Source of the DNA: a virus
Virus record (IMG/VR): IMGVR_UViG_3300016665_000824
Coordinates: 1-64,000 of that record
Length of the DNA stretch: 64,000 bases
Direction: 5' to 3' (one strand)
Every line of letters starts with the position of its first letter. Positions within the stretch are counted from its first letter, which is position 1. Of this stretch, positions 1 through 64,000 are shown piece after piece. Made by a program: the position numbers and the translations under genes. The notes beneath the pieces are model-generated. The model saw nothing but the letters and a program-made list of their open reading frames with translations. It was not told the DNA's origin and searched no databases.

Positions 1-252
1 TGCTTTTTTTATTGCCTTGTTTTTTTGTTTTTTTGTCCAAAAAGGTCAACTTTTTGAGGCTAGGATCACTTAGATCTTTCCTTATGGATCAAAAATTCAT
101 TGCCTGTGACTTCACCCGATCGCAGGCAAAATAAATGTACCTATAGATAATCAGGAGGTGATTTTATTCACGACATAGGGTGGCTTAAGCAGTATGCACC
201 CGAACTGCTTAAGCTTTATCAGGAAGTAGCGCAAGATCAATCTCCAGAATAC

Positions 253-462
253 TTGTATGACAGAGATATTCTGATCCCGCCTTCAATCGATACGGGTTGG
301 AAAGTGCTGACAAGCGATCGCCAGTTCAAGCTGTTTACTGGCACACTTGAAGCTTGCCAAAATTATGTGAGTTCGCTAGATCGATCTCAACCTTTAATCT
401 TGAGGGATGGTAGCGGCGATCGCCATATCGTCCCGTTCAAAATCATCATCACCCAAAGCTAA
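253..462 (+). CDS. hypothetical small protein
   Basis: 69-codon ORF with TTG start; frame is open back to 151 and an AGGAGG lies at about 153-158, so true start uncertain. Confidence 0.4.
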   Translation: MYDRDILIPPSIDTGWKVLTSDRQFKLFTGTLEACQNYVSSLDRSQPLILRDGSGDRHIVPFKIIITQS

Positions 463-552
463 CCCGTGAGTCCCGTGCGATCTACGGGTTGGCTTTTGTT
501 TGTCGCTGTTGCCGAGGCGTAGATGATCGGGTTTTTACTGGAGGCTGTTGCC

Positions 553-723
553 ATGACTATTAAAGAACTACATGAAAAGCTAAGATCCATCCAAAAGGAT
601 CTTTGGCAAAGTGAAGATCCAGAAGCTCCTTATTATGTGGAGCCTAAAAAAGCAGATCCCTCTTTGGCAGATCGTTTGTGCGATCAAGCCAACGAACGGT
701 ATTACGACTGTTTTACTGGTTAG
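553..723 (+). CDS. hypothetical small protein
   Basis: ORF; ATG at 553 preceded by GGAGG about 9 nt upstream (longer version from 523 possible). Confidence 0.5.
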   Translation: MTIKELHEKLRSIQKDLWQSEDPEAPYYVEPKKADPSLADRLCDQANERYYDCFTG

Positions 724-866
724 ACTTCAAACAATATCTACCAAACCCCTCAAGCTAGCTCTGGCTATAGCTTCTGGGGTTTCTTTAGATATTGCTATTT
801 ATTAGACTTTGGGTTTTACCCCATGTACCATAAGGGGCGTTACTCGCGATAAGAGATGGAGTTTTT

Positions 867-1169
867 GTGTTAGTTAAAAAAGAATATGCAAACGGCTCAA
901 CCGCGGTGTGGGTACAAGGGGTTGAGAAACCTCTCCGTATTGGCAAATCGATTCGCCAGCATTTCGGGGAAAACAGATCACTTGAGGATCTGCCAGATGG
1001 ATGGGAGTCGGATTTCCCTATCGACTACCAAATCACGAAATACGACTCGGATCTCCCTTGCTACTGTCATGAAGTCGAGATCGATCTTGACGGCTTAAAA
1101 GTGTCTGGCTTTATTGTAGGAGACCACGGCATAAGGACGGGAGCACACCCTATTCTAAAACTAGCCTAA
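867..1169 (+). CDS. hypothetical protein
   Basis: 100-codon ORF, GTG start with purine-rich SD-like sequence upstream. Confidence 0.5.
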   Translation: MLVKKEYANGSTAVWVQGVEKPLRIGKSIRQHFGENRSLEDLPDGWESDFPIDYQITKYDSDLPCYCHEVEIDLDGLKVSGFIVGDHGIRTGAHPILKLA

Positions 1170-1171
1170 CT

Positions 1172-1216
1172 TTTGTGGCAATATTGACGCAATCTTGCTA
1201 TAATATTGCCACAAAA
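1172..1216. promoter_or_regulatory. perfect 15-bp inverted repeat (TTTTGTGGCAATATT / AATATTGCCACAAAA) with 16-nt spacer containing a TATAAT hexamer; operator-like or terminator hairpin
   Basis: read directly in the intergenic gap between ORFs ending 1169 and starting 1233; arms contain the TTTGTGG/CCACAAA motif seen at other control regions. Confidence 0.5.
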
Positions 1217-1232
1217 CTAAGTTTCGAGCCTC

Positions 1233-1526
1233 ATGAAAATACACACAAACCTCAACCTGACTCTTTGCACTTACGAGAATGCTATTGAGCAGGTCGGGAT
1301 TGAATATCACAAAGCTACGCGATCGCATGGATTCTTTAGCTCCCCCCATGAGCTTAAAGCCGTGCTAGAGGAAGAATTAGATGAGTTTTGGGATTCGGTA
1401 AAAGCCAATGACCCCGATCCTCAAGAACTTATTCAAATTGCTGCTACCGCGATCGCTGGAGTTGTCTGGCTATCGCGCAAAGCATCCCAAGAACTAGAAC
1501 TAACTAGAACTAAAAAAGAAGGGTAA
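1233..1526 (+). CDS. hypothetical protein; weak resemblance to MazG-like all-alpha NTP pyrophosphohydrolase (EEELDE motif)
   Basis: 97-codon ORF; acidic EExxE/D cluster followed by a hydrophobic helix; motif-level only. Confidence 0.45.
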   Translation: MKIHTNLNLTLCTYENAIEQVGIEYHKATRSHGFFSSPHELKAVLEEELDEFWDSVKANDPDPQELIQIAATAIAGVVWLSRKASQELELTRTKKEG

Positions 1527-1529
1527 CAC

Positions 1530-1802
1530 ATGAGTAAAAAGCTCGCCTACAATATCTTCACCGAAGAGATGAATGATGCCTTACACGCTATGGAACCCCA
1601 CTTTCTAGCCGTGCTCCCCTTGTTAAACCCTTCTTACGATCCTAATGCTGCTCTTGAGCGAAAACAAGAAGAAGAGAAGGAGCGCCAGTTATATATTACG
1701 GCTGTAGACAACCTCAAAAAGAGGGGCGTACACCGTACTATGTCGGTCATGTCTGATGAATTTGAGGATTTGATCGACGCAGAGATGGATAGCTTAAGAT
1801 AG
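1530..1802 (+). CDS. hypothetical protein
   Basis: 90-codon ORF starting 4 nt after the previous stop. Confidence 0.55.
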   Translation: MSKKLAYNIFTEEMNDALHAMEPHFLAVLPLLNPSYDPNAALERKQEEEKERQLYITAVDNLKKRGVHRTMSVMSDEFEDLIDAEMDSLR

Positions 1803-1901
1803 CTGCCACAATAATCTTTTGAATCACAGTAGAGCAAGCAAGAGGCTTTGCTGTGGAAGTATTATGTGAATTAAATTTATTGTTATTGGAGAATTTTTGC
1901 C

Positions 1902-2114
1902 ATGACTACTATCAACAGCAACGATATCTATAAGCAGTCCGCCTTTGACGGCGGGATCTACGTCAAGCAGATTGACGTAGATTACTGGTACGCCGTCGCT
2001 GAACGCTACATGGGTAGCGGAAAAACAAAAGCAGAGGCGATCTCCTCTGCGAAGAATAACGTCGGTAACAACTTCTGGCTGGTACTGCCAGAGGAGGAGT
2101 TTATCACAGCCTAG
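1902..2114 (+). CDS. hypothetical small protein
   Basis: 70-codon ORF, ATG with GGAGAA upstream. Confidence 0.5.
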   Translation: MTTINSNDIYKQSAFDGGIYVKQIDVDYWYAVAERYMGSGKTKAEAISSAKNNVGNNFWLVLPEEEFITA

Positions 2115-2303
2115 TCACCCACACATCTGGAATGCTCATGAAAGATCATGGGCGACAGGGTTCGACTCCCTGAGTTTGTAGCGATCGCAGGTTCTTATGC
2201 CCTGCATCTAGGTTGAAGTCCTAGCGATCGCATTCCGTACATATCACGCTGGTACGGCAGCAAAAAACTATCGCCACAAGAATAATAGTGGCAGGACAGA
2301 ATC

Positions 2304-2621
2304 ATGACCGTTGTTGTAGCAGCACACAAACAAACTTATGCGACCCGCGAATACCCCTGCCACGAGCCTTTCGTGGTGGAAACCTACAGAGCCATCGCTC
2401 AGGATGGCTCTGTAGTGGGGATCTCCCCCGCAACATTCAACTCCTTCCAAGGAGATAGAGGGTATTTCCGAACCGAGCAAACAGGCTCGGAAGCCCCTGA
2501 AAGTTGGGGCACTCCCTTTGAGGAGTTCAAGGAAAGGATGATCCAGCAGGTACGCCCATGCACCTGCGGCTCTGGTGAGCCGTGGTCTTCCTGTGGAGCC
2601 AATTCGCAGTATTGCGGTTAG
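2304..2621 (+). CDS. hypothetical protein with C-terminal SEC-C-like metal-binding motif (C-x-C-G-S-G ... C-G)
   Basis: 105-codon ORF; C-terminus CTCGSGEPWSSCG resembles the SecA C-terminal zinc motif. Confidence 0.55.
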   Translation: MTVVVAAHKQTYATREYPCHEPFVVETYRAIAQDGSVVGISPATFNSFQGDRGYFRTEQTGSEAPESWGTPFEEFKERMIQQVRPCTCGSGEPWSSCGANSQYCG

Positions 2622-2627
2622 CTTCTG

Positions 2628-2653
2628 CGACATCATTCTCTTGAGTGATGTCG
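2628..2653 (+). terminator. 8-bp stem hairpin directly after the stop of ORF 2304-2621
   Basis: CGACATCA ... TGATGTCG inverted repeat; no U-tract, so weak. Confidence 0.3.
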
Positions 2654-2688
2654 TGTACTCCGATAATTCCTAAGCCTCCACGCGGCTC

Positions 2689-2706
2689 GGAGTGGGTAAC
2701 GCCAAT
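2689..2706. repeat. intergenic motif GGAGTGGGTAACGCCAAT (copy 1 of 2)
   Basis: near-identical 18-mer also at 3384-3401; both upstream of genes and preceded by CGCGG; reading frames differ, so not coding conservation. Confidence 0.5.
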
Positions 2707-2731
2707 ATAGGATCGCTCTCATCGCGGCGTA

Positions 2732-3094
2732 ATGAGCAGATATTTCTCAAAAATAATGGAGAAAAAGATGACAGTATTAACCCAAGACGGGCTAGATCCC
2801 GCGGCCATTGATCTTGCTCCCATTGGGCAAGAACTGATCTCCGCCTTTGCGGAGAATCGCGATCCTATCCTTCCCGAAGGGTGGAAAGTCTTTAGGTCTC
2901 TCAATTCCATTGCCGCCCATTATAGGGACGGCAACCCCCAAGAATGGGAGTACTTTGTTCCCGTTGTCACTCTATGGATCGGCACAGGCGAAGCTAGAAA
3001 CACTGGCTTCGTTCGCCATCCGCTTGGGACGTGCGGGTATTGCGGATACCCACATGACAACTGGGGTGAATGCCCTAGCTGTGGAGGATCGTAA
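2732..3094 (+). CDS. hypothetical Cys-rich protein (C-terminal CxxC...CxxC)
   Basis: 120-codon ORF; alternative in-frame ATGs at about 2756 and 2768; C-terminus CGYCGY...CPSCG. Confidence 0.5.
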   Translation: MSRYFSKIMEKKMTVLTQDGLDPAAIDLAPIGQELISAFAENRDPILPEGWKVFRSLNSIAAHYRDGNPQEWEYFVPVVTLWIGTGEARNTGFVRHPLGTCGYCGYPHDNWGECPSCGGS

Positions 3095-3313
3095 ATGAAA
3101 TACTCCGTAATCTGCGAAGATTCACGCCTCACTGAAGCCAAGTTTGATACTCGTGCCGAAGCTGAGGCGTGGCTTCAATCCACCGTCTACCCTGTGGGTC
3201 GGTGGATTGAAGTGTCCGACATCTGCGGATGGTGCGGACAAGACAATATCTTGTCAACTGGCGAGAGTTGTCGAGAGTCAGATGGCTGCTGCGGATACTG
3301 CGGCGCTAACTGA
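3095..3313 (+). CDS. hypothetical Cys-rich small protein
   Basis: 72-codon ORF immediately after previous stop; CGWCG ... CCGYCG motifs. Confidence 0.5.
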   Translation: MKYSVICEDSRLTEAKFDTRAEAEAWLQSTVYPVGRWIEVSDICGWCGQDNILSTGESCRESDGCCGYCGAN

Positions 3314-3383
3314 CCCTCCTGATCGCTGCCGTATCCAAACAGCGATCGCTATGCTCCACAGATCTCAAACCTTCTCGCGGTGT

Positions 3384-3401
3384 GGAGTGAGTAACGCTAA
3401 T
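3384..3401. repeat. intergenic motif GGAGTGAGTAACGCTAAT (copy 2 of 2)
   Basis: see 2689-2706. Confidence 0.5.
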
Positions 3402-3452
3402 TGAGACAATAAAAATATTAGCCGCAAAAATAATGGCGGCAAGGAGAACGTT

Positions 3453-4394
3453 ATGGAATTCGTATTGTTTGACCCCCGCCCCGCATCCTTGGCTTCCGAA
3501 CAAGCCAGAATCCTTGTTCTTCGTGAGCAAGGCTACACCATTGTCGGTGTAGAGGTTACAGTCCCCGCGCTTGCGGGATTGTGTGACGTAAACATTGACC
3601 CCCAGCACGGGACTGGGGGCGACTCTTCAATGTCAGCGATCGCCTTGATTGCCAAGCACGGAATCGACCTTATCCCCAAAGGGGCGCAAAAGGTGGCATT
3701 TGCCACCGTGCGTCCTGACTTGGACAGCTTCGGAGGGATCGCCCTCCTGTGGTGGGAGCTACAAGCTCCTTATTCTGTGCAGCAGCATAGCTCCTCGGCT
3801 ATGCGATCGCGCATTCAAGCCATTCACCTGAGCGACACGTTCGCTCGCGGGGAATGGCAACCCCGTGAGTTAGGTACGGGCGAGGATAGTTACCTCGCAG
3901 CGATCGCTCGTTGTGTGAGCGATTTTAAACTGCCGATGCGCGATCGCGTTGAAGCCGTCCAGCGCTGGCTGGAAAATGGGTTGGAGCCTATTGGCTACCG
4001 ATCCGCATACGAATTGGAGCAGACAGAAATTTCGTCTGCTCTTAACATGGGAGAGATTACTGTAGATCTCTCCGAGCGATACGGCTACCCCGCCGAGGGA
4101 AAAGTCGTAGTAGTTCAATCCCGCCATCGGGCAGGGACAACTATGGGCTATACACAGGCTCCTGTTGTAGTAGCGCTCAATCCAGCGCTCGAATTTCGGG
4201 GAGTTATGACCCGCAAGTTTACCGTCTGTCAGTACCGCACTGGCTATGTAAATCTTCCTGCTGTATTGCAGGAACTTGCCTCCCTTGAGGCTGGCTGGGG
4301 CGGTTCGCCCACGATCATCGGCTCTCCCCAAGGGTCGGATTCTAATCTGCCACTGGAAACGGTGGTGGAAATTGTGACTAAGCACCTGCTATAG
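3453..4394 (+). CDS. hypothetical protein (313 aa)
   Basis: long ORF; ATG preceded by AAGGAG 6-7 nt upstream; no domain recognised. Confidence 0.7.
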   Translation: MEFVLFDPRPASLASEQARILVLREQGYTIVGVEVTVPALAGLCDVNIDPQHGTGGDSSMSAIALIAKHGIDLIPKGAQKVAFATVRPDLDSFGGIALLWWELQAPYSVQQHSSSAMRSRIQAIHLSDTFARGEWQPRELGTGEDSYLAAIARCVSDFKLPMRDRVEAVQRWLENGLEPIGYRSAYELEQTEISSALNMGEITVDLSERYGYPAEGKVVVVQSRHRAGTTMGYTQAPVVVALNPALEFRGVMTRKFTVCQYRTGYVNLPAVLQELASLEAGWGGSPTIIGSPQGSDSNLPLETVVEIVTKHLL

Positions 4395-4397
4395 TCA

Positions 4398-4435
4398 CAA
4401 CCCTTTTAGTAAGCTTACGAATTTGCGTAGCTTAC
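4398..4435 (+). terminator. 16-bp perfect stem hairpin after ORF 3453-4394
   Basis: TTTTAGTAAGCTTACG aatttg CGTAGCTTACTAAAA read directly. Confidence 0.55.
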
Positions 4436-4475
4436 TAAAAGGTTGATTATCGTAAACATTAAATTAGTAATCATC

Positions 4476-4730
4476 ATGACAGAACAACAAAAAAATTGGC
4501 GAATTTCCATTGGTATTCATCGCGGTACGATGACGAGTCGCGACAACAATCTAGTGTACGAACACTTTGACGATCCGACAAAGCCCTTAATCTCTCTTGA
4601 GGAGTGTCGCGAGACAGCTAAAAAGTGGGAAGAAAGCTACCACTCTATGGGCTACTTCATCTGGTTTGGCACAGCCATCTCTCCAGATGGCGAACCTACA
4701 GACGTTTTGCAGGGTGCGCCATATCGTTAA
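4476..4730 (+). CDS. hypothetical protein
   Basis: ORF; ATG at 4476 chosen over upstream TTG 4443. Confidence 0.5.
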   Translation: MTEQQKNWRISIGIHRGTMTSRDNNLVYEHFDDPTKPLISLEECRETAKKWEESYHSMGYFIWFGTAISPDGEPTDVLQGAPYR

Positions 4731-4769
4731 TGGCAAATAATCAGCAAGTAAAGACAACAAGGGAAAACA

Positions 4770-5381
4770 ATGACTCACATTTATTCAATCTTTAACAACG
4801 ATCATTACGATCGCCTTCTAGAACAATTTGAATTTAAACCAAGACTCAAGCTCGCTAAGATTTCCGAGAAATATGGCTTTGAGTATTGGCTTGAGGTTCT
4901 CAAAATAGAGGTAAAAGATATCTGGTTCTTCTACCTCTTCGACGAGGCACTCGCCTATCACTGGTGCTCTCCGCAGACGTATCATGCTCTTGGGTATGTG
5001 GGATGCTGGTATGACGTAAACTCGCTAGTAGTCCCCCATACTATTACTCGTGACGGGGTGATTCTTGCTAACGGCGGAACTGTTCACCCAGAGTATCTTG
5101 AAGACGGAGAATTCCGATACCACAACTGGTTTGAAGATCAAATAGAAGTATCTGGCGCTGATAATGACGGGAACGCAGAGAGATCTATTCTCATCCATGA
5201 TTTTGCCACTCACGAAGGCGAGTTTTCGTTAGAAGAGCTTGGCGTTGACCAGCAAGATATCGAGTGTTTAACAGCCGCCGAGGTGCTATCAAAAGCCTAC
5301 GAAGCGGTGCTTGAGTATCGTAATGGATGGGGGCACGAAAGTTTGTTTAACTTATTCGAGAAGGAGGCGATCGCTGTATGA
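4770..5381 (+). CDS. hypothetical protein (203 aa)
   Basis: ORF with protein-like composition; no domain recognised. Confidence 0.6.
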   Translation: MTHIYSIFNNDHYDRLLEQFEFKPRLKLAKISEKYGFEYWLEVLKIEVKDIWFFYLFDEALAYHWCSPQTYHALGYVGCWYDVNSLVVPHTITRDGVILANGGTVHPEYLEDGEFRYHNWFEDQIEVSGADNDGNAERSILIHDFATHEGEFSLEELGVDQQDIECLTAAEVLSKAYEAVLEYRNGWGHESLFNLFEKEAIAV

Positions 5382-5569
5382 CTGACGCAGAAAGAATTGA
5401 GTTGCTAGAAAAACAGGTTGCCGAGCTTCAAGAGTTTGCGCGATCGCTTGTTGCTGAACTTAAATACGCCTATGTCAATCTCGAAAGCGACCGCACCTCC
5501 TACCTAGTAATGGAGAAGGATTACCTTTTCCAAGAAAAAGTTGAAACCTTTTCTAAGGAACCCGAATAG
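5378..5569 (+). CDS. hypothetical small coiled-coil-like protein
   Basis: ATGA start/stop overlap with upstream gene. Confidence 0.55.
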   Translation: MTDAERIELLEKQVAELQEFARSLVAELKYAYVNLESDRTSYLVMEKDYLFQEKVETFSKEPE

Positions 5570-5636
5570 GTGCGCTACATGAATCTCTGCTGCCTGTCGT
5601 GTCTGGTGGGCTGACTACGAACAACCAAACAAACCG

Positions 5637-5670
5637 AAAGCCACTGACTTCATATGGAAACAGTGGCTTT
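5637..5670 (+). terminator. hairpin (10-bp stem) followed by T-rich tract
   Basis: AAAGCCACTG ... CAGTGGCTTT then cttgtgc, downstream of ORF ending 5569. Confidence 0.5.
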
Positions 5671-5705
5671 CTTGTGCAAACAAATATTTACAGGAGAAAT
5701 CTATC

Positions 5706-5960
5706 ATGGCTAGTTACATTGTGTCCGTCGGCTCCAATAAGGAGCTAATCGTTCGCGCTCGTAATGCGGATCACGCAAACGAGAAGGCAGAATTGCGTCT
5801 TCTCCGTAGTGGCGATCGCTTAAACCCTGTACTCCCCCATCTAACTCGCAGGGTGTCCGAAGTCGAAGCCTTCAAGCTTCAGGTGTCAGGATACCTCGAC
5901 GACGTTGCCGAGGAAATCGAGGATCTTCTCGACGAAATCGGAGGTGAGTACGCATGGTAG
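5706..5960 (+). CDS. hypothetical protein
   Basis: ORF; AGGAG about 9 nt upstream of ATG. Confidence 0.55.
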   Translation: MASYIVSVGSNKELIVRARNADHANEKAELRLLRSGDRLNPVLPHLTRRVSEVEAFKLQVSGYLDDVAEEIEDLLDEIGGEYAW

Positions 5961-6166
5961 TCGCCACCATGTCAGATCGCGCCGCCCTCTTGGTTGGCGA
6001 TGTCTCCGACAGAGTCCTAAGTCAACTTCGACTCTACGGACTAGCGCCACAAGTCCAACAGGATTTGTGGGGATATAGACGCGAGTTTGTGGTAATATTG
6101 AACGATTCAGATCGGAAAGCCGCCTTTGCGATCGCCTGCAATAATCTCAAAATCCAAGTCAAATAA
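5954..6166 (+). CDS. hypothetical protein
   Basis: ORF overlapping previous stop by 7 nt. Confidence 0.5.
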   Translation: MVVATMSDRAALLVGDVSDRVLSQLRLYGLAPQVQQDLWGYRREFVVILNDSDRKAAFAIACNNLKIQVK

Positions 6167-6171
6167 TCAAT

Positions 6172-6204
6172 CGCCAAAGATCGCGGTCTAGGCAATCTTT
6201 GGCG
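6172..6204 (+). terminator. 10-bp stem hairpin after ORF 5954-6166
   Basis: CGCCAAAGAT ... ATCTTTGGCG; no U-tract. Confidence 0.3.
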
Positions 6205-6226
6205 CGTCCACATACCTGCAAAGAAT

Positions 6227-6478
6227 ATGAAGAACAGCATTAATTATTACATGAGTGAGGTCACAGCACCTCCTGAGATTGAAAGCTTAATGAGGGGCTT
6301 GGATCTCTATGATTTATCCGAGTTGATCCGATCCTTAGCCGAGGCGATCGCTACAAAGTATTTTGAGTTGCACAACAGAAACCTGTCTTACTCACCCGAA
6401 ATCGCTGACTGGCTTCGAGTTCAATCCTGCGACACATGGGTTCGGGTATTGCGCTGGCTAGCAATGGAGGTGATTTAG
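6227..6478 (+). CDS. hypothetical protein
   Basis: 83-codon ORF. Confidence 0.5.
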   Translation: MKNSINYYMSEVTAPPEIESLMRGLDLYDLSELIRSLAEAIATKYFELHNRNLSYSPEIADWLRVQSCDTWVRVLRWLAMEVI

Positions 6479-6790
6479 GTGAAGTTCACTCCATTGCTAC
6501 TGTCCCTAGCCCTGTTCCCTGCCCCCACATGGGCAACAAAAAACATCAATACCCCCATTGAAAGTCAGCCCTGTACGACTATCGCCATTCCAAACGGAGG
6601 AACAGCTTGTGTGCCTCCGAAGGTGTCGCAGCGATTCAATGCGGCTCCTCGGATTGTCAAGCTGGGAGACACGATTCGCACTTATTACGAGACAAATGCT
6701 CGCCGTATCTGTCATGGATGGGGTGGTACTTATATCATGCCTCGCCCTGACGAGGAGCGAGCTTGGGATTGTTTCAAGGTTCAAGATTAG
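6479..6790 (+). CDS. small secreted Cys-containing protein (predicted N-terminal signal peptide)
   Basis: GTG start with GGAGG upstream; N-terminus MKFTPLLLSLALFPAPTWA is signal-peptide-like; 4 Cys in mature part. Confidence 0.55.
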   Translation: MKFTPLLLSLALFPAPTWATKNINTPIESQPCTTIAIPNGGTACVPPKVSQRFNAAPRIVKLGDTIRTYYETNARRICHGWGGTYIMPRPDEERAWDCFKVQD

Positions 6791-6803
6791 AGGTTATTAG
6801 GGT

Positions 6804-7199
6804 ATGCACGAAATCAAATTTATAAGAAACCCTCTGTCTTCCAAAGACGAGAATGATTGGCAAAACACAGCCCACGAATGGCTATTAACTCTCAACGGAG
6901 TATCTTTTCGGTATTACACAGGTATAGGACATCGAACTCCACAAATGTCCTATACAGCTTCTCTTGTGGAGATCTTAAGAAGATCAAAACCTGTCACCCC
7001 AAAACTCGAAGATATTCTTGAGAGCCTTCGACTCGACGCAAGCGCAAGACTCATGTCCTTTCAAGACTGGTGTGATGAATTTGGCTACGACCAAGACTCA
7101 ATAAAAGCGTTAAACCTTTACACGCAATGTTCCAATACTTGGGATTTGCTTAAGAGGGCTGGGGTAGATCCACGAATTGTAAACACAGAGGAGGGCTAA
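6804..7199 (+). CDS. hypothetical protein
   Basis: 131-codon ORF. Confidence 0.55.
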   Translation: MHEIKFIRNPLSSKDENDWQNTAHEWLLTLNGVSFRYYTGIGHRTPQMSYTASLVEILRRSKPVTPKLEDILESLRLDASARLMSFQDWCDEFGYDQDSIKALNLYTQCSNTWDLLKRAGVDPRIVNTEEG

Positions 7200-7203
7200 C
7201 TCT

Positions 7204-7431
7204 ATGCACCTAGACACATCCGACGGGCAATACCTTGCTCAGCATCTTGCCGACAACATCATCAACGGCAACTGGAGCTATGTTCAAGAGGAATTTCAAA
7301 AGCTCAATGCCTTGCAAGCTGTTTATGTCTTCGGGCTTTTTGAGTCCGAGGAATATCTAGGCAAAGCAGATCGAGAGCGACTGGCAAGAGTTTTTTCGAG
7401 GGAGATGAATGATGTACAGCCGCAAGACTAG
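7204..7431 (+). CDS. hypothetical protein
   Basis: ORF; GAGGAGG upstream of ATG. Confidence 0.55.
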   Translation: MHLDTSDGQYLAQHLADNIINGNWSYVQEEFQKLNALQAVYVFGLFESEEYLGKADRERLARVFSREMNDVQPQD

Positions 7432-7588
7432 GGATGTCTACGTCATCCAATTCAAGTATCAAGATCAGCCTTGGGAGGACATCTCCGAGGCTGACACCCT
7501 AGCTGATAAAAACTACCAGCTACAAGAATATCGCTTAGCAGGCGGTGGTCAATACCGCGCAGTTAAGCGGCGAGTCTCAATCAATTAA
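7409..7588 (+). CDS. possible small ORF (59 aa)
   Basis: ATG-initiated ORF below the 60-aa track cutoff; overlaps end of 7204-7431 in another frame. Confidence 0.25.
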   Translation: MMYSRKTRDVYVIQFKYQDQPWEDISEADTLADKNYQLQEYRLAGGGQYRAVKRRVSIN

Positions 7589-7636
7589 TCAATTGCAACT
7601 CTTCGGAATCCGAAGGGTTGCTCTAGGAGAAAACAC

Positions 7637-8338
7637 ATGGATTTAACACAATTGCGCGGGATTGATTACCAAAGGCAAACAGCCATCAAGAAGATTATTC
7701 TGGGCTTAAACGATCCAGAAAAATACGAGGCTGTGCGTGAATGGCGCGATCGCTTACACAGCGAGCCGTTTAACTACGAATTAAAGCTCCGAGCTGTTGA
7801 CTCGATCATGGATGCTCATGGAGTAGAAGTCCTGATTGCTGACGAGACTGGTAAGGCGATCGCCTCCTACGTCAACACAGGCGACACCTATAGCGCCACA
7901 GTGTTGTACGACCACGAGGAAGAAGAGTTTCTCATCACCTCTTGGGGTGACTTCTACGAGGAGTGGAAAGCCGAAAACGTCATTGAGGTCAACTGCAAAG
8001 ATGTCGCTAAGTATATCCATAAAGTTTCTCATTCTGAGTATATCGAGTGGGCGGAGCTTGTTGAAGGCGGTCGCGACGAATATGACTCCGAAGAGGACTT
8101 TCTTGAAGACGCTTATCTTGACATCCGCCTTCAAATTATGGAAGACGGAAGATGGTCTCTGCCATACGGATCTTCGGACTTCGATCAAGACCACCGTGGT
8201 GCTTGGGGCAGCTCCAGCGTCGGCAAGTGTGTGTCGATGGAGAAGGCAATGGAAATCGCCAGAGATTTGATTGAGCAGGCTGCGGAGTCTGCTGGCTGCT
8301 GTTTGACTAAGACTGTGAGGGTTTACAACGATGACTAG
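7637..8338 (+). CDS. hypothetical acidic protein (233 aa)
   Basis: ORF; AGGAG upstream of ATG. Confidence 0.65.
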   Translation: MDLTQLRGIDYQRQTAIKKIILGLNDPEKYEAVREWRDRLHSEPFNYELKLRAVDSIMDAHGVEVLIADETGKAIASYVNTGDTYSATVLYDHEEEEFLITSWGDFYEEWKAENVIEVNCKDVAKYIHKVSHSEYIEWAELVEGGRDEYDSEEDFLEDAYLDIRLQIMEDGRWSLPYGSSDFDQDHRGAWGSSSVGKCVSMEKAMEIARDLIEQAAESAGCCLTKTVRVYNDD

Positions 8339-8540
8339 TATTGTCGGACTATCTACTGACGGAACGTTTGAGGGCGAACTGTATCGCACAGCAGAAATGC
8401 TTGTCGAAATTGCGGAGAAAGACGGCGTTTACTTCGCGATCGCCTTTATTCATGACTTGGGTTACACACATGAAGACCTTAAAAAATTATTACCTATCCT
8501 CCAAAGCACTAGTGGAGCTATCAAGAAGTATGACAACTAG
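8331..8540 (+). CDS. hypothetical protein
   Basis: ORF overlapping previous stop by 8 nt. Confidence 0.5.
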   Translation: MTSIVGLSTDGTFEGELYRTAEMLVEIAEKDGVYFAIAFIHDLGYTHEDLKKLLPILQSTSGAIKKYDN

Positions 8541-8763
8541 AACAAAAGCAGAGCGCGATCGCAGTATCGCCGCCAACTACGAGTTCTACAAACATAAGTT
8601 TGTGGGCAAGACGGATCAAGAGTTGAGAGAGTGGGCGAAGGCAGGTTTTGACGGAACTACGGATATCAATCTGTCCGAGTTCACAAAAACCATGATGGTA
8701 AACATAGCCTTTGCTATCGAAGAAGAATTAAACAAAAGAGGAGTTGCAGGTGTTTATGACTAA
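8530..8763 (+). CDS. hypothetical protein
   Basis: internal ATG at 8530 of track ORF 8341-8763; N-terminal part of the longer ORF looks like out-of-frame readthrough of 8331-8540. Confidence 0.45.
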   Translation: MTTRTKAERDRSIAANYEFYKHKFVGKTDQELREWAKAGFDGTTDINLSEFTKTMMVNIAFAIEEELNKRGVAGVYD

Positions 8764-9058
8764 TCCAACAACCGTAAAAACTGGGTGGATGGGAGATCCA
8801 TCTAGAGGTGCAGCAATGGGTCGCCCATCTAGAATCACCCATGTTTCTCAACTTCCACCTCGCAGTGTCTATCTGTCGCGAGTCAAGTTGATTGACGGCT
8901 ATGACGAAGGCGGGGCTTACTGGGGAGTTGGAGCGCCATTGTACTGCGCTTACTCCGACGACTATTGCGAGTACTGCGAGTATGTTCGCGCTTATTCTCG
9001 CGAGGATGCCGCTACTCAACTCGGATTGACTTCTCAACAACTTAAGAGGGCGCTATAA
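8756..9058 (+). CDS. hypothetical protein
   Basis: ATG 8756 overlapping previous stop by 8 nt (track gives 8744 TTG). Confidence 0.5.
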   Translation: MTNPTTVKTGWMGDPSRGAAMGRPSRITHVSQLPPRSVYLSRVKLIDGYDEGGAYWGVGAPLYCAYSDDYCEYCEYVRAYSREDAATQLGLTSQQLKRAL

Positions 9059-9061
9059 ATC

Positions 9062-9349
9062 ATGCTCCCTGAGTCAATCGCATTGATTTCAAGCTCAAAA
9101 GATCCCCTACTTTTGCAGTCCAACGTTTCTGTTCGTGAGGTTCATACCTCTCAAATATCGGTAGGAGATACTATTCTCTGCCCCGACGGGACTGTTAGGA
9201 CAGTATGTAATAGAAACATTCATCGCTGCCCTTCTATGGGGCGTTCAATATTTGGAGATACCTATCAACTCGGACATAAGCCTGTCCTTAGAGTCGTAAT
9301 CACTAGAACCATATACAGAGAGGGAAAACAATGCTTCGTAGAAGTTTGA
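9062..9349 (+). CDS. hypothetical protein
   Basis: 95-codon ORF. Confidence 0.5.
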   Translation: MLPESIALISSSKDPLLLQSNVSVREVHTSQISVGDTILCPDGTVRTVCNRNIHRCPSMGRSIFGDTYQLGHKPVLRVVITRTIYREGKQCFVEV

Positions 9350-9630
9350 TTGTCGCTTCATTATTCTTGGCAGAAAGCGCGATCGCCACTCCACTTCCAC
9401 TCGACCCACACCTCTGCTACATGCAGAAATCGAATGGGCAGGTAGTCAACCTCGGTCACTTGTGCGGCAAGGGAGAGATCGCTCTCCCAGTTATAGGAGT
9501 AGCGCCAACTACCGCGACAACATCTACTCGTGCCACCTCCTCTGGGAAGTGTACATTTAGTGGTGATCGCGATTCTCGTGGAAATTTATGTGGCGGACGC
9601 GCAAGTGTTCGTCGTAAAGGAGGTAGGTAA
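9331..9630 (+). CDS. small secreted Cys-containing protein (predicted signal peptide)
   Basis: N-terminus MLRRSLIVASLFLAESAIA is signal-peptide-like; 4 Cys; Thr/Ser-rich linker; basic C-terminus. Confidence 0.55.
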   Translation: MLRRSLIVASLFLAESAIATPLPLDPHLCYMQKSNGQVVNLGHLCGKGEIALPVIGVAPTTATTSTRATSSGKCTFSGDRDSRGNLCGGRASVRRKGGR

Positions 9631-9866
9631 TGCCTGATACTGAGAAGATTTGGGCTTGGTGCGATCGCCATCAAAACTTGACTGGTATTCCACACGCGCT
9701 TTTGGTTTTTAAAACTTCGCGAGTCAGTTTTTTTGAGCCCTATAACATTCCTATATGGATTGCCGTTGCTCAGGAATGCAGGGAGTATTGGGTTTGCATC
9801 CAAGACGCGGAGGGTTCAACCCCAGAAGAAGCGATCGCCAAGCTAGCGGAGACATTAGGGTTATGA
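9630..9866 (+). CDS. hypothetical protein; C-terminal segment resembles HicB/UPF0150-like fold
   Basis: strong AGGAGG upstream; TAATG overlap; C-terminus ...CIQDAEGSTPEEAIAKLAETL resembles the PGC-G-T-EEA core of UPF0150 proteins (weak). Confidence 0.5.
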   Translation: MPDTEKIWAWCDRHQNLTGIPHALLVFKTSRVSFFEPYNIPIWIAVAQECREYWVCIQDAEGSTPEEAIAKLAETLGL

Positions 9867-10324
9867 CTACAAGATATTGCGTTACAAAACAAGTTCAATA
9901 TCCCGATGGCGATCGCGTTGTCGAGATATCTACAGGTACATTCGACTACGCTAATCCCGATTGCTTGAGCGACGGGATTAAGGAGTGCGAGACAGCTACT
10001 GAGGCTGTCGAGTATGCCATTGAGCTAGCACAAAAGTGGCAGGCTGAATGCGGTGAAGAAGTATTCATTGGCAAGGGCTATACAGGTGGCAACACCATGC
10101 CTTTCGATCCTTGGGAGCTTTGCGAAAACACTTATTCTCGCTTCCGATCATGGGCAAGAGAACGCGATGCGGACTTGCTGCGCTGCGATCATTGCGGTGA
10201 GGTCGTGAATGAGAAATATACCCTTCATCACTACCCAGACTTTGTTTTTTGCCGCGAATATTGCGCCGAAGAGTTTTTAGCTCAACAAGAAGAAGATCTA
10301 GAAAAGGAGTTTGAATATGCTTAA
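9863..10324 (+). CDS. hypothetical Cys-rich protein
   Basis: ATG 9863 in ATGA overlap with previous stop (track ORF 9755-10324); C-terminal CDHCG...FCREYC. Confidence 0.55.
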   Translation: MTTRYCVTKQVQYPDGDRVVEISTGTFDYANPDCLSDGIKECETATEAVEYAIELAQKWQAECGEEVFIGKGYTGGNTMPFDPWELCENTYSRFRSWARERDADLLRCDHCGEVVNEKYTLHHYPDFVFCREYCAEEFLAQQEEDLEKEFEYA

Positions 10325-10925
10325 GCAGTTAGAGTTTGTCCCGTTATCTGATTACCACGAGCCTATCGTGGCAAAGATTGAGATTATTCAAGACCAAACG
10401 CCATCTAGTCCCCGCAAATGGGATAACCTCGGCGAGATGGTTATTCGCAGAGCTATGGATGGTCACTTCTGTGGCGATCGCCTAGTCAACGATGAAGAAA
10501 TGAGTGAACTTATTAATCGTTGCCGAGTACAAGAACTTGTGTGGCGACCCATCTACGCATTGATTCACTCAGGAGTATGGCTATCGACCACCGAAAGCTT
10601 CAATGGGTATACCTGCAACTATGACACCTCGTTTGCAGGTGTCATCTATGTCGAGAACGACAAGATGATCGAAGAATACGGGGACTTATCTATTCGTAAT
10701 CGTGGCTTAGCGATCGCCTGCCTTGAATCCGAAGTTAAAACTTATCACCAATACCTCACGGGTGATGTCTATGGCTATCGAATGCTCGACCCCGATGGCG
10801 AGGAGGTTGATTCTTGCTGGGGATTTTATGGTTTGGATGTTAGCGAGAACGGAATGTTGGGCGCGATCGATTCCAAATATCACGATTTATTGAAGCAAGC
10901 TGCGGAGAATATTAAATATGTCTAG
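10311..10925 (+). CDS. hypothetical protein (204 aa)
   Basis: ORF. Confidence 0.6.
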   Translation: MNMLKQLEFVPLSDYHEPIVAKIEIIQDQTPSSPRKWDNLGEMVIRRAMDGHFCGDRLVNDEEMSELINRCRVQELVWRPIYALIHSGVWLSTTESFNGYTCNYDTSFAGVIYVENDKMIEEYGDLSIRNRGLAIACLESEVKTYHQYLTGDVYGYRMLDPDGEEVDSCWGFYGLDVSENGMLGAIDSKYHDLLKQAAENIKYV

Positions 10926-11526
10926 ATCGATGCGTAATGCGCTTAGGATGTTTTCAGCCGAAGGCGTAGCCCTCTTAAACGAAGAGCAGGAGCTGATTAA
11001 AAACAGCTTGCTAAAGTTTAAGAAGTGTCCCTATCCAAATAACGAGAGTGGCTGGAAGAAAGGTTATAGGGCTTTCATTAGTGAGTGTGAGAACTATCTA
11101 TTGCTCGAAGACTCGGAAATTCACTTCAAAGACAACGGGCATGATGGGTATCGCCCAAATGGACAGCTCAAAATTTGGGTAAAAATCGACGACCGAGCTA
11201 AAGCTTGGGGTGTTTTCGATGGTATTCCCTACAAGGAAATTACAAGCCTACCCTACAACTACGTTCACGACGTAGAAGAGGCGATCTCGTTTATCGAAAG
11301 ATGGGAGAAAACTCAAGAAGTTGTTCTCTCTCCTTGTCGGGAATCGGGAATTCAGCTAGAGGACTGGTGGCTAGAGAAGGATCGATTCGCAAATCCTTTG
11401 CCTTCCTTCTTTGTGGGTTATTGCCGCCGATGCGGGAAAACGCATGGCTTAAACCTCGTCACTTCTGTTGGTGAAAGCGGAGTCTATTTTTCCAAAATTA
11501 TGTGCAAAGGATGTATGACTAAATGA
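10918..11526 (+). CDS. hypothetical protein (202 aa), C-terminal zinc-ribbon-like CRRCG...CKGC
   Basis: ORF. Confidence 0.6.
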   Translation: MSRSMRNALRMFSAEGVALLNEEQELIKNSLLKFKKCPYPNNESGWKKGYRAFISECENYLLLEDSEIHFKDNGHDGYRPNGQLKIWVKIDDRAKAWGVFDGIPYKEITSLPYNYVHDVEEAISFIERWEKTQEVVLSPCRESGIQLEDWWLEKDRFANPLPSFFVGYCRRCGKTHGLNLVTSVGESGVYFSKIMCKGCMTK

Positions 11527-11876
11527 AATACATCGTCAACGAAATCGAATTCAATGAGGATCGCATCGTCAATCCCGATGATCGCGACCCAGAGATTGTC
11601 GCAAGATATGGCTATCGCGGCTATATCTTGTCAACCATGTGCGGCAACTGGCCGCTAGTGATGGCAGTAGTCTTCGCGAGACATCTAGAAGAAGCCTTAG
11701 ATCTTGCCGCCGACGGTGAGTTCCTCAATGCGATTTCCGTGGACGCTGAGGATGTAGATCTAGAGACCCATGTAACTCTGGGTAACTACTGCAATTACTA
11801 CGACACAAGCTATTTAAGTATTACCCAGTTTGATATTGAGCACATGCAGGAGGTTGAGCCGTGTCTGATTCGTTAA
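11523..11876 (+). CDS. hypothetical protein
   Basis: ATGA overlap with previous gene. Confidence 0.55.
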   Translation: MKYIVNEIEFNEDRIVNPDDRDPEIVARYGYRGYILSTMCGNWPLVMAVVFARHLEEALDLAADGEFLNAISVDAEDVDLETHVTLGNYCNYYDTSYLSITQFDIEHMQEVEPCLIR

Positions 11877-12181
11877 ACTTCAAAGAATGGCTTACTGAAG
11901 CCGAAAAATACCGCAGCGATCGCAAGTTACTCCCATTGCTCCATCTTTGCAATGGCTGGAAAATCTCAATTCAAAACAGTGAAGGGCATCACTGTCTCAA
12001 TGGTTCAGGGTTTGAGGTGTTGTTCAGGGAAGGTTTTGCTCCTAACTATTGGAATCACATGTGTGAAGATCCTACCGACGAATACCTGAAGCACCTGTAT
12101 GTTAACGTCCAATTCTGGATGGTCGAAGTAGTTGTCCGCGAGTGTGGCGGAGCATTGTCAGTATTTGAAAAGGAGGAATGA
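11861..12181 (+). CDS. hypothetical protein
   Basis: GTG start with AGGAGG 8 nt upstream. Confidence 0.55.
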   Translation: MSDSLNFKEWLTEAEKYRSDRKLLPLLHLCNGWKISIQNSEGHHCLNGSGFEVLFREGFAPNYWNHMCEDPTDEYLKHLYVNVQFWMVEVVVRECGGALSVFEKEE

Positions 12182-12436
12182 ATGACAGTCATTCAGTATG
12201 CCAGGGCGGAAAACATGGTTGGTTATGCCGTTGCCCTTATAGAACGAGGAAGTGGTCGCATCATTACTCCGTACTGCGGCAGTTGGAGTTACTCCGACAA
12301 CGGCATGAGTAACGACGAGATTGAACAGCTAGAGATTGACGAGTACGCCGTTACACTCAACGGCAAGTACATGCTTCAGACCCATTCGGGTTGTTACGAA
12401 GAAGAGTTTTGGAGGCAAGAAAATGGACTTAACTAA
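12182..12436 (+). CDS. hypothetical protein
   Basis: ATG directly after previous stop, AAGGAGG upstream. Confidence 0.55.
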   Translation: MTVIQYARAENMVGYAVALIERGSGRIITPYCGSWSYSDNGMSNDEIEQLEIDEYAVTLNGKYMLQTHSGCYEEEFWRQENGLN

Positions 12437-12785
12437 GCCGAGCTGGAGATCGTGGAAGTATTGGGGAAGACTAGGTCATCCCTGCCAAGATAATATGCAC
12501 CTTAGAGTCAAAGGCACGGAGTTTCTTCGCTTGGTCGAGAGACTAACCTACGAAATTAGAGATCGGGATTTTGATGTTTATTTTGACTCCTCAACATCGA
12601 AGTGGATTTCAACTTGCATGGTCTGGATCATTGAGGAGTTCTCCTTTCTCCTAGAAGATAGGATTGACCGCATACCCGTAGAAGAATTCGCCTCAAGAAT
12701 CAGGGAATGGGGCGCAGTCAATGAAAGAGCGATATACGCCGCTTCAGTCCTTGAGGCTCTTGCCGAATTAGAACCCCAAGAGTAA
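12423..12785 (+). CDS. hypothetical protein
   Basis: ATG 12423 (track ORF starts 12336); overlaps previous stop. Confidence 0.5.
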   Translation: MDLTKPSWRSWKYWGRLGHPCQDNMHLRVKGTEFLRLVERLTYEIRDRDFDVYFDSSTSKWISTCMVWIIEEFSFLLEDRIDRIPVEEFASRIREWGAVNERAIYAASVLEALAELEPQE

Positions 12786-12832
12786 CCCTCGTGCTGCCTG
12801 CGAACAGCGTTAGCGATCGCCTATCAAACAAC

Positions 12833-12848
12833 AAAACCAAAACAAAAC
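12833..12848 (+). promoter_or_regulatory. conserved leader CAAAACCAAAACAAAA (copy 1) immediately upstream of ATG
   Basis: identical 16-mer at 13044-13059 upstream of the next gene; both preceded by a HIP1 site. Confidence 0.5.
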
Positions 12849-12849
12849 T

Positions 12850-13017
12850 ATGGATACAATCAGACAACTAATCGCTGCTCTCTTGGAAGGCGATCGCGCC
12901 GACGCTTCTTATCTCGCTGAATCCCTTGCCTCTTCGCTCAGTGGAGGTGAGAGTATCCCCAGTCAACAAGAAATTATTTCAACACTCGAAGATCTCTTGA
13001 ATCGTTACTCCGATTAG
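12850..13017 (+). CDS. hypothetical small protein (55 aa)
   Basis: ORF below track cutoff; same leader as, and weak N-terminal similarity to, 13063-13272. Confidence 0.45.
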   Translation: MDTIRQLIAALLEGDRADASYLAESLASSLSGGESIPSQQEIISTLEDLLNRYSD

Positions 13018-13043
13018 TGGCGATCGCCTTGCCTTGTAAACCA

Positions 13044-13059
13044 CAAAACCAAAACAAAA
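13044..13059 (+). promoter_or_regulatory. conserved leader CAAAACCAAAACAAAA (copy 2)
   Basis: see 12833-12848. Confidence 0.5.
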
Positions 13060-13062
13060 GAT

Positions 13063-13272
13063 ATGGACCCACTCATTTGCCTCAAACGCTTAATCACGTC
13101 CTACATGGATGGAGATGAAGCGCACACTATTGACTATGCTCGCGACCTCATTGGCTGGATTGAATCTGGCGGGTTTACTCCCCATAGAGTCAGGATCGCC
13201 ACGATGCTTGAGGCGATCGCGGAAGAAGAAGGTCGCGACGCAGAACTGCTCCACGGATTAGAGAAAGAATAA
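13063..13272 (+). CDS. hypothetical small protein
   Basis: 69-codon ORF. Confidence 0.5.
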   Translation: MDPLICLKRLITSYMDGDEAHTIDYARDLIGWIESGGFTPHRVRIATMLEAIAEEEGRDAELLHGLEKE

Positions 13273-13274
13273 TC

Positions 13275-13655
13275 ATGCACACCACCGTTCGCTTTCACCT
13301 TGCCCGTGGTGAGCATTACCGCCATTGGCAAGTAAAGCGAGGGTCAGAAGTTCACTACTACGACCCCTCGCTCTACAGCCTCATCCTATGGGGTTGTCGT
13401 CTTCAAAATCACGTAAAAACAGCACAAAAGATCCACGACGGCGCAAACAAGTCTGTCTGTGCATGGGTTGAATGCGAGATGGTCGAAGTTCACACCGACT
13501 ATCCGCAAGAAGTCATTGCGGCAGGCGAGATTACTTACAACCCGCGTGTTACACCGCACTGGATACGCGACGGCGAAGCCTGTGACAAGGCTGAGTTCCA
13601 TCAAATGATTACTTATCAAAACCGATTGTATTGGGTACAAGAAAATGAAGATTGA
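13275..13655 (+). CDS. hypothetical protein
   Basis: 126-codon ORF. Confidence 0.55.
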   Translation: MHTTVRFHLARGEHYRHWQVKRGSEVHYYDPSLYSLILWGCRLQNHVKTAQKIHDGANKSVCAWVECEMVEVHTDYPQEVIAAGEITYNPRVTPHWIRDGEACDKAEFHQMITYQNRLYWVQENED

Positions 13656-13821
13656 TATTTCGGAAGAGGTCACCCCTAACGGGTATCTCAAGTTGTCCAC
13701 GATTATTGACAACCAGTACTACAAGCGAATGTATGTCGGACACACTAAGCGCGAAGCGAAGTCAATGTTTCGCGCTTACATTCGAGGCGAGCTATCCAAG
13801 GTTTTTGTAAACAAGGTGTAA
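13645..13821 (+). CDS. possible small ORF (58 aa)
   Basis: ATG-initiated ORF below track cutoff filling the gap before 13824. Confidence 0.35.
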   Translation: MKIDISEEVTPNGYLKLSTIIDNQYYKRMYVGHTKREAKSMFRAYIRGELSKVFVNKV

Positions 13822-13823
13822 TT

Positions 13824-14120
13824 ATGGATTACCAACAAATTTCGCTAGAACAACAAATTGCCGACTATCAGCAGATGGTCGAGACTACTCGGCAAGATGG
13901 TCGCGCCTTGCGACGTAGACTTGAGAAGGAAGGGTGGAAAATTATCGACTCACTCCTTGATTTGAATCGAAATCCTTGCGCTGTCCACCCAAAGCTGTGG
14001 GCAGACCTTACTCACAGTGATTTGATATCTCTTGACCCAGACGACGAGTACTACAGGATCGACGTAGTGCTAACCCATGAGGAGTGGAAGCAAATTGTAG
14101 AACTACCAGTAATGGACTAA
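13824..14120 (+). CDS. hypothetical protein, paralogue family A (copy 1)
   Basis: shares DYQ ... LE-x-x-GW N-terminal pattern with 14257-14547 and 14557-14844. Confidence 0.6.
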   Translation: MDYQQISLEQQIADYQQMVETTRQDGRALRRRLEKEGWKIIDSLLDLNRNPCAVHPKLWADLTHSDLISLDPDDEYYRIDVVLTHEEWKQIVELPVMD

Positions 14121-14122
14121 TC

Positions 14123-14254
14123 ATGCGATCGCCTAAAACATTCGACGAATTCAAAGATCTCGTATACAACATGCGACCCCGCGATCGCTACGTCTTTGAA
14201 GTAATAGACCCCAGCGAGGACTGGGGCACTTATCTTATTACAGAGGAGGCTTAG
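14123..14254 (+). CDS. hypothetical small protein, paralogue family B (short copy, 43 aa)
   Basis: N-terminus MRSPKTFDEFKDLVY matches 14847-15134; its 3' end supplies GAGGAGG for the next gene. Confidence 0.5.
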   Translation: MRSPKTFDEFKDLVYNMRPRDRYVFEVIDPSEDWGTYLITEEA

Positions 14255-14256
14255 CC

Positions 14257-14547
14257 ATGAATCTTGAAGTCGATCAAATAGAGGCGATCGCCAATTACCA
14301 AGCAGCAAAACAGCACTTCGACAAAGCCACCACCGAAGCGCAAGAAACCTTAGAATCCCTCGGTTGGAAATGGGTTGTCAAAGATATTTCTGATTATAGC
14401 GAAGATACTCGCTACCAAGACTGGCTTATTTGTCCAGAAATGTTTGCGGCTATAGATCTGATTGACTGGGAGGATGAAACTCCAGAGATTGAAGATGAGC
14501 CAGATTATGAGATCTGGAAAGAGAGCATTCACTACATTTTGTTTTAG
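14257..14547 (+). CDS. hypothetical protein, paralogue family A (copy 2)
   Basis: see 13824. Confidence 0.6.
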   Translation: MNLEVDQIEAIANYQAAKQHFDKATTEAQETLESLGWKWVVKDISDYSEDTRYQDWLICPEMFAAIDLIDWEDETPEIEDEPDYEIWKESIHYILF

Positions 14548-14556
14548 GAGCTAACT

Positions 14557-14844
14557 ATGGAAGACACATTGCAAGAACAGATTACCGATTATCAAGCGAT
14601 CGCACAACAAGCAAAATCCGCAGGACGCAAGCTAGTCCAAAGGCTTGAATCCTTGGGCTGGACAATGTTTGAGCGGGTATTTGATTACGACGGCCCCGTA
14701 ATGATTAGCCCTGAGCTTATGGCTCACGAAGATTGGGAACTGGTTGGAATCAACCAAGAACTAGCCGATGATGATGTTTACGTCCTCTACGAGCTTCCTA
14801 GCACTTGGTCTGACCACATTATTGAAATCTCGGTAATCGACTAA
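14557..14844 (+). CDS. hypothetical protein, paralogue family A (copy 3)
   Basis: see 13824; AGGAG upstream. Confidence 0.6.
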   Translation: MEDTLQEQITDYQAIAQQAKSAGRKLVQRLESLGWTMFERVFDYDGPVMISPELMAHEDWELVGINQELADDDVYVLYELPSTWSDHIIEISVID

Positions 14845-14846
14845 CT

Positions 14847-15134
14847 ATGCGATCGCCAAAAACATTTGAAGATTTCAAGACTCTCATCTACGGAATGTCT
14901 CACCGTGAGCGTTTCGTATTTAAGGTTCTCAATCCTAGTGACGAAGAGGGTGTTGAGATTGAGATCTACACCACTGTTAGAAGAGATGCAGGGCGTGAGC
15001 CTCAAACCAATCTTTATTACCAGTGGAGAGATTCCCTCGGAGAATACCGAGAGGGCATGAACAAGGGCAACAAACGCCTCTCTCTTGTGACTGACAGCTA
15101 CCTGCAAACAATTTATTCTTGGTTAAAGAAATGA
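14847..15134 (+). CDS. hypothetical protein, paralogue family B (long copy)
   Basis: N-terminus MRSPKTFEDFKTLIY; codons 2-4 are encoded by a HIP1 site. Confidence 0.6.
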   Translation: MRSPKTFEDFKTLIYGMSHRERFVFKVLNPSDEEGVEIEIYTTVRRDAGREPQTNLYYQWRDSLGEYREGMNKGNKRLSLVTDSYLQTIYSWLKK

Positions 15135-15409
15135 TTCATTTACTACTGCCAATTACTCTCTATCGCCCCGAAGAGATGAGAGTGATTGAGCTTGTCGGGT
15201 ACAACATGGCAACTTACTACGTGGTTCAAACCTACAACCCAAAACTAAAGACTTGGATTTCGCAGGCTCAATGGATTAATTTGGCGGAAGCCGTTTCGGA
15301 TGCTATCAACTGGTATTCGATCTCCAATGCTTACGAGGTCGAGAAGGTGCGTAACAACTATAAAGATACCGAGATTCAAATCGTAGACAACTTGAAGATT
15401 AAACAATAA
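15131..15409 (+). CDS. hypothetical protein
   Basis: ATG 15131 in ATGA overlap (track gives TTG 15119). Confidence 0.5.
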   Translation: MIHLLLPITLYRPEEMRVIELVGYNMATYYVVQTYNPKLKTWISQAQWINLAEAVSDAINWYSISNAYEVEKVRNNYKDTEIQIVDNLKIKQ

Positions 15410-15421
15410 GAGCTTTAAATC

Positions 15422-15844
15422 ATGAGCAAAATCATCGAACATCCCGATCGCCTAATCGAATCCTTCGCCGCCGCTTTTGGCGAACACAACAGAGATATTA
15501 TCGAGAGATGTTTCTCGCGGTATATCAGCGACGCAGTGATTGCTGTTACTACTAATTGCATTGCTGCTCAGGCGATCGCATGGGCAAGCTCTCACAACGA
15601 GTTTTACTGCGATCCGATCGATATCGACGTAGACCCCAAGCGTTATACCGCTATCCACAATGCGCTGCTTGACAATCTTGATACTCGCTTTGTCTGCGAC
15701 TACATCGAGAAGAAGTGGGATGCAAACTCAACTACGTCTGGCGATGCTATCCACGAAGCCCTGTTTGAGAGGTATGAGGAGCATGCCTTGCTCAATCTGG
15801 TTAGTGCGATCGCTTCTGATTATGAGGAGGTGAACATTGGATAA
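15422..15844 (+). CDS. hypothetical protein (140 aa)
   Basis: ORF. Confidence 0.55.
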   Translation: MSKIIEHPDRLIESFAAAFGEHNRDIIERCFSRYISDAVIAVTTNCIAAQAIAWASSHNEFYCDPIDIDVDPKRYTAIHNALLDNLDTRFVCDYIEKKWDANSTTSGDAIHEALFERYEEHALLNLVSAIASDYEEVNIG

Positions 15845-16097
15845 GAACGTGACAAGAATCTTCTTCCCAAAATCTAACCTGTACCACGTTACAGCTATGG
15901 AGAAGAAGGCTATCAGGCAGGGCTTATTGTCTGGACTGACTCACTTTAAAACCCCACGAAAAGAGTTTCGAGTTGTCAGCGATGATGGCAATCAAATGAG
16001 TATAGAGATTAGCCAGCAAGAGAGTGACTTTTTTGGCCGCATTATCACTCAACTACACACCGTCCATGTGGAATACGAGGTAAACAACAATGGCTAA
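15837..16097 (+). CDS. hypothetical protein
   Basis: TTG start 7 nt after GAGGAGG. Confidence 0.5.
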   Translation: MDKNVTRIFFPKSNLYHVTAMEKKAIRQGLLSGLTHFKTPRKEFRVVSDDGNQMSIEISQQESDFFGRIITQLHTVHVEYEVNNNG

Positions 16098-16461
16098 AGT
16101 AATTACAGATGTCTGGGGCTTTGCCCATGCAATTCAACGGCAATTCGGATGCGATCGCGAAATTCTTGAACAACTAGTCGAGAGGTTCTCGGAAGATCGC
16201 GTCCTGACAGGCGATCGCTTCGAGATTGCAACCACCATTCTCCGTATCGCTAGGGAGGAAAATGGTGTAGACGACGAAGAGGAATGGGGTTCAGCCAGCT
16301 CTATTCTCGAAGATCCAGATATTGACTTTGACGAGATTTTTCGCCATTACAGCAATACCGACTGGGTTGAGGTTGGATTCTCCTACGAATCGCTCAAGGA
16401 AGCCGTCTTGAGAGTCTACACACCAGCGCAATGCGAAGAGTTTGTACAAAGGAGTCTTTAA
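16090..16461 (+). CDS. hypothetical acidic protein
   Basis: ORF overlapping previous stop by 8 nt. Confidence 0.55.
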   Translation: MAKVITDVWGFAHAIQRQFGCDREILEQLVERFSEDRVLTGDRFEIATTILRIAREENGVDDEEEWGSASSILEDPDIDFDEIFRHYSNTDWVEVGFSYESLKEAVLRVYTPAQCEEFVQRSL

Positions 16462-16748
16462 TGAACAGCAACTTAATCCCCGCAGCAAAATCCTTCAACT
16501 GCACCCACGGTCGCGTCGGAGTATTCCTGCTACGACTGGAGCGTACTCCAAGCCTGTGGCATTGGCACATGGTATTCGCAGGACACCCCGACGTATGCCC
16601 CGAACACCTGCAAGAAGTCCTCTCCTCACCTCAAGGTTTTGTCACAGCAGAAATCTGTCGAGTAGCTGCTGAGCAGCAAGCCTATGCGCTCACTGCGGCG
16701 CATGAGCAGTGGTATTTTACCAATCGCTCACTGTTGAAGATTGCTTAA
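16461..16748 (+). CDS. hypothetical protein
   Basis: ATG 16461 with GGAG upstream (track ORF from 16431). Confidence 0.5.
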   Translation: MNSNLIPAAKSFNCTHGRVGVFLLRLERTPSLWHWHMVFAGHPDVCPEHLQEVLSSPQGFVTAEICRVAAEQQAYALTAAHEQWYFTNRSLLKIA

Positions 16749-16864
16749 ATGAATTGACTTTTGAGCGCGATCGCTGCCATAATACTCCCACAAACTTATG
16801 TTAAATCGAATATTACTGGCAGGCGATCGCCTTAGCCTTGCTTTGAAAAACTTAGGAGAATCTT

Positions 16865-17071
16865 GTGAATTGGCAACCAATTGATACAGCCCCACAGGAC
16901 GGGAGTGACGTACTTGTTTACGACGGGTACGATGTCCACAAAGCCAAATACGAAGAAGGGCGTGGCTGGATGGAGTCGTCCTTCGATCAGAGCTACGCCC
17001 AAGACTTATTTCACGATCCGATACTTTGGATGTCTATCTCGGATCTGTTAAAACTTCTGGAGCATCTTTAA
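16865..17071 (+). CDS. hypothetical small protein
   Basis: GTG start after AGGAG. Confidence 0.5.
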   Translation: MNWQPIDTAPQDGSDVLVYDGYDVHKAKYEEGRGWMESSFDQSYAQDLFHDPILWMSISDLLKLLEHL

Positions 17072-17105
17072 GGCGATCGCTAACAATAAAACTTAGGAGG
17101 ATCTT

Positions 17106-17495
17106 ATGGCTAAAGACTGGCGCGAAGGCAATCTAACTGCTCTTAATTGTGGAGGTGAATGGAGATCTGACTGGGTTACGGGATCATTCCTCCTTGTCTC
17201 CGACAAGCCTTGTTATCAGCATTCCGTCACTGGTAAACTTGCTTATTTTGCTATGGCAGAGGTCAAGGATAAATACCGCATCTATGTAGTTCATGTTGGA
17301 GTGGACGGATCACAAGATGGATTTTGTTCTCCATATTGCGACCTAACTCCAGAAGAAAATATGACGCTTGTTAACCGATGGGAGTGGGCTGTAAAAGAGT
17401 TTAACGAGGTCTACGAAGAGTGTGCCGAAATGCACAGAACTCTTTACCCTCAATATCATGTGATCGCCAACAACCAACCACTACCACAGGAGTAA
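17106..17495 (+). CDS. hypothetical protein
   Basis: ATG after AGGAGG. Confidence 0.6.
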   Translation: MAKDWREGNLTALNCGGEWRSDWVTGSFLLVSDKPCYQHSVTGKLAYFAMAEVKDKYRIYVVHVGVDGSQDGFCSPYCDLTPEENMTLVNRWEWAVKEFNEVYEECAEMHRTLYPQYHVIANNQPLPQE

Positions 17496-17498
17496 CAC

Positions 17499-17915
17499 AT
17501 GCTATTAGGATTTTACGCAGGTAACGATCAGAACTTCTTAGTCGAGCTAAAGCCAGAAACAGCTAGAAAATGTGCGGGAGCCTTTAGAAAAATACAGTCT
17601 TTCTGTGGCAAGGACTCTTTTTCTCTTGAAGTCGAAGAGTTTGTTATGAGGGACTTCCCTTTAGATGGGGTATGGGAGCTTGATTTGGATGTCGAATTTC
17701 CCGAAGAATCCGATTTTGTCGAAGTTCCTCCAAAAACCGTGGAGAAAAAATCTTCCGAGTTCTTTTCTAGTAATTTAGTTTTAGGCGAGATGGGTGCTTA
17801 TTGGTATCTTAACCACCAATATTTCCCAAGCATTCAAACACCTGTACTAACGCGAGATCAGTTGGATGCAATCGCTATTTTAGGACAGCCGTATGATTTT
17901 AAAGGGCGAATCTAA
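17499..17915 (+). CDS. hypothetical protein
   Basis: ORF, CAGGAG upstream. Confidence 0.55.
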   Translation: MLLGFYAGNDQNFLVELKPETARKCAGAFRKIQSFCGKDSFSLEVEEFVMRDFPLDGVWELDLDVEFPEESDFVEVPPKTVEKKSSEFFSSNLVLGEMGAYWYLNHQYFPSIQTPVLTRDQLDAIAILGQPYDFKGRI

Positions 17916-18121
17916 TGACCTTAACCGATAATATTACGGACATCTGCGATCGCCTGATTGACACCCGCAATCCAAAGGCGATCGCGCAGGGACTAAAAGC
18001 CTTGCCCGATCAATCGAAAGCTGCTTTTGCCAGTATGTATATAGCTACCGAGCTATCCTTGACTGACGCAGGGTATAGACTGCTCGGACGCATTCAAGTC
18101 GAGTTATTGAAGGAGGAGTAA
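17915..18121 (+). CDS. hypothetical small protein
   Basis: TAATG overlap with previous gene. Confidence 0.5.
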   Translation: MTLTDNITDICDRLIDTRNPKAIAQGLKALPDQSKAAFASMYIATELSLTDAGYRLLGRIQVELLKEE

Positions 18122-18441
18122 TGCTAGACACCAGTAGGCTTGATTGGACGAAAGAAGACTCCGAACTTACTGCAAAATGCAAACGCATTGCAAAGCTTAG
18201 GTTGGAAGGCTTGGAGACGGAGGAGGAAGTTACGCGGCTTCGCGATGAAGCTGGCGATCGCGCAAATCGTTTTTGGCGGTCAAGGCAAGATAGCTTAACC
18301 GCTTCTACCTCTAATTACTGGCACGACCTATGGGAGGTAGAAGACATTGTTTGGAAGATGCTGACAGACTGTATCCATGAGTCTTTTTACAAGGAGGAGA
18401 TAAACGGCTTAAGGAAATTCTTGGCGGAGTTGGATAGCTGA
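18121..18441 (+). CDS. hypothetical protein
   Basis: TAATG overlap with previous gene. Confidence 0.55.
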   Translation: MLDTSRLDWTKEDSELTAKCKRIAKLRLEGLETEEEVTRLRDEAGDRANRFWRSRQDSLTASTSNYWHDLWEVEDIVWKMLTDCIHESFYKEEINGLRKFLAELDS

Positions 18442-18654
18442 ATGAAATTCAAAAAGTTTCGAGATCTCGTAGCAGGCGATCGCTTCTTAAACTCAACAAT
18501 CATGGACGACCTCAATGGCAGGTCGTCTTGGGAGGTCGCCGCCGACACTTCTGAGCCTTTAGATGACGACAAGCCCGATGGTTTGTGGAAGGTCTATACC
18601 AACGAAGGTAGGGCTTTTGCTTATCCTGATACTACTGTAACCGTGGAGGACTAA
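18442..18654 (+). CDS. hypothetical small protein
   Basis: ATG directly after previous stop. Confidence 0.5.
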   Translation: MKFKKFRDLVAGDRFLNSTIMDDLNGRSSWEVAADTSEPLDDDKPDGLWKVYTNEGRAFAYPDTTVTVED

Positions 18655-18782
18655 TGGCTAGAACAAAAGTGGCTCATGGAGAGAAGCGATCGCCTAATCG
18701 CTCAGCCCAATACCCCGTTCGTCGCAACGGGGTTACTGTTATCATCCGCAAATCATTCGACAAAAACAAGCAGGAGGCTTAG
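18654..18782 (+). CDS. possible micro-ORF (42 aa, basic)
   Basis: fits exactly between neighbours (TAATG at start, TAG immediately before next ATG); GGAGG upstream. Confidence 0.35.
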   Translation: MARTKVAHGEKRSPNRSAQYPVRRNGVTVIIRKSFDKNKQEA

Positions 18783-19097
18783 ATGTATTCAGAAGAATTA
18801 AATAGAGCTGCCCAAGAAATCATTGATCGACATAAAAAGGCGCAACAAGCTGACCTTGAGGCACTGGCTGAAAGCGTCCGACTATACCCTAACGGGTTTG
18901 AATTCTCTCGCAATAGAGGCGGTGATGTGGATAGGTTTCGGGTTTTGTCGGCTTTTATCTCTGGCACTGACATTCTTGATGCTCAGATTTTTTATCGTTG
19001 CAAAGTCTTAGGATGGAGCTCGTGGTCTGAACACTCGACTCCTATTTCTGAGATGGCGATCACTTCATTTATCAAGCATTTTTCGCAAGAGATCTAA
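18783..19097 (+). CDS. hypothetical protein
   Basis: ATG after CAGGAGG. Confidence 0.6.
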   Translation: MYSEELNRAAQEIIDRHKKAQQADLEALAESVRLYPNGFEFSRNRGGDVDRFRVLSAFISGTDILDAQIFYRCKVLGWSSWSEHSTPISEMAITSFIKHFSQEI

Positions 19098-19200
19098 TTT
19101 GGAGTTCCCTCCTAATATTTATGAGTAATAACTCGCGATCGCCACCCTATTACCTATGCCTTGAATAACACAAAACAACAACAAAAACAACAGGTAAGAA

Positions 19201-19536
19201 ATGACAGACGAAGAATTTGCAGAAAAACTTGACCGATATTTTGCCGTTCGAGCATCTCAGCAGCAACCCAAGAGAGGTCGCAAGAAGAAGGTGGTCGTTG
19301 AGACCGTAGAACCTGATTACGACAGCATGGACTTAGCAACCTTTGGCGATCACGTAAGCGACTCTATGGGTGATTGCACTGAACTGGCTATCAATGAGTT
19401 CATGAACATGGCGCGATCGCACAGAAAAGGCAACACCCTTAAAGCTGTTGGTCACGGAGCTAAGGGTGTTGTAGGTACAGGGCTTGTGGTTTACGGGGTT
19501 GTGGAGTTGCTTCGAGTGGCTCTAGGCTCGGATTAG
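19201..19536 (+). CDS. hypothetical protein with hydrophobic Gly-rich C-terminus
   Basis: ORF; C-terminus GVVGTGLVVYGVVELL suggests a membrane helix. Confidence 0.55.
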   Translation: MTDEEFAEKLDRYFAVRASQQQPKRGRKKKVVVETVEPDYDSMDLATFGDHVSDSMGDCTELAINEFMNMARSHRKGNTLKAVGHGAKGVVGTGLVVYGVVELLRVALGSD

Positions 19537-19606
19537 TTAGTTGCGATTCGTCTGTGTCAGGCGATCGCATATAAGATCAATCAAACTTTATTAACAGCAA
19601 AACAAA

Positions 19607-19951
19607 ATGCCAAATCTAGACGAGACAATGAATGCGATCGCGAAGGAATCTAACAAGAATTTCTTTCGCAGGTTGTTTGTTGACGATGTAACCGCAGATA
19701 TGGGGAATATCATTCTCAACACTATCAAGAGTAATAGTGGCAATCGTTTGACGAATCGCAAAGACTTTCTCCGTGCAGCAATCCCTGCCCTATGGGAGAG
19801 GCTTGGAGTTGAGCGTATTGATAAAGCTGTTGCTGACGCGATCGCCACACTACTCGACAACCACTTAATCGAAAAGTGGGAATACCAAGAGGACAATGGC
19901 ACAATGGTTGACTACTACGATTTGCCAGAGGAGGATGAAGATGAGATATAA
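19607..19951 (+). CDS. hypothetical protein
   Basis: 114-codon ORF. Confidence 0.55.
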   Translation: MPNLDETMNAIAKESNKNFFRRLFVDDVTADMGNIILNTIKSNSGNRLTNRKDFLRAAIPALWERLGVERIDKAVADAIATLLDNHLIEKWEYQEDNGTMVDYYDLPEEDEDEI

Positions 19952-20087
19952 GGTTTTTGTGTACGGAGAAGTTGTTGGCTCTTTCAATACTTTTGTCGAA
20001 GCGTGTGAGCTGTACGCAAAGCAGGCTAGCGGCTCTGGCTACATTCTTGATACTCAGCCAAGTCTCTCGCCTTGCTGGGGTTTATAG
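19941..20087 (+). CDS. hypothetical small protein (48 aa)
   Basis: ATG 19941 inside track ORF 19896-20087; overlaps previous gene by 11 nt. Confidence 0.4.
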   Translation: MRYKVFVYGEVVGSFNTFVEACELYAKQASGSGYILDTQPSLSPCWGL

Positions 20088-20132
20088 ATAGGCGATCGCA
20101 TTAACAATTCAAAACAACAAGCAGGAGATAAA

Positions 20133-20462
20133 ATGTTTATATCAGAGATTAAAGCCGATGCCCTAAAGAAGATTGAGTCGCTGTGGCTAGATGGCGTAGA
20201 ACCATTAATTGCCGAGCAAGTTGTTGAGACTCTACACAGTGTAGGCGTTCTTAGGGGAGGCGAACTTCAAGGTGCGGTCTGGAATAGCGTAGGTAGGTAT
20301 CCTTCTTCCGACTCATTTAGTACTGTTTACTACCAAGTCATCGCTACACTCTGCCTTAAATCCGTCATATCAAGAATAGCCTTTCCCGATGGTTCTAATG
20401 GCTACACACTCTATCGTTACCCCTCCCAAAAAACAATATCGAATCAGACAGATCCTGCCTAA
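20133..20462 (+). CDS. hypothetical protein
   Basis: ATG after AGGAG; stop followed by HIP1 as in neighbouring cassettes. Confidence 0.55.
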   Translation: MFISEIKADALKKIESLWLDGVEPLIAEQVVETLHSVGVLRGGELQGAVWNSVGRYPSSDSFSTVYYQVIATLCLKSVISRIAFPDGSNGYTLYRYPSQKTISNQTDPA

Positions 20463-20547
20463 CGGCGATCGCCTATATTCCAAATGCGCTACAGATAACA
20501 TCCGCATACTCAAGTGGAATCTGTGTCGCTTGCGGGATAAGGATGAT

Positions 20548-20712
20548 ATGTCCAAGTATGCGATTGTTGATGATGCGGGTAATTTGTATCCGCAGTTGTT
20601 GATAGACGCGATCGCTGAAGATCTCGCCCGTGAAGCTAACTGGCGGAAGCGGATGGAGGCTAAGGCGATCGCGGAGAAAGAAAGATGCAAATTATTGGTA
20701 AAAAGATTATGA
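20548..20712 (+). CDS. hypothetical small protein (54 aa)
   Basis: in-frame ATG of track ORF 20389-20712 lying after the HIP1-containing gap; AAGGA upstream. Confidence 0.4.
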   Translation: MSKYAIVDDAGNLYPQLLIDAIAEDLAREANWRKRMEAKAIAEKERCKLLVKRL

Positions 20713-21107
20713 CTCAACTACACCCTGACGACATCAACCCTCAAGATATCTTTTGGGATGACAACCCTTTTCACCTCCCGTCTATAGTTGTTGACGCAAT
20801 GCGGTTTGACAAGGATCGCGCTGGTGATGAGGAGTATTTCGCCAGCCGACCATTATGCTCTAAATGCAAGCATTATAGTGTCAGCGAGACTGGTGATGGA
20901 TGGAATGAACCTCGCGAGATTTGGGAAGACTGCTCTTTAAGGATCTGGGATACGGTCGATGAAGATGAAGTACCATCTATGGGTATAGAGCATTATGCTT
21001 CTAGGTGCGATCGCTATGAATATCTCCCTCCACAAGAGGAGGTCTATGAGATTTATGAAGACATGCCTCCTGGAGAATTGTTTGGTAGTGACGATATAGA
21101 TTTCTAG
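20709..21107 (+). CDS. hypothetical acidic protein
   Basis: ATG 20709 in ATGA overlap (track start 20685). Confidence 0.55.
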   Translation: MTQLHPDDINPQDIFWDDNPFHLPSIVVDAMRFDKDRAGDEEYFASRPLCSKCKHYSVSETGDGWNEPREIWEDCSLRIWDTVDEDEVPSMGIEHYASRCDRYEYLPPQEEVYEIYEDMPPGELFGSDDIDF

Positions 21108-21137
21108 GCGATCACACCACATTCACTGCACAAACCT

Positions 21138-21371
21138 ATGAAAGATCTAAAACAACTGCACCACGAATTTACACTTACCTCAGCCGCTTTTAGGAGTGCC
21201 GCGATCGCGCAAGGTCTTATCCGTACTGATATCGGCGAAGATTCAGATCGAATTTGGTGGCTGAGCAGGGCTGATCACGGCAAGGTTAGCGAGATGCTCA
21301 AAAACAATCAAGATCCTGAAGAATATTGTCTAGATCTTGCTTTTGAGGGCAAGGCATTTTTCGAGTATTAA
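21138..21371 (+). CDS. hypothetical protein
   Basis: ORF. Confidence 0.5.
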   Translation: MKDLKQLHHEFTLTSAAFRSAAIAQGLIRTDIGEDSDRIWWLSRADHGKVSEMLKNNQDPEEYCLDLAFEGKAFFEY

Positions 21372-21416
21372 CTAAGCGATCGCCACAATACTCATAATCA
21401 AAACAACGAGAAAAGA

Positions 21417-21608
21417 ATGAACGAAGAAACAATCCTTAACAAGCTAAGGGCAATCCTCCCGAACCTTGAAGTCTCTCGCTTGCTATCTCTCCTAGAAGCC
21501 AGAGATCAAACCCTGCTAGACCCGTCAAAGAGCGAGGACGAGAAGGCTGAAGCCCGACAGCTTAGAAGACAGATTCTTGCTAGGTTAGAAGAAATTGCTC
21601 AATCCTGA
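21417..21608 (+). CDS. hypothetical small helical protein
   Basis: ORF. Confidence 0.5.
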   Translation: MNEETILNKLRAILPNLEVSRLLSLLEARDQTLLDPSKSEDEKAEARQLRRQILARLEEIAQS

Positions 21609-21619
21609 ATAGGCGATCG

Positions 21620-21640
21620 CCCTGCAAGATTTTTGCAGGG
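21620..21640 (+). terminator. 8-bp stem hairpin followed by T-rich tract
   Basis: CCCTGCAA gattt TTGCAGGG then ttgtct, just after stop at 21608. Confidence 0.45.
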
Positions 21641-21695
21641 TTGTCTATGTACACTTAACTAACCCCAGATGCCGTTAGGCGATTGCTCGAAAGAG

Positions 21696-21723
21696 CGTAT
21701 GTAAAACAACGAGGAAACAATCA
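21696..21723 (+). promoter_or_regulatory. conserved 5' leader (GTATGTAAAACAACGAGGAAACAA), copy 1
   Basis: near-identical block at 21991-22025 upstream of the next gene; contains GAGGA SD-like core. Confidence 0.5.
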
Positions 21724-21990
21724 ATGTCGGAAAACAAATTCGTAAACGTGCAAATCAATGGTAAGGGTAAAGTTCTCCTTCGGGTTACTGACGACGACTC
21801 TAGATGGGGTTTTTACCTGACAGATGGAGAGTCAGTTTGGGACGGAGGCTTCGGAATTGCTGACAACCAAAAGACTGTCCCGACCAAGCGAACTTCAAAG
21901 GCTATTGAAGACGCTAAACACGCAATTATTAATGGTTACGGATACCCATGTTTTTCGCGCTACGAGTTTGTTAACGAAGCGGGTAGCTAA
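21724..21990 (+). CDS. hypothetical protein (88 aa)
   Basis: ORF behind conserved leader. Confidence 0.55.
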   Translation: MSENKFVNVQINGKGKVLLRVTDDDSRWGFYLTDGESVWDGGFGIADNQKTVPTKRTSKAIEDAKHAIINGYGYPCFSRYEFVNEAGS

Positions 21991-22025
21991 AAGATGTATG
22001 TAGAACAATAACGAGGAAACAACAA
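21991..22025 (+). promoter_or_regulatory. conserved 5' leader, copy 2
   Basis: see 21696-21723. Confidence 0.5.
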
Positions 22026-22292
22026 ATGCTAGTTCAATATTCGGAAATCAAACCCATCGGGTCAGAATGGCAGGCGATCGCATCGAATGATATTAATAAC
22101 ATTATGGATGATGCCGATATCTTAAATGGCACTGCGGCTAACTGGCTTGTATACGAGCTAGGAGAAGAAGATCTACCCGCAGGAGTTGAAGATATTCGGG
22201 GCAAGATTCAAAACGAGCCTTCAAGAGTCTTCGCTTATGTTGCCAATGACATAGTTATATATTTCGGTCTTGACGAGGTATTTGAAGAATAG
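22026..22292 (+). CDS. hypothetical acidic protein (88 aa)
   Basis: ORF behind conserved leader. Confidence 0.55.
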   Translation: MLVQYSEIKPIGSEWQAIASNDINNIMDDADILNGTAANWLVYELGEEDLPAGVEDIRGKIQNEPSRVFAYVANDIVIYFGLDEVFEE

Positions 22293-22323
22293 GTTTAGTG
22301 ATCGCACCCTCAACCCATCATCT

Positions 22324-22363
22324 AATACGTCACAGATCTAATTAGATCTGTGACGTATTTTTG
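22324..22363 (+). terminator. strong intrinsic terminator: 36-nt perfect palindrome (16-bp stem) followed by a T5 run
   Basis: AATACGTCACAGATCTAATTAGATCTGTGACGTATT + TTTT read directly. Confidence 0.75.
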
Positions 22364-22397
22364 TGGTAGTATTAATTCAAAGAATTTTCAAAAACCT

Positions 22398-22541
22398 ATG
22401 AAAATAACACAAAAAGCCCTTAGCTCAGCGCAAAAGCGGCAGAGGCGGCTATGTGCGAAACGCGCTGAGGAGCTGGCGAAGATTCCAACACCAGAGCTAA
22501 TCCCGATGGCTGCTAAAGCTAAGGAGTATTTCGATGTATGA
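22398..22541 (+). CDS. hypothetical small basic protein (47 aa)
   Basis: ATG 22398 chosen because track start 22350 lies inside the terminator hairpin. Confidence 0.4.
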   Translation: MKITQKALSSAQKRQRRLCAKRAEELAKIPTPELIPMAAKAKEYFDV

Positions 22542-22767
22542 CCCCTATCTCGATACTGACTGGGCGATCGCGTTAGCAAACCCAGAAATCAATTATTTGT
22601 TATACCTGACCGACGAAGAATTAAAACAGCAAAAGGAGAAATCGAATGAAAGATGTAGCTATAGAAGAGGTGTTGAGAGAGTTGCTGGTATTGATGGGAA
22701 CGCCTCCCCACGAGAGATCTTTAGGCAAAGGCTTTTGCAAGATTCCATCGGGTTCGAGTGCGCTTGA
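22534..22767 (+). CDS. hypothetical small protein; 3' third overlaps next gene
   Basis: ATG overlaps previous stop by 8 nt; extends about 120 nt past the well-supported start of 22646. Confidence 0.4.
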   Translation: MYDPYLDTDWAIALANPEINYLLYLTDEELKQQKEKSNERCSYRRGVERVAGIDGNASPREIFRQRLLQDSIGFECA

Positions 22768-23683
22768 GATAGCAATCGACCCTAGATCTAACTATGGCTG
22801 GCAGTACGATGATGGGAATGGAGGTGCATGGCCCAGCTTGGATGAGGAGTGCCTTGAAGCCACACTGATTAACTATCAAATTCGAGATATAGTCCCAAAG
22901 CCCGAAAAACTAGCCAAGATTAACGAGGCGATCGCAGAACTTGAAGACGATATTGCTGCCGCCAAAGATTCTAATCGTAGAGAAAGGAAACAGATCGACC
23001 TTGAGAAGAAGCACTCCGAGTTGATTGACTGTCACCATTATGTCTACCTCTATTTTAAGGATAGAGAAAGATCCTACAAGTTAAGAATGAAGCCCACCAA
23101 TAACTTCACGATGTCTCTCTTCAACCAGCTTTCCGTGCTAACCTCACGCTCCCCGAATAAGCTCAAATCGCCAATAAAAGTGGCTCCAGAAATGAGAGCT
23201 AGTAGTAGGGACTCAGAACGGAAAGTAACTTTTGCAAAAGTTTTTGTTGGGGATAACCCTGTCTGGGTTGGTGAGAGGAATCAAATAACTTCAAGGGAAT
23301 GGACTAAAGTTTGGAGGCAAAGAGTTGAGCAGGTTGGCAATATTATCCGAAAGCTGCATGGCACTCAACAGCCTTATAACTCACAAACCAGTCTTCCTGC
23401 TTACGAGGAAGATGATAGCGATCGCAGTCAATTAGCCTTGCCACATGGAGAGGATGCGATTGAGGCTGATTTTGAAGAGGTGGAAGATCCTAAAACCCTG
23501 CTCAATAAGAAAGTCATAGCCGAAGCTCAAGCGCTCTGGGCTGACAACTTCAAAGACAAGATAAGAGAGCATTCGGCAACACATTTTGACGGACTGTATC
23601 TTAAGGATATGACTGCCGCTCAGTTGCAGAAATATCTTGAAGATCTTAACGAGATTAAAAGTCAACAAAAAGGAGTGGCGTAA
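22646..23683 (+). CDS. hypothetical protein (345 aa)
   Basis: ATG with AAGGAG 7 nt upstream; largest ORF of the early region. Confidence 0.7.
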   Translation: MKDVAIEEVLRELLVLMGTPPHERSLGKGFCKIPSGSSALEIAIDPRSNYGWQYDDGNGGAWPSLDEECLEATLINYQIRDIVPKPEKLAKINEAIAELEDDIAAAKDSNRRERKQIDLEKKHSELIDCHHYVYLYFKDRERSYKLRMKPTNNFTMSLFNQLSVLTSRSPNKLKSPIKVAPEMRASSRDSERKVTFAKVFVGDNPVWVGERNQITSREWTKVWRQRVEQVGNIIRKLHGTQQPYNSQTSLPAYEEDDSDRSQLALPHGEDAIEADFEEVEDPKTLLNKKVIAEAQALWADNFKDKIREHSATHFDGLYLKDMTAAQLQKYLEDLNEIKSQQKGVA

Positions 23684-24132
23684 TGGCAGGTCTAGACAAG
23701 GTTTTTGGGACTGAGACTCAATATTGGGAGCTTCGCAAATGGACAGATGCCTACCTCCCCGAACTGAACGACTACCTGAACGATCCTACCGAATTTCGAT
23801 GCTACGAAGAGTATCCTGTGTCAAACCTACCCACGTGGGCGGATATGTATGTAGTTGCTCACTGCGAAGTCGAATGGTATCTGGGGTATATTGCGTTAAG
23901 ACAATATAGCCTTGACTTGAAGATTGAACAATATCAGCCTCTTGTAGCTGAGTACGCGGAGGAGGGTTATCAAAAGCAGCTTGAATACGATAAAGAGCAT
24001 GAGGATCTTGATGAGGGTGAGGAATATAGCGATCTGTGGGTTGCTTTTGAAAAATGGCGCGATCGCGGATATCCAGTCTCCCCCAAGTGCATAGAAATTG
24101 TCAGCAGACTCAAGATAGAAGACCTCGTATGA
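23683..24132 (+). CDS. hypothetical acidic protein
   Basis: TAATG overlap; AAGGAG upstream. Confidence 0.6.
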   Translation: MAGLDKVFGTETQYWELRKWTDAYLPELNDYLNDPTEFRCYEEYPVSNLPTWADMYVVAHCEVEWYLGYIALRQYSLDLKIEQYQPLVAEYAEEGYQKQLEYDKEHEDLDEGEEYSDLWVAFEKWRDRGYPVSPKCIEIVSRLKIEDLV

Positions 24133-24551
24133 ACCCAATAAAAATCATCACATGGCAATGTCCAATCTGCGGGAGTACCTATAGCGATGAGCAGGATGCG
24201 ATCGCCTGTTCAAATCTAGAAGCTCCACCACATCGATTTAAAGTCGGTGACACCGTTTACATCGAGGAGCGCTATCCCGACGATCCTAAGAAACCATTGG
24301 TGTCGGTCAAGATCTCCGAGGTATATGGATACTATAGGGATGATTATCCTGACAAGCATGTACCTCAATACCTACTCGAAGAAGCCATCCAAACAGGTAA
24401 GTACCGATGGTCTGGAAGCTCTCAAGCTGAATACAATGATGGTTGGGATAGCGTAGAGTATCACCCTGCCTATGAGTGGGAGATCTATGCACTAGGAGAT
24501 TCTTATGGTAGCGCGATCGTGACGGAAGACTTGGTTGGCGAACATTATTAA
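24129..24551 (+). CDS. hypothetical protein with N-terminal CPxCG zinc-ribbon motif
   Basis: ATG 24129 in ATGA overlap (track start 24054). Confidence 0.55.
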   Translation: MNPIKIITWQCPICGSTYSDEQDAIACSNLEAPPHRFKVGDTVYIEERYPDDPKKPLVSVKISEVYGYYRDDYPDKHVPQYLLEEAIQTGKYRWSGSSQAEYNDGWDSVEYHPAYEWEIYALGDSYGSAIVTEDLVGEHY

Positions 24552-24565
24552 TACTGGAGGAAACA

Positions 24566-24895
24566 ATGCTAGACCCAAAAACTTTAGAGCAAATCAAGCA
24601 GACATCTACCGCCGCCCAGCAAGTCCCAAAAGTCATTGCAATTGAAATCGGAATTGGATTTCGTTTTGGTAAGGTTGTTGTAGGCTCTCCAACTGAGAAG
24701 GAGCTTATTAAGGACTTGTCAACCCAGCTTGAGTGGGACTACAAGGAAGGAGGAACAACAGATGTTGAAGTGATGTACCGAACTCTGTGCGAGTTTAAAA
24801 ATCCTGAAGATGCCGTTTCCGTAGGAGATGCTATTAAGCGGGATCTTACAAGTAAAGGATATCAAATCAAGTCGAAAGACAAGACCTACCAATAA
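24566..24895 (+). CDS. hypothetical protein
   Basis: ATG after GGAGG; last + strand gene before the convergent terminator. Confidence 0.6.
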   Translation: MLDPKTLEQIKQTSTAAQQVPKVIAIEIGIGFRFGKVVVGSPTEKELIKDLSTQLEWDYKEGGTTDVEVMYRTLCEFKNPEDAVSVGDAIKRDLTSKGYQIKSKDKTYQ

Positions 24896-24896
24896 C

Positions 24897-24924
24897 AAAA
24901 GCCCGTCAATATTGACGGGCTTTT
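24897..24924. terminator. bidirectional intrinsic terminator between convergent gene blocks
   Basis: AAAA GCCCGTCAATATTGACGGGC TTTT: 20-nt perfect palindrome flanked by A4 and T4. Confidence 0.7.
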
Positions 24925-24942
24925 GTGCTATTCAGATCAGAA

Positions 24943-25341
24943 TTAAACGAGATAGCGACCCTTAGTTTCGTATACCAAGTCAGTCTTTTCAACGATCGCT
25001 TCAGAATCCACGGTCAGAGAACCTGAAGGTTTGACCGATCGCAAGAAGCATTTTTCGAGCAACAAGCCAGAAACATAGATGTCTGAGTAGGCGGGGTCGG
25101 TCTTCTTCACTAAGTTGCTGAGGTTGGTTTCAGCAGTAGATTGAAGGGTTGTAACCTCTGTTCCAGACAAGCCGCTAACAGAATACTGAATAGTTCTTTT
25201 CGCAGCGTTAAAAGGAGTGATATCTCCTGCATAGTTAACGTTGAAGGTAATCGAGTTGCCTTCGCCTAATGACAGTTCGTTTGGCTGACAGACTCTTCCA
25301 GGCAAATCTGGGATTGATTGGAGAGTAATAGCAATAGACAT
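24943..25341 (-). CDS. hypothetical virion-module protein (132 aa, Ser/Thr-rich)
   Basis: last gene of the minus-strand structural operon. Confidence 0.6.
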   Translation of the reverse strand: MSIAITLQSIPDLPGRVCQPNELSLGEGNSITFNVNYAGDITPFNAAKRTIQYSVSGLSGTEVTTLQSTAETNLSNLVKKTDPAYSDIYVSGLLLEKCFLRSVKPSGSLTVDSEAIVEKTDLVYETKGRYLV

Positions 25342-25416
25342 ATGGTAGCTACCAATAAGTTTCTCTCATCTTCACGAGATCTTTTGGAAAGCCACTACGG
25401 ATTGCGGTATTGGCGA

Positions 25417-25734
25417 CTATGTAATAACGTTGTAGGCGAGATACAACTTCGCATCAGTTGCGGAAGTATATCCGCCAACCAATGAATCTCCAGTCTCTAA
25501 CCTAATATCGGCAACCTCTCTAGGTTGGTTTTTGAACATAGAGGCAGTATTCCATAAATAAGAAGTAACACCCGTAGAAGTATCTGCCACGCCAATACTG
25601 ATTGTTCCGCCATCGGCGGATACCGTGGCGATCGCATGGATAATTTCAATAACTTCTCCACTACCCGCAGTTAACAGATTGGTGGTCAGTGTCGTGGTCA
25701 AATCAATGGACTTAGCTTTGCGTGTGATAGCCAT
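25417..25734 (-). CDS. hypothetical virion-module protein (105 aa)
   Basis: ORF immediately downstream of the fibre gene. Confidence 0.6.
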   Translation of the reverse strand: MAITRKAKSIDLTTTLTTNLLTAGSGEVIEIIHAIATVSADGGTISIGVADTSTGVTSYLWNTASMFKNQPREVADIRLETGDSLVGGYTSATDAKLYLAYNVIT

Positions 25735-25736
25735 AA

Positions 25737-28700
25737 TTACGAGAAAGGATAGGTTGTAAAGGAGCCTGAGTTGTAGATCAGCGCCATTTCTGGCAGCGTT
25801 AACCGAGCGTTGTAGAAACCAAGCTCGTCAATAGAAAGGTTGTAACCGTAAGAGCCGATAGAAAAACTGCCAGTAAAAGAACTGATGGTTTCTGCGCCGA
25901 TGCCAGTAAAAATCTCTACTGGATTGCCATCAATTTTCAAAGCAATGATGTCATTTGCTTTGTCGATCTGAACGACGATCGACACCCATGCCCCTTCAGG
26001 GAATACATGAGTGCTGGTCGCATAGAAAGGAGTTGAGCCAATTACAAGGCTAAGGTTCCCTGACCCGTCAATAATCATGTAGTACTGCCCAGAATCGATC
26101 AGAGTAAATCCATGTCCAGGATCGATATCTGTTAAGGCGACAATCTTGACGGCAAAGGAGAACGAAAGGACGTTACTCGAAACATCAAAACTGGATGGCA
26201 CTGAGGCAACTAAGGCTCCTGTATTATGAAATACCGCCGTGTTCCCTGCAACCCCCGTAGCAGAAGTTACAACACTAGAACCATCAACAAGAGAAACCCC
26301 AAACAGCGAATCAATGCGACTGCCACTTACCTCATTTAAGTTCCAGTAGGCGATTGTCTTCGATAACAGGGTATTAACTTGAGCTGCGCCGCCTGACCCC
26401 CATACCATGCAATCTAAGAGATCATCTCCCGCATCGTATGTGCAGGTAATCAAACTTCTCGTTGATGGAGTGACAGAAATATTGTCGCTGCCGACAAATC
26501 GGTACTTAGAATCAAAGGTTAATGCACATCCCCCTTCTACGGGTTGCTTGAATCGAAATGACAGCTCTTGCCCATCTAGTAGGTTAGTTGGGTTCCCTAA
26601 CATTCTGGTTGAGCCAACGGCTGTGGTCAGCAACGCTCGGAAGTTATTGCTTAAAGATGCGTCTACGGCAATTGTTGAAGCGTCTGTCAAGGCATTGGGC
26701 GCGATCGCCTGTCCTTTGCTAAAAGACTGAGCCTTGTCTAAAGTGGCGATTATTTCCGATGATCCGCTAGAAGCGTTTCGCAATTTTAAAGTGTTGCTGT
26801 CATTGTAGAGAGCAATCTGACTCCCCGTAGTGGTTGGAGTGCTACCAGAAGTAACGATCACTCCAGTATTAGTTCCAACCGTACCCGTCTCACCCTTATC
26901 TCCCGCAGCCCCAGTAAACCCTCTTAGTCCGCGCACCCCGCGAGGAATTGTTAAGTTTATATTCTGGATACCGCTACTGTCAGTAAGAGTCATGGCGTAG
27001 TCATACTCGTCCGCCCCTAGAGTCACCGAGCCTACGCCAAATCGCTGGAGCCGAATCCATCTACCTGCTTGGTAGGATTCCAAGTCATTTGGTTTTGCCG
27101 CATAGGAAGAGTCGGTAGTGTCGTCAACGAGATAGGAATCATTTTGATACTGATACTCCCATTTCAAGCTAGCAACAATACATTTCTGGAGGTTTGGCGT
27201 AGTTGTAGAGCTAACTGCACGAAGGGCTGCAAGATTTGTTACGGGGGCGCGATTATACCTAGTCTTCTCAAACAACTCGCCAATCGTGGAGTCGGCTTCA
27301 AGGATGCAGCCATCCAAGGACGAATGACTAATTGAAGTAACCCTGTCGTTGTAGACAAAGGCGATCGCCACCTCGTAATTAGCGGTAGTAAAAATACTGC
27401 TACCTGATACGGGAGTAATAGCGTAACTCGCATCAGTCGCACGATACAATCCAAAACTTGCCGCAGGGTTGCTAGGCAACGAACCAACAGTCGTTTCGGT
27501 TCCGCTCAAGCCAATTGAAAAAGTCTGTGACACTCCTGCTAAAACAACCCCGTCAAAATACCAGATCGTTCCACCTCCAACTGGGCGAACAAAAAATCGG
27601 ATGCCTGATGGGTTGAAGTATCCCGCGCCAGACCCCGCAATTACATCGGGATAGTCGGGGCTGATATTTAGAGGATAAGTGACAGTGATTTCAAGTAAGT
27701 TGCTAGAAGAAAGCCCATAACTGCCAGACCAACTCCGAATATGTCCCAAACCATTAACCGTACCAACGATCGCTCTTAATACTGCGCCCTCAATCGTTGA
27801 ACCAGCGACATACAGCGACCCATTAATCGCCATAAATACTTTTTGGTTTGCGGTGTTAGCTTCAAGTCCTACAACCGCAGATTCTGGAATGGCTTGGAAT
27901 GTATATCCACCCCCCGAAGACAAAGAAATCGTGCCAGAGCCTTTTAGGGCTTTAGCCGAGTTCGCGCCAGAACTGGGAACAATTCGACGGCGATCATATT
28001 CTGCGGCAATAAAAGATCCCAAGAGGCTTGAATCGGGATTGTATTGGGCAAAATCCGCATACAAGTATGGTGAAGCCCTAAGTACAGACCCTTGAACGGG
28101 ACGATTCTTTAGTTGGAAAGAGCGAAATTCAAGACGGACTTGCAAAAACACAGCGCTACCAACAGGTAACTCCTTCTGCAATACCATCCCCGTCTGCGCC
28201 CCTGAATAGGCGATCGCGGTGTTAACCACCATCCCCACAGTGTCGATCGCCCCAGTAGTCTTGTCCACATACCCCTGAAAGATGATTGAAGCAAGCCCCA
28301 CGAACTGGCTCGACACGTCAACATTATCAAGGTCGAATGACAGCCCGATCCGAGTACCGCTAGGAATGGGATTGGATTCGTTATTTACAAGCCAAAAGCC
28401 GATCGCCTTGCTTGCCGTACCATCTACCCCGTAGTCAGGAGTTAAAATTACTGCGGTATCGGTAATATCAACAATTGAAACGTCGCAGCCATTTAACTCG
28501 GTGGTGCTTGGCACGTAGGTAGAGAACACTTGAGGATAAACATCCTTCCACCCTGTTGGTGCAAATACCGCGTCGTAAGCAACAAAGCGACTGGATGGAG
28601 TGGCGATCGCCCGACGCATTCCATGTACAGGACTGGCGGGAAGAGAGGCTTCATCGGTAACAGTTAGTCCCGTAATCGCAAGGTGCTGATCTTGACTCAA

Positions 28701-29063
28701 CTCAATCACCGCAGGCAGTGCGTACGGAGTGCCGTCAGTTTGATATCCAGGGAATGAGGCGACGGTTACGGCGGTACTGACATCATTACTGACGGACATC
28801 AGTATCACATACTCGTGAATATCAGTGCCATTAATCCCCCCGACGCTAGCGGGTTTCGCGCCAGTCGGGATTGTAATTACAATCTTTTGCCCTGCCGCAA
28901 CGGTCGTTGAGGCGGATGTAGATACAGCGCTGTAACCCGCCCTATTACGGTATTGCAACCAAAAATACTTAGTTCCAGCCTTGTCGCTGGTAATGCTGCC
29001 GCTACCCAAGCTTAATTGTGGCGATGGCGGAGTAGCTGGAGTTCCCTGATATTGATATCGCAT
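25737..29063 (-). CDS. tail fibre / receptor-binding protein with collagen-like Gly-X-Y tract and C-terminal ConA/LamG-like domain
   Basis: 1108-aa ORF; G-X-Y x8 (GVRGLRGFTGAAGDKGETGTVG) at about 26880-26950; C-terminal ~180 aa has LamG-like beta-sandwich pattern. Confidence 0.8.
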   Translation of the reverse strand: MRYQYQGTPATPPSPQLSLGSGSITSDKAGTKYFWLQYRNRAGYSAVSTSASTTVAAGQKIVITIPTGAKPASVGGINGTDIHEYVILMSVSNDVSTAVTVASFPGYQTDGTPYALPAVIELSQDQHLAITGLTVTDEASLPASPVHGMRRAIATPSSRFVAYDAVFAPTGWKDVYPQVFSTYVPSTTELNGCDVSIVDITDTAVILTPDYGVDGTASKAIGFWLVNNESNPIPSGTRIGLSFDLDNVDVSSQFVGLASIIFQGYVDKTTGAIDTVGMVVNTAIAYSGAQTGMVLQKELPVGSAVFLQVRLEFRSFQLKNRPVQGSVLRASPYLYADFAQYNPDSSLLGSFIAAEYDRRRIVPSSGANSAKALKGSGTISLSSGGGYTFQAIPESAVVGLEANTANQKVFMAINGSLYVAGSTIEGAVLRAIVGTVNGLGHIRSWSGSYGLSSSNLLEITVTYPLNISPDYPDVIAGSGAGYFNPSGIRFFVRPVGGGTIWYFDGVVLAGVSQTFSIGLSGTETTVGSLPSNPAASFGLYRATDASYAITPVSGSSIFTTANYEVAIAFVYNDRVTSISHSSLDGCILEADSTIGELFEKTRYNRAPVTNLAALRAVSSTTTPNLQKCIVASLKWEYQYQNDSYLVDDTTDSSYAAKPNDLESYQAGRWIRLQRFGVGSVTLGADEYDYAMTLTDSSGIQNINLTIPRGVRGLRGFTGAAGDKGETGTVGTNTGVIVTSGSTPTTTGSQIALYNDSNTLKLRNASSGSSEIIATLDKAQSFSKGQAIAPNALTDASTIAVDASLSNNFRALLTTAVGSTRMLGNPTNLLDGQELSFRFKQPVEGGCALTFDSKYRFVGSDNISVTPSTRSLITCTYDAGDDLLDCMVWGSGGAAQVNTLLSKTIAYWNLNEVSGSRIDSLFGVSLVDGSSVVTSATGVAGNTAVFHNTGALVASVPSSFDVSSNVLSFSFAVKIVALTDIDPGHGFTLIDSGQYYMIIDGSGNLSLVIGSTPFYATSTHVFPEGAWVSIVVQIDKANDIIALKIDGNPVEIFTGIGAETISSFTGSFSIGSYGYNLSIDELGFYNARLTLPEMALIYNSGSFTTYPFS

Positions 29064-29138
29064 ATCTAAGTGATTTCTTTTTTACCACCCTTTCATGGGG
29101 GTAAAACAACTACTCAGAAATGGCTTTTTTCGCGATCG

Positions 29139-31127
29139 CTAAGCAATGTAAGCACTAGCATCTACCGCTACGAAGTCAACAGTAGGCTGGGTAATATCAA
29201 CAGTTTCTTTTGTTATTCCGAAAGGATTAGCAGCTAGATTGGTAATAAAAACATCGATTTTTTCGATCGGAATTTGCCTTTTAGGAGTCCCAGAATCCGT
29301 AGGGTCGTCCATCGTGAATGGCTTTAAGGGGATGCTAAACAAAGTTGCATCAACAAGATTGGGTCGAAAATATCTATCAAAAATATCTAAAAGGTTCTTG
29401 CCGTTACCTAATTCATCCCTGTCTAAAGCATTTTTAAATCTACTTCTGGGAAACTCGTTTGACTTGTTACCCACAACAAGAACGCCTTTAGGTATACCTT
29501 TACTGTCCTTTATCGATAATAGATACGACTCTCGCTTTGCCCCGATCGCGACAATAAATTCTAAGTCAGTCCCAAAGATAAAACCCTGTTGTGATGAGTT
29601 GGAAAAATAGCCAAGCGTCGTCCCAGCAGAAATAAACTCCGAAGCAGAGTAAAACATTTTTAATTTTGTTGGCAAAGGCTTTACCTCTTCATTAAGAATC
29701 TCAGGCTCTCCAAGGCTAATCCTTAAATCGACTTCAACAGACCCAGACAGAGAGCATGTACCCGTAGTTACGATCACAAGAAAACTCTCAAAACCCTCGT
29801 AGGTAAACCCCTTCCCAGTGACCTCAATCCCCGCAAAAGGATTTACTAGGTAGGCAAGTCTTATCCCGTCAGCAACATCTGAAGGAGTATTGCCTTCAAG
29901 TACTGTGTATGTATATGTTCTCGTCTCTTCTTCTAACAGTGAATTCAAGCCTGTCACAGAAAGAGTAACAACAGTACTTGGCGGGTTGTCGGTCATTTTC
30001 CCCAAAAATCCTTTCTTTCCCGTAACCGTTGGGGACGACGAAGATATAGAAAGCGAAAAGTCGTCAGCGTTATAGTCTCCCCGAACAACTATGGTTGATG
30101 GACTAGAAGTGGTTGAAGAGTAGAAACCAAACGAGAAAAGGTTCGAGTTTGTAGACAAGGCTAATATCAACCCCGCCACAACGTCCTGCTCCGAATTGTC
30201 CGACTCTACTACCGTGTAAGTCACCGAGTATGGTGTTGAAACAACAGAGCCTTCGGGAGATAGCGTTATCTTAGAGACAACAACCGTAATAGTTTCACCC
30301 GTTATGGGTTCAAAAGACCTTAGTGAGAATCTAATGCTTTTAACGTCTAGTTGCTGGTTGTCGGAATAGAGTAAAGCCCCCTTAACCCCAGTAGTCGTAT
30401 CTGCCCAATAGGAGGCGTATTTTGTAATTGCCGACTCTAAAAAACCAAAATCAGTTCGGACTCTTTTCTTAACCGCCAATTCAAATGCCGTATAAAACCC
30501 GTTCTGGAAGCAAGAAAGTGTAGGAAAGTTAAACAGGTTTTCAAACAAGAAGCCTTGGTTGTCGGGATAGCTAGGATCATCGACCCCAAACCCTGCATAA
30601 ACTCGCGGAACGTCAACATCTTTAACCATTTCCTCCCCAAGGGGGGATAACGTCACCAATGTAAGCTTGTCGGATTTTAGTAGTCTCACATTAACAAGCC
30701 AGTCGGACAACCCCGTACCCAAGTTGTTTATCGTCGGAGGTCCAAACAGCGCATAACCCTCTGGGATTGTGTAAACACTTGTAGGTTCAGCGCGATCGCC
30801 ACCTATATAGATTTCGGTTCCCTTGACATAAAGAATCTTTACTGGACCACCAGTGCCATCCGCAGAAGGCGGTTTATTCTTCCTCTTGTATATCGTCTTT
30901 TTTTGGATAGTACCTGATTCTCTTGCTGATACCGCATACCACTGTCCATCATCCGCTTGTAGGGCAACACAACTACCCGAAGATATTGGAGTCCCCGCGA
31001 TCGCACGAACTGTACCATCTTCGCTAACGACCGTACATTCATTGTTACTGTCTACGCCAATCGTATTCCCAAAAACAATCCTGTTTTGGGCTTTCAGCGC
31101 TGCAATTAATCTTTCTTCAGGTGTCAC
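29139..31127 (-). CDS. putative tail/baseplate structural protein (662 aa)
   Basis: large ORF in tail module, GTG start overlapping upstream micro-ORF (GTGA). Confidence 0.7.
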   Translation of the reverse strand: MTPEERLIAALKAQNRIVFGNTIGVDSNNECTVVSEDGTVRAIAGTPISSGSCVALQADDGQWYAVSARESGTIQKKTIYKRKNKPPSADGTGGPVKILYVKGTEIYIGGDRAEPTSVYTIPEGYALFGPPTINNLGTGLSDWLVNVRLLKSDKLTLVTLSPLGEEMVKDVDVPRVYAGFGVDDPSYPDNQGFLFENLFNFPTLSCFQNGFYTAFELAVKKRVRTDFGFLESAITKYASYWADTTTGVKGALLYSDNQQLDVKSIRFSLRSFEPITGETITVVVSKITLSPEGSVVSTPYSVTYTVVESDNSEQDVVAGLILALSTNSNLFSFGFYSSTTSSPSTIVVRGDYNADDFSLSISSSSPTVTGKKGFLGKMTDNPPSTVVTLSVTGLNSLLEEETRTYTYTVLEGNTPSDVADGIRLAYLVNPFAGIEVTGKGFTYEGFESFLVIVTTGTCSLSGSVEVDLRISLGEPEILNEEVKPLPTKLKMFYSASEFISAGTTLGYFSNSSQQGFIFGTDLEFIVAIGAKRESYLLSIKDSKGIPKGVLVVGNKSNEFPRSRFKNALDRDELGNGKNLLDIFDRYFRPNLVDATLFSIPLKPFTMDDPTDSGTPKRQIPIEKIDVFITNLAANPFGITKETVDITQPTVDFVAVDASAYIA

Positions 31128-31300
31128 GACTTAGCTAATGTTGATTTGGAGATACTAATACTCTGAGAGCTAAAAGGAATTTCAAAGGTCTTTCCATTCT
31201 GGGAGATCTGTAAGCCTGTCTGACTTTTAACAATGGATGGGGTTGCGTTCTTAATAAGCTCGGTAAACTTGGCGACAATTACATCTTCGGAAGTACTCAT
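31124..31300 (-). CDS. small ORF (58 aa) coupled between two tail genes
   Basis: not in track; start ATG overlaps stop of 819-aa gene (ATGA) and its stop overlaps GTG start of 662-aa gene (GTGA). Confidence 0.5.
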   Translation of the reverse strand: MSTSEDVIVAKFTELIKNATPSIVKSQTGLQISQNGKTFEIPFSSQSISISKSTLAKS

Positions 31301-33756
31301 GATCTAAAAGCCCTACGTTGTGATTCATTGTAAACAAAATTACCACGCAGACTTGAATCGAAACTTGATATTCGCACATCAGGAGCGATCGCGCCATCGC
31401 TGTTCCGACTGTAGGTTGATTGCGTGATATTCACTGTTCGGGCTTGGTCATAACTACATTCCACTTGCGTTCCCTCGGAAACCACAAATAAGCTGCCATT
31501 CTGCAAGCCTCGGTATTCAAGAGATTGGGAGACACTAGAGATTCTTAATTGCCCTGAACTAAAGGCAACGCGATCGCCTGATTTTAGAGACGGATAGTAC
31601 CATGCAAGTTTTTTAGACGCGATCGCATTCTGCATGGCGGTCATTCTCAAATCGGTCTCTAGGGTTGTTTTCGCTTCCGCGACAGTGCTCGCATAGGGCA
31701 AGTTAAGTTCGCTGCTATCGGTGTATTCCAGGATAATGTCTGCGGGGTACGCCCCAACCAAGTCGGAAGACGCATAGTACTTGTTATAGGCGTAAGATCT
31801 GTAGTCTGTTCGACCTTCGATTCTCGCCTTTTCTTTGGCGGTTCCCCATCGTTTTAGCATTACTTGCGCCGTAGGAGGTTTACCTTTCTTGACCTCCTTG
31901 ACCGCATCCTGAGACGCATCCAAAAAAGACTGCCCTTGGGCTGTGTCGTTGGTAATCAACTCTTCAAACTTCTCAGCTTTGTCCCTGCCTAACGGGGAAG
32001 ATATTGAGCTAAATACCTGTGGCTTGCTTGAATCGTAATCATAGACCTTTCGGATCACGCTGTTGTAAGCCTCTTCTCCCGCAAAAATAAATTCAGGACG
32101 ATTATCGCCAGCCTTCCTTGTTGTAGTTGGCAAATACGGGTTAAATACAGGGCTTTTAGCAAAAGTAAAACAGCTTTTAAAACTACTCTCACTCTTAATC
32201 CAAAAAGGTTCGGAGTCGGTCGGACTAGCAGTAATAATGCCTACAACATATTCAGGATCGATAACCGTAGTGCCATTTTGAGTGATATACGAGGGAGGAA
32301 TATTTCCCCTAGCCACAATGTCTTGGGGAATATCAGTGTATTTTTGGACTTCAATCTGAAATGGGAAAGGAGTAGATACGGGATACAGCGATCGTATAGG
32401 CGCAATCTCAAAGCCAGACCTCCCGTTAATTGGAATCTTTTTCCAGTCACAAAGCTCGGCTGCATAGCGAGATGTATTGTAAACATTGTCAGAAACTGCG
32501 GGTGGAGTACTGTATATGGACTCGTACTTACCTTCCGTCTCTTTTTGGAGTCGGACGTACTTCCATCCACGAATCGTTGTGCCAATTAAATATTTGGCAT
32601 TGTCAAGAATGGTCTGAAACCCATTCCCTTTCAGTACATTTGCCGAGTCTGGGTTAATATAAATTGGCGCTACTCTACCTGTGGAGGTGGCGTAAACATT
32701 GAAATAGGCAAGAATAGAAGAATATTCATAGGTTACTTCTTGTTCTTCAACCTGAGTCCACCATAAGCTAGGAGAACCATTTAGTTTTAAAACGGTTCTT
32801 TTACCCTCGATTGTCCCAAACTCAGCGACATCTACTGCCCTAAATTTATATCCGTAAATACGAGTTAATTCGCTCTGAACAACGCCATCGACAATTACGG
32901 TGCGAGTATAAACTTTCTTAGGTCCCGATACGTCAAAATTCATATCAAGCGACTTAAGCGTTCCACTTGCTTCTTTAGATGAAAGTTGACTAGCATCGTC
33001 CCCAGTGTCGCCACCTCCATTCTGGATAACAATTTCTGTTTGAGGGGAAATTGGTAAAAGCAATTTATCTTCTTGGTCGAAAGGATCTTTGGAGAACTTA
33101 CCTGTGATCGCCACGTTGTCGATAATTGGCAGTACAGGACTGCGCTTCCTGCTCCCGTCATCGACGACCAAGTAATCGGGGAAAGCCCAAGAGCCAACCC
33201 CATCTATAGGAAGCATCTTTACAGCATCAACATCAGAAAACCGAACAAAACATCCTAGTCTGCGGCAGTTAGTTTTTAAGATCTCTTCAAAGGTTGTTTC
33301 GAGATTATCTGGGGAGAAAAATATTGCAGGTCCAGAGTAGGCAATACCTAGAAACGCGGCGATCGCTGCCACATTTACGCCAGTGGCATATTTAAACCTT
33401 GAAAAATTATCAGGTTGCACGAACGGGCTAACACTAAACTTTCTCTGGCACTTGGCTTTCCACTTTGAATCAAGGTTGACCACAACCTCATAGGTTTCAA
33501 TATCTCCACGACCATGACGTGATCGCTTGATCGACACCCCACTCGGCATCACGATAAAGCCAATGCCTTCGATATTTACAGTCGTTAAGTTTGGGTATGC
33601 AGTGGCGATCGTATTGGCAAGATCTAAAGTACACCCCTTATAAGTGATCGTCCCCGAAGGATAGTCTTCTAGCTTGTCAGACCACTGCAAATTACCTACT
33701 TGTAGCGGGTAGGGCAATTGAGGGTAACTCGTAAGCTGTTGAGAGATCGTAGGCAT
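31297..33756 (-). CDS. putative tail/baseplate structural protein (819 aa)
   Basis: large ORF in tail module. Confidence 0.7.
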   Translation of the reverse strand: MPTISQQLTSYPQLPYPLQVGNLQWSDKLEDYPSGTITYKGCTLDLANTIATAYPNLTTVNIEGIGFIVMPSGVSIKRSRHGRGDIETYEVVVNLDSKWKAKCQRKFSVSPFVQPDNFSRFKYATGVNVAAIAAFLGIAYSGPAIFFSPDNLETTFEEILKTNCRRLGCFVRFSDVDAVKMLPIDGVGSWAFPDYLVVDDGSRKRSPVLPIIDNVAITGKFSKDPFDQEDKLLLPISPQTEIVIQNGGGDTGDDASQLSSKEASGTLKSLDMNFDVSGPKKVYTRTVIVDGVVQSELTRIYGYKFRAVDVAEFGTIEGKRTVLKLNGSPSLWWTQVEEQEVTYEYSSILAYFNVYATSTGRVAPIYINPDSANVLKGNGFQTILDNAKYLIGTTIRGWKYVRLQKETEGKYESIYSTPPAVSDNVYNTSRYAAELCDWKKIPINGRSGFEIAPIRSLYPVSTPFPFQIEVQKYTDIPQDIVARGNIPPSYITQNGTTVIDPEYVVGIITASPTDSEPFWIKSESSFKSCFTFAKSPVFNPYLPTTTRKAGDNRPEFIFAGEEAYNSVIRKVYDYDSSKPQVFSSISSPLGRDKAEKFEELITNDTAQGQSFLDASQDAVKEVKKGKPPTAQVMLKRWGTAKEKARIEGRTDYRSYAYNKYYASSDLVGAYPADIILEYTDSSELNLPYASTVAEAKTTLETDLRMTAMQNAIASKKLAWYYPSLKSGDRVAFSSGQLRISSVSQSLEYRGLQNGSLFVVSEGTQVECSYDQARTVNITQSTYSRNSDGAIAPDVRISSFDSSLRGNFVYNESQRRAFRS

Positions 33757-34124
33757 TAGCTAACTTCACCACCTGAAATCTTGACATCGGAAAAATATGC
33801 GTAGCCATGCCCAAGAAATCGACTATCCACAGAGTCAAAGGAATAATAGTCGTCCTGAACTTTATAGCTTGATATTTCTAGTTCAATCCCAGCTTGCCCC
33901 AACTGCTTTTTTTCTGGTACTAAAGCCTCGGAGTCTACTGGGTAGCGCTTAAGCTCGGTGTCCTTGAGTATTCTGAGTTTCAATTTATTTGATAGAGATC
34001 GCTGCATTGATGACCCCAAAATTCTCTTTACAGGCTTGCATATTATGACCACTGCTTTTCTCTTTGTGTCATTCTTGCGATCGCTAAGCATTGTAGGTAA
34101 TACTGCCAACCGTCTGCCTGCCAT
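33756..34124 (-). CDS. hypothetical tail-module protein
   Basis: ORF; alternative ATG at 34091 would reduce overlap with upstream gene to 8 nt. Confidence 0.5.
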   Translation of the reverse strand: MAGRRLAVLPTMLSDRKNDTKRKAVVIICKPVKRILGSSMQRSLSNKLKLRILKDTELKRYPVDSEALVPEKKQLGQAGIELEISSYKVQDDYYSFDSVDSRFLGHGYAYFSDVKISGGEVS

Positions 34125-34935
34125 TTACAGGGGAAGGCTGTTCAACCTGAGATCCCGCAAACAATGCCATTGGCATGTATAGCGTCACATATTTTTCATC
34201 GTCGGATAAAAATTCGTAGACTTCGGGCGATCGCATGTTTAAAGCCCTCAAATAAGTACGCCCCGCAAAGTCAGAAACGAGTGTAAATTCTGGTAGTTCA
34301 TAAGTAGCGATCGCGGCGACAGGCTCCAACGTTAAATCTTGATGTAAATGTAGCATTGTTGCGCCCGTAGGGAATGGGGCTGTCGGATAGACAAAGATTG
34401 CATCGGTATCAACACCATAGGTTCCTACTACGCCGAGAGTTGGCGAGTACGGGAACGAGATGCCGTCTACGGCAATGGGGCTGGGACTAGTGAATGTACC
34501 CCATGTCGAAGTGTCGATACGATATACGTTTGCATTGTTTGTGGCGATCGCAGTGGCAGACACTGCCATATCTACTGAGATACTGACTGCTTTACTGCCT
34601 TCATATATGTGGACAGTGTTGGAATCAGTATTGAACCAAAATGAATGCGGTACAGCGAGCTTTGGTTCAACTTCATTTGAGCCAGCCACCGATACCGCTT
34701 CGACGGTGAACGGGAAGGTATGGCGGTAGTGAACACCCGAATAAATAGGGTTGACTGCGTGATAAACGACAGGTTGCAACCCGATCGCATTGGCATAAAG
34801 TACGGTGTAGTTACAACTGGCGATCGGAGCCATGCTGCGTGATGAGCCTTGCCATAACCTCATGACACTAGTACTGGTTTGTGATGGACTAGGTAGTGCG
34901 GTAGTAGGCAAGTCGTTGGACACGAGTTTAAACAT
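34084..34935 (-). CDS. putative tail structural protein (283 aa)
   Basis: ORF in tail module. Confidence 0.65.
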   Translation of the reverse strand: MFKLVSNDLPTTALPSPSQTSTSVMRLWQGSSRSMAPIASCNYTVLYANAIGLQPVVYHAVNPIYSGVHYRHTFPFTVEAVSVAGSNEVEPKLAVPHSFWFNTDSNTVHIYEGSKAVSISVDMAVSATAIATNNANVYRIDTSTWGTFTSPSPIAVDGISFPYSPTLGVVGTYGVDTDAIFVYPTAPFPTGATMLHLHQDLTLEPVAAIATYELPEFTLVSDFAGRTYLRALNMRSPEVYEFLSDDEKYVTLYMPMALFAGSQVEQPSPVNGRQTVGSITYNA

Positions 34936-34951
34936 AATTCAGATCTGAATT

Positions 34952-36403
34952 TTAATAATTCCAGTCAAGGGATTCGTAAACCAGAGTCATCGACTCGATC
35001 AGCTTCTCCGCGCCGACAAAGTATTCCTTCCCAGACGGCGTAGCGCCAATCAGGTAACAGTTTCTCAGTGTCGCGCCAAGCAAGCTAATTGTTCTCACTG
35101 CGGGGGTAGATCCTTTTGACAGGGCGGTGCGAGATGCGTTAGCTAGCGATCGCCATGCAATCACATCACTCGCTTTAACCCCTGACAACCCCAATGTTAC
35201 TGATTGGCGAGCGAGGGCTACCTGTGTTTGCACTCCATTGCGATTAAGGAGGATCTGTGAGTTATCGGCATCGGCAAAAGAGATCGAATCAACCTCATAG
35301 CCATCGAAGAAGTTTGCTGCGCCCGCACCCGTTTGATCGTAAGACCAATATTTGCTGATAAATTCAAGCTGGGTTGATGCTCGTATTTCCCGCCCGCTTA
35401 CGGTTACGGTTTCTGAAGGAGTGACATTAGTAAGAATTGCCGAGGGGATTGTGTAGCCAGCAACAGTTAACGAGATGACTTCAGGATTAAGAGCATCGGC
35501 AACATTTTCGACCTTGTGGATATAGTTGACTGCATATTCTGCGGGTGTGCCAATTACCGAGAAGGATATCCGCCGCTTAAAGGTTGGGACTTCGCGACGA
35601 CCCGAACCTGCTTGGTTAATTACAAATATCTTTGTATCAGCGCCAACATTAATATTCGCGATCGGGTAGCCATCGAAAGTCCCCTGAGAGAATGGGACAT
35701 CATAATTTCGAGTTTCATATTCAAGCACCAGTGCATCACTAATTTTGCCCAGCCCCGTAGTAATCGAAGCGGTCGGTGTTACTGATGTCAGTACTGCATT
35801 ACTTAAAGTAATACCGCCAATAGTAATGTCTTCAGTTAGTGGCGCAAGCAGGTCTGTATTCAGTAAGTTTAAAAATTTCTGATAGTCGGCTGGTGAAGTA
35901 CCTTTCAGGGTAATCGTCACCTTGCGGCGCTTAACTACGGCAGTACGAACTATGCCTGCATCGGCATACTGGACGCTAATCGAATCACCATCACCGAACT
36001 GAACCCCGTCTAACTCGACCGTATAACCTTTAAAGTGGTCGAAGGCTACACCATGCGTCCAAGTATTACTTTCGTAGAGCAGTCTTAAAGTCTCAACTAT
36101 TTGAGCTTCACCTACCTGCAAAATACCCGTTATTTCTGCGGAGACAAGGCGACATCCCGACAAACTGCGTCCACCATAGGAGATACTGTCACGGAGATCA
36201 GATCCTGCTTCTGCTGCGGACTGATAGTAAAGAACGTCGGCATCTGAGACCCCAGTAATGGTTATCCCGATGTTTGGGCGATAAGCCTTGAATTTTTGGA
36301 GCGTAGACCCGTCCTGCTTGGTGAATTCCCTAGACTCCGCCTCGCCAAACTGAATACCATCTGGCGCGATCGCAAATCCATCAAATTGTAAAAGCGAAAT
36401 CAT
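34952..36403 (-). CDS. putative tail structural protein (483 aa)
   Basis: ORF in tail module. Confidence 0.7.
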   Translation of the reverse strand: MISLLQFDGFAIAPDGIQFGEAESREFTKQDGSTLQKFKAYRPNIGITITGVSDADVLYYQSAAEAGSDLRDSISYGGRSLSGCRLVSAEITGILQVGEAQIVETLRLLYESNTWTHGVAFDHFKGYTVELDGVQFGDGDSISVQYADAGIVRTAVVKRRKVTITLKGTSPADYQKFLNLLNTDLLAPLTEDITIGGITLSNAVLTSVTPTASITTGLGKISDALVLEYETRNYDVPFSQGTFDGYPIANINVGADTKIFVINQAGSGRREVPTFKRRISFSVIGTPAEYAVNYIHKVENVADALNPEVISLTVAGYTIPSAILTNVTPSETVTVSGREIRASTQLEFISKYWSYDQTGAGAANFFDGYEVDSISFADADNSQILLNRNGVQTQVALARQSVTLGLSGVKASDVIAWRSLANASRTALSKGSTPAVRTISLLGATLRNCYLIGATPSGKEYFVGAEKLIESMTLVYESLDWNY

Positions 36404-36409
36404 TGGCGC

Positions 36410-36455
36410 ATCAAAAAGGCGATCGCTTTATTTAATGTGCGATCGCCTTTTTGAT
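36410..36455 (-). terminator. 17-bp perfect stem hairpin built from two HIP1 sites (attenuator/terminator candidate)
   Basis: ATCAAAAAGGCGATCGC ... GCGATCGCCTTTTTGAT between the 80-aa and 483-aa genes. Confidence 0.45.
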
Positions 36456-36472
36456 ATTTAATTGTTGCGGAA

Positions 36473-36715
36473 TTAGGAAGCCTTGAGACCCTCCAATACG
36501 ATCTGAGATTCTTCGAGCATCTGACGATCGCCTGTTCGCTGGCAGATATAAAAATAGCTGTCAGCATCATAATCATATAAACGCCGCTTGATCGTATAAG
36601 ACTTATTGGCGTACAAAATCCTTGTTCCTAGTTGGTATTTGGGAATTCCAATCGCGTAGCTTGCACTTTTTGCTGTCATATTGTGTTCGTGGGGATATCG
36701 CCACAAATCTACCAC
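36473..36715 (-). CDS. hypothetical small protein (80 aa; 68 aa if ATG 36679 is used)
   Basis: GTG start lies inside the CCACAAA motif pair; internal ATG may be the real start. Confidence 0.45.
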   Translation of the reverse strand: MVDLWRYPHEHNMTAKSASYAIGIPKYQLGTRILYANKSYTIKRRLYDYDADSYFYICQRTGDRQMLEESQIVLEGLKAS

Positions 36716-36718
36716 AAA
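36701..36718. promoter_or_regulatory. CCACAAA-N4-CCACAAA direct-repeat motif (operator candidate)
   Basis: same architecture at 59935-59952 and, reverse-complemented, at 63679-63696. Confidence 0.5.
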
Positions 36719-36787
36719 AATAGGTTAAAATAATTTATTCGCCGCAGCGTTGTAGCGCTCGGCGTGTGAATCACCAACCATAACTTA

Positions 36788-37321
36788 GTGACTACACATA
36801 TGATACGAGCAATTCGTGCAATCGTCGAGCTTGATGATTTTTCTTTCGATGCGTACCAAATGCCAGACGGTGAAAAGCGCATTGGGTTTTTGGGAGCTTC
36901 CAACGTTTTAGGCTATGCTGACAACTGGTTGGGCAGGTTACATAAAGGCGATTCTCGGCAGCTAAAGGCTATACAGGGTATGGGTTATAGCGGCTTACAA
37001 ACCGAGGTCGAAATCATTCAACGGGGTAGGGAGATTAGCGCCTACGGGACTCGTGCAAATACTATCTCTCTTCGGGATTTTATTAAACTTGTAACTTATG
37101 AGGCTATCAAGAAAACAAATACCCGCGCAATTACTATTCTTGCCTCAATGGCTGAGTTTGGTTTTGAGCAAGTCATTGACATGGCTTTTGCTGGCAACCC
37201 AATGGATGAAATCCTTTCAAAGATCGTTCACTTTAGTCTATGGACTCAAGAAGAATGGGAGCAAGCTTTGGCGGATAACAGGGAAGACTTAGCTAATTTG
37301 CGACTTGGGATGTGGCGATAA
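36788..37321 (+). CDS. opposite-strand moron gene inside tail module; hypothetical protein (177 aa)
   Basis: only + strand gene within the 35-kb minus operon; bracketed by bidirectional terminator and the CCACAAA motif region; start GTG 36788 or ATG 36800. Confidence 0.6.
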   Translation: MTTHMIRAIRAIVELDDFSFDAYQMPDGEKRIGFLGASNVLGYADNWLGRLHKGDSRQLKAIQGMGYSGLQTEVEIIQRGREISAYGTRANTISLRDFIKLVTYEAIKKTNTRAITILASMAEFGFEQVIDMAFAGNPMDEILSKIVHFSLWTQEEWEQALADNREDLANLRLGMWR

Positions 37322-37351
37322 GGTAACAAGGACTTGAGTCCTTGTTACCTT
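37320..37351. terminator. bidirectional terminator hairpin (14-bp stem) between convergent moron and tape-measure genes
   Basis: AAGGTAACAAGGAC ttga GTCCTTGTTACCTT; both stop codons lie in or at the stem. Confidence 0.65.
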
Positions 37352-40300
37352 ACTCCGCTAGTAACACCCGCTACTCGTCTCAAGACATTATTAAGCGTGT
37401 CATTAACAGCCTTCTGGACATCATTGCCCACACCCGCCGCAGAACTAATGTTGCTTTGAGTATTGATAGCGATCGGGGCATTAACCGTAATATTTCCACT
37501 TGTACCCAGAGCCGCACCCGTAGGATTGCCCTGTTGCTGAGGAACAAGATCTTTACCGCCAAGACTACCGAAAGCCTGCGCCAATGCCTCCGCTCTTTGA
37601 AGTTGTCCTTCGTCAAGCAAGGCGATCGGCTTGTCGAGTTTCTTCTGGGCTTCCTCAAATGCCTTGTCGTCGATCTTCAATGTCACGGGGTTCTCGGAGA
37701 TTTGCTTCGACACACGGTTAAATTCCGCTTCCAGTCCTGCGGTTAAATCTTTAACCTTGAGATCTGGGGCAACCAACACCTTGGAGAAGCCTTCATCGAT
37801 TTGCTGAGTTAACTTGTCGAACGAAGACGCGATCGCCTGTTCTGGCTTTGCTTCCTCCGTAGGTTTGCCACCGTACTTAGCGTTAAGCTCCTCAAACGAG
37901 TTGGCTTGAGCAGGATACTTCTTGTTAAGCTCCTCAAAGCTGCCTGCCATGCCCTTGTCGGGATATTTCTTGGCTAACTCCTCAAAGCTAGTAGCGAACG
38001 GTGCGTTATCAGGCTTTGGTTCGGGTGCAGCCGTAAATACTCCGCCCTGCTCAACCTGCCCAAGCAATGCCGAGGTGGGGTTCTTAAACGAAGCACCGCG
38101 AACATTAACAGGTTGGCTTGCCGCAGCCACAGCATTACTTACATCCGTGGTAGTCAATGCTGCTGTACCCGTATTTTGAGTTAAGCGAGCAAGCTGCTCT
38201 CGTTGTAGGCGCTCTTGCAGCGCAGGATCTCTAGTTGCGCCAATAACATCGCCGATCGCCGTATTAGTTTCGCCTTGCTGTTTATTGGCAAGAGCTTGAC
38301 GATCATTCTTGTTGACAATCTCGTTAACCTTGGCTTCGTCGGCAATGAAACCCTTTTCTTGCTGCAATCCACCCAATTCAAGAAAGTTCTTCTCCTGTCC
38401 AAGCTTGGCTTGAGCAAGTTTAAGCTTCGCCTCTTCGGACTGGGGACGTAGTTTAACCTCCAACTCGGCGGCTTTGATAGCAGCATCCTGTGAGGCAATG
38501 TCCACCTTCTTCTTGGCGATCGCGATTTCATTTTCGACCTTCTTGCGTTCAAGCAATAGGTCACGCTTCTGGATTTCCCGCTCCAAGGACTCGGCTTCAA
38601 ACTTTTGCTGTTGCTTGAGGGAATTAAGCTTAAGAACGGCAAGTTTTTCCGCAAGAATCAGCTTTTTCTCTTCGAGTTCGAGATCGGCAAAGTTGCCCTG
38701 ACCACCTGCGGCACGGATGGCAGCTTGTTGGCGATCGTAGATCTTGTTGAGAGCAGCAAACTCTGACTCGCGTAATGCCACTGTAGACTGGGCAAGTTTA
38801 TTTGCCGACTCGGATAGGCGGCTTTGATTCTCAAGCCCCTTTTCTAGTGCGGTGAATAATAGTTTTTGACGTTCAAGCTTGAGGTTTTGCTGCTCAATCG
38901 TGACCGCATACTTTTGTGATTCCAAGACTAGGCGATCGCGCACTGCGGAAACTAATCCTTCAATCGCCGCGAGTTCGGCTTCAGCGAGCTGTTTGGATAG
39001 TTCAGCAACCTTGATTAGATTAGCGTTCTTAGTTTCCTTGCTAACACCAACGCCCTTCTTCTCAAGATCGGCGATCGCCTTCTGCTTTTGTTGTTCGAGT
39101 TGCAGCTCTAAAGTGATACTGCGTTTACGTTCGGCAGTTTCTTGAAGCTTAATTTCAGATTCAAGCTTAATTCCCGACTTGCGGAGTTGAGCTATCTGAG
39201 CAAGACGCTGAGTCTCGCCAACCTTTTCGGCGGCAAGGGTCTCCTTAATCTGTGCATCCAATCCCTTAACAAAGCGCTCGGAACGGGCTTTGGCTATTTT
39301 TGCCTCAGCGTCCTTCCGTTTGTTGTCGGCATCCTCTTCTAATCGCGCTTTCTGGGCGGCGGTAGCCTTAACTAGATCAAGCTCTTTTTTGTTTGCGTCA
39401 GCAATAGAGTTTTTCGCCAAGTTTTGACGTTCGGCATCTGGCTTTGCGATTGAGGAAAGTTGATCCCTCTTTGTCTGCAACGTCCGAAGTTCAGACTCTT
39501 TCTTGGCGATCGCGTCCTGTTCCGCCTTGATCTGTGCGGTGTACTCCGAGGAATTAAAAAATGGCGCGTCTTTTACGGTGTTGAATCGCTGTAATGTCTC
39601 CGCATTCCCAGCTTTCAGACTAGACAAGGCTTTTTCCCCATCTTCAATCTGCTTCGTAATTCCCTCTAGCTGTCCCTGAGTATCCTCTGACAACTTTAAG
39701 GTGCTATCCAAGGTTCCTTTCTGGCTCTGGAGGCTATTAAGTCTTGATTGCAACACAGCAAGCTCGTCCGTTACTTTCTTAACGTCCTCGGCAGCGTTAT
39801 CTCCCGCAACACCCGTACTTATAGACTCTTGGAGAGCCTTCTTCCTTGCCTCTGCATCTTTGATCTGTTGACTGGTATCGTCGATCTTTCCTTGCAAGAC
39901 AGGAGCTTGAGCTTCCCTGACCTGCCGTATCTTTGAAGGATCTCCAGTTGCAGCAGCTAACTGCGCTTCCGCCAACTCGCGATCGCGCTTAATCTGTTGT
40001 TTCTGCTCATTAGCGTTGGTCTCCAAGATCTGCTGTCTTGCTCTTAGAGCCTTTTGATCGGCTTCAGACTGGGCTTGAATCTTCTTCTCCTCTAATTGTC
40101 CAGAGAGGGCGATCGATTCAGACTCAGAGATTCGCCCCGTGGCGAGCAAAGCTTGAATCTGGGAAAGTTGAGCGTCATAAATAGCTATGCGGCGATCCGC
40201 CTCCTTTTTGTACGCGGCAGTAATCGCTTCTTGAGCCTTTATCTGTAAATCGCGATCGGCAGAGACATTCGTAGCTACTTTTTGAAACGCTCCCGCAACT

Positions 40301-43300
40301 TCGTCTGCACGGAGAATCCCTGCATCTTGAAGGGCGTTAGCCGTTTCAAGCAACTCGCCCAACTTCGCCTTAAATAGCGCAGGATCTCCCGCAGACTTGT
40401 TTAAAGCGTCAAGGGCTGCATTATATTTTGAAGTTGCCTGCTCGATCGCATTACCAATACGAGGAAGATCAATAGCCTGAATTTGCAGGTTTACCGACTT
40501 GTAGGATTCTTGAAGTTTTCTAAGGGCTTCAAGTTCTCGATCTCTTTCTGCGTCTAAACCTTCTACAGCTTGAACCTGATTAATGATTGCCTCGATATTG
40601 TTGTTTCTTTCGGCGATCTCCTTCTTCTTATTCTCGATCTGAATATCAAAACGCGCAGCACCATCTTTGTCGCTTAGCGCTTCCGCCTTGGACTTTTCCT
40701 GCTCTAATTTAATTAAATCCTCTTGGAGTTTCTTCTGAGCAGACAGTCCTATTCCTAGATCAACCCGCCGAGAAGCTGACTGATTTAAGACGTTTTTATT
40801 ATCTTGCAATCTTATTTGGACGGCTTTCTCTTCAAGATTTCCTGCGCGATCGCCTAGACCTAACTTGTCGGAAGCGCCAAACGTTACCGTTCTTAGCCCC
40901 TCTCTTGCCGCGTCACCTGTAAGAGCAAAACCTTCTGTAACGCGAGTACCAATATTGTCTCTCTCTTTTTTAACCTTCTCCCTCAACGCGTCTTCGGAGT
41001 TGGTTGGTTTGCTTTGTAATCCCCTCAACTCTTTGAGTTTTGCGAGCTGTTGATCATACAGCTTTAAAGTGGGGTCATCTTGGAGGATGCTCTTGTCTTG
41101 GATTGAGGCAACATATTTTTCGCGTTCTGAGGTTAGGTTTGCTAGCTCAGAAGCGGCATCCTTTCCTTGCGATTTGTTTAGGATCGCAACCCTTGCGTCA
41201 CTATCTTTGAGCGCATCGTTGAGTTTGTCTACATTGGCTGTAGCTGCTTTTGTTTCCTGATCGACGTAGCCAACCAAGGTTGTTATTGCGGCGAAAGCTG
41301 CGCTTAACAATAATGTAGGACCAATTTCTGCGGCGAGGGCGGCGAAGGATTTGCTGATACCTTTGACATTCTCGGAAATAAACGAGGTAGCGCCTACAGC
41401 ACCCTTTTTGAGGTTTGAATAAAGTCCACCGACACTAACGTTCGCGTTTTGAGTGAAATCAGCAAAGCTAGACTTAGCTCGCGAGCCAAAATCTTTGACA
41501 CCAGAAAGAGCATCTTGGAAACCTGTCTTTAACCCAGCACCTAAATTTTTGAGGCTTAAATCGGGGAGAGAAATAGACTTGACTTGATTGACAAACTTAT
41601 CTATAGCGATACGAGAATTAGCCAAAGAAGCGGGAATATTTAGCTCTCTAAAGAACTTATCGAGTCCCAGTCTCGCGTTTGCAAGAGAGGTAGGGACGTT
41701 GATCTGGGAAAATGCTTTTTCAACCCCGTTGCGGAGGTTTACCAGCGAGGCAGGAATGTTGATATTTGCAAAGGCGTTCCGAATGCTAGCTTTAGTATTC
41801 TCAATTTGCGCGGGGAGATTTGCAAAGATACCAGTTTTTTGACTCGAATCCTGACTGAACCTTCCCTTAATGTCAGATATAAAACTACCAATAGAGTCGC
41901 CCAAGGACTTCAAAGAAGTTTTTGTCTTTGTGGCGATCGCTCCAATATCTTCTGCGAACTGTTTTGTGAACGGGACGGGAATTGGATTGGCAATAATCTG
42001 ACTTCGGAGCGACTTGATTCTGTCGGTAGTCTCCTGATAACTTTTAAGAGCCGCCGCACGAGCTTCGGGGGTTAACGACAGATCTGTAGAGTCTTTTTGG
42101 CTCACGATCGCCTGCTGTTTTAGTCCAGAGACCTCTCGTTTAGCGGCGACAACCTGAGTAGGATTTAGAGTCGTTGACTGAACTGGCTTGCCCCCAAGTA
42201 TTTCTCGAACACTATCGTTTAGCTTCTTGATGCGCCCAAAGGTTTCGCCAATACTGGCTCCAGCACCGCTAATTCCCGTGTTAATTGTCTTAAATACATT
42301 GGAGATTGTGCCACCAAACAGCTTGGTAACAGCGATCGCGATTAGCAATCCGCCAACTACTTTTTGAAAAGGATTGGAGTTCTCGCCAAAAGTAAAGAAC
42401 GGCAATATCGTGTCTGCAACCACCTTAATTACTGGTGCTAATACCGACCCTACCGTATCCGCAAACTTACGAATAGCTGCGGTTACATCCTGAATGATTT
42501 TTTGTAGACCTTTGTTCTTCAGGATTAACTGATCGAAGAAGACAAAACCAACAAATGTTCCAGCACCCAACAAGGCTGTTGATACGGCAAAAGACCTTGC
42601 CGCAGCTCCTGCCGCTTTTAATGAATTAGAGAAGATGCTGTTTACTTTCTCGGTATTTGTAGCGACATCGGCAAACTTGCCCAAGCTCTTGGCTGCGTCC
42701 GCAATCAACGGGCTAAACGAGCCAAATAGTTGGGACTTACCAACAATGCCTGAGAAAGCTGTTAAGGCGATCGGCGCTGCCTTCGTAAATCCTTGCAGTG
42801 CGGTTCCTAGCGCAGGAAATGCTTGAGTAAGTCCAATCAGTTTTACCCCAAAGCCACCTAGTGTTGGCAAAGCGGCAGTTATAACTCCCGCGAATGGCGA
42901 GAACGCACCGAGAACTTTGCCCAACTCTTTTTGGACTAAGCCAGCAGCACCAGGGATCTTGTTTAGATTCTCCGCCAACAACAGGAATCCAGCAGACCCT
43001 CGACCGACAACCGAACTTAAATTAGCAAAAGTGTTGACAACCCCGTTAGTACGCTTGTCAAGCAGGAAGAGAACTTCTCCCAAACCTGGTACAAGATTAA
43101 ACATCAACGAGAAGCCTTTGTTTAATGCCCCGATCGCGCCCGAAAGAACTTTTGCGCCGACGGAGATGCCGATCCAAATCCCTCCAAGAGGACCTACAAC
43201 ACCTGCAATTTGTTCAAACACATTAATAGCTGGCTGAACAACAGCAAGAGTAAGGCTCATCGCATCGGAAAAAGCCTTTACTGCGCCAGCGAGAGACTTG

Positions 43301-45780
43301 AATAGGTATTCTGGAACCTGCCCAAAGATCTGGAAGAATGGCCCCGCGAGACTTTTTAGGGTCGCAATCACGTTCTTGAATACGTCAAACAGTATTCCTG
43401 CGAGACTCCCTACTTGAGCAGCGATCGCGTCTTTATTCTTTGAGAAATACTGGTAAAACCCGTCAAGTTCCGCTACTAAAGGTGCGAGGAATTTCTCCCC
43501 AGCGAGTCTGCCGATCTCATCAACTAGCTCTTGAATATTGCTAACAATCCCACCCACGGACTGAGCAGCTAGCTTGTTTCCAGACTTAAATGCTTCTAAT
43601 CGACCTAAAAGCTCTTTGACGAAGGTTCCTTGAGACTTCCACTTAGCCACCATCTCATTGTTGAGGTTAAGCGATTTGGCAAGAGCTGAGTTTTGGTCAA
43701 TAGTTCCCGAAGTTATACTAACAACCTCTTGACGGGCTTGATATAAAGGTATGCCAAGCGTTCCGAGTGCGGCGGCGAACGAGGTTGTAATATTAGCAGC
43801 GTCATTCAAGGACGCGCCAATGTTGCTTGCCTGCCCAGCAACGATCTGAAAAACCCCGACAAGATCTTTACTGGTTACGCCGACCAGCTCTAACGAGTCT
43901 TTACGAATTTTATCGATCGCCCCTTCAACCGCAGGGCCAACCGCCTTGATCGCTTGAGTTGGATCTGATACGCGATCGCCATTAACTACGATTCTATTGG
44001 TTGCCGCTAAGCTCGCCTGAGTAGAGAGTAGTTGCTCTTGGAGCCTGATGTTTTGCCCAATCAACAGATCGAAAGGGCCGTTTTGTACAAATCCTTGGAG
44101 TGCCTGCAATCCCAATCCCAAGAAAGCAAGTCTCTGAGATACTTCAAAGATCGCGTTGGTTGCCTTGCCAGCACCTTCGCTAATTAGATTGAATACTTCT
44201 AGTGGTTCCGTCGCCCCCGCCACTGGAGCAACCACTGCGGCGGCAATATCTACAGGTTCTTGCAGCTTCGGGGCTATCTCTTGAGTCTTTTGAAACCCCT
44301 TAACGATAACATCATCAACACTATCGATGACAGTACCGACTTCGGCAAGGATTGTTGATCTCAGTCCATCAACAAAATTCTTACCTGCGATCGCGCCAGT
44401 ATCTTTTAAAAGCGAACTAAATGTTCCGCCAAAAAACTCGTCAATCTTGGTTGCAAGTTTTTGCAGTGAGCCATCCCCGCTTCCGATAGAATCAATCGCC
44501 GCGCCCAACCCTCCGTCAATAGCATCGACAGCTTTTAGGGCTAAATTCCTGAGAGGCGCAAGGATGCTAGTATCTTCTACGCTAAACAAGCTATTGAGAG
44601 CCTGTCCAACGCCTCCCTTTTGAGTCTCTATTAAAGGGCGGAGGATGGCAAAAGCGGATCTTAAATCCTCTGGAATTGCTTTTTCTAGTCCATTAAATAA
44701 CTGTCCAGACAACGCATTTCCAAAATCTTGCAACTCATTAGAGGCAACAATCGACCCCAAATTTGCCACCCCGATCTTGTTGGCAATCAGTTTTGCTAGT
44801 GGTGGTAGTGGCAACTTATCTACAAGCTGAGGGATTCGCCCCGCTAGGCGGTTGATCAGCTCAGATACAGAGCCGCCTAACTGTTCGTCAAGAATTTTAA
44901 ATTGATCGGTCGCCTCAGATCTGCTGCCGACGATTGCCCTGCCGACCGATCCTCCTAAAGCGCTAGATAAGCGCCCTACAACTCTTTGTCCGTCCTCAAC
45001 GTTTGGCGCGATTGCGTTAACGGCAAAAGCTTTAGCAGCACCCGATACCGACCCACCAGCCAACTGCTTCGACACTTCCGACAGCAATCCAGTTTTTGCC
45101 GCAGTCCGAAATGAGTTGGCGACAATTGAGGTTAAATCCGCCCCGAAAGCTTGGTTAACAATACCTTTTAAAGCGTCGGGGAGTCCTCCCCCAACAACGC
45201 CCGAAATGAGTGAGTCGGCGATCGCGTTATCTAGCGTTCCAGTAAAAGCCTCAACTCCCACTCCAAGCTTGCGCTGAATTTCTTGATTTAGCTTTGAAGC
45301 CCTAACATTTGCTTCTAACGCTTTACCGAAACTGTTTGCAGAATCGCTAAGTATCTGCGTAATTCTCTTGCCGTTATCCGAAAATATTGCAGACTGAGCT
45401 TGCTCTGCCGACTGCTTAGATAAGAATCCTCCTCCGACATCTTTTCCTGCAGAGGTAATCCCCTTGATTACCTTTGAGAGCGGAGCTAGTTTTGAAACTG
45501 CACTGTCGGCGACATTCGAGATCTGTTCTAAAAATATTTTGCCCGACTGCGTATCTAGTACATCTCGAACCGACTGAATTGCGTCTCTCAGCCCTCCAAA
45601 CGTGCCAATCGCGGTTGCCCCTACCGTGCTGATCGTTCCGCCAAGGGCTTGTACAGATCCCTTTGTTACGTCCGCAACAACACCAACACTTTTTAGACCA
45701 GCAGCTATCTCCGAAACTTGTTTGCTTGCTTGATCTTTCGCCTGTATTAAGATCTCAACAATATTGGTTTGCGGAGCCAT
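37345..45780 (-). CDS. tape measure protein (2811 aa)
   Basis: giant ORF with Gly/Ala-rich hydrophobic N-terminal half and ~1000-aa coiled-coil (Q/E/K/A-rich) half, upstream of baseplate/fibre genes. Confidence 0.75.
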   Translation of the reverse strand: MAPQTNIVEILIQAKDQASKQVSEIAAGLKSVGVVADVTKGSVQALGGTISTVGATAIGTFGGLRDAIQSVRDVLDTQSGKIFLEQISNVADSAVSKLAPLSKVIKGITSAGKDVGGGFLSKQSAEQAQSAIFSDNGKRITQILSDSANSFGKALEANVRASKLNQEIQRKLGVGVEAFTGTLDNAIADSLISGVVGGGLPDALKGIVNQAFGADLTSIVANSFRTAAKTGLLSEVSKQLAGGSVSGAAKAFAVNAIAPNVEDGQRVVGRLSSALGGSVGRAIVGSRSEATDQFKILDEQLGGSVSELINRLAGRIPQLVDKLPLPPLAKLIANKIGVANLGSIVASNELQDFGNALSGQLFNGLEKAIPEDLRSAFAILRPLIETQKGGVGQALNSLFSVEDTSILAPLRNLALKAVDAIDGGLGAAIDSIGSGDGSLQKLATKIDEFFGGTFSSLLKDTGAIAGKNFVDGLRSTILAEVGTVIDSVDDVIVKGFQKTQEIAPKLQEPVDIAAAVVAPVAGATEPLEVFNLISEGAGKATNAIFEVSQRLAFLGLGLQALQGFVQNGPFDLLIGQNIRLQEQLLSTQASLAATNRIVVNGDRVSDPTQAIKAVGPAVEGAIDKIRKDSLELVGVTSKDLVGVFQIVAGQASNIGASLNDAANITTSFAAALGTLGIPLYQARQEVVSITSGTIDQNSALAKSLNLNNEMVAKWKSQGTFVKELLGRLEAFKSGNKLAAQSVGGIVSNIQELVDEIGRLAGEKFLAPLVAELDGFYQYFSKNKDAIAAQVGSLAGILFDVFKNVIATLKSLAGPFFQIFGQVPEYLFKSLAGAVKAFSDAMSLTLAVVQPAINVFEQIAGVVGPLGGIWIGISVGAKVLSGAIGALNKGFSLMFNLVPGLGEVLFLLDKRTNGVVNTFANLSSVVGRGSAGFLLLAENLNKIPGAAGLVQKELGKVLGAFSPFAGVITAALPTLGGFGVKLIGLTQAFPALGTALQGFTKAAPIALTAFSGIVGKSQLFGSFSPLIADAAKSLGKFADVATNTEKVNSIFSNSLKAAGAAARSFAVSTALLGAGTFVGFVFFDQLILKNKGLQKIIQDVTAAIRKFADTVGSVLAPVIKVVADTILPFFTFGENSNPFQKVVGGLLIAIAVTKLFGGTISNVFKTINTGISGAGASIGETFGRIKKLNDSVREILGGKPVQSTTLNPTQVVAAKREVSGLKQQAIVSQKDSTDLSLTPEARAAALKSYQETTDRIKSLRSQIIANPIPVPFTKQFAEDIGAIATKTKTSLKSLGDSIGSFISDIKGRFSQDSSQKTGIFANLPAQIENTKASIRNAFANINIPASLVNLRNGVEKAFSQINVPTSLANARLGLDKFFRELNIPASLANSRIAIDKFVNQVKSISLPDLSLKNLGAGLKTGFQDALSGVKDFGSRAKSSFADFTQNANVSVGGLYSNLKKGAVGATSFISENVKGISKSFAALAAEIGPTLLLSAAFAAITTLVGYVDQETKAATANVDKLNDALKDSDARVAILNKSQGKDAASELANLTSEREKYVASIQDKSILQDDPTLKLYDQQLAKLKELRGLQSKPTNSEDALREKVKKERDNIGTRVTEGFALTGDAAREGLRTVTFGASDKLGLGDRAGNLEEKAVQIRLQDNKNVLNQSASRRVDLGIGLSAQKKLQEDLIKLEQEKSKAEALSDKDGAARFDIQIENKKKEIAERNNNIEAIINQVQAVEGLDAERDRELEALRKLQESYKSVNLQIQAIDLPRIGNAIEQATSKYNAALDALNKSAGDPALFKAKLGELLETANALQDAGILRADEVAGAFQKVATNVSADRDLQIKAQEAITAAYKKEADRRIAIYDAQLSQIQALLATGRISESESIALSGQLEEKKIQAQSEADQKALRARQQILETNANEQKQQIKRDRELAEAQLAAATGDPSKIRQVREAQAPVLQGKIDDTSQQIKDAEARKKALQESISTGVAGDNAAEDVKKVTDELAVLQSRLNSLQSQKGTLDSTLKLSEDTQGQLEGITKQIEDGEKALSSLKAGNAETLQRFNTVKDAPFFNSSEYTAQIKAEQDAIAKKESELRTLQTKRDQLSSIAKPDAERQNLAKNSIADANKKELDLVKATAAQKARLEEDADNKRKDAEAKIAKARSERFVKGLDAQIKETLAAEKVGETQRLAQIAQLRKSGIKLESEIKLQETAERKRSITLELQLEQQKQKAIADLEKKGVGVSKETKNANLIKVAELSKQLAEAELAAIEGLVSAVRDRLVLESQKYAVTIEQQNLKLERQKLLFTALEKGLENQSRLSESANKLAQSTVALRESEFAALNKIYDRQQAAIRAAGGQGNFADLELEEKKLILAEKLAVLKLNSLKQQQKFEAESLEREIQKRDLLLERKKVENEIAIAKKKVDIASQDAAIKAAELEVKLRPQSEEAKLKLAQAKLGQEKNFLELGGLQQEKGFIADEAKVNEIVNKNDRQALANKQQGETNTAIGDVIGATRDPALQERLQREQLARLTQNTGTAALTTTDVSNAVAAASQPVNVRGASFKNPTSALLGQVEQGGVFTAAPEPKPDNAPFATSFEELAKKYPDKGMAGSFEELNKKYPAQANSFEELNAKYGGKPTEEAKPEQAIASSFDKLTQQIDEGFSKVLVAPDLKVKDLTAGLEAEFNRVSKQISENPVTLKIDDKAFEEAQKKLDKPIALLDEGQLQRAEALAQAFGSLGGKDLVPQQQGNPTGAALGTSGNITVNAPIAINTQSNISSAAGVGNDVQKAVNDTLNNVLRRVAGVTSGVR
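37840..37995 (-). repeat. three tandem ~45-nt repeats encoding SFEEL-x-KKYP inside the tape measure gene
   Basis: GCTCCTCAAA recurs three times on + strand; protein repeats SFEELAKKYP / SFEELNKKYP / SFEELNAKYG. Confidence 0.6.
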
Positions 45781-45823
45781 AAGAATAACCGAGAGAGAGT
45801 CTTCTCAGTTATTCTTGTGGGGT

Positions 45824-46171
45824 TTACTTTTGCTTTAGCTTTTCTGGCTCATATCGCGACACCAAGGCGATAAGCAGATCTTGAGACGGCTTTATTTCTG
45901 AGTCAGCCCATTCTTTGAAATACTTGTGATATCTAGAACAGCTAGCCTCGGCTTTAGCGGTTTGCTCTAGGGCTAGCTGCTTCGTGGGGTCGCTATCAGG
46001 GAGGGTCTTTAACCCCTCCTCTTTTCCTAGCAGACTATACGAAGTCGAGCAATACCTGTAATCTTCGGCGATCGCTGTCGCTGCCGACTTGGACTGAAAA
46101 GACCTTACAGCGCCAACTGAAAGCAACGCTAGCACGACTACCGCCCCTAATGTGATTGGATTAAGCTTCAT
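45824..46171 (-). CDS. hypothetical protein with N-terminal signal peptide/membrane anchor (115 aa)
   Basis: internal ATG 46171 of track ORF 45824-46288; N-terminus MKLNPITLGAVVVLALLSVGAV. Confidence 0.5.
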   Translation of the reverse strand: MKLNPITLGAVVVLALLSVGAVRSFQSKSAATAIAEDYRYCSTSYSLLGKEEGLKTLPDSDPTKQLALEQTAKAEASCSRYHKYFKEWADSEIKPSQDLLIALVSRYEPEKLKQK

Positions 46172-46220
46172 TGATTTTTGTGATTTCTTCACGAAGATTA
46201 TAGCGCGATCGCCTCGCAAT

Positions 46221-48428
46221 TTATCCCTTACCGTTACTGGGTTTTGAGGTTGGCTTATAGACATCATAGAGAGAGCCAATCTTCCCATTCTTCTTAGAGG
46301 CGTATAAAATCATAGGATCTTGACCCTCCATAGGGGCGAAGCCAGCCTTTTCGTAAATACTCTTACGCTTACTGCCAGCCCCATCTTTGTCATAAGCCCC
46401 AGCCGTAAGAATAGAGTTGTCGGGCATAGCCTCAATATGCTTGGCAAACGAAGCCTTTGTCATGCGAATAATTTGTTTTGCTCCAGAAGCCCCAAGGTTG
46501 GCGGACTCCTCCTTGTTATTGGATTCGTTTATGGCGAAAGAAACCTCGTAGACACTTCCTCCAGAAGCTTCTTTTTTGTACACAGTCGTAAAGGTGTACA
46601 AGGCTGGTCCAACAGAAGCTACAGTATAAACCCCACCATTCTTTCTATCCCTGTAAGTGAAGCTGTTCGATTCTTTGTCTACGTCAATAAGATCCCGACC
46701 CTTAATAGACTGAGTTTTTCTTGCCAAGGCGAGCTTGGTCATTCCGATAAGACCTTTTGCTTTGTCTTTAAGGGCTGGGCTTAAATCAGATCTATCCAAA
46801 GCCCGATCCGCCACTTTCCCCAAGGCTAAACTCTGCTTGTAGGTCATAATCAGTGCAACATCTGAAATCTTGTAATCTTTTGTCGCTTGAATATTGCCAA
46901 TACCGACGACTCCAGCTACCACTGAACCTACGCTACCTGCGACGATCGCTGCCTTGCGAGCGCCTTTGTTAGAAAGTAGTCCGATAGCCTTGTCTACTGG
47001 TGTCTCCTTTTTTTGTAGGGGCGGCTGAGGTATAGAGAATTCCGTTTTTGGTTGTTGTGACTCGCTTGGATTACCCCCTTTTGTTGACTTGCCTCGGTTT
47101 GCAGCGATCGCCGCCGCACCACCAACTAAGGCAGCAGCACCTAAACCAGTACCAACATTTCGGGCTAAATTATTCTCGCTTTTTTTCTCGCCGATCTTTT
47201 GACAGGCGTTTCCACGCTGGACATAGCCTTCCTTGCATTTGAGCGTTCTACCCTTGTCGTAGCGCAAAGATACCGACATACGCCCCTCAAGATAAGACGA
47301 ATCATTCTGTAGATCGGCATCAGTCCGCCTTGTAGTTGCACTTTGATAGATGTTGCTAAATAGGTAAAGAACTTCGATATCCTCGTCATCCTCAACCGAG
47401 TCTCCCCTCTTCTCATTTATCTGGGATATCTTCTCGTTTGTTTTAGCCTCTACGTTTTCTCTAAAGTCCTTGAGTCCACCCCTCTTTGTTGCGAGGGTGA
47501 GAGCAGTGCCAAGAAGAATGGTGTCTCGCTCAGCTCTTCTTAGAACCTTCTGAAAAGGAGATAAGGTAGATTCATTCTTACCACCCGAAATCGACTTGGA
47601 CACATATTCTCCCGCAATGCGTTGAATTTCAGGATCTTTAGACCACTCGGAAGCTACGGATGAGCCATATTTCAAGGCTGCGCTACGAGCTTTTGGATTG
47701 GTCAGCACCTCTTTTGCGATAACCATAGAGGCTTTTTTCTTTGCTTCAACTAAGTTTGTTTCGTTACTAAATTCAGGAGCGACAAAAGTTCCGACAGCGC
47801 TGGCTACTTCTGGCTTTTCCGCAAGAATACTCAAAATTGCGGTAGCTTTATCTCTGTAAGCAGGATTGTTTAAATCCTTGATGCGCCTTTTAATCAATAC
47901 TTGAGATAAATTGTCTCCCTCACTTTTGATTTCACCTTTCTTCTCTTTTGACAAAAGGTTTGCCACTACAGAGACAGTCTTGTTCACCGCCACCGAAGCC
48001 GCCTTTTTCGTTGCGCCCAATATAATCTGATTCTTTTTCTGAGAGATCGCAGCCCCAGTTACCGCAACAACGGTACTGGCTCCAGCCGCCAAATACCTCT
48101 TCGCCAGAGGAAGTCCTTTCTCCCCTTTTTTGGAGGCAGTAGAACTCGAAAGAAGGGCAACAGGGGCGGGATCTACGGCTCTGTTTTCTTGCGGAGATCT
48201 TCTCGATGCGATCGCCGCCACACCGCCGACTAAAGCCGCAGCCCCTAGCCCTGCGCTAATATTTCGAGCTAAATCACCCCCAGCCTTCTTCTCGCCAATC
48301 TTCTGGCAAGCAGCCCCGCGCTGTACATAACCTTGCTTACACTTAATCTTCTTCCCCGCATCTTGACGTAGAGCGACAGACACCTGCCCCTCAAGATAAG
48401 CTAAGTCACTGGCTAAATCTCTCGTCAT
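46221..48428 (-). CDS. large modular protein with duplicated Cys-motif + Gly/Ala-zipper module (735 aa); function unknown
   Basis: two copies of YLEG..SV.LR.D.G...KCK.GYVQRG.ACQKIGEKK ... GLGAAALVGG.AAIA. Confidence 0.8.
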   Translation of the reverse strand: MTRDLASDLAYLEGQVSVALRQDAGKKIKCKQGYVQRGAACQKIGEKKAGGDLARNISAGLGAAALVGGVAAIASRRSPQENRAVDPAPVALLSSSTASKKGEKGLPLAKRYLAAGASTVVAVTGAAISQKKNQIILGATKKAASVAVNKTVSVVANLLSKEKKGEIKSEGDNLSQVLIKRRIKDLNNPAYRDKATAILSILAEKPEVASAVGTFVAPEFSNETNLVEAKKKASMVIAKEVLTNPKARSAALKYGSSVASEWSKDPEIQRIAGEYVSKSISGGKNESTLSPFQKVLRRAERDTILLGTALTLATKRGGLKDFRENVEAKTNEKISQINEKRGDSVEDDEDIEVLYLFSNIYQSATTRRTDADLQNDSSYLEGRMSVSLRYDKGRTLKCKEGYVQRGNACQKIGEKKSENNLARNVGTGLGAAALVGGAAAIAANRGKSTKGGNPSESQQPKTEFSIPQPPLQKKETPVDKAIGLLSNKGARKAAIVAGSVGSVVAGVVGIGNIQATKDYKISDVALIMTYKQSLALGKVADRALDRSDLSPALKDKAKGLIGMTKLALARKTQSIKGRDLIDVDKESNSFTYRDRKNGGVYTVASVGPALYTFTTVYKKEASGGSVYEVSFAINESNNKEESANLGASGAKQIIRMTKASFAKHIEAMPDNSILTAGAYDKDGAGSKRKSIYEKAGFAPMEGQDPMILYASKKNGKIGSLYDVYKPTSKPSNGKG
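47080..47330 (-). repeat. intragenic duplicated module, copy B (approximate bounds)
   Basis: DNA and protein similarity to 48190-48428. Confidence 0.5.
48190..48428 (-). repeat. intragenic duplicated module, copy A (approximate bounds)
   Basis: see 47080-47330. Confidence 0.5.
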
Positions 48429-48763
48429 TTCTTGCTCCGCTTTTTAATCATCTTGCTAATAGCTTCAGCTCCATTAGCCACTTTAGACTCAACCTTGCCC
48501 GTAGCTCGACCCGTGTTAAAGATTGCCTTACCAGTATTAAAATCCTCTTTCAATCCTGTTTTACCTTTATCGGCAAGTTTGGCGATCGCCACAGCAGTCA
48601 GTCCCGCGATCACGCCACGACCAACTGCGCCAGCAACACTCTTAATCGCTGTTTTAAGTTTGCCTTTACCACAAGTAGCGCCTTGAGGGATGCAGTAGGT
48701 TTTACCATCTTCTCCTTGGCAGGGTTTGCCGCGATCGCACGTTGTGTCTAGTCTAATCTTCAT
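48425..48763 (-). CDS. small Cys-knot + Gly-zipper membrane-helix protein (112 aa)
   Basis: TTCDRGKPCQGEDGKTYCIPQGATCG then AIKSVAGAVGRGVIAGLTAVAIA; ATGA coupling to downstream gene. Confidence 0.7.
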   Translation of the reverse strand: MKIRLDTTCDRGKPCQGEDGKTYCIPQGATCGKGKLKTAIKSVAGAVGRGVIAGLTAVAIAKLADKGKTGLKEDFNTGKAIFNTGRATGKVESKVANGAEAISKMIKKRSKK

Positions 48764-50468
48764 ACTTATTTTTCACCGCTTTTTCCACCGCAAGTCTGGC
48801 TGCAATACCAATCGCGATCTTAACTATGGGATGAGAACCTTCTGCGTAAGAAGGAGAGGCTTTTTGTAACGCTGCAAATGAAGCTTTCGTGCCTACATAT
48901 TGCGTTGCCGCGTCAGAAAACATCAATAGCGCAGTTTTTTCTGTCTGACCTAACGAGGAGTCGGACAACGTTCTCTCTGTCGCATCACGAGCAACTTTAC
49001 CTCCAAAGGCTCCAACCAAACTAGAACCAATCTCATATCCAAGCATCTTGAGTTTGTCTTTTTCTTGCCTCCCAATCGATTTTAAGGTGACAAAATCGCC
49101 CACTTGCTGGACAAAGTTCTTTTTCGCTTGCGGAGTTTGAATCATGGCTTGGAGGCTTCTGCCTGCGCTTGAATTGCGGAGTTTTCCAATAGAGCGGGTT
49201 AAGCGATCTCCTAGTCCGCCCCTTCCTTTTACTGTGGATAGAATAGCCTCCCCGACCTGCATCCCGTCCCTAGCCTTCTGCCTTAAGTCGTGTTGCTTCC
49301 CCTTAGGGGCATTAGCGATTAGGGCTAGCGTAGTCGCCGAGGCTGCTGCTACCCCTATTGTTGCCAAGGTTCTTGAGGAAATAAAAGGTTTTCTCTTTTC
49401 TGACCCGCAGGTTGCGTTTTTTGGGATACAGTAAGTCTGACCGTCCTCGCCCTTGCACGGCTTTCCGCGATCGCAGGTAGAATCTATTCTATTTTGAATA
49501 GATCTTGTTTTTTTGTAGATGTATCCGCTAGTCCTCCCCGTCTTAGATCTCAAAAAAGAATCTGTTTCTGTACTGATTTTGCGTGCAAACCCCTGATAAT
49601 CCTGAAAACGATCGGTCACAGTTCTGGGTTGCTTGTCCTGCCATTTTTCTGTTAATTGCCTGTTTAGATTGGCGTGAACGTCAGCCAACTCTTTAGCTAG
49701 TGAGCTACTAGGAGAAAATGCCCCCTCTCTTTTAGCCTGTAATACAGAGGTGGTTTCCGCTCCAGTCGCACGAATTTCTTTGATGTTACTAAAAAACGCT
49801 CCTACTTTTAAGTCGGCGGGACTAAAGGCTGACGTATCTCCAACCCCAGCAATATCTGGGTGATTGTGAGTCATCAGTACTGTGTTTTTTGCGGCTTTTT
49901 GATTATACGCATCGGTTATTCCAAGAGAGACCGAGCCTATCTGCCCTTTTCTGATCAGTGAAGGCTTGCCATCCACGTCAAAAGCAAAAAGAGTCTCGAA
50001 ATCATTATGCTGGATCTTTCTTTCTGCCGCGTAAACACTAATTGCAAGTTCTTTGGGGAGGTGGCTATATGCAGGAGCATCTCTTGCGGGAATGCCATTC
50101 TTGGCTACGTCTTCTCGTTCTTTCGCAAACTCCTTATAGGTTTCAACATCATCAAGCTTCTCTCTTATAACCTTATTGGCAATCATGGCTCCCACCCCCA
50201 GCGCTAAAAACTTAGCCGCCGCCTGAGGATCTTTAGAAGCTAATGCGGCTCCTGCCGCTAGTACAGTCAGTTTTGCAAGAGTTCCAGTTCCATCGCCCTT
50301 ACTAGCTGTGGATAGGGAACCAGTTCTAGATATCGGATGACAGGCGGAGCCTCTTTGGACATAACCTTGCCGACAATTGATTTTTTTGTACTCATCCCGC
50401 CTCTCCACATATCGCGATCGCGACAGTAGATACCCCATTTCGTACTCGTTCTTGTTATCTAGTCTCAC
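48753..50468 (-). CDS. large modular protein (571 aa) with N-terminal Cys/Gly-zipper module, a second 4-Cys motif, and an HNHP...SPAD motif
   Basis: GTG start in GTGA overlap with upstream stop; shares modules with 735-aa and 112-aa proteins. Confidence 0.75.
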   Translation of the reverse strand: MRLDNKNEYEMGYLLSRSRYVERRDEYKKINCRQGYVQRGSACHPISRTGSLSTASKGDGTGTLAKLTVLAAGAALASKDPQAAAKFLALGVGAMIANKVIREKLDDVETYKEFAKEREDVAKNGIPARDAPAYSHLPKELAISVYAAERKIQHNDFETLFAFDVDGKPSLIRKGQIGSVSLGITDAYNQKAAKNTVLMTHNHPDIAGVGDTSAFSPADLKVGAFFSNIKEIRATGAETTSVLQAKREGAFSPSSSLAKELADVHANLNRQLTEKWQDKQPRTVTDRFQDYQGFARKISTETDSFLRSKTGRTSGYIYKKTRSIQNRIDSTCDRGKPCKGEDGQTYCIPKNATCGSEKRKPFISSRTLATIGVAAASATTLALIANAPKGKQHDLRQKARDGMQVGEAILSTVKGRGGLGDRLTRSIGKLRNSSAGRSLQAMIQTPQAKKNFVQQVGDFVTLKSIGRQEKDKLKMLGYEIGSSLVGAFGGKVARDATERTLSDSSLGQTEKTALLMFSDAATQYVGTKASFAALQKASPSYAEGSHPIVKIAIGIAARLAVEKAVKNKYED

Positions 50469-53083
50469 TGGCTTTGCTTCCTCGCTTTACGGCGTTGAGT
50501 TAATGTTGCATTGAGTTTTTTGGCGATCGCGTCAGCAGCATTTACCGACAGGTAATCCACTGCGCTGCCGTTAGTTCCTGAGAAGCTATCGGGGTTTTTG
50601 CCCTTGAATGGAGTTCGACTCCAGAGATCGCCGTCCGACCACAGATCGGTCTTTGGAGTTTTTAGCAGATCTGTATCTACTTTTTTCTTATCTACCTTCT
50701 CTCCCCCAAAACCCAGCTCAGGAGTTCCCAAAGTAACAAGGTGAATTTGTTTAGCAATATAAGTCCCAGCAACATTTCCTTGCGAACCTGTTTTTTGCAT
50801 TGACTCCAAGATGTCCAAAGCCCTTTTTGCTGTTTCTCCACCTTGCTTTAGCCCAATAACAGAAATAGCTGGGTATTCAGTTGAGCTTCCCTCGTATGAG
50901 CTGTTTCCGATAGCGTAAAGTTCCGCAGCCAACTTTACAGCTTCAGGGTCTCGTCCCGCTTTGAGGGTCTTACTCATCACGGCTTCGTAGCTTCTTGCCA
51001 TAGTGTCAATAACACCCATAACCCTGCCCCTAGACTGAGGCGGGAGGGTTCGATCAAAAGAAACCACGTCGCTTTGATCGTAGAAGTCTTTCTCTGCTTG
51101 AGACTGAAGCTTTGATCCGTTACTTTTAATTGATTTGCCCAGAACATCGCTAGGAGTTTCTCCATCTCCTATTGCGATAATGACGCTGGGATTTATTGGG
51201 GTAGGCAAAGTCGTTCGTCCACTTGCTACAATCTCTTGAGCCTCAAGAGCAGACTTCGCTATATTGTTGTTGTATTTAACCCTCGCAGCCACAGCAGCAG
51301 TCACCGTTACTTGACCAAGTACGGCTACAGTATTAATCGCTGCTGCTGTGGGATTGTCTTGATATTTATCCTTGATCGCAGAAACCAGATTCCACGTCTT
51401 TCCTAGCGTTGGGTTTACCGCAGTGATCGCCGCCGCTATTTCTTTTGCCCCCTTGTCGCTAGACTTGCTTCCCGCAACAGAATTAGAGAAAAATCCAAAC
51501 GTCTCGCGGATTTTATCTCTGACCGTGCTATCGGTTAAGTAGTCCTCAATCTCATGCCCCTTGACCGAGCTGACAAACTGCGAAAACCTCTTAGGCAGGA
51601 TTGAGAAAGGATCGTTTTTGGAGGTAATAGTGCGGTTGTTAATGTTCGCCCAGTTCTTGTCGTCTTGAGTTGTGCCACCCGTCAAACCGAAGGATGCACC
51701 GCCAAGTCTGGCGATATTGAGGCGCTTCAGAACTTCTCCACCATCAAGCCCCCTAGCAGGCTTGATCCGACTCAAAATTTCGGCAGCTTCATCAACAACG
51801 TTGCCCCCAGAACCGTGACTAACTACGTTCAAAGGCTTGTCACGATACTTAGAGCCATAAGCATACAATTTAGAAGCCAGATCCACCGCAGCTTCGTTTC
51901 TGCCACCGACAATATTGCTTAGATATTTGCCAAAACTTTCTTTAGCTACATACCCCAGATACAAGGGATTGTAGTTCCCGTTTTTATCCTTTGGGAGAAT
52001 ATCGGTTGGAGGAACATTAAACTCCGAATTGTTGAAGGGGATGACCTGCTGGGTCTTGTTAAACCACTGTTCCCGTTTTGAAGTGTCAAGCGGAGTTTTT
52101 AAATATTCAGCGAGCTTATCACCAGAAGAGCCAAGGTTGGAAAATCCTCCTACAGCAAAAGTTAGTTGAGGTTTGGAGGTTGGCTCGACAGGAGTAGTTT
52201 GTGCTCTTTGGTACGCCATTAGCGCCGATTCAGGCAAGCCTTCTTTGTAGCGATCGCGAGCGGTCATCATTACCGATGAGGGAATGCCCAGCAGTACGCT
52301 TGCCGCTAATATGCCTGCCGCAGGGCGATTGTCTCCAAAAAACTTGCTAATCTTTTCGATATCTTTCCATGCGCCAGCAACGGGTTGGGGTAGCAAACTC
52401 TTAAGAGCTTTCTTGCTAGACTCTGCGCGATTCAAGCCTTCACGAACAATCTTCTGGCGATCGGGATTGGCTTTTTGCAGGCGAATTGATTCTCGCAATT
52501 GAGCCTGACTCATATACGAGTAGCGATACACGCCTCGTTTGCGAGCTTCTTCCTTTAATTCCCGAATATTCTTGTTATCAAGATCGTCCTCAACTGGGGC
52601 AACGCCAACAAATTTCGCTTTTTGAACTTGGTTTACCGCATCATTCAGATCGGAAATCTCTTGTCTATTTAAAGCTTCAGGAACGTCAATACGGCAGGTG
52701 TCCGTCTTTGCAATACAAGCGCCTTTGCAGGATAGTCCAACCTTACAGTTCTTGGGCTTAGAAATTTTATCGGTACGTTGACCGATATTGTTTGCATAAG
52801 CAAGTAAGTACTGATCTGCGTCAGTATCTACTGCATCAGTGCGACCATCCTGTACCTGCTTATACTCAATGCGATCTCCTAATTCCAGCCGAATCAGCTT
52901 TTGATCCTTGTCATCATCACGAAACAGACAAGTGATAAGCCCGTCATTACCGATATTGATATTAAGGATCTGATCGATACTCCCGTAGGCGCGAGAAATA
53001 ATGCGAGTTAATAGCCTCGCAATCGTTCTTCTTGCGGCGAGAGGATCTGTGGTTTGAATTGGTGGTGGTGCGATCGCGTACAT
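50465..53083 (-). CDS. large modular protein (872 aa) with N-terminal Cys motif; function unknown
   Basis: N-terminus ...NCKVGLSCKGACIAKTDTCRID; Ala/Val-rich hydrophobic segment; VSHGSGG motif mid-protein. Confidence 0.75.
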   Translation of the reverse strand: MYAIAPPPIQTTDPLAARRTIARLLTRIISRAYGSIDQILNINIGNDGLITCLFRDDDKDQKLIRLELGDRIEYKQVQDGRTDAVDTDADQYLLAYANNIGQRTDKISKPKNCKVGLSCKGACIAKTDTCRIDVPEALNRQEISDLNDAVNQVQKAKFVGVAPVEDDLDNKNIRELKEEARKRGVYRYSYMSQAQLRESIRLQKANPDRQKIVREGLNRAESSKKALKSLLPQPVAGAWKDIEKISKFFGDNRPAAGILAASVLLGIPSSVMMTARDRYKEGLPESALMAYQRAQTTPVEPTSKPQLTFAVGGFSNLGSSGDKLAEYLKTPLDTSKREQWFNKTQQVIPFNNSEFNVPPTDILPKDKNGNYNPLYLGYVAKESFGKYLSNIVGGRNEAAVDLASKLYAYGSKYRDKPLNVVSHGSGGNVVDEAAEILSRIKPARGLDGGEVLKRLNIARLGGASFGLTGGTTQDDKNWANINNRTITSKNDPFSILPKRFSQFVSSVKGHEIEDYLTDSTVRDKIRETFGFFSNSVAGSKSSDKGAKEIAAAITAVNPTLGKTWNLVSAIKDKYQDNPTAAAINTVAVLGQVTVTAAVAARVKYNNNIAKSALEAQEIVASGRTTLPTPINPSVIIAIGDGETPSDVLGKSIKSNGSKLQSQAEKDFYDQSDVVSFDRTLPPQSRGRVMGVIDTMARSYEAVMSKTLKAGRDPEAVKLAAELYAIGNSSYEGSSTEYPAISVIGLKQGGETAKRALDILESMQKTGSQGNVAGTYIAKQIHLVTLGTPELGFGGEKVDKKKVDTDLLKTPKTDLWSDGDLWSRTPFKGKNPDSFSGTNGSAVDYLSVNAADAIAKKLNATLTQRRKARKQSQ

Positions 53084-53085
53084 GA

Positions 53086-54492
53086 CTATTTTTTAGCTTG
53101 CTTCTGGTTTTCTTCTTCCGCCTTGTTTATGGCGTGGGCTGCGAGAGCTAGAGATCCAGCAGTTGCCGCAACGTTCGCTCCGATCGCGCCAGCAACAGAT
53201 GCTCCGCGACCATGACCACGCGATCGTAAAGCTCTGTAAGTGCCGCTACCGATCGGCCCAGCCAGCGCCTGTACCGCCCCCTTTCCAAAAGCTTTGGCAG
53301 TCTCCCCAGCACAATTCTTTTCTTGAGGAATACAGATCTTTCCGCAAGGCTTAGTACCTGAACCGCACTTTGCGTCTTCACGAAGCTGCTCGACGAATGA
53401 GTCGATGCGCTCATCTAAGGATTCGTATCGACGACTTGTTTTATTCCACACTCTATTTGTAGTCATATTCGCTCTTCTAATTCGTTTTGGCATCTCCCTC
53501 CGAGTTGTTTTAACCTCAGATGCTTTTACGTCTACCGTATTATTCTTGTCAACAAAAGTCTGCATAAAACTTCTAGCGAAATTGTCTACGGCGTTAAGAG
53601 TTGATCGGGTGGTAGATCCCGCCTTTTTTGCCGCCTCGTTTAGGTCGATAGTTTTGTCGGCAAGATTCTTCCTCGCGACGCGATCGCGTTCTAGCCTTTC
53701 TTTTGTTTTTCGATACAACTTACCCGCCGCCGCACCTGCGGAACCAGCAGCTCTTGTTAATAGTGGCTTCTGAGGTTCGGCGATCGCACTACCACTACTC
53801 TTGCCCGATTCACTCGCAGCAATAGTTAATCCACCAGTAGATACCTTGGAAGCAGGAGGGTTGTATGGCAGTCGAGTTGGAGGTGGGGGTGTAGGAGTTT
53901 CAGGTTTATTGACGGGGACTAGTGCTCCACCGATTTCTGGCTTGGGCTTGGGTGATGGAAGGCGATCGGGCGGGGCTAGCCTCCTGCTTTCTATCTCGCC
54001 TTGCCGAGCTGCTTCTCGCTCAAGATCTTTCTTAGCCTTATATCGAAAATACTCCTCTTCTGCCGCAGCTTCCTCTGCTCTCCACCGCGCCCTCCGAGTT
54101 TCGCTATCCTTTTCGCCAGCCTTGTTTGCGCCCTTCTCGATAATGGGGCGAAGACCTACGGTGATGGCTTTATTCGCAATTACACCTGCGCCGAGTGATG
54201 CGGCAGTTCCACCGACCTTGATCGCCGCTTTCTTAGCAAACTCACCAACCTTATTGGGAGGTGACTGAGGAAGTATAGAAGCAGGCTCCGTCACAGGGAT
54301 AGGCTTCTGTTCTTCTGGCTTCTTCCTTAGCGCGATCGCTGCTGCCCCCAACCCACCCAAGGCAAGTGCAGCGCCAACACCCGCAGCCCCTTTCTTTGCT
54401 GCACTGGCATTGCGGAAGTATGAATAAGCCTTACGTCCATTTTGCGCTGGGACTTTAACTTCTACCTGTGCGTCCTGTCTTTCAGTACTCAT
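53086..54492 (-). CDS. modular protein (468 aa) with Gly/Ala-zipper helix, Pro-rich linker and C-terminal Cys motif
   Basis: GAAGVGAALALGGLGAAAIA near N-terminus; PSPKPKPE...PETPTPPPPTRLP linker; CGSGTKPCGKICIPQEKNCAG; ATGA coupling. Confidence 0.75.
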   Translation of the reverse strand: MSTERQDAQVEVKVPAQNGRKAYSYFRNASAAKKGAAGVGAALALGGLGAAAIALRKKPEEQKPIPVTEPASILPQSPPNKVGEFAKKAAIKVGGTAASLGAGVIANKAITVGLRPIIEKGANKAGEKDSETRRARWRAEEAAAEEEYFRYKAKKDLEREAARQGEIESRRLAPPDRLPSPKPKPEIGGALVPVNKPETPTPPPPTRLPYNPPASKVSTGGLTIAASESGKSSGSAIAEPQKPLLTRAAGSAGAAAGKLYRKTKERLERDRVARKNLADKTIDLNEAAKKAGSTTRSTLNAVDNFARSFMQTFVDKNNTVDVKASEVKTTRREMPKRIRRANMTTNRVWNKTSRRYESLDERIDSFVEQLREDAKCGSGTKPCGKICIPQEKNCAGETAKAFGKGAVQALAGPIGSGTYRALRSRGHGRGASVAGAIGANVAATAGSLALAAHAINKAEEENQKQAKK

Positions 54493-54875
54493 CTGTTTGG
54501 CATCCTCGTTAAAATAATTTCCCAGCTAAAACTTTTGTTCTCAATAGTCCCCATTACCTCATTACACTTGATCGAACCATCGACAATGTAATACTTGCCC
54601 TTGCCCGTAAGCTGAGCCTCGGTGTATGCCGCAGATATACCGCTCACCTGATAGTCGTCAATACCAACCTTGATATTAGTGCTTTCAAACAAGGCGACAG
54701 TACGAGGGTTAACCCGTAGAATCGTGGGGTGAGGCAATATCTCTAGCCTTGTTTCTCCCGACGTAGTGCGAGTCACTACTGTTAATGGCAGCACATTAGG
54801 CGCACCGATCGCATCTCCTGCTAGGCGATCGCGCAGTGGTTGAAGTTTGGCAATAATCTTTGAGGCTAGTGACAT
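54489..54875 (-). CDS. hypothetical head-tail region protein (128 aa)
   Basis: ORF. Confidence 0.6.
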   Translation of the reverse strand: MSLASKIIAKLQPLRDRLAGDAIGAPNVLPLTVVTRTTSGETRLEILPHPTILRVNPRTVALFESTNIKVGIDDYQVSGISAAYTEAQLTGKGKYYIVDGSIKCNEVMGTIENKSFSWEIILTRMPNR

Positions 54876-54902
54876 ATCGCTATTGTTTGATGCTCACAAG
54901 CA

Positions 54903-54939
54903 AACAGGCGATCGCTTGATGAATTAGCGATCGCCTGTT
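54903..54939 (-). terminator. 13-bp perfect stem hairpin built from two HIP1 sites (intra-operon attenuator candidate)
   Basis: AACAGGCGATCGC ttgatgaatta GCGATCGCCTGTT. Confidence 0.45.
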
Positions 54940-54968
54940 AGATCTCCTTGTACACATGGCACATGAGG

Positions 54969-55388
54969 CTAGAAGGCAATGAATGGTGGCACGGCAGGGA
55001 TACTGTCACCCATAAAACCGCCCGTTAGAACCAATTCCTTAAGCATTAGAAATTGCTGCCCATAGGTGGTTCGAGATAGATACACATCGGAGAATCTGCC
55101 ATTACCGTTTGCGGGGGTGGAGGTTCTCCGATTAGACATAGACTCACCAGTGTCGATCGCCTTAGCATTTGACACAGTGACAGTACCTTCCTCGGTATTG
55201 AGCGCCAAATAGTGAGCAGTCAGCAACATTACCGCCATTTCCGCATTGTCACCCCACTCTTCAATCGAGCAAAACCGCGAATAGAAATTCAGCCAGTTCT
55301 GGATAAAGATCAGCGACTCCCCAACAAAGTCAGAGAATGCTGCCTCGGAAGTGAAAGTATCTGCGGAAACGACGGGGTATGTTGCCAT
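54969..55388 (-). CDS. putative head-tail connector/adaptor-like protein (139 aa)
   Basis: size and position; ...MAVMLLTAHYLAL segment resembles phage head-tail adaptor families (weak). Confidence 0.55.
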   Translation of the reverse strand: MATYPVVSADTFTSEAAFSDFVGESLIFIQNWLNFYSRFCSIEEWGDNAEMAVMLLTAHYLALNTEEGTVTVSNAKAIDTGESMSNRRTSTPANGNGRFSDVYLSRTTYGQQFLMLKELVLTGGFMGDSIPAVPPFIAF

Positions 55389-55392
55389 GTAT

Positions 55393-56019
55393 TTAGACTG
55401 TTTCTACGTGAGCTCGTTCAGCACTGCGGAGGCTTTCCAGTTCATCATTCTTGATCTCTTCGAGTCTCGCCTTAATTGCACGGGCAATCTCTGGACGGGC
55501 TTGAGATTCACGACCATGCCAAAGCTCCAACTCAGCCTTGTCGTAGGAAGCCTTAATCAGAGCCTTCGCCTTTTCGGGGGTGAAGTGAATCGACATTGCC
55601 GTATCGTTGGCAATACCTTCAATATCTGCGCGATCGGGGGTAAGGATTTCTAGAACACCTTCTTTAATGAGGCGTTCAAGGTGCTCGGCGCTAGGACGAT
55701 GAGATTGGATGGCGCGAGCTGTTTCGAGAGGGATTTGATTGGGGCCAAAGTTAATCCAGATATCAGTCAAGGGCAAGGAACTCATTCCCTTGGGCACGTT
55801 AATATCGGCAAGAATATCCTTGGCGCGATCGGTTGGAGGGTATTGGAGATTGATTGGCGCGTTATTGCGAGTTTCATTGTGCTTAAACGACCAAACCACA
55901 TAAGCATAGGGATCTTCGGTCTTGTATTCTGGCTCTGCGACAGAAGGGTCCAAGACGGCGGTTGTAGATTTTGCCTTGGGAACCTTAATTTCGGTTGTTG
56001 GAGTAATATCTTCTGGCAT
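55393..56019 (-). CDS. hypothetical head-tail region protein (208 aa; major tail protein candidate)
   Basis: position only. Confidence 0.55.
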   Translation of the reverse strand: MPEDITPTTEIKVPKAKSTTAVLDPSVAEPEYKTEDPYAYVVWSFKHNETRNNAPINLQYPPTDRAKDILADINVPKGMSSLPLTDIWINFGPNQIPLETARAIQSHRPSAEHLERLIKEGVLEILTPDRADIEGIANDTAMSIHFTPEKAKALIKASYDKAELELWHGRESQARPEIARAIKARLEEIKNDELESLRSAERAHVETV

Positions 56020-56029
56020 GATTTCTTCT

Positions 56030-56467
56030 TTAAGCTGGGAGGTAAAGGATATCTGATTTTGGTTTTTGAAGAGCGTTGCTTTTGGCTACATACTCATAAA
56101 GCTTGGTAATGGGCACTGCTTCGGCATGGGATTGACTATCCCAACCAACGTGCATCACCACGATCGCCTCAGATGGGTTGTAGCTACTTAGCGCTGTATG
56201 AGCTTCGCCCTGAACACCATCTGCCTGCTCTCGTAGTGCTTCTGGGTACATAAACCTTGCAATTACACCGAACTGATCGCTAATGCAGGACATAACAATG
56301 CCCTTCTCGCCAATATGGTTTCTATTGGCGTGGAGCAGGGTTTCAGCGTGGTTCTTGATTACAACATCGAATTCATCGGCGATCGTGCCGACAATTACGC
56401 GATCGCAATAGGCAAAGTTCCGCAGAAGCGGTGCGTTGAGGAGGAGATGATCAGGGTTTTGTTTCAT
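56030..56467 (-). CDS. hypothetical head-tail joining protein (145 aa)
   Basis: ORF. Confidence 0.6.
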   Translation of the reverse strand: MKQNPDHLLLNAPLLRNFAYCDRVIVGTIADEFDVVIKNHAETLLHANRNHIGEKGIVMSCISDQFGVIARFMYPEALREQADGVQGEAHTALSSYNPSEAIVVMHVGWDSQSHAEAVPITKLYEYVAKSNALQKPKSDILYLPA

Positions 56468-56478
56468 AATTCAATAGA

Positions 56479-56518
56479 TATAAAAATATCGAGCGCAGGT
56501 ATTCCCACGCTCGATATT
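56479..56518 (-). terminator. intrinsic terminator/attenuator immediately downstream of putative major capsid gene
   Basis: 11-bp perfect stem (AATATCGAGCG / CGCTCGATATT), 12-nt loop, then TTTTTATA on the transcribed strand. Confidence 0.65.
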
Positions 56519-56528
56519 GGCGATCGCC

Positions 56529-57440
56529 TTACAATCCGTGCAACCAGAGTACGGAGTAGGGACGCTTGATAATCAAGCCGCCGTACTTCATACGGGCGGT
56601 GCGCTGCATCCCACGAGGAAGCTCAATCCACTTCTTGAAGGAGAAAGGCTCGGTAATGCGGAACTTGATTTTGTTCGGATCGCGCTTGTAGTAACAAGCA
56701 ACGTTAGAACCGCCATCACCAACACCTTCGAGAGGGAGTAAGGGGAAGTAATCCTTAATGTAAGTTGCCTTACTCAAGTAGTAATCAAGAACAGAATCAC
56801 TGTTGAAGTCACTGAGACGACGGAAGCTGATTTCATCGTGAGTTGCCTGAGCAAACAAGATCGTGTCAGGGGTCTCAATATTGCGGGTCAAACGACGCAT
56901 GGCGTTGCCAGTGTTGTTCAATACCGCAAGAAGCTGAGCTACCGTAGCATTGCTGTCAAAAGCGTATGCAGAGTAGGACTTCAAAGTATCAGGATGGTTG
57001 AAGAAACCGCGCAATTGACCGTCACCCAAGAACACCATCTTGTCGAGGTATTGTTGACCTGCTTCAAGCACGATCTGGACTTTTTCCGCCTCAATGCCAG
57101 TACCAAACTTTTGAGAAAGTTCGATTTCTTTGTCATTAAGGGTATAAGCACCAATATGCTCAGAAACTCTTTGGCGGAATTCTCTCGACACGATCTCGAC
57201 GTTAGGAACGTGAGTGGTGTAGTCGCGAGCAGCTTCCCACCGACCGATACCAGTTACCTTGCGATAGCCAGTTTCTTCGAGTTCAGGTTTGTTCCAATCT
57301 TCGCGAGGAAGGAGAGTGCCGTTAGCCCAGTAAAGCTGTTCGTACTCTTCTTTTTCGAGAGACTGTTCTAGTTCGACGAGCTGCTCTTTGAAGTAGCCCA
57401 CCGACCAATCATCATTCTTAATTTCAGTAGCTGTGGTCAT
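56529..57440 (-). CDS. putative major capsid protein (303 aa)
   Basis: start refined to ATG 57440 (GGAGGAG upstream); track ORF N-terminal 96 aa is readthrough overlapping the upstream gene; abundance terminator follows. Confidence 0.6.
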   Translation of the reverse strand: MTTATEIKNDDWSVGYFKEQLVELEQSLEKEEYEQLYWANGTLLPREDWNKPELEETGYRKVTGIGRWEAARDYTTHVPNVEIVSREFRQRVSEHIGAYTLNDKEIELSQKFGTGIEAEKVQIVLEAGQQYLDKMVFLGDGQLRGFFNHPDTLKSYSAYAFDSNATVAQLLAVLNNTGNAMRRLTRNIETPDTILFAQATHDEISFRRLSDFNSDSVLDYYLSKATYIKDYFPLLPLEGVGDGGSNVACYYKRDPNKIKFRITEPFSFKKWIELPRGMQRTARMKYGGLIIKRPYSVLWLHGL

Positions 57441-57450
57441 TGGACTCCTC

Positions 57451-58323
57451 CTAGAAGTTCGCGTAAACTTTGACAACCCTGTTGTTGTTGATGTCGATAA
57501 CAACATCGGAGCGGAAACTGGCGCGGGTCGAAGCGTCGATCGCGCTGTTCGCATTGGTCTTTTGGGCATAACCCTTAGAGCCAGCAGCAACAGAGATATA
57601 AACGGTGTCGGACTCGGCGATACTGGTTTCCAAAGTAGGAACCCAAATACCAGAGAGATCACCCAATCGTCGTTGAACATCAACCGCCAACTGGTTAGCT
57701 TCGTATCCAGCAGTCGCCGCTTCGCCAACCACGTCTTTTTGAACGGAGGTGTTTAGGCGGGTGATGCCGCAGATAGCGGAGATTGCGTCACCACTGTTAG
57801 GAAGGCGAATGCTGCCACCATTGAGAGTTCCAGTCACACGAGGAGTTGTGCCTGCGACCTTGGTGACAAACAATCCAAAGCCAATGCGAGATGGGGCTGC
57901 GGCTGCGGTAGTTGGAGTGGTAGGCACGGTTAAAGGTGCTGCACCGCCACCACTGACGCTCACAAACATCGGGGTATTATCCTTGCGATGAGTGAAGACC
58001 AAAGTTGAGGTGTTATTTACCACCGAGGCAATCTGGCTGGCGCGAAGGTTAGCGCGGAACGCTGCGTACAAGCCTGCGGCAAGGTCGGCGCGAACAGTTG
58101 AAGCGGTGGTAAAAGAGAAGGTGATTGGGTTATCGGAGGTATCAGCATCATAGATAGTGATGCTGTACACAGTGGCTGTAACGGGAGTTGCAGGAGTTGT
58201 AACCGTCCAAACTTCCTTAACGTAGCCACTGTCATTGTGATAGGCTTCAACAGAGCCAACACCCATGCCCTCAACCATTCCAGCGAGAGCCTGTGTGTAA
58301 TACTGGCGATAATTCTTTTGCAT
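57451..58323 (-). CDS. putative head protein (290 aa; Thr/Ala/Val-rich, decoration or second capsid component)
   Basis: ORF between protease/scaffold-like and capsid-like genes. Confidence 0.6.
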   Translation of the reverse strand: MQKNYRQYYTQALAGMVEGMGVGSVEAYHNDSGYVKEVWTVTTPATPVTATVYSITIYDADTSDNPITFSFTTASTVRADLAAGLYAAFRANLRASQIASVVNNTSTLVFTHRKDNTPMFVSVSGGGAAPLTVPTTPTTAAAAPSRIGFGLFVTKVAGTTPRVTGTLNGGSIRLPNSGDAISAICGITRLNTSVQKDVVGEAATAGYEANQLAVDVQRRLGDLSGIWVPTLETSIAESDTVYISVAAGSKGYAQKTNANSAIDASTRASFRSDVVIDINNNRVVKVYANF

Positions 58324-58336
58324 TGTTTAGTTGCTC

Positions 58337-59827
58337 CTATTTTCTAGTGGAACGAGCTAAGGGTTTGGAGTAGTTCTTGCCGTAGCGCTCGTTATTGCGT
58401 TCTGCGGCATCCTTCTTCTCCTCGGAATCTTTACGCTCAGTGCGACCAACCTTTACGGCGGTCTCTAGGCGATCTGCGTAGCTAGGCGCAGGAACAAGAG
58501 TTGCGTACTCAGCCGCGCTATCGAAACGGGCTTCGATGTAGCTATCGTTGCGATCGCTTAAATCAACTTCAGGATGAATAGCCTTCAGTGCAGCGCGACG
58601 AATCTCGGTGGAGTCCATCGTGGTTTCGATACCTGCATCCTCGATGTTGATACCCTTAGAGGTAAGAAGGTCGTGAGCCTTGCCAATTGCATCGAGGCGA
58701 TCGGCAGTCTGGCGATTGATTTCTTCAGCGAGGAATTCACGGACTTCATCGGAGTCAAGAACGACTGCCAACTCAGAAGAGTCCATCTTCTTGCCCTTCT
58801 TCATCTTTTTCTTGATGAAGTCAGGCATCTTGCTTTCACCCTCGGATTCCTCATCGTCAGGCTCGCCTTCGCCGTCTTCCTTGTCACCACAAGAAGCATC
58901 CTGACGGATAGTTTCGAGTTGAGTTAGGGTTTCGGTTAGCTCATCTTCAAGAGCGTCAGCACGACCCTTGGTGCGATTAACTTCGGAAGTAAGGTCGGCG
59001 ATCGCGTCAGCCTTCTCTTTGAGTTCAGCCTCAAGAGAATCCACGCGAGACTTATATTTAGATAGTTCTTCGAGTTTTTGCGACAGGGGGTAGAGCGCGA
59101 TGTCCTCCACCTGAAACTCGCCAGCGCCATCCACGCGCAATGTTTTTGTTTTCAAATCGGACATAGCGGAGCTACCCTCATTTTTAATTGTTGGAATAAC
59201 GACAACGCTGTTCGGAGCAGAGGCTTTAACTTGGATCGAGTCAAAGCGAACTAGCTCAACAACCTCATCCCCATCGGCATCGGCACTATCGAGGTGCATC
59301 CTCACAGTGCTCCCCCCGCGTGGGTTGTCAGTTGCGGCGCAATGGTCTGGTCGAATCTTGGTTTGAACACGGTCAAAATCGCCCCGATAGGTGATCTGGT
59401 CGATCGCGTCGAACCATTCGCCATTCGGGGCTTCTACGATTTCGCATTCATATCCAAGAGAAAGACCGTTCTTTTTGCCTGCCTTTACGGACTGGGCAAA
59501 ATCGGGGTTAGAGATTCGGGCAATATTCTGTACAACCCCCTCGTTATCGTTGTACTCACCCGCCCTTGTTAATTCACCAACAGCGCTATCTCGTTTTCCC
59601 CGCAATAGCGAAGATGGATGCTCGACAGTCATCGGCAATCCTTTTAGGGACTCAAGGAAATCGCGATCGCGGTTTGCCGAAGCAGGTCGCAATTCACGAA
59701 CTCGCTTTCCGTCACCTCGAAAGTATGTCAATATGCCGTCTCGACAAACCGTGCTGTACGCATACAGCCCGTCCGCACGTTCTTCAGTGCGGGTCGCGAA
59801 ACTTACGTCATCAAAACGAAATGCCAT
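58337..59827 (-). CDS. putative prohead protease / scaffolding fusion protein (496 aa)
   Basis: globular N-terminal ~190 aa, then acidic coiled-coil region (EELSKYKSRVDSLEAELKEK..., DKEDGEGEPDDEESEGE); first gene of the operon. Confidence 0.55.
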   Translation of the reverse strand: MAFRFDDVSFATRTEERADGLYAYSTVCRDGILTYFRGDGKRVRELRPASANRDRDFLESLKGLPMTVEHPSSLLRGKRDSAVGELTRAGEYNDNEGVVQNIARISNPDFAQSVKAGKKNGLSLGYECEIVEAPNGEWFDAIDQITYRGDFDRVQTKIRPDHCAATDNPRGGSTVRMHLDSADADGDEVVELVRFDSIQVKASAPNSVVVIPTIKNEGSSAMSDLKTKTLRVDGAGEFQVEDIALYPLSQKLEELSKYKSRVDSLEAELKEKADAIADLTSEVNRTKGRADALEDELTETLTQLETIRQDASCGDKEDGEGEPDDEESEGESKMPDFIKKKMKKGKKMDSSELAVVLDSDEVREFLAEEINRQTADRLDAIGKAHDLLTSKGINIEDAGIETTMDSTEIRRAALKAIHPEVDLSDRNDSYIEARFDSAAEYATLVPAPSYADRLETAVKVGRTERKDSEEKKDAAERNNERYGKNYSKPLARSTRK

Positions 59828-59934
59828 TGGCTAATTCAACTTAGGTCAATGGCATTACTTTCTTGTTTTGTCAAGATGAATATTCGGTTTTATGGAAATT
59901 AGCGATCGCTTTTCTTTAAATACGCTCAATACCG

Positions 59935-59952
59935 CCACAAATCCACCACAAA
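59935..59952. promoter_or_regulatory. CCACAAA-N4-CCACAAA motif in divergent control region
   Basis: CCACAAATCCACCACAAA between the virion operon start (59827) and + strand regulator (59991). Confidence 0.5.
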
Positions 59953-59990
59953 GCCACGTTTCAATGCGAAAATCCGAGTAGAGTTACCAG

Positions 59991-60554
59991 TTGAATATGG
60001 CAGTAAAAAGTAAAGTCAAGCTCGGCGCGTATATCGGGCGAAGGCTGGAGCAGGAACGTACCGATGCCGATTACGGTCAGCAAGAAGTCATTAATGAGAT
60101 CCACAGAATAACGTCATCCCCAGAAGTTATTGCTGCGCTAGAGATATCTGTCGCCGCAAACCTAACCAAGTTTCGAGAGTTTCGAGGCAAACGCCAGAAA
60201 GATTTAGCCGCAGATCTAAACAACTTGCGCGATACCTTGCATGGCGTAGGTATAGATACTGAAGTGTCTGGCGATGTGTCTTGGATGTCTAAGGTTGAGA
60301 ATAGCGATCGCATCATGCAGGCGGTCGAACTACGACTCTTTAGCCTTGCTTTGGGTGTTCCGATGGAGGCATTTTTCCCTAATGAGTTAAACGTACTAGC
60401 AGAAAGTAATGACCCGTTCGCCCCTTACCGATATCTGGGACGCAGTATCGAGGGTATTCAAAAGTATCGACATGTCAGCGATCGCAACAAAATTGCGATC
60501 GTTTATTGTTCAGAAGGGTTGTCTTTACCTGATGGTGTGGGGAAATATCTATGA
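59991..60554 (+). CDS. putative HTH (XRE-like) DNA-binding regulator (187 aa)
   Basis: divergent from virion operon; segment LTKFREFRGKRQKDLAADLNNLRDTL resembles an XRE-type helix-turn-helix; start TTG 59991 or ATG 59997. Confidence 0.5.
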   Translation: MNMAVKSKVKLGAYIGRRLEQERTDADYGQQEVINEIHRITSSPEVIAALEISVAANLTKFREFRGKRQKDLAADLNNLRDTLHGVGIDTEVSGDVSWMSKVENSDRIMQAVELRLFSLALGVPMEAFFPNELNVLAESNDPFAPYRYLGRSIEGIQKYRHVSDRNKIAIVYCSEGLSLPDGVGKYL

Positions 60555-60784
60555 GTGTTTATTCAAGCCCCGAATTCACTGGTACAATCATTCGAGAAAG
60601 CCATGAGAGTGGCGTTTTGCTAGTCACGGTCGTAGAGTTACCAGGGCTAGTCTTAGTGCTCAACTCCCATAGCGAAGAAGAAATCGTATTGCCCCAAGCT
60701 ATTAGATCGTATCTAAGTCTTGAGGAGCAATTGAAGATTAAGCGATCGCGACCCAAAGTCACAGCAGTAAAAATATCCATCTAA
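60551..60784 (+). CDS. HicB/UPF0150-like protein (77 aa)
   Basis: ATGA coupling to upstream gene; ...GVLLVTVVELPGLVLVLNSHSEEEIVLPQAIRSYL matches the DLPGC...T.EEA...A...Y pattern of HicB-type domains. Confidence 0.55.
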   Translation: MSVYSSPEFTGTIIRESHESGVLLVTVVELPGLVLVLNSHSEEEIVLPQAIRSYLSLEEQLKIKRSRPKVTAVKISI

Positions 60785-60812
60785 TTCCGATCTGAATCAC
60801 CACGAAGAAATC

Positions 60813-62786
60813 ATGTCCTATGAAGCCCTGCCGTCGGGAAGCTTAGTCAAAGCTCCCATCGATCTGATCGAAACTCATCCACAGAACCCCGCCCCTACAT
60901 CACAGAGGTATAGCGAAATATTGGGGTATCCCGTCAGGGTTGAGGATGCTCAGGTCGAGTCCCTGATTGAACTACTAAGGGCGGAGGGCTACAACCCCAA
61001 TAAGCCTATGCTGCTCAGACCAGTTGGCGATCGCCTCCAAGCCGTTGAGGGCAACCACCGTTTTGTGGCAATGTGGATGCTCACCAAGGTACTCAGAGAG
61101 TTTGAACAGGACTATATTCCCGCGATCGTGGATGAAGATCTATCCGAAGAGGACGCTCTGATTAAGTTGAGTACTCTTAATACTCAGCGCAGGATGGAGG
61201 GTTGGCGGTTAGCTCGATTGGCTTACTACACTTGCGTTGAGAAAGGCATGTCTCAGCCTGAGTATGCGGCAAAGGTGGGATACGTCCTTGAGGGTGGAAA
61301 GCCAAATGGTCCACGGATTTCTAAGTTGATTCAAGCCTGTCGATTTGTTGACTATATTGCTGCCAACTCACCGATTGAAGAACTGCAAGACGTTGAGGCT
61401 TTAACCGAACCTAAGAACGGTTTGTTTAGGTCAGTTGATCGCGTCGTTGAGTTTATGTACCTCGACCAAGAGGACTGGTTATGGATTGCAGAGTTCTACC
61501 TCCGTCATCACATGCAGATCTCGGCAAAACAACGAGTCAACCTAGCCAAGGCGATCAAAGATACAAAGGATTTGCTCAACAGATCTACCTCGTATCCCGA
61601 TCGCTGGAGTCAATGGTTGCGCTGGGAGTATATACGCGGAGAGGTCGCTAGTCAGTGTGCGGCAAACGAGGAGTCCCAATTAGCCAAGAGTTTATTACCC
61701 CAACTAATTTCTGAGGCGAATAAAACCTACGAGTCGGACGACTTGCCATTCATTCACAACTATCACGAAGTTACTGGTAACAGGGTTGAAGAGAAAACTG
61801 CCAATCTCAAGGAGGAATTTCGTGCTGAGTTAATCAAGCAGATCGAAGGGCGTAGTGCCAAGTTTTACAGGCTTGTTGATGTTGCTGAAGCTGCGCGGAC
61901 TGTGATCGATCGCTATGCGTTTATCGATCAGAAGTACGAAAACTTCAAAAAGATCGAAAACACGGTACATATCGAGCAAGAGATTGTTGCGATCGCACCT
62001 CCGACGACCTCAAAGTCAAAATCTACGCCAACAACATCTACGCGATCGCCTGTTGCAGAAACAAAGCCCAAGCTTGATACCGAAAAGCGAGTGTGGATTG
62101 AGGAACAATATCAGCCAAAAGGCATGGTTTCTTCTCTAGAAGATTATGCTTTCCACGGCGGCAAACAGTACGGGCTGATATTCTCCCGTCTTGGCAATAG
62201 CGGCATGGAGGACTTCTTTCAAAATACCGACTATATCTATAGAACGCTTACCGAAGATGGAGTATTCGCACTGATATTGCCGCATAAATATTCCTTCGCG
62301 GTAATTGAGGAGCTTGAGTATAAGGTAGCTAACTCTAGTCGCTTACACCTTCGAGGGTTGGATGGCGGCATATATTCCGATGATGAAAAGCCGAGATTGG
62401 CGATCGCCGCATCAAACCGTACATTGATTCATCAAGAGTACGAAGAATTATTATTGTTCACCACTCAAGACGATACTCCTCTGCCATTGCGATCGCCTCT
62501 CCCTCGGATGGCGCTGGAGCCAGTTCACGATATTCTGACCGCTTTTGGCGACCTGAGCGAGCCGTTCTTAGATCCGTTCGCCTTCAGTGGTGAGGTCGTA
62601 GTCGCAGCAAAAAGTCTTGGGTATCGGTGCGACTATCTCGTACAGACTCCAAACCAGTTGGACTTGGTTACGCGCTGGTGCGATCGGACTGAGTTTCCTG
62701 AGAGTCTACTTAGATTTGCGGAAGAGTTTACTCATTTTGATGAGGCACTGTTTAGTGATCGAGCAACTACTCGTGCAAGATCCTGA
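60813..62786 (+). CDS. ParB-like N-terminal domain protein with C-terminal degenerate N6/N4 DNA methyltransferase-like motif (657 aa)
   Basis: N-terminus ...LLRPVGDRLQAVEGNHRFVAM (ParB/Srx-like); C-terminus FLDPFAFSGEVVVAAKSLGYR resembles MTase motif I with G to A/F changes; no clean DPPY. Confidence 0.6.
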   Translation: MSYEALPSGSLVKAPIDLIETHPQNPAPTSQRYSEILGYPVRVEDAQVESLIELLRAEGYNPNKPMLLRPVGDRLQAVEGNHRFVAMWMLTKVLREFEQDYIPAIVDEDLSEEDALIKLSTLNTQRRMEGWRLARLAYYTCVEKGMSQPEYAAKVGYVLEGGKPNGPRISKLIQACRFVDYIAANSPIEELQDVEALTEPKNGLFRSVDRVVEFMYLDQEDWLWIAEFYLRHHMQISAKQRVNLAKAIKDTKDLLNRSTSYPDRWSQWLRWEYIRGEVASQCAANEESQLAKSLLPQLISEANKTYESDDLPFIHNYHEVTGNRVEEKTANLKEEFRAELIKQIEGRSAKFYRLVDVAEAARTVIDRYAFIDQKYENFKKIENTVHIEQEIVAIAPPTTSKSKSTPTTSTRSPVAETKPKLDTEKRVWIEEQYQPKGMVSSLEDYAFHGGKQYGLIFSRLGNSGMEDFFQNTDYIYRTLTEDGVFALILPHKYSFAVIEELEYKVANSSRLHLRGLDGGIYSDDEKPRLAIAASNRTLIHQEYEELLLFTTQDDTPLPLRSPLPRMALEPVHDILTAFGDLSEPFLDPFAFSGEVVVAAKSLGYRCDYLVQTPNQLDLVTRWCDRTEFPESLLRFAEEFTHFDEALFSDRATTRARS

Positions 62787-62823
62787 TCGGTTAAGCGTGG
62801 GTAGCCACGACGCTTGTTCAAGG

Positions 62824-62862
62824 CAATAAAAAAGGAGTCCAATTGAGACTCCTTTTTTATTG
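62824..62862. terminator. bidirectional terminator (16-bp perfect stem with A6/T6 tracts) between convergent genes
   Basis: CAATAAAAAAGGAGTC caattga GACTCCTTTTTTATTG. Confidence 0.7.
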
Positions 62863-62869
62863 CTGTAGT

Positions 62870-63595
62870 TTAATCAAAGAATTTTCTAACCGCCGCTTCT
62901 ACATCCTTGTTTGGCATCGGGTAGCACCAAATCGGCATCATCCGACCATTGCAAATCCTTTCTTCTTGTTTGCCAAGAGCCTCGCAAGTAGCTTTGACAA
63001 ATTTTCCTAATGTGGTGCGGTTTTTAGCTGTTACGGGCAAACTCAAAGATTCAGCAATTTCTACGGCTCCCATCCACTTTGTCTCCGAGGCTGGAGCGAT
63101 CGCCTTGATAACAGCCATTGCGTCGTTGATCGCAACATCTACAAGCATTTGACATAAGCGAGGGTCGGAATCAGCAAGCATATCCTTGATCTCAAAGACT
63201 GACTTCGCTGTTTCGAGTGCTATTACACGAGAGGGCAATGCGGGAACAGGAGTGGGGGTAGTAGGCACTGATTGTAACAATGCCTTCGCCTTAGAGAAGG
63301 CTTCAACCAGATCGAGCTTGCTCTGAACAACGGCTACCGTGTTTCGGCTCAGGGTCATTAAAGCGGTCGCTTGGTCTTCGTTGAGTAGCGCAAATTTAGG
63401 AGGGTTCCCTGTCGCCTTTTCGGGGACTCCGATTTTAAATCGGATACCCGCGAACCTTGCTTCAATCATGTCTTGGTACTTCTTGATGTTCCGCATAAAG
63501 CTCTCGTGATCAATCCCAAGTCGCTCGGCAATCAGTCGAGAGTCAACAAGCAATTCGCCATCTTCATTGATGATTGGTACAATACTTTCGGACAT
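62870..63595 (-). CDS. phage regulatory protein, Rha/ORF6N-like (241 aa)
   Basis: N-terminus ...LLVDSRLIAERLGIDHESFMRNIKKYQDMIE... matches the Rha-type DNA-binding pattern. Confidence 0.6.
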   Translation of the reverse strand: MSESIVPIINEDGELLVDSRLIAERLGIDHESFMRNIKKYQDMIEARFAGIRFKIGVPEKATGNPPKFALLNEDQATALMTLSRNTVAVVQSKLDLVEAFSKAKALLQSVPTTPTPVPALPSRVIALETAKSVFEIKDMLADSDPRLCQMLVDVAINDAMAVIKAIAPASETKWMGAVEIAESLSLPVTAKNRTTLGKFVKATCEALGKQEERICNGRMMPIWCYPMPNKDVEAAVRKFFD

Positions 63596-63678
63596 ATAAT
63601 CTACCTTTTCTAGGTTATGTGTTACGCGATCGCACCTTCAAAAACTTGCGATCGCTATCCTTAATATTATACCTTGAT

Positions 63679-63696
63679 CTTGTGGCGATTTTGTGG
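63679..63696. promoter_or_regulatory. TTGTGG-N4-TTTGTGG motif (reverse-complement form of the CCACAAA pair) upstream of the final partial gene
   Basis: CTTGTGGCGATTTTGTGG in the gap between the Rha-like gene and ORF starting 63727. Confidence 0.45.
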
Positions 63697-63726
63697 GAGT
63701 ATTAATAAACGTCACAGGAATTTTTT

Positions 63727-64000
63727 ATGTCTGAATACTATTTATACGGCGATCGCGAAGGTAATGCTCTTGATCGGTTAAAAGCTTCTCGCCCTCAGCT
63801 AATCAATAAGCTTTACTACTGGGCTGGCAAACGGCTTGACTATCGGGTTAAGCATTCGCTTATGGCGGAGCAGGATGTTTCCAAGCAGGTTGATCGATAT
63901 CTAGAGGCGATTGCATTTGCTTCGTCGGAAAAGGATCTGCTAAACACGCTCAACAGTTGGAACCTCCTGTCACCTCAAGAGAAGGCGATTATGGCAAAGC
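63727..64000 (+). CDS. hypothetical protein, 5' partial (runs off window end)
   Basis: ATG 63727, open frame to the window edge; absent from track because no stop codon. Confidence 0.4.
   Translation, partial: MSEYYLYGDREGNALDRLKASRPQLINKLYYWAGKRLDYRVKHSLMAEQDVSKQVDRYLEAIAFASSEKDLLNTLNSWNLLSPQEKAIMAK

What the first reader, a model, noticed from the sequence alone, without database searches (positions are those of the whole stretch)
56529..59990. Head module begins at a divergent control region, with no portal or terminase upstream
The minus-strand operon starts with the protease/scaffold-like gene directly at the divergent region 59828-59990. No portal- or terminase-sized ORF lies upstream of it anywhere in the window; replication, lysis and integrase genes are also not recognisable. 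The packaging genes must lie outside the window, or the genome organisation is atypical.
Basis: partly seen in the sequence, partly recalled or inferred. Interest (0 to 1): 0.45.

Follow-up and report, generated by a model that had tools for sequence, protein, structure and literature searches.

The report
Cyanophage head operon; packaging genes elsewhere
The capsid-gene operon really does start at a divergent intergenic region with no portal or terminase in the window, because this 134-kb cyanophage genome, like its known relatives CL131 and PaV-LD, scatters its packaging genes, and both lie outside the window.

Summary
On the minus strand, a DUF2213 protease/scaffold gene (58337-59827), a cement-like gene (57451-58323) and a PF09950 major capsid gene (56529-57440) follow a 163-169 bp divergent intergenic region (59828-59996).

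No ORF in the window matches a portal or terminase. This was tested with Pfam and PHROGs and with six-frame profile searches.

The window is part of a 134,257-bp circular contig (ENA ERZ27292652 k141_20893), which I walked completely. It holds one portal (PF06381, E 1.5e-57) 13.7 kb upstream of the protease gene, 9.6 kb past the right edge of the window. It holds one large terminase (phrog_2, E 8e-28) 49.6 kb upstream, among replication genes, 23 kb past the left edge.

Mu-F-like and G-like head genes lie 0.7-1.8 kb past the right edge. About 4.8 kb of genes, mostly on the opposite strand, separates them from the protease gene: a weak XRE-like protein, a 77-aa ORF, a ParB-N-like protein, Rha and a 319-aa ORF.

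The closest isolates, Aphanizomenon phage CL131 and Planktothrix phage PaV-LD, show the same split layout, and the CL131 paper already describes it. All 30 related IMG/VR loci that include sequence upstream of the protease gene carry a reverse-strand small gene directly upstream of it.

Verdict: real, explained and ordinary for this lineage. It is a new member of a known kind.

The parts
58337..59827 (-). First gene of the head operon: DUF2213 protease/scaffold-type protein, 496 aa. It has an N-terminal DUF2213 domain (residues 26-177) followed by a coiled-coil, charged C-terminal half.
   Evidence: PF09979 E 1.5e-11 and phrog_530 'head maturation protease' E 6e-45 over residues 1-485. About 28-33% identical to CL131 gp038 and PaV-LD ORF071R.
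57451..58323 (-). Cement or decoration-like head protein, 290 aa.
   Evidence: phrog_33525 E 4e-36. PF22758 'Phage_cement (E217 gp24/Pam3 gp6)' E 6e-4, 20.3 bits, below the 27-bit cutoff. Homologous to CL131 gp039 and PaV-LD ORF072R.
56529..57440 (-). Major capsid protein, 303 aa from the ATG at 57440. The 399-aa TTG ORF listed by the ORF tool is an over-extension.
   Evidence: PF09950 E 1.2e-22 and phrog_264 E 1e-35. Best phage matches are CL131 at 33.9% and PaV-LD at 32.5% identity. The gene call comes from the contig record.
59828..59996 (.). Divergent intergenic region between the head operon (-) and the 185-aa gene (+); presumed promoter and control region.
   Evidence: Sequence. It is 96% conserved in close relatives L021, L022 and L014. 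The ~75 nt next to the protease gene is kept in L023, where an extra ~1 kb ORF is inserted further upstream. The consensus scan found no sigma-70 match, so the promoter is inferred, not shown.
59820..59856 (-). Leader hairpin: a 10-bp perfect inverted repeat, AAUGCCAUUG-N17-CAAUGGCAUU. Its 3' arm contains the AUG start codon (59827-59825). A TTGACA hexamer lies at 59874-59869.
   Evidence: the repeat finder pair I1. RNA fold -18.5 kcal/mol, z -3.2. The arms are invariant and the loop varies in L021, L022 and L023. It is absent from CL131-like and PaV-LD-like leaders, so it is specific to this sub-lineage.
59997..60554 (+). Divergently transcribed 185-aa protein; candidate XRE-type HTH regulator (weak evidence).
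   Evidence: PF13560 HTH_31 E 0.052, below threshold. An 83%-identical homologue is named 'transcriptional regulator with XRE-family HTH domain' by JGI. It occupies the position of CL131 gp037 (HTH_31 E 9e-6) and PaV-LD ORF070L. The AlphaFold model was unusable, pLDDT 38.
60551..60784 (+). 77-aa ORF in the same plus-strand block; function unknown.
   Evidence: Called in the contig record. No Pfam or NCBIfam hit.
60813..62786 (+). 657-aa protein with a ParB/Spo0J-like N-terminal domain. It is not a portal or terminase.
   Evidence: PDB 1vz0 Spo0J E 0.002 over residues 46-158. No Pfam or NCBIfam family. No similarity to the genome's TerL or portal. Conserved next to the 185-aa gene in L021-L023.
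62870..63595 (-). Rha-family regulatory or anti-repressor protein, 241 aa.
   Evidence: PF09669 E 3e-11 and phrog_2657 E 8e-17. Absent from relative L023.
63727..64000 (+). 5' part of a 319-aa ORF cut by the window edge. Its 3' end overlaps the G-like head gene that lies just outside the window.
   Evidence: L003 8910-9869. No family hit at the thresholds used; the only listing was PF13919 at E 0.076, below threshold.
54489..56467 (-). Small head-completion and connector-type genes downstream of the capsid gene: 145, 208, 139 (DUF4054) and 128 aa.
   Evidence: PF13262 DUF4054 E 1.2e-7 and phrog_302 'virion structural protein' E 3e-13 for 54969-55388. The 128-aa protein is homologous to PaV-LD ORF077R.

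Best explanation
The region is the 5' end of the capsid-assembly operon (protease/scaffold, cement-like protein, major capsid protein, then head-completion, internal, tape-measure and tail genes) of a 134-kb circular or circularly permuted cyanophage genome related to Aphanizomenon phage CL131 and Planktothrix phage PaV-LD.

In this lineage the usual contiguous terminase-portal-protease-capsid block has been broken up. The large terminase sits among the replication genes. The portal starts a separate block 13.7 kb upstream. The Mu-F-like and G-like head genes form a further block. An insert of about 4.8 kb, mostly on the opposite strand, separates that block from the protease gene; it holds a weak XRE-like protein, a 77-aa ORF, a ParB-N-like protein, Rha and a 319-aa ORF.

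The protease-capsid operon therefore has to be transcribed from its own start site inside the 163-169 bp divergent region.

Shown: gene identities, orientations, positions, and conservation of the layout in relatives.

Inferred: that the intergenic region holds the operon's promoter; that the divergently transcribed 185-aa protein regulates it; and that the leader hairpin covering the AUG modulates translation.
For: - Head gene identities.
- The window matches ENA contig k141_20893 at 100% identity.
- The whole contig was rebuilt from 9 loci plus the window with 0 mismatches. The coordinate arithmetic gives a terminal overlap of exactly 141 nt, the assembler's k. An independent 85-kb Logan contig spans the junction.
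- There is a single portal at record 109,571-111,226: PF06381 E 1.5e-57, phrog_146 E 1e-74, 27-30% identical to the PaV-LD and CL131 portals.
- There is a single TerL at record 73,768-75,396: phrog_2 E 8e-28; TerL profile E 8e-19 on the nuclease half; 345 phage-record matches, and the 12 best listed lie under annotated terminase genes except one record that has no annotation; Walker A (GLGKT) and Walker B (LIIEDE) motifs are visible in the sequence.
- Mu-F-like (PF04233) and G-like (PF05069, E 7.5e-32) genes lie 0.7-1.8 kb beyond the window edge.
- Relatives:
  - PaV-LD has TerL at 31.5 kb, portal at 35.3 kb and the head operon at 47.3 kb, preceded by the reverse-strand ORF070L.
  - CL131 has its portal at 8.8 kb, the head operon at 34.6 kb preceded by the reverse-strand regulator gp037, and TerS/TerL at 58.3-61.6 kb.
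  - The CL131 paper states that terminase and portal lie on opposite sides of the structural region (PMC6293099).
- IMG/VR loci: 3/3 window-like, 7/7 CL131-like and 20/20 PaV-LD-like loci that include sequence upstream of the protease gene have a reverse-strand small gene directly upstream of it. Two distant relatives (L059, L060) keep the canonical order, with the portal about 1 kb upstream of the protease gene.
Against: - No sigma-70-like promoter was detected in the intergenic region (0 found against 2.3 expected by chance).
- Regulator status of the 185-aa protein rests on a sub-threshold HTH_31 hit (E 0.052) and on position. Its structure model failed (pLDDT 38). Profile comparison with gp037 and ORF070L was not significant.
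- The last 2.5 kb of the contig was not fetched directly, so circularity is inferred from coordinate arithmetic and a second assembly.
- Protease activity of the DUF2213 protein is taken from a family annotation and was not tested.
- The small terminase is assigned only by position (the 195-aa ORF upstream of TerL); it has no family hit.
Confidence: 0.85

Rival explanations
1. One of the unannotated proteins in the window (for example the 657-, 483-, 819-, 662-, 468-, 571-, 735- or 872-aa ORFs) is a highly divergent portal or large terminase, so the packaging genes are present but unrecognisable.
For: Several large ORFs have no Pfam family, and sequence profiles can miss very divergent proteins.
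Against: - The complete genome contains one clear portal and one clear TerL elsewhere, so no cryptic copy is needed.
- Neither has any paralogue in the six-frame translation of the window (best E 0.39).
- The large ORFs are homologous to tail, tape-measure or internal proteins of CL131 and PaV-LD.
- The 657-aa ORF is ParB-N-like.
Confidence: 0.02
2. The element is a defective prophage, a gene-transfer-agent-like cluster or a satellite that lacks its own packaging genes and borrows them.
For: Within the 64-kb window alone there is no portal, terminase, replication, lysis or integrase gene.
Against: - The window belongs to a closed 134-kb contig that carries TerL, portal, DnaB, DnaG, beta-clamp, SSB, ThyX and an M23/SLT peptidase.
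- No flanking host genes are present.
- Near-identical contigs occur in several independent assemblies and in IMG/VR.
Confidence: 0.02
3. The separation of the head genes from the portal and terminase is an assembly artefact (a chimeric or mis-joined metagenomic contig).
For: The source is a short-read k141 metagenome assembly.
Against: - Independent assemblies reproduce the local order: Logan SRR6423794 (L014) and IMG/VR L021, L022 and L023, which show Mu-F, G, (Rha), 657 aa, 185 aa, protease.
- The cultured isolates CL131 and PaV-LD have the same dispersed layout.
- All overlapping loci agree with 0 mismatches.
Confidence: 0.03
4. The divergent intergenic region is not a control region. The head operon is expressed by read-through from a promoter further upstream (for example the Rha promoter at 63596-63726), running antisense across the plus-strand block.
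For: No consensus promoter was found in 59828-59996. Rha is on the same strand as the head operon.
Against: - Read-through would have to cross about 3 kb of convergently transcribed genes.
- In L023 Rha is absent, yet the ~75 nt next to the protease gene is conserved.
- All 30 related loci place a reverse-strand gene directly upstream of the protease gene, so an internal start is the simpler reading.
- Cyanobacterial and phage promoters often do not fit the E. coli consensus (general knowledge).
Confidence: 0.1

Closest known systems
Aphanizomenon phage vB_AphaS-CL131 (MG209611; Sulcius et al. 2018/2019, PMC6293099)
   Same: - Best MCP match (33.9% identity).
- Homologous protease/scaffold, cement-like, MCP, DUF4054, G-like, tape-measure, tail and tail-fibre proteins.
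- A reverse-strand HTH gene (gp037) lies directly upstream of the protease gene.
- The portal and terminase are far from the head genes and from each other, a layout stated explicitly in the paper.
- Large genome, cyanobacterial host.
   Different: - Only about 25-49% protein identity.
- The module order differs: in CL131 the tail genes precede the head operon and TerS/TerL follow the tape measure.
- The CL131 portal is fused to the pilot and Mu-F domains in one 1393-aa protein, whereas here these are four separate ORFs.
- The TerL here belongs to a different family.
- The reverse-strand insert here is 4.8 kb with five genes, not one small gene.
- The genome is 134 kb against 113 kb.
Planktothrix phage PaV-LD (HQ683709 / NC_016564)
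   Same: - MCP 32.5% identical, tape measure 45% and G-like protein 41%.
- The order G, reverse-strand small gene (ORF070L), protease, cement, MCP is shared.
- The portal is homologous (27%, E 1.5e-43).
- A trio of ~215-250-aa genes lies next to the portal.

   Different: - In PaV-LD, TerL sits 2 kb from the portal and both are about 12-16 kb upstream of the head operon. Here TerL is 34 kb from the portal and is not orthologous.
- ORF070L shows no significant similarity to the 185-aa protein.
Head module of Pseudomonas phage E217 / Pa193 and Pseudanabaena phage Pam3
   Same: The same Pfam families are named after those phages: PF09979 (DUF2213, listed as 'Pa193_gp24' in the precomputed table), PF22758 (cement protein of E217 gp24 / Pam3 gp6) and PF13262 (DUF4054, listed as 'E217_gp27').
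   Different: - The cement match is below the curated threshold.
- Those phages are contractile-tailed, with much smaller tape measures (my own knowledge, not tested here).
- Their gene order was not examined here.
Mu-type head gene order (portal, F, G, protease/scaffold I, major head T)
   Same: A Mu-F-like domain (PF04233), a G-like 'virion morphogenesis' protein (PF05069), then protease/scaffold and capsid genes occur in that relative order on one strand.
   Different: - The portal belongs to PF06381. I recall, without testing it here, that the Mu portal belongs to a different Pfam family.
- The protease/scaffold is DUF2213.
- The order is interrupted twice by opposite-strand blocks.
- The terminase is not adjacent.

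Membership tests
CL131 / PaV-LD-like cyanophage lineage (unclassified Caudoviricetes) | The major capsid protein (PF09950) is closest to the CL131 and PaV-LD capsid proteins. | tested here: met
   tblastn against 50,697 phage records: CL131 33.9% (E 3e-36) and PaV-LD 32.5% (E 1e-35) are the top hits; the next best is 27% or lower.
CL131 / PaV-LD-like cyanophage lineage (unclassified Caudoviricetes) | Homology across many structural genes and shared local synteny (protease, cement, MCP, small head genes, tape measure). | tested here: met
   At least 12 CL131 or PaV-LD ORFs match window ORFs at E<1e-4. Examples: tape measure E 2e-122, tail fibre E 6e-110, 819-aa tail protein E 7e-36.
CL131 / PaV-LD-like cyanophage lineage (unclassified Caudoviricetes) | A reverse-strand small gene lies between the G-like gene and the protease/scaffold gene, so the head operon starts at a divergent region. 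| tested here: met
   Seen in CL131 gp037 and PaV-LD ORF070L and in 30 of 30 related IMG/VR loci that include sequence upstream of the protease gene. In the window the corresponding gene is 59997-60554 (+).
CL131 / PaV-LD-like cyanophage lineage (unclassified Caudoviricetes) | The portal and terminase are separated from the head operon. | tested here: met
   The portal lies 13.7 kb and TerL 49.6 kb upstream of the protease gene. Compare CL131 and PaV-LD.
CL131 / PaV-LD-like cyanophage lineage (unclassified Caudoviricetes) | TerL is orthologous to the CL131 / PaV-LD TerL clade. | tested here: not met
   A profile built from 113 PaV-LD-family TerL sequences matches only the nuclease half (62 bits, E 8e-19), against about 700 bits for CL131 and PaV-LD. 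The best phage TerL hits are 25-29% identical and come from unrelated phages. The contig's TerL was not among the 120 best PaV-LD TerL homologues.
CL131 / PaV-LD-like cyanophage lineage (unclassified Caudoviricetes) | The host is a (filamentous) cyanobacterium. | not testable with these tools
   Indirect only. The cyanobacterial HIP1 palindrome GCGATCGC occurs 135 times in the window and 338 times in the genome, against about 1-2 expected by chance.
Canonical contiguous tailed-phage late operon (TerS, TerL, portal, protease/scaffold, MCP) | The portal gene lies immediately upstream of the protease/scaffold gene on the same strand. | tested here: not met
   13.7 kb and two opposite-strand blocks intervene. 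Distant relatives L059 and L060 do show the canonical spacing of about 1 kb.
Canonical contiguous tailed-phage late operon (TerS, TerL, portal, protease/scaffold, MCP) | TerL lies next to the portal. | tested here: not met
   TerL ends 34.2 kb before the portal starts, with DnaB, DnaG, ThyX and methyltransferase genes in between.
Mu-type head module | F-like (PF04233) and G-like (PF05069) genes precede the protease/scaffold and capsid genes. | tested here: met
   PF04233 E 1.1e-8 and PF05069 E 7.5e-32. Both genes lie just outside the window, at equivalent positions 64,672-65,812.
Mu-type head module | Mu-type portal and Mu I-type protease/scaffold families, in uninterrupted order. | tested here: not met
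   The portal hit only PF06381 in Pfam, and the protease/scaffold is PF09979 (DUF2213). That Mu's portal and protease belong to other families is my recollection and was not tested. The order is interrupted by about 4.8 kb.
E217 / Pam3-type capsid gene set | DUF2213 protein, cement protein (PF22758) and DUF4054 protein accompany the capsid gene. | tested here: inconclusive
   DUF2213 and DUF4054 pass their thresholds. The cement family scores 20.3 bits against a 27-bit cutoff.

The most novel reading that the evidence does not exclude
The reverse-strand gene that always precedes the protease/scaffold gene in this cyanophage clade may encode a dedicated switch. Here it would act together with a leader hairpin that buries the AUG of the first head gene. 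Such a switch would time or limit synthesis of capsid-shell proteins independently of portal and terminase expression. The regulator gene seems to diverge beyond recognition or be replaced (three versions with no significant mutual similarity) while its position is kept. In this sub-lineage the slot has also grown into a 4.8-kb island, and a non-orthologous TerL has been placed inside the replication module.
Probability: 0.25. Interest if true: 0.4.

Novelty: new member of a known kind. Interest (0 to 1): 0.2.

Why it matters
It matters mainly for annotation. A 64-kb window of a large cyanophage can look as if it lacks packaging genes when they are simply tens of kilobases away, so synteny-based rules of the form "portal sits upstream of protease" fail for this lineage.

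The analysis adds a complete 134-kb relative of CL131 and PaV-LD with a fully located packaging set. It shows that the break directly upstream of the protease gene, filled by a reverse-strand gene, is conserved across about 30 uncultured relatives. It also shows that TerL has been exchanged for a different family. These points help in classifying freshwater cyanophages and in studying module shuffling, but they do not change current understanding.

Tried and rejected
1. A megablast of 12 kb of the window against the phage collection found nothing. Only protein-level relatives exist.
2. A search with the PaV-LD TerL against the 5.8-billion-protein set listed 120 homologues, none on the 134,398-bp contig. 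The contig's TerL is of another family and was found only by walking the contig.
Passing it first through the listing of cluster members gave ids that were accepted.
4. The two ~230-aa ORFs just upstream of the portal were considered as a split TerL. This was rejected: no TerL profile, PHROG or Pfam match, and the only hits were coiled-coil-type.
5. The 447-aa ORF at record ~65.1-66.5 kb was considered as TerL. It gave only weak P-loop or FtsK-like hits, whereas the 542-aa ORF is the clear TerL.
6. I tested whether the 185-aa protein, CL131 gp037 and PaV-LD ORF070L are homologous. hhalign probabilities were 2%, 16% and 58%, so the result is inconclusive.
7. An AlphaFold model of the 185-aa protein built from an 11-sequence alignment had pLDDT 38. 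It was unusable and no fold search was run.
8. The sigma-70 consensus scan of the divergent region found no sites.
9. I tested whether the AUG-occluding leader hairpin is conserved across the clade. It occurs only in the window's own sub-lineage and not in CL131-like or PaV-LD-like leaders.
10. NCBIfam gave nothing informative. PDB sequence searches gave nothing for the TerL and the protease/scaffold protein, and only the Spo0J match for the 657-aa ORF.

Full report
**What is in the sequence**

The window carries one long minus-strand operon from 59827 down to about 24943. Its first three genes are:
- 58337-59827, 496 aa: PF09979/DUF2213 E 1.5e-11; phrog_530 'head maturation protease' E 6e-45.
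- 57451-58323, 290 aa: phrog_33525 E 4e-36; a weak PF22758 'structural cement protein' match, E 6e-4, below the cutoff.
- 56529-57440: PF09950 major capsid protein E 1.2e-22; phrog_264 E 1e-35.

Small head-completion genes follow, one of them DUF4054. After them come four large proteins with no family assignment, a 2811-aa tape-measure homologue and tail genes.

The gene upstream of the protease gene, 59997-60554, is on the plus strand. So 59828-59996 is a genuine divergent intergenic region.

**Is a portal or terminase hidden in the window?**

No. The evidence:
- Every ORF of 280 aa or more was scanned against Pfam and/or PHROGs without a packaging hit.
- Precomputed Pfam hits for the called genes show none over most of the window.
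- A profile built from 113 homologues of the PaV-LD large terminase, run with filters off against the six-frame translation, gave nothing below E=1. The PaV-LD and CL131 controls scored 1e-212 and 1e-207.
- The phage's own TerL, portal, Mu-F-like and G-like proteins have no paralogue in the window (best E 0.39).

The one portal-sized ORF upstream, 60813-62786 (657 aa, plus strand), has a ParB/Spo0J-like N-terminal domain (E 0.002 to PDB 1vz0).

**Where the window comes from**

The Rha gene at 62870-63595 is found on ENA metagenome contig ERZ27292652:k141_20893, which is 134,398 bp and matches the window at 100% identity.

I fetched overlapping 20-kb loci around successive genes and covered the whole contig. 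Nine loci plus the window assemble with zero mismatches.

The coordinate mapping implies that the first and last 141 nt of the contig coincide; 141 is the assembler's k. The window runs straight across that junction, as does an independent 85-kb Logan contig. The genome is therefore circular or circularly permuted, 134,257 bp, 46% G+C.

It contains 338 copies of the cyanobacterial HIP1 octamer GCGATCGC, 135 of them in the window. The window is the reverse complement of the record.

**Where the packaging genes are**

The genome has exactly one portal and one TerL by six-frame profile search. All positions are record coordinates, and all these genes are on the same strand as the head operon, whose protease gene starts at 124,952.

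| Gene | Record position | Evidence | Position relative to the window |
|---|---|---|---|
| Portal, 551 aa | 109,571-111,226 | PF06381 E 1.5e-57; phrog_146 E 1e-74; 27-30% identical to the PaV-LD and CL131 portals | Ends 13,726 bp before the protease start codon; 9.6 kb beyond the right edge |
| TerL, 542 aa | 73,768-75,396 | phrog_2 E 8e-28 over residues 34-531; TerL profile E 8e-19; 345 phage-record matches, the 12 best listed lying under annotated terminase genes except one unannotated record; Walker A (GLGKT) and Walker B (LIIEDE) motifs | 49.6 kb before the protease gene; 34.2 kb before the portal; 23 kb beyond the left edge |
| Mu-F-like, PF04233 | 118,967-119,677 | | 1.1-1.8 kb beyond the right edge |
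| G-like, PF05069 | 119,670-120,107 | E 7.5e-32 | 0.7-1.1 kb beyond the right edge |

TerL is embedded among beta-clamp, ParB-like, SSB, RusA, MazG, ThyX, dCTP-deaminase, DnaB and DnaG genes. A 195-aa ORF that overlaps the TerL start is the positional candidate for the small terminase but has no family hit.

**What separates the head genes**

Going from the portal towards the protease gene, the order is:
1. Portal, then 74-, 136- and 139-aa ORFs.
2. An opposite-strand block of four genes, one of them tail-fibre-like.
3. A 191-aa ORF, an 860-aa ORF, the Mu-F-like gene and the G-like gene.
4. An insert of about 4.8 kb: a 319-aa ORF (opposite strand), Rha (same strand), and the 657-, 77- and 185-aa ORFs (opposite strand).
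5. The protease gene.

The 191-aa and Mu-F-like proteins and the portal correspond to successive parts of the single 1393-aa CL131 gp012 and of phrog_220 'minor head protein and DNA pilot'. A protein that is fused in CL131 is therefore split and interrupted here.

**Comparison with relatives**

The nearest cultured phages are Aphanizomenon phage vB_AphaS-CL131 (113 kb) and Planktothrix phage PaV-LD (95 kb). Protein identity is only about 25-49%, but homology covers many structural genes.

- In CL131 a small reverse-strand gene (gp037, HTH_31 E 9e-6) lies directly upstream of the protease gene. The portal is at 8.8 kb, the head operon at 34.6 kb and TerS/TerL at 58.3-61.6 kb.
- In PaV-LD the corresponding reverse-strand gene is ORF070L. 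TerL is at 31.5 kb, the portal at 35.3 kb and the head operon at 47.3 kb.

The CL131 paper states that the gene order deviates from the conserved siphovirus order, and that terminase and portal lie on opposite sides of the structural region (PMC6293099).

A scan of IMG/VR with a capsid-protein alignment returned 44 loci. Among those that include sequence upstream of the protease gene:
- 3 of 3 window-like, 7 of 7 CL131-like and 20 of 20 PaV-LD-like loci have the reverse-strand gene directly upstream of the protease gene. Where enough upstream sequence is present, the G-like gene usually lies just beyond it.
- Two distant relatives (L059, L060) keep the canonical order, with the portal about 1 kb upstream of the protease gene.

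The layout is thus a conserved trait of the clade and not an oddity of this contig. This genome departs from its relatives in TerL, which is not orthologous to the CL131/PaV-LD TerL.

**How it most likely works**

Every gene immediately upstream is on the other strand, so the protease-capsid operon must have its own transcription start within the 169-bp region. This is an inference. The E. coli-type consensus scan found no promoter there.

The divergently transcribed 185-aa protein is a weak candidate for an XRE-type regulator. The support is HTH_31 at E 0.052, a JGI name for an 83%-identical homologue, and its position matching that of gp037. Its structure model was unusable, and profile comparison with gp037 and ORF070L was not significant.

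The mRNA leader can form a 10-bp perfect hairpin whose 3' arm contains the AUG (dG -18.5 kcal/mol, z -3.2). The arms are invariant in three close relatives while the loop varies. The hairpin is absent from CL131-like and PaV-LD-like leaders, so at most it is a feature of this sub-lineage.

**Verdict**

The packaging genes lie outside the window, and the organisation is atypical for tailed phages in general but typical of, and already published for, this cyanophage lineage. This is a new member of a known kind and of low interest.

The residual open point is whether the conserved reverse-strand slot upstream of the protease gene is a dedicated switch for head-gene expression.

Noticed in passing
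window 59820-59874 (minus strand): The protease/scaffold mRNA leader forms a 10-bp perfect hairpin (AAUGCCAUUG-N17-CAAUGGCAUU) that includes the AUG, with a conserved TTGACA hexamer 13 nt upstream of it. Fold z is -3.2. The arms are invariant and the loop varies in three close relatives. It is absent from CL131-like and PaV-LD-like leaders.
   Followed up: yes
outside the window: contig record 73,768-75,396 (L012 15269-16897): The large terminase is embedded in the replication and nucleotide-metabolism module. It is not orthologous to the CL131/PaV-LD TerL: only the nuclease half matches their profile, and the best phage hits are 25-29% identical. This suggests replacement and relocation of the packaging motor.
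   Followed up: partly
outside the window: L007 8345-18451 compared with CL131 gp012 (L004 8800-12981): CL131 encodes one 1393-aa portal + pilot + Mu-F fusion. Here the homologous parts are separate ORFs (551, 191 and 236 aa). Three small ORFs, a reversed tail-fibre-like block of four genes and an 860-aa ORF of unknown function lie between them.
   Followed up: partly
window 46221-54492 (minus strand): Four large ORFan proteins (468, 872, 571 and 735 aa) plus a 112-aa ORF lie between the head and tape-measure genes. They carry repeated Cys-rich motifs (for example C-x-x-GYVQRG-x-x-C, CDRGKPC-x-GEDG-x-TYCIP) and Ala/Gly-rich hydrophobic stretches. The 872-aa protein matches CL131 gp048. They may be internal or ejection proteins.
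   Followed up: no
window 36788-37321 (+): A 177-aa plus-strand gene interrupts the minus-strand structural operon between the tape-measure and tail genes. It is homologous (36% identity, E 2e-22) to PaV-LD ORF068R, which in PaV-LD sits just upstream of the G-like head gene. This is another relocated gene.
   Followed up: no
window 34952-36403 and 24943-25341 (minus strand): The 483-aa protein contains tandem copies of a ~115-aa domain (three stretches by phrog_35535; four tblastn segments with CL131 gp030). The domain is also found in CL131 gp030 and PaV-LD ORF058R, and as a single copy in the 132-aa ORF at the end of the tail module.
   Followed up: no
window 1-24900 (+): About 25 kb of some 60 small plus-strand ORFs (mostly 60-200 aa) have almost no family assignment. 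The only precomputed Pfam hit over 1,233-33,683 is a weak PF25735 Phage_L5_gp82.
   Followed up: partly
whole window and whole contig: The cyanobacterial HIP1 palindrome GCGATCGC occurs 135 times in the window and 338 times in the 134-kb genome, against about 1-2 expected by chance. This points to a HIP1-rich cyanobacterial host.
   Followed up: partly
outside the window: contig record ~54,035-54,918 (L011 5940-6816) and L012 11964-12608: A ParA (CbiA-type) gene and a gene with only a faint RHH-family hit (PF21432), together with a separate ParB-N protein, suggest a possible partition system. No integrase family appeared among the precomputed Pfam hits listed along the contig. Plasmid-like maintenance (a phage-plasmid lifestyle) is possible but untested.
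   Followed up: no
L023 6511-7555: In a 91%-MCP-identity relative, an extra ~1-kb ORF, on the same strand as the head operon, lies between the 185-aa gene and the protease gene, and Rha is missing. The ~75 nt next to the protease gene is still conserved.
   Followed up: partly

What the first reader, a model, noticed from the sequence alone, without database searches (positions are those of the whole stretch)
59991..60784. Coupled pair: XRE-like HTH protein plus HicB-like protein, with no HicA-like partner seen
The 77-aa protein at 60551 matches the HicB/UPF0150 core pattern (VVELPGL...SEEEIVLPQAIRSYL) and is ATGA-coupled to a 187-aa protein with an XRE-like helix-turn-helix. I see no small HicA-like ORF nearby. 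A second weaker HicB-like C-terminus occurs at 9630-9866. A phage-borne antitoxin-like protein without its toxin is a known anti-defence strategy (neutralising a host toxin), or the pair could be a non-canonical toxin-antitoxin or regulatory module.
Basis: partly seen in the sequence, partly recalled or inferred. Interest (0 to 1): 0.55.

Follow-up and report, generated by a model that had tools for sequence, protein, structure and literature searches.

The report
Cyanophage HicB-like protein without HicA
A small phage protein is a distant relative of the HicB antitoxin and has no HicA toxin gene in the window; it belongs to a conserved three-gene operon with an HTH regulator and a ParB-like protein, so its partner is probably not a classical toxin.

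Summary
The ORFs and the ATGA overlap are real. All three plus-strand genes are under purifying selection: A (59997-60554), B (60551-60784) and C (60813-62786).

B matches no curated HicB model and no solved structure. A profile search does link it to small HicB-like proteins (PF15919). The best E-value is 2.2e-4 against 5.8 billion sequences, and hhalign gives 92% probability, 11 sd above shuffled controls. Those relatives have an overlapping hicA gene downstream. The fold model is weak (pLDDT 60). Its strand and helix order fits HicB, but fold searches find no HicB.

No HicA is encoded in the 64-kb window. The second "HicB-like" ORF at 9630-9866 is not supported.

The real unit is larger than the finding. 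An A-B-C operon is conserved in a metagenome-only clade of freshwater cyanophages and in a second lineage only 27-43% identical. A is an XRE-like HTH protein. C has a ParB/KorB-like N-terminus and a methyltransferase-like C-terminus that lacks the catalytic motifs. Each lineage has its own short repeat, once in the leader and once inside B, where synonymous change is suppressed.

My best reading is an autoregulated three-part module in which B is the protein-binding subunit. The orphan anti-HicA reading stays possible and untested.

The parts
59914..59996 (+). Conserved non-coding leader and promoter region of the A-B-C operon. It faces the divergent head gene (DUF2213, 58337-59827, minus strand).
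   Evidence: Mean pairwise nucleotide identity is 0.79-0.84 across six lineages, as high as in coding sequence. Further upstream it falls to 0.24-0.6.
59935..59952 (+). Tandem CCACAAA-N4-CCACAAA motif with an 11-nt period; a promoter- or operator-class element.
   Evidence: There are 6 matches with up to 2 mismatches in the window against 0.5 expected. All are intergenic and co-oriented with the downstream gene. The motif is conserved upstream of A in 15 related loci.
59978..59990 (+). Copy 1 of the direct repeat (G)TAGAGTTACCAG, ending 7 nt before the ATG of A.
   Evidence: Only two exact copies occur in 64 kb. The 12-mer TAGAGTTACCAG is invariant in all six lineages.
59997..60554 (+). Gene A, 185 aa (187 aa if started at TTG 59991). 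It has an XRE-like HTH core at about residues 48-128, apparently with an insertion of about 17 residues between helices 2 and 3. A conserved C-terminal domain of about 55 residues has no detectable relatives.
   Evidence: HTH_31 E 0.055. C.BclI E 0.0026 in two pieces. HTH_3 E 0.018 in the L023 homologue. dN/dS 0.03-0.10. The AlphaFold2 model failed at pLDDT 37. An XRE regulator sits in the same slot in phage CL131.
60551..60784 (+). Gene B, 77 aa. A small HicB-like protein with no DNA-binding domain. Its ATG overlaps the stop codon of A (ATGA).
   Evidence: Profile search: all 29 hits outside the family carry PF15919, best E 2.2e-4. hhalign 92%. AlphaFold2 elements are E12-19, E22-30, E33-38, H47-59, E71-76 at pLDDT 60. 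dN/dS 0.10-0.31.
60632..60644 (+). Copy 2 of GTAGAGTTACCAG, inside B at codons V-E-L-P-G. It lies in the most conserved nucleotide stretch of the operon.
   Evidence: Exact in every lineage. dS of B is 3-8 times lower than in A and C in three independent close pairs. The distant triad L023 has a different repeat in the same layout.
60813..62786 (+). Gene C, 657 aa (624-635 aa in relatives). It has a ParB/KorB-like N-terminal and HTH region, a helical middle, and a C-terminal region resembling only the motif-I stretch of N6/N4 DNA methyltransferases.
   Evidence: Spo0J 1vz0 E 4.7e-5 over residues 48-165. KorB domain E 6e-4, ParB_N E 0.008, N6_N4_Mtase E 0.065 over 35 residues. No [DNS]PP[YFWH] and no FxGxG motif in any homologue. 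dN/dS 0.04-0.07.

Best explanation
The finding is part of a conserved, probably autoregulated three-gene operon of an uncultured clade of freshwater cyanophages. The host is rich in the HIP1 repeat. The operon is transcribed divergently from the head genes in which it is embedded.

- A is an XRE-type DNA-binding protein. It occupies the slot that holds a plain XRE regulator in the related phage CL131.
- B is a remote homologue of the small HicB antitoxins that lack a DNA-binding domain (Gerdes classes 1 and 2). That fold works by packing its helix against a partner protein.
- C sits where hicA sits in class-2 hicBA modules. It is not HicA. It is a ParB/KorB-like DNA-binding protein fused to a methyltransferase-like domain that has lost the catalytic motifs.

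I infer that B is the protein-binding or neutralising subunit of a three-part module. A would supply operator binding, which small HicB proteins lack. B would bind and hold in check a partner encoded in the same operon, most likely C. The short repeat, found once in the leader and once inside B, would be the cis site through which the module controls its own expression.

Shown: the genes, the coupling, the conservation, the remote homology, the absence of HicA and the paired repeats. Inferred: who binds whom, and any toxicity of C.
For: - The A-B-C order is kept in all relatives at 73-97% identity. It is also kept in a second lineage at 27-43% identity (L013, L023), where B abuts C by 2 nt and overlaps A.
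- All three genes are under purifying selection.
- B links to PF15919 proteins. Those proteins link to the N-domain of E. coli HicB at E 4.6e-8.
- The nearest named relatives are class-2 hicBA pairs with hicA overlapping downstream (classes from PMC10865869).
- No HicA is in the window.
- C is ParB/KorB-like and lacks methyltransferase motifs IV and I.
- Leader plus B-internal repeats occur in both lineages with different sequences. Synonymous change in B is suppressed.
- The operon shares a promoter-class motif with early-region genes.
- CL131 carries an XRE regulator in the same slot.
Against: - No interaction was modelled or tested.
- The B fold model is of low confidence, and fold searches do not return HicB.
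- No curated HicB model matches B.
- C shows no resemblance to any known toxin. It may simply be a DNA-binding regulator or a packaging or partition factor.
- Conserved gene order in related phages can reflect shared ancestry rather than functional coupling. The distant lineage is known only from contigs of 1.1-1.4 kb.
- HicB-fold antitoxins are so far known to pair with HicA (PMC10865869).
Confidence: 0.35

Rival explanations
1. B is an orphan antitoxin used as counter-defence. It is made early and binds a HicA toxin of the cyanobacterial host, blocking abortive infection. A and C are unrelated neighbours.
For: B is HicB-like and lacks a DNA-binding domain, like the small HicBs that only neutralise HicA (PMC10865869). 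There is no HicA in 64 kb. The operon carries the same promoter-class motif as early-region genes. Phage-borne orphan antitoxin-like counter-defences are documented for other toxin-antitoxin families (PMC11825919), and reviews say phages often acquire antitoxins (PMC11594946).
Against: B is so divergent that no HicB model detects it. Its nearest HicB relatives, at about 40% identity over about 50 residues, come from unrelated high-GC bacteria rather than cyanobacteria. Tight coupling to A and C is conserved at 27-43% identity, and a stand-alone decoy does not need that. The host and its HicA repertoire are unknown.
Confidence: 0.2
2. The operon is a ParB/KorB-type DNA-binding regulatory, partition or packaging module. 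C is the clamp or silencer, A is its small HTH partner as KorA is for KorB, and B is an accessory subunit. The HicB ancestry of B would then say nothing about toxin neutralisation.
For: C matches Spo0J and the KorB HTH domain. The methyltransferase-like domain lacks its catalytic motifs. Paired cis repeats sit 654 nt apart in the window and 750 nt apart in L023. ParB-fold fusions to N6_N4 methyltransferase domains are typical of phages (PMC12704722). The slot holds a regulator in CL131.
Against: All matches for C are below curated thresholds. No parA-like gene was seen next to the operon in the window or in related loci. The repeats are direct and not palindromic, unlike most parS and OB sites. 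This reading gives B no role.
Confidence: 0.22
3. A and B form a two-gene toxin-antitoxin pair of class-1 layout, with the toxin upstream and small HicB downstream and overlapping. The conserved C-terminal domain of A would be a new toxin domain.
For: The ATGA overlap of A and B is conserved in all lineages, with GTGA in L001. The C-terminal ~55 residues of A are the best conserved part between the two lineages, with invariant D139, P140, F141, Y144, H159 and E173 (A9 numbering, A counted from the ATG at 59997), and match no family.
Against: XRE-type HTH proteins are normally antitoxins or regulators, not toxins (general knowledge). A shows no similarity to HicA. The A model is unusable.
Confidence: 0.1
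4. The HicB resemblance is convergent or due to chance. B would be an unrelated small alpha/beta protein.
Against: The E-value of 2.2e-4 is already scaled to 5.8e9 sequences, and all 29 hits are PF15919 proteins. An exhaustive HMMER search without a word index independently found the bridging protein P0020 at E 5.7e-5. The hhalign score is 11 sd above shuffles over 56 columns, in the register beta1-beta2-beta3-alpha1. The secondary-structure order agrees (PMC10865869).
Confidence: 0.1

Closest known systems
Small HicB antitoxins without a DNA-binding domain, classes 1 and 2 of Gerdes 2024 (PMC10865869); Pfam PF15919 HicB_lk_antitox
   Same: The size is similar (63-103 aa; B is 77 aa) and neither has a DNA-binding domain. 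The predicted element order is beta-beta-beta-alpha-beta. The motif ...V.ELPGLV...(E)E....AIR.YL aligns in register. B is tightly coupled to its neighbouring genes.
   Different: There is no hicA next to B or anywhere in the window. The downstream position is taken by a 657-aa ParB-like protein. No curated HicB model scores B. Identity to true HicBs is only about 35-40% over about 50 residues.
Mycobacteriophage Adephagia gp90/gp91, a phage-borne class-2 HicAB-like pair (PMC11373665)
   Different: Adephagia has the HicA-like toxin gp91 immediately downstream, and its toxicity and rescue were shown. Here there is no HicA, and no integrase or other sign of a temperate lifestyle was seen in the parts of the window examined.
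Orphan antitoxin-like counter-defence proteins of phages, for example the anti-DarTG1 enzyme of T4-like phages (PMC11825919); T4 Dmd against RnlA/LsoA (from my own knowledge)
   Same: An antitoxin-like protein is carried by a phage without its cognate toxin.
   Different: Those act alone. B is locked into a conserved operon with two other proteins. No host toxin target is identified.
Three-gene toxin-antitoxin operons with a separate regulator: PaaR2-PaaA2-ParE2 and omega-epsilon-zeta (from my own knowledge, not checked in the literature tools)
   Same: The order is regulator, then an antitoxin lacking a DNA-binding domain, then an effector. The regulator is an HTH (PaaR2) or RHH (omega) protein.
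   Different: The third gene here is not a known toxin. Nothing about toxicity or autoregulation was tested.
ParB-CTPase-fold proteins fused to N6_N4 methyltransferase domains, enriched in phages (PMC12704722); KorB with its partner KorA (my own knowledge)
   Same: C has a ParB-like N-terminal region followed by a KorB-type HTH. It also has a C-terminal stretch resembling methyltransferase motif I.
   Different: All scores are below the curated cut-offs. Motifs IV ((D/N/S)PP(Y/F/W/H)) and I (FxGxG) are absent in all homologues, so methyl transfer is unlikely. No HicB-like neighbour is described for these fusions in that paper: 'HicB', 'toxin' and 'antitoxin' each occur 0 times.
Aphanizomenon phage vB_AphaS-CL131 gp037, annotated 'transcriptional regulator'
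   Same: It occupies the same genomic slot, on the opposite strand between the MuF-like and DUF2213 head genes. It is an XRE-type HTH whose helices 1-2 and 3-5 line up with A.
   Different: gp037 is 103 aa and stands alone. A has extra N- and C-terminal regions, an apparent insertion of about 17 residues in the HTH turn, and two downstream partners.

Membership tests
HicB antitoxin (type II HicAB) | Match to a curated HicB model (PF15919, PF21748 UPF0150, PF08972 DUF1902, NCBIfam, PHROGs) | tested here: not met
   There is no hit for B or four of its homologues, even at E up to 10. Only the bridging protein P0020 touches UPF0150, at E 0.11.
HicB antitoxin (type II HicAB) | Detectable homology to bona fide HicB N-domains | tested here: met
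   The profile search recovered 29 hits outside the family, all carrying PF15919, with best E 2.2e-4 for 5.8e9 sequences. hhalign gives 92% and E 6e-7 over 56 columns, 11 sd above shuffles. That set hits E. coli HicB 6hpb at E 4.6e-8. The link is transitive. Direct comparison with the E. coli sequence alone is not significant.
HicB antitoxin (type II HicAB) | [quoted passage not shown] | tested here: inconclusive
HicB antitoxin (type II HicAB) | Adjacent or overlapping hicA toxin gene | tested here: not met
   No HicA was found in the six-frame phmmer scan or in Pfam scans of 147 small ORFs. The flanking genes are A and C. The nearest HicB relatives do have an overlapping hicA.
HicB antitoxin (type II HicAB) | Neutralises HicA RNase toxicity | not testable with these tools
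   This needs co-expression assays. The host and its HicA genes are unknown.
XRE-family HTH regulator (protein A) | Five-helix XRE HTH domain recognised by curated models | tested here: inconclusive
   HTH_31 E 0.055 (14 bits against a cut-off of 27). HTH_3 E 0.018 in the L023 homologue. C.BclI E 0.0026 with the match split in two. The model is unusable at pLDDT 37. A positional homologue in CL131 is a plain XRE regulator.
ParB-CTPase fold / ParB-methyltransferase fusion (protein C) | ParB N-terminal domain with the GxxR(xxA) motif | tested here: inconclusive
   Spo0J E 4.7e-5 with the family profile, and the alignment places EGNHRFVA opposite GERRYRA. Pfam ParB_N scores only E 0.008, and only in the L013 homologue, below the cut-off. 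Nucleotide binding was not tested.
ParB-CTPase fold / ParB-methyltransferase fusion (protein C) | Active amino-methyltransferase domain: motif IV (D/N/S)PP(Y/F/W/H) and motif I FxGxG | tested here: not met
   A regular-expression scan of all seven homologues finds neither motif. The motif-I position reads DPFAFSGEV. Pfam N6_N4_Mtase scores E 0.065 over 35 residues only.
Three-gene toxin-antitoxin operon (regulator, antitoxin, toxin) | Third gene toxic and neutralised by the second; first gene represses the operon | not testable with these tools
   Only the layout, the coupling and the paired cis repeats were established.

The most novel reading that the evidence does not exclude
A HicB-fold protein has changed partners. 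In this cyanophage clade a small HicB-like protein without a DNA-binding domain no longer pairs with HicA. Instead it works inside a new three-part module, together with a separate XRE-type DNA-binding protein. There it binds and controls a ParB/KorB-fold protein carrying a dead methyltransferase domain. The module reads its own operon through a lineage-specific repeat placed in the leader and inside the hicB-like gene.
Probability: 0.2. Interest if true: 0.7.

Novelty: new variant of a known kind. Interest (0 to 1): 0.4.

Why it matters
HicB-fold antitoxins have so far been catalogued through their HicA partners. A survey of HicA contexts lists 14 of them (PMC10865869), and none resembles this one.

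If B controls a ParB-fold protein, that would be a new pairing for a very common antitoxin fold. It would also give a first functional handle on the phage-enriched ParB-methyltransferase-like fusions, whose role is unknown (PMC12704722).

If B instead neutralises a host HicA, it would be, as far as the literature searched here shows, a candidate first phage counter-defence against HicAB. HicAB is itself only proposed to be an anti-phage system.

Either way the claim is modest today. The evidence is remote homology plus gene context, in phages with no cultured representative.

Tried and rejected
- **Direct family and structure searches for B** found nothing: Pfam, PHROGs, NCBIfam, PADLOC, and PDB by sequence and by profile.
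- **Structure prediction of A** failed at pLDDT 37, so nothing could be said about its fold.
- **The exhaustive representative search with the B profile** gave only its own family, P0020 and one spurious repeat protein, P0019.
- **Cultured phages hold nothing similar** to A, B, C or the DNA. The species-representative genomes also hold nothing. Further scans of viral contigs returned the same four contigs.
- **The second HicB-like ORF at 9630-9866** is rejected. Only an 11-residue motif matches.
- **The antisense ORF 60559-60780** is rejected as the cause of the low dS in B. It is broken by stop codons in L016, L007, L003 and L023.
- **A sigma-70 promoter or terminator** in the leader or after C was not found by the consensus scan. 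No inverted repeats were found in or around B.
- **An active methyltransferase reading for C** is rejected on motif grounds.
- **The similarity of A residues 43-103 to ribosomal protein uL29** (E 0.001) I regard as helical-hairpin composition, not homology.

Full report
**1. What is in the sequence**

On the plus strand, ORF A runs from 59991 (TTG) or 59997 (ATG) to 60554. ORF B (77 aa) runs from 60551 to 60784. The ATG of B overlaps the TGA of A as ATGA. Nearly all homologues of A begin at the ATG, so A is probably 185 aa. After a 28-nt gap comes ORF C (60813-62786, 657 aa). The three genes point away from the head genes on the minus strand: a DUF2213 protein at 58337-59827, a cement-like protein at 57451-58323, and the capsid gene. 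A Rha-like regulator gene (62870-63595, minus strand) follows C.

The window carries 135 copies of GCGATCGC (HIP1) against 1.2 expected, so the host is a cyanobacterium. The nearest cultured capsids, at about 33% identity, belong to Aphanizomenon phage CL131 and Planktothrix phage PaV-LD.

**2. Are these real genes?**

Homologues exist only in metagenomes: 8 clusters for B and 10 for A, at 75-97% identity. They lie on phage contigs of up to 92 kb, always in the order A-B-C and in the same slot between the DUF2213 gene and the tail_S/MuF/portal genes. Pairwise dN/dS is 0.03-0.10 for A, 0.10-0.31 for B and 0.04-0.07 for C. All three are therefore coding and constrained. Nothing similar was found in cultured phages or in 185,579 species-representative genomes.

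**3. Is B HicB-like?**

Direct tests fail. There is no Pfam, PHROGs, NCBIfam or PADLOC hit and no PDB sequence match, even with a family profile.

An exhaustive HMMER search of 1.84 billion representatives with the family profile found one true outlier, P0020 (75 aa, E 5.7e-5), plus one spurious repeat protein. P0020 aligns end to end with B.

A profile of the family plus P0020 then recovered 29 further proteins. All of them carry PF15919 (HicB_lk_antitox). The best E-value is 2.2e-4, scaled to 5.8e9 sequences. The candidates were pre-selected by shared words such as LPGLV and AIRVY, which is a caveat. However:
- hhalign of the B family against these 29 proteins gives 92% probability over 56 columns.
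- The score is 37.2, against 10.8 +/- 2.4 (maximum 19.3) for 200 column-shuffled controls.
- The 29 proteins hit the N-domain of E. coli HicB (6hpb) at E 4.6e-8.
- Two of them score PF15919 at 6.6e-11 and 1.4e-8.

My verdict is that remote homology is supported and the fold test is inconclusive. B corresponds to the small HicBs of Gerdes classes 1 and 2, which lack a DNA-binding domain.

**4. Is there a HicA?**

No. phmmer with three HicA seeds against every six-frame segment of the window gave only noise, with best E 0.22. One seed came from locus L011 and two were written from memory. A Pfam scan of 147 ORFs of 48-110 aa gave no PF07927 hit.

By contrast, the nearest PF15919 relatives (L009, L011) have an uncalled hicA that overlaps the hicB stop by 4 nt, scoring HicA_toxin at E 7.8e-12. 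That is the class-2 hicBA layout. In the phage, that downstream position is held by C. The window is 64 kb while related contigs reach 86-92 kb, so a HicA elsewhere in the genome cannot be excluded.

**5. The second candidate**

ORF 9630-9866 shares only the 11-residue motif AEGSTPEEAIA with HicB-like proteins. hhalign probability is 1.4% and there are no family hits. It is not supported.

**6. Protein A**

The evidence for an XRE HTH is marginal but consistent: HTH_31 E 0.055, HTH_3 E 0.018 in the distant homologue, and the controller protein C.BclI at E 0.0026 with the match in two pieces.

Phage CL131 has a 103-aa XRE regulator, gp037, on the opposite strand in exactly the same slot. Read by eye against it, A residues 48-128 contain helices 1-2 and 3-5, with about 17 extra residues in the turn. 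This is my reading; hhalign aligns only the first 28 columns.

The C-terminal ~55 residues of A are the part best conserved between the two lineages, and they match nothing. The structure prediction failed at pLDDT 37.

**7. Protein C**

The family profile hits Spo0J/ParB (1vz0) at E 4.7e-5 across the N-domain and HTH. Pfam gives KorB domain at E 6e-4 and ParB_N at E 0.008. It gives N6_N4_Mtase at E 0.065, but only over the 35 residues around motif I.

No homologue has a (D/N/S)PP(Y/F/W/H) or an FxGxG motif. The motif-I position reads DPFAFSGEV. ParB-fold fusions to N6_N4 methyltransferases are typical of phages and their function is unknown (PMC12704722). C looks like a very divergent member of that group that has probably lost catalysis.

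**8. A second, distant triad**

Two short contigs (L013, L023) carry an A-like gene (178 aa, about 32-34% identity), a B-like gene (P0020 type, 43% identity over the aligned 51 residues) and a C-like gene (about 27-35% identity). They are in the same order. In L023 the A-like and B-like genes overlap by ATGA, and only 2 nt separate B and C. The linkage therefore outlasts most of the sequence similarity.

**9. Cis elements**

- About 85 nt upstream of A are as conserved as coding sequence.
- That region holds a tandem CCACAAA-N4-CCACAAA. This motif occurs six times in the window against 0.5 expected. Every copy is intergenic and co-oriented with the next gene: three early-region genes, a plus-strand moron at 36800-37321, the Rha-like gene, and A.
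- The 12-13-mer (G)TAGAGTTACCAG occurs exactly twice in the window, 7 nt before the ATG of A and inside B. Both copies are invariant in all lineages.
- In three independent close pairs, dS in B is 3-8 times lower than in A and C. The antisense ORF over B is not conserved, so it does not explain this.
- L023 has a different 17-mer in the same layout, once in the leader and once inside the B-like gene.

I read these as paired binding sites, or possibly a second promoter, through which the operon is controlled. What binds them is unknown.

**10. Interpretation**

My best reading (confidence 0.35) is an autoregulated three-part module. A supplies DNA binding, B is the protein-binding subunit inherited from small HicBs, and the partner of B is encoded in the operon, most likely C.

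The rivals are:
- an orphan anti-HicA decoy (0.2);
- a ParB/KorB-type DNA-binding module in which B is merely an accessory (0.22);
- an A-B pair with A as a new toxin (0.1);
- chance resemblance (0.1).

None of these can be separated without interaction or toxicity data.

**11. Novelty and score**

HicB-like genes are commonly annotated in phages, and solitary hicB genes are known (PMC10865869, PMC11594946). The fold itself is therefore not new. New here are the conserved context with an XRE-like protein and a ParB-like protein with a dead methyltransferase-like domain, the absence of HicA, and the paired cis repeats. I rate it a new variant of a known kind, with interest 0.4.

Noticed in passing
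window 1-64000: The cyanobacterial HIP1 octamer GCGATCGC occurs 135 times against 1.2 expected, spread over the whole window, including inside A, B and C. This implies a HIP1-rich cyanobacterial host and long co-evolution with it.
   Followed up: partly
window 13041-13058, 16777-16794, 19168-19185, 36701-36718, 59935-59952 (+) and 63679-63696 (-): A tandem CCACAAA-N4-CCACAAA motif with an 11-nt period occurs 6 times against 0.5 expected. Every copy is intergenic and co-oriented with the downstream gene, often just after a TTGAAT-like hexamer. It looks like a promoter or regulator-site class shared by early-region genes and by the plus-strand islands inside the structural module.
   Followed up: partly
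window 60551-60784 versus 59997-60554 and 60813-62786: Synonymous divergence in B is 3-8 times lower than in the flanking genes in three independent close pairs. For example, window against L014 gives dS 0.076 for B, 0.59 for A and 0.58 for C. The constraint is at the nucleotide level and is not explained by the antisense ORF.
   Followed up: partly
L023 172-188 and 922-938; also L023 87-118 and 151-182: The distant triad has its own 17-nt direct repeat, one copy in the leader of the A-like gene and one inside the B-like gene. It also has a 32-nt tandem repeat in the leader containing GCTAGC. The layout matches the window but the sequence differs.
   Followed up: partly
window 36800-37321 (+) and 37322-37350: A single plus-strand gene (about 173 aa, no family match) is inserted in the minus-strand tail module. 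It is preceded by the CCACAAA tandem and followed by a perfect 12-bp hairpin, GGTAACAAGGAC-TTGA-GTCCTTGTTACC.
   Followed up: partly
window 62717-62786: C is 657 aa in the window but 624-635 aa in all relatives. The last ~23 residues (after ...FPESL) have no counterpart elsewhere, and nucleotide conservation collapses at about 62716. The stop codon was probably lost or shifted in this genome.
   Followed up: no
L009 2770-3129, L010 616-975, L011 2746-2904: The hicA genes downstream of the nearest HicB-like relatives were not called by the source annotations. They also look truncated or frameshifted: 52 aa in L011, and out of frame after GSHY in L009 and L010. They may be decaying toxin genes next to intact hicB.
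   Followed up: partly
L028 6174-6485 (phage CL131 gp037): The related cultured phage CL131 has a lone 103-aa XRE regulator on the opposite strand in the same slot, between the MuF-like and DUF2213 head genes. This suggests the slot ancestrally held a regulator and that B and C were added in this clade.
   Followed up: partly
L001-L008, between gene C and the Phage_tail_S gene: The stretch after C is a variable island. It holds Rha-like in the window, LAGLIDADG plus KilA-N in L002, other ORFs in L001, L007 and L008, and nothing in L003 and L004.
   Followed up: no
window 59997-60554, residues 43-103 of A: The A profile hits ribosomal protein uL29 at E about 0.001 over a helical stretch. This is probably compositional or helical-hairpin similarity, but it was not resolved because the structure prediction failed.
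   Followed up: no
window 37345-45780 (-): A 2811-aa ORF rich in coiled-coil-like sequence sits in the tail module. It is presumably a very long tape-measure-like protein. It was not analysed.
   Followed up: no
window 13275-13655 (+): This is one of only two of the ten early-region proteins scanned that had any Pfam match at E up to 0.01: Phage_L5_gp82, E 1.7e-6. The early region is otherwise almost entirely made of ORFs without relatives.
   Followed up: no

What the first reader, a model, noticed from the sequence alone, without database searches (positions are those of the whole stretch)
60813..62786. ParB-like domain fused to a methyltransferase-like C-terminus with degenerate catalytic motifs
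The N-terminus carries a ParB/Srx-type signature (...AVEGNHRFVAM...). The C-terminus has FLDPFAFSGEVVVAAKSLGYR, which resembles motif I (DPFxGSG) of N6/N4 DNA methyltransferases but with the first Gly replaced, and I find no clean DPPY-type motif (closest is ILPHKYS). This may be an inactivated methyltransferase scaffold repurposed for DNA binding or regulation, or an unusual active variant.
Basis: partly seen in the sequence, partly recalled or inferred. Interest (0 to 1): 0.55.

Follow-up and report, generated by a model that had tools for sequence, protein, structure and literature searches.

The report
ParB fused to dead DNA methyltransferase
A cyanobacterial virus carries a strongly conserved gene in which a ParB-type DNA-binding protein is fused to a DNA-methyltransferase domain that has lost its catalytic residues, so the old enzyme fold now appears to serve a structural or regulatory role.

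Summary
Residues 1-250 are a Spo0J/Noc-type ParB N-domain plus HTH DNA-binding domain (family profile vs 1vz0, E=6e-21). Residues 425-635 have a beta-class N6A/N4C DNA-methyltransferase fold (AF2 pLDDT 83; all 42 significant PDB fold hits are beta-class MTases).

Motif IV is not 'ILPHKYS'. It is the loop after strand YGLIF, where DPPY has become SRLGN. Motif I FxGxG is FAFSG, the motif II acidic residue is Val610, and the insert before the HPTQKP loop is deleted.

Cyanobacterial relatives with the same architecture keep DPPY/FxGxG and hit PF01555. Catalysis was lost at least three times in the family. The dead domain is under purifying selection as strong as the ParB domain (dN/dS about 0.04), while its former catalytic loop varies freely. 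ParB nucleotide-pocket residues are also eroded.

The gene ends a conserved three-gene operon at a fixed position in the head module of a HIP1-rich cyanophage lineage.

Best reading: a non-catalytic ParB-type DNA-binding or regulatory protein whose pseudo-MTase replaces the ParB dimerisation domain. The identity is well supported; the mechanism is inferred. It is a new variant of the known ParB-MTase fusions.

The parts
60813..62786 (+). ParB-pseudo-methyltransferase gene, 657 aa
   Evidence: ORF; conserved homologs and synteny; dN/dS 0.02-0.05 overall.
60813..61202 (+). ParB N-terminal (NTP-binding fold) domain, aa 1-130. Box I is H22-PQNPA27 (60876-60893); Box II is G80-N-H-R83 (61050-61061); Box III is L122-N-T-Q-R126.
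   Evidence: Spo0J 1vz0 E=0.002 for the single sequence; family profile E=5.8e-21, Noc 1.7e-19. Motif columns against canonical ParBs: Box I Arg becomes Ala; Box II GERR becomes GNHR.
61203..61562 (+). ParB-type HTH DNA-binding domain, aa 131-250 (GMSQPEYAAKVG...PRISKLIQ, through the EDWLW helices)
   Evidence: The family profile aligns continuously with Spo0J residues 22-211 and Noc. Relative P0020 hits PF17762 HTH_ParB.
61563..61997 (+). Family-specific helical middle region, aa 251-395 (RW..WLRWE, NLKEEF motifs)
   Evidence: Shared with distant relatives in the HMMER profile matches. 20 residues are invariant across the two syntenic clades. No known family matches.
61998..62084 (+). Fast-evolving low-complexity linker, aa 396-424
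   Evidence: dN/dS 0.13-0.78 against about 0.04 in the flanking domains; only one residue is invariant across clades.
62085..62717 (+). Catalytically degenerate beta-class DNA methyltransferase domain, aa 425-635
   Evidence: AF2 pLDDT 83.2, pTM 0.81. Foldseek vs PDB: 42 hits at E<=1e-3, all beta-class N6A/N4C MTases. The viral structure library gives the same answer. hhalign 93% to intact relatives. dN/dS 0.036-0.047.
62169..62198 (+). Motif IV position: Y453-GLIFSRLGN462. Strand beta4 is followed by the former DPPY loop, now SRLGN.
   Evidence: The family alignment places it in the column of TDPPY/ADPPY/IDPPY in P0011, P0013, P0028 and P0039. The strand is residues 453-459 in the model. The loop is not conserved between clades: SRLGN, SRIDA, TNISS, TRITM, TRIST.
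62565..62597 (+). Motif I remnant F585-LDPFAFSGEV595 (FxGxG becomes F-A-F-S-G)
   Evidence: Aligned with LDPFAGTGTT / LDCFMGSGTT of intact relatives and with MboIIA. L586, D587, P588, F589 and G593 are invariant across both clades.
62628..62642 (+). Strand beta2, C606-DYLV610. The motif II acidic residue is replaced by Val610.
   Evidence: The column holds E in all intact relatives and V in the window and P0008 clades. The strand is residues 606-610 in the model.
62718..62786 (+). Window-specific 22-aa C-terminal tail, created by an insertion of about 109 bp at the gene's 3' end
   Evidence: Absent from all homologs. The DNA alignment shows the insertion between the last shared codons and the shared terminator. 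Low pLDDT.
59991..60554 (+). First gene of the operon, 185-187 aa (probable start ATG 59997), with weak XRE-type HTH similarity
   Evidence: Conserved upstream of the ParB gene in every related locus, including the 28%-identity clade. Pfam HTH_31 E=0.055; C.BclI E=0.013. Neither is significant.
60551..60784 (+). Second gene of the operon, 77 aa, function unknown (ELPG...LPQAI..YL motif)
   Evidence: Overlaps the stop of the previous gene. Conserved in both clades. No family or PDB match.
59828..59990 (.). Conserved divergent intergenic region between the DUF2213 scaffold/protease gene (-) and the operon (+). It contains TTGTGG-N5-TTGTGG (59935-59951, - strand) and one HIP1 copy.
   Evidence: Highly conserved across 7 phages although coding dS is saturated. 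The element occurs 3 times in the window against 0.02 expected and is conserved in 12 of 18 loci.
62823..62863 (.). Hairpin with a perfect 17-bp stem between the convergent ParB-pseudoMTase (+) and Rha-like (-) genes; probable bidirectional terminator
   Evidence: I9. Present with compensatory stem changes in L001 and L006.

Best explanation
The protein is a catalytically dead descendant of the phage-enriched ParB-DNA-methyltransferase fusions.

SHOWN. The N-terminal 250 residues are a Spo0J/Noc-type ParB N-domain plus its HTH DNA-binding domain. Residues 425-635 keep the beta-class amino-MTase fold. In that domain the DPPY catalytic loop has become SRLGN, the first glycine of FxGxG has become Phe, the motif II acidic residue has become Val, and the insert that intact relatives carry before the HPTQKP loop is missing. 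The domain is nevertheless under purifying selection as strong as the ParB domain.

INFERRED. The protein no longer methylates DNA. It acts as a non-enzymatic DNA-binding or regulatory protein. The ParB HTH contacts phage DNA. The pseudo-MTase takes the place of the missing ParB C-terminal dimerisation domain, because beta-class MTases are obligate dimers, and it may also grip DNA or other proteins. The protein works with the two small co-transcribed proteins, most plausibly in controlling the flanking virion-gene operons or in organising phage DNA. Because Box I and Box II residues of the ParB nucleotide pocket are eroded, and the key Box II arginine is lost altogether in the syntenic sister clade, the shared function probably does not need a canonical CTP switch.

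Sub-confidences: domain identity about 0.9; loss of methyltransferase catalysis about 0.85; selectively maintained non-catalytic role about 0.9; the specific 'dimerising ParB-type regulator/DNA organiser' mechanism about 0.35.
For: ParB NTD+HTH. MTase fold. Sequence homology to intact relatives: hhalign 93%, E=3e-7; a profile of degenerate members only hits M1.HpyAVI at 2.5e-9, MboIIA 3.7e-6, CcrM 3.5e-5. Motif states. Intact relatives hit PF01555 at 54-93 bits while the window clade has no hit. Purifying selection: pseudo-MTase dN/dS 0.036-0.047 against 0.028-0.044 for ParB_N and 0.13-0.78 for the linker. Across two clades at 28% identity, the pseudo-MTase keeps 29 invariant residues including LDPF..G, while the ex-catalytic loop is unconserved. 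At least 3 independent losses of catalysis in the family show that a non-catalytic role is repeatedly sufficient. The three-gene operon keeps the same position in the head module in both clades. No ParB C-terminal dimerisation domain is present, whereas beta-class MTases are generally dimers, and eroded-motif paralogs (METTL14 EPPL, MTA9 NALW) act as non-catalytic nucleic-acid-binding partners (PMC7544214). No intact MTase is encoded in the window. A conserved promoter-like element lies in the divergent region next to the operon.
Against: No binding site, dimer or regulatory effect has been demonstrated. No conserved parS-like palindrome was found; the only internal palindrome is not conserved at synonymous sites. 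The invariant LDPF..G remnant could mean that some ligand is still bound. The family alignment behind the confident AF2 model included four intact MTase relatives, which favours that fold; independent sequence evidence does agree. The full-length model was uninformative, so inter-domain geometry is unknown. The C-domain is acidic (pI 4.8), although intact relatives are equally acidic. The gene's position inside a virion module fits a packaged protein equally well.
Confidence: 0.5

Rival explanations
1. A virion-packaged or early-acting anti-defence protein, similar to P1 Dar proteins or polyvalent proteins. It would be assembled into the head and delivered with the DNA. The ParB and pseudo-MTase domains would coat the DNA or act as a decoy for host restriction, BREX or methylation-sensing systems, without any methylation.
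For: The gene lies between Mu-G/Mu-F/portal and the scaffold/capsid genes. ParB-domain proteins occur among late genes, and P1 DdrB is packaged into heads (PMC5512222). ParB-N6N4 MTase fusions are phage-enriched and were suggested to act in anti-defence (PMC12704722). Related head modules carry Tad2-like or Acb2/Tad1-like genes, and the adjacent slot holds BstA_C-type genes.
Against: The operon runs opposite to the surrounding virion genes and has its own conserved promoter region and terminator, so it is a separate transcription unit. The ParB domain is the Spo0J/Noc type with an HTH, not the DdrB-like type. There is no MuF or peptidase fusion. Core-gene-like conservation at dN/dS 0.04 is not typical of arms-race genes. 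PADLOC gives nothing, though that library holds defence models, not anti-defence ones.
Confidence: 0.15
2. A ParB/Srx-type nuclease or nickase. The ParB domain would cut or nick DNA and the dead MTase domain would serve only as the DNA-binding or targeting module.
For: The ParB domain of the Bacillus cereus ParB-methylase Bce_0392 was reported to nick DNA non-specifically, and other ParB/Srx domains are NTP-regulated DNases (PMC5512222). Box II keeps G80 and R83, and Box III keeps N123 and R126.
Against: The acidic Box II residue is lost (GERR becomes GNHR), the Box I Arg is lost, and the syntenic sister clade has GHHT with no Arg. The pocket is therefore eroding rather than conserved. The domain resembles segregation-type ParB/Noc with a full HTH.
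Confidence: 0.1
3. A non-catalytic partner or inhibitor of a host beta-class DNA methyltransferase, similar to METTL14 or MTA9. The pseudo-MTase would heterodimerise with an active enzyme, and the ParB module would redirect or block its activity on phage or host DNA.
For: Beta-class MTases work as dimers with a division of labour, and eroded-motif subunits partner with active ones (PMC7544214). More distant fold hits include MTA1c and METTL3-14 complexes. The phage genome is saturated with HIP1, which contains the GATC and CGATCG targets of cyanobacterial orphan MTases (PMC4390886).
Against: No candidate partner MTase is encoded in the window. No host genome is available. Nothing indicates that the cyanobacterial HIP1 methylases are beta-class. 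The idea is entirely by analogy.
Confidence: 0.1
4. Still an active methyltransferase, or another SAM-dependent enzyme, that uses unconventional catalytic residues.
For: The motif I remnant L586-D-P-F589...G593 is invariant across deeply diverged clades, and it includes the Phe that stacks on the SAM adenine in CcrM. The fold is intact.
Against: Four determinants are lost together: DPPY becomes SRLGN, the first Gly of FxGxG becomes Phe, the motif II Glu becomes Val, and the insert before HPTQKP is deleted. The former catalytic loop is not conserved even among orthologs (SRLGN, SRIDA, TNISS, TRITM, TRIST), which is incompatible with a conserved active site at that position.
Confidence: 0.05

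Closest known systems
ParB-CTPase-fold / N6_N4 DNA methyltransferase fusion proteins of phages and prophages (PF02195 + PF01555), as surveyed in PMC12704722. Biochemically studied examples such as B. cereus Bce_0392 'ParB-methylase' are cited in PMC5512222.
   Same: Same overall architecture and demonstrable common ancestry. Relatives P0011, P0013 and P0028 share the ParB NTD, HTH and middle region and carry a PF01555 domain with DPPY and FxGxG. The phage association is also shared.
   Different: All catalytic and SAM-binding signature residues are lost. No Pfam model detects either domain in the window protein, so domain-based surveys would miss it. There is a long family-specific middle region. 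The gene behaves as a conserved core gene of a cyanophage lineage, with two small operon partners.
Canonical chromosomal or plasmid ParB/Spo0J and Noc (CTP-dependent DNA sliding clamps)
   Same: The N-terminal domain and HTH DNA-binding domain are collinear with Spo0J 1vz0 and Noc 7nfu. The Box II Gly and last Arg, and the Box III Asn and Arg, are retained in the window clade.
   Different: There is no C-terminal dimerisation domain; a pseudo-MTase sits in its place. No adjacent ParA and no parS-like palindrome were found. The Box I Arg and the Box II Glu and first Arg are replaced, and the sister clade lacks the Box II Arg entirely.
Beta-class amino DNA methyltransferases with solved structures (M1.HpyAVI 5hek, CcrM 6pbd, M.BceJIV 8urk, M.RsrI 1eg2, M.MboIIA 1g60)
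   Same: Same fold and the same order of motif IV before motif I. The LDPF part of motif I and the following AAK..G helix are recognisable.
   Different: Motif IV, the first Gly of motif I and the motif II acidic residue are absent. The segment before the HPTQKP-equivalent loop is shortened. Sequence identity is only 10-13%.
Catalytically eroded beta-class paralogs that act as non-catalytic subunits (METTL14 with EPPL, ciliate MTA9 with NALW; PMC7544214)
   Same: A beta-class fold with an eroded motif IV that is retained under selection for a non-catalytic role.
   Different: Those are separate subunits with a known active partner. Here the dead domain is fused to a ParB module, and no active partner is known or encoded nearby. 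The resemblance is by analogy and does not imply close relationship.

Membership tests
ParB/Spo0J superfamily (ParB-CTPase fold) | Sequence or profile similarity of the N-terminal domain to ParB_N | tested here: met
   1vz0 at E=0.002 for the single sequence. Family profile at E=5.8e-21, plus Noc and ParB hits. Relatives hit PF02195 at up to 54 bits. The window protein itself is below Pfam detection.
ParB/Spo0J superfamily (ParB-CTPase fold) | Adjacent ParB-type HTH DNA-binding domain | tested here: met
   Profile positions 13-210 align with Spo0J residues 22-211. Relative P0020 hits PF17762.
ParB/Spo0J superfamily (ParB-CTPase fold) | Box II P-motif GxRR with the arginine needed for NTP binding, and the Box I arginine | tested here: inconclusive
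   The window has G80-N-H-R83, so the last Arg is kept while the Glu and first Arg are replaced. The Box I Arg is replaced by Ala27. The syntenic P0008 clade has GHHT. PMC12704722 reports that substituting the conserved P-motif arginine by alanine abolishes NTP binding.
ParB/Spo0J superfamily (ParB-CTPase fold) | C-terminal dimerisation domain, ParA partner and parS site (segregation-type ParB) | tested here: not met
   The C-terminus is an MTase-like fold. The neighbours are a 187-aa HTH-like protein, a 77-aa protein and a Rha-like protein, with no ParA. No conserved palindrome was found. The rest of the genome was not scanned for ParA.
ParB/Spo0J superfamily (ParB-CTPase fold) | NTP binding and hydrolysis | not testable with these tools
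   Needs DRaCALA or ITC. PMC12704722 states that neither sequence nor AlphaFold3 predicts nucleotide specificity.
Beta-class N6A/N4C DNA methyltransferases (PF01555) | Rossmann-like MTase fold with motif IV before motif I | tested here: met
   AF2 pLDDT 83. All 42 Foldseek PDB hits at E<=1e-3 are beta-class MTases. Motif remnants are in the order IV then I.
Beta-class N6A/N4C DNA methyltransferases (PF01555) | Motif IV (D/N/S)-P-P-(Y/F/W) | tested here: not met
   The aligned column reads S-R-L-G-N. No such tetrapeptide exists in this ORF or in any window ORF of 80 aa or more.
Beta-class N6A/N4C DNA methyltransferases (PF01555) | Motif I FxGxG (SAM binding) | tested here: not met
   F589-A-F591-S-G593: the first Gly is replaced by Phe, invariant in the clade.
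Beta-class N6A/N4C DNA methyltransferases (PF01555) | Motif II acidic residue at the end of strand beta2 | tested here: not met
   Val610 where all intact relatives have Glu.
Beta-class N6A/N4C DNA methyltransferases (PF01555) | Score above the Pfam gathering threshold | tested here: not met
   No hit even at E<=10 for the isolated C-domain. Intact relatives score 54-93 bits.
Beta-class N6A/N4C DNA methyltransferases (PF01555) | SAM binding and methyl transfer | not testable with these tools
   Needs biochemistry or methylome data.
DdrB-like ParB domains of polyvalent, virion-delivered proteins (PMC5512222) | DdrB-type ParB domain, usually fused to MPTase, MuF or other effector domains, located among late genes | tested here: inconclusive
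   The late-gene location is met. However, the ParB domain matches the Spo0J/Noc type with an HTH, and no peptidase or MuF fusion is present. It was not compared directly with a DdrB profile.
Non-catalytic beta-class partner subunits (METTL14/MTA9 type) | An eroded motif IV together with an active paralogous partner subunit | tested here: inconclusive
   The eroded motif is met. No active partner is encoded in the window. The host genome is unknown.

The most novel reading that the evidence does not exclude
Both enzyme-derived halves are pseudo-enzymes: a ParB fold with an eroded nucleotide pocket and a dead beta-class MTase. Together they would form a new kind of nucleotide-independent ParB-type DNA clamp or regulator, in which a pseudo-MTase dimer replaces the ParB C-terminal dimerisation domain. 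This protein would control the late (virion) operons of a cyanophage lineage through the conserved TTGTGG-N5-TTGTGG promoter elements. Alternatively, the dead MTase could pair with a host methylase acting on the HIP1 sites that saturate the phage genome.
Probability: 0.15. Interest if true: 0.7.

Novelty: new variant of a known kind. Interest (0 to 1): 0.45.

Why it matters
ParB-methyltransferase fusions are among the most common ParB-fold architectures in phages, yet their biology is unknown. This family offers a natural experiment. The same ParB platform carries intact MTase domains in some cyanobacterial members and dead ones in others. Catalysis was lost at least three times, and the dead domain stayed under strong constraint. 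That argues the ParB-MTase scaffold has a function beyond methylation, and it gives matched active and inactive pairs with which to test this. It also shows that Pfam-based surveys miss such members entirely, so the architecture is probably undercounted. Finally, it identifies a conserved three-gene module, with an adjacent conserved promoter element, in a poorly known group of cyanophages.

Tried and rejected
- **Family libraries.** Pfam, NCBIfam, PHROGs and PADLOC on the whole protein and on thirds gave no usable hit, only phrog_3694 (unknown function) at E=8e-4.
- **Full-length AF2** with the 7 close homologs gave pLDDT 42.6 and was unusable.
- **tblastn against cultured phages** found no match.
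- **GTDB genome scan** found no relative.
- **Word-index homolog search with the broad alignment** did not recover distant relatives.
- **P0009, an apparent C-domain-only protein,** was dismissed because it sits on a 1.4-kb contig.
- **Charge/pI test** for DNA binding by the pseudo-MTase was uninformative, because intact and dead domains are equally acidic.
- **Profiles of the two operon partners against PDB** gave nothing significant.
- **A HicB-like reading of the 77-aa protein** rests on visual resemblance only and has no statistical support.
- **parS-like site.** The inverted repeats near the gene are mostly HIP1 copies. The internal palindrome at 61155-61190 is not conserved at synonymous sites and was rejected.
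- **Catalytic partner MTase in the window.** No amino-MTase motif IV, no C5 motif pair and no hit to an HMM of intact relatives.
- **Pfam on ten early-region ORFs,** run to infer lifestyle, was blank.
- **'Decaying pseudogene'** was rejected because dN/dS is about 0.04 at dS up to >2.
Full report
**1. Observation**

The ORF 60813..62786 (+) encodes 657 aa. It is a genuine gene. Six clusters of full-length homologs (64-95% identity) were found among 5.8 billion proteins, and more on viral contigs. Pairwise dN/dS over residues 36-635 is 0.02-0.05, with dS from 0.6 to above 2.

**2. The N-terminal half is a full ParB NTD plus HTH**

- The single sequence matches T. thermophilus Spo0J (1vz0) at E=0.002 over residues 46-158.
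- An exhaustive HMMER search of 1.84 billion cluster representatives found 38 relatives.
- A profile of 21 family members, none with an intact DPPY motif, matches Spo0J at E=5.8e-21 over profile positions 13-210 (Spo0J residues 22-211). It also matches Noc (1.7e-19) and several other ParBs.

The similarity therefore covers both the nucleotide-binding N-domain and the HTH DNA-binding domain, up to about residue 250.

An alignment with four canonical ParBs shows erosion of the nucleotide pocket:

| Motif | Canonical ParB | Cyanobacterial relatives | Window clade | Syntenic P0008 clade |
|---|---|---|---|---|
| Box I | NPxQPR | HPLNPR | HPQNPA (Arg replaced by Ala27) | DPINPA |
| Box II | GERR | GHHR | G80-N-H-R83 | GHHT |

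The Box II arginine that the P0008 clade lacks is the conserved P-motif arginine whose substitution by alanine abolishes NTP binding (PMC12704722). Nucleotide binding by the window protein cannot be decided from sequence.

**3. The C-terminal domain is a beta-class DNA methyltransferase fold**

- A profile of the window clade's C-domain had only one sub-threshold PDB hit, M.MboIIA at E=0.66, exactly at motif I.
- Distant relatives share the ParB and middle regions. P0010, P0011, P0013 and P0016 hit PF01555 N6_N4_Mtase at 44-93 bits.
- hhalign of the window-type C-domains (9 sequences) against four intact relatives gives 93% probability, E=3e-7, over 144 columns.
- The family profile without intact members hits M1.HpyAVI (2.5e-9), MboIIA (3.7e-6), CcrM (3.5e-5) and M.BceJIV (5e-5).
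- With a 21-sequence family alignment, AlphaFold2 models residues 425-657 at pLDDT 83.2, pTM 0.81.
- Foldseek against the PDB returns 42 hits at E<=1e-3, all beta-class N6-adenine or N4-cytosine DNA MTases or type III Mod subunits. The viral structure library gives the same picture, including one ParB/Srx-MTase fusion.

One caveat: four of the 21 alignment rows are intact MTases, which favours this fold. The sequence evidence is independent of that.

**4. State of the motifs**

| Feature | Intact relatives (P0011, P0013, P0028, P0039) | Window protein |
|---|---|---|
| Motif IV | (T/A/I)DPPY | S458-R-L-G-N462, directly after strand Y453-GLIF |
| Loop before motif I | H(P/D)TQKP | PLPRMA |
| Motif I | FAG(T/S)GTT | F589-A-F-S-G-E-V (first Gly replaced by Phe591) |
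| End of strand beta2 (motif II) | Glu | Val610 |

The 20-35-residue insert that intact relatives carry before the HPTQKP loop is absent; in class beta enzymes the target-recognition region lies between motifs IV and I (PMC7544214). The insert after DPPY is also absent. By every sequence criterion that defines an amino-MTase (PMC7544214), the domain is catalytically dead.

**5. The dead domain is maintained by selection, but its active site is not**

- Window against L001 (95% amino-acid identity, dS 0.6-0.9): dN/dS is 0.036 for the pseudo-MTase, 0.028 for ParB_N and 0.133 for the linker. Other unsaturated pairs give 0.037-0.047 for the pseudo-MTase.
- Across the window clade and the P0008 clade (about 28% identity), 29 pseudo-MTase residues (14%) are invariant, the same density as in ParB_N (15%). 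They include L586-D-P-F589, G593, K600, G603, C606 and V610.
- The former catalytic loop differs freely between orthologs: SRLGN, SRIDA, TNISS, TRITM, TRIST.

**6. Family history**

A bootstrapped neighbour-joining tree of the ParB region, rooted on canonical ParBs, shows:

- The family is monophyletic (bootstrap 98).
- One subclade holds only members with intact MTase modules of several kinds: beta-class, permuted, and MT-A70.
- The window and P0008 clades are sisters (68) inside an all-dead clade (86).
- A second all-dead clade (99) lies inside a 100%-supported group that also contains intact P0010, P0011 and P0013 mixed with other dead members.

Assuming no regain, that requires at least three independent losses. 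This is a distance tree and should be redone with maximum likelihood. One intact member, P0013, is from the cyanobacterium Brasilonema octagenarum (MBW4628207.1).

**7. Genomic setting**

The window is phage DNA. The genes to the left encode a DUF2213/Pa193_gp24 scaffold-protease-like protein and a PF09950 major capsid protein. In related contigs, Mu-G-, Mu-F- and portal-like genes lie to the right. The capsid is closest, at about 33% identity, to phages of Aphanizomenon and Planktothrix.

The octamer GCGATCGC (HIP1) occurs 135 times against 1.24 expected. HIP1 is a hallmark of cyanobacterial genomes (PMC4390886, PMC5861425), so the host is very probably a HIP1-rich cyanobacterium.

The gene is the last of a three-gene plus-strand unit: a 185-187-aa protein with weak XRE-HTH similarity, a 77-aa protein, and the ParB-pseudoMTase. 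The unit is transcribed divergently from the scaffold gene and ends in a hairpin with a perfect 17-bp stem. It occupies the same position in every related contig, including the 28%-identity clade. In L018 a TnpB element is inserted between the 185-aa gene and a shortened 51-aa middle ORF. The slot just downstream is variable and holds Rha, Bro-N, KilA-N-BstA_C, LAGLIDADG, HNH or TnpB genes, or nothing.

The window encodes no amino-MTase motif IV, no C5-MTase motif pair and nothing matching an HMM of the intact relatives.

**8. Mechanism (inference)**

Canonical ParB proteins consist of an NTD, an HTH and a C-terminal dimerisation domain. Here the first two are present and the third is replaced by a beta-class MTase fold. 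Beta-class MTases characteristically act as dimers, and eroded-motif paralogs (METTL14, MTA9) are known as non-catalytic nucleic-acid-binding subunits (PMC7544214).

I therefore propose that the pseudo-MTase supplies dimerisation, and possibly DNA or protein contacts, for a ParB-type DNA-binding protein. That protein would act with its two small operon partners on phage DNA, most plausibly in regulating the flanking virion operons or in organising DNA.

A possible target lies next door. A tandem TTGTGG-N5-TTGTGG element occurs three times in the window against 0.02 expected, each copy just upstream of a gene and oriented with it. One copy lies in the conserved divergent region beside the operon. 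Nothing yet links the protein to that element.

The rivals are a virion-delivered anti-defence protein, a ParB-type nickase, a partner or inhibitor of a host MTase, and an unconventional active enzyme. They are listed with their evidence in the rival-explanations section.

**9. Comparison with known systems, and novelty**

ParB-fold/N6_N4-MTase fusions are a recognised, phage-enriched architecture of unknown function (PMC12704722). An active ParB-methylase whose ParB domain nicks DNA has been described (cited in PMC5512222). A literature search for 'ParB' together with 'inactive methyltransferase' found nothing.

The protein is not a member of PF01555 in the functional sense, because four defining features were tested and not met, although it clearly descends from that family. 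I classify it as a new variant of a known kind: a selectively maintained pseudo-MTase version of the ParB-MTase fusion, probably with a degenerate ParB nucleotide pocket as well, fixed as a core gene of a cyanophage lineage. It is of moderate interest. The identity is secure, the function is open, and the family offers natural active and inactive pairs for experiments.

Noticed in passing
window 1-64000 (e.g. 59902, 60304, 61027, 61989, 62400, 63626): The HIP1 octamer GCGATCGC occurs 135 times against 1.24 expected, about one per 474 bp, spread over the whole window. This is a hallmark of cyanobacterial genomes, so the phage genome appears to share its host's oligonucleotide bias. HIP1 contains the GATC and CGATCG targets of cyanobacterial orphan methylases (PMC4390886).
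   Followed up: partly
window 36701-36717 (-), 59935-59951 (-), 63680-63696 (+): A tandem element TTGTGG-N5-TTGTGG occurs 3 times against 0.02 expected. Each copy lies 23-108 nt upstream of a gene start and is oriented with that gene, and each is followed by a -10-like TATT/GATAT. The copy upstream of the DUF2213 gene is exactly conserved in 12 of 18 related loci. It is a candidate phage-specific promoter or activator site.
   Followed up: partly
window 62718-62822: An insertion of about 109 bp, specific to this window, replaces the last two codons and stop of the gene and adds a 22-aa tail. The shared terminator hairpin resumes after it, and its stem shows compensatory changes among phages.
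   Followed up: yes
window 62870-63595 (-); L001:11944-12639; L006:9925-10668; L009:6930-8190; L017:9982-11218; L018:1384-2610 and 5182-6420: The slot downstream of the operon is a hotspot. Different phages carry Rha-, Bro-N- or KilA-N-type genes (some with a BstA_C domain), a LAGLIDADG or HNH endonuclease, TnpB/IS605 elements, or nothing.
   Followed up: partly
L001:3887-4135; L006:647-967: Head modules of related phages carry small genes that hit Tad2-like (PF11195) or Acb2/Tad1-hairpin (PF24729) anti-defence families. The corresponding gap in the window (54876-54968) looks too short to hold one.
   Followed up: no
window 62658-62700: Synonymous sites are unusually conserved over about 10 codons near the 3' end of the gene (TGGTGCGATCGGACTGAGTTTCC, containing a HIP1-like core). 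50-62% of third positions are invariant there against 13% gene-wide, which is of borderline significance.
   Followed up: partly
P0008, P0051-P0055 (L017:8001-9917; L018:2867-4867): The syntenic sister clade has GHHT in place of the Box II GxxR, so it lacks the arginine considered essential for NTP binding in the ParB fold.
   Followed up: partly
window 3453-24551 (+ strand ORFs): Ten of the largest plus-strand ORFs in the left (presumably early) half of the window have no Pfam match at all. This part of the phage is functionally dark.
   Followed up: no
window 37345-45780 (-): A single 2811-aa ORF lies on the minus strand within the structural region. It was not examined.
   Followed up: no
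window 63728-64000 (+): A plus-strand ORF starts at ATG 63728, directly downstream of one TTGTGG-N5-TTGTGG element, and runs off the end of the window, so the ORF listing does not report it.
   Followed up: no
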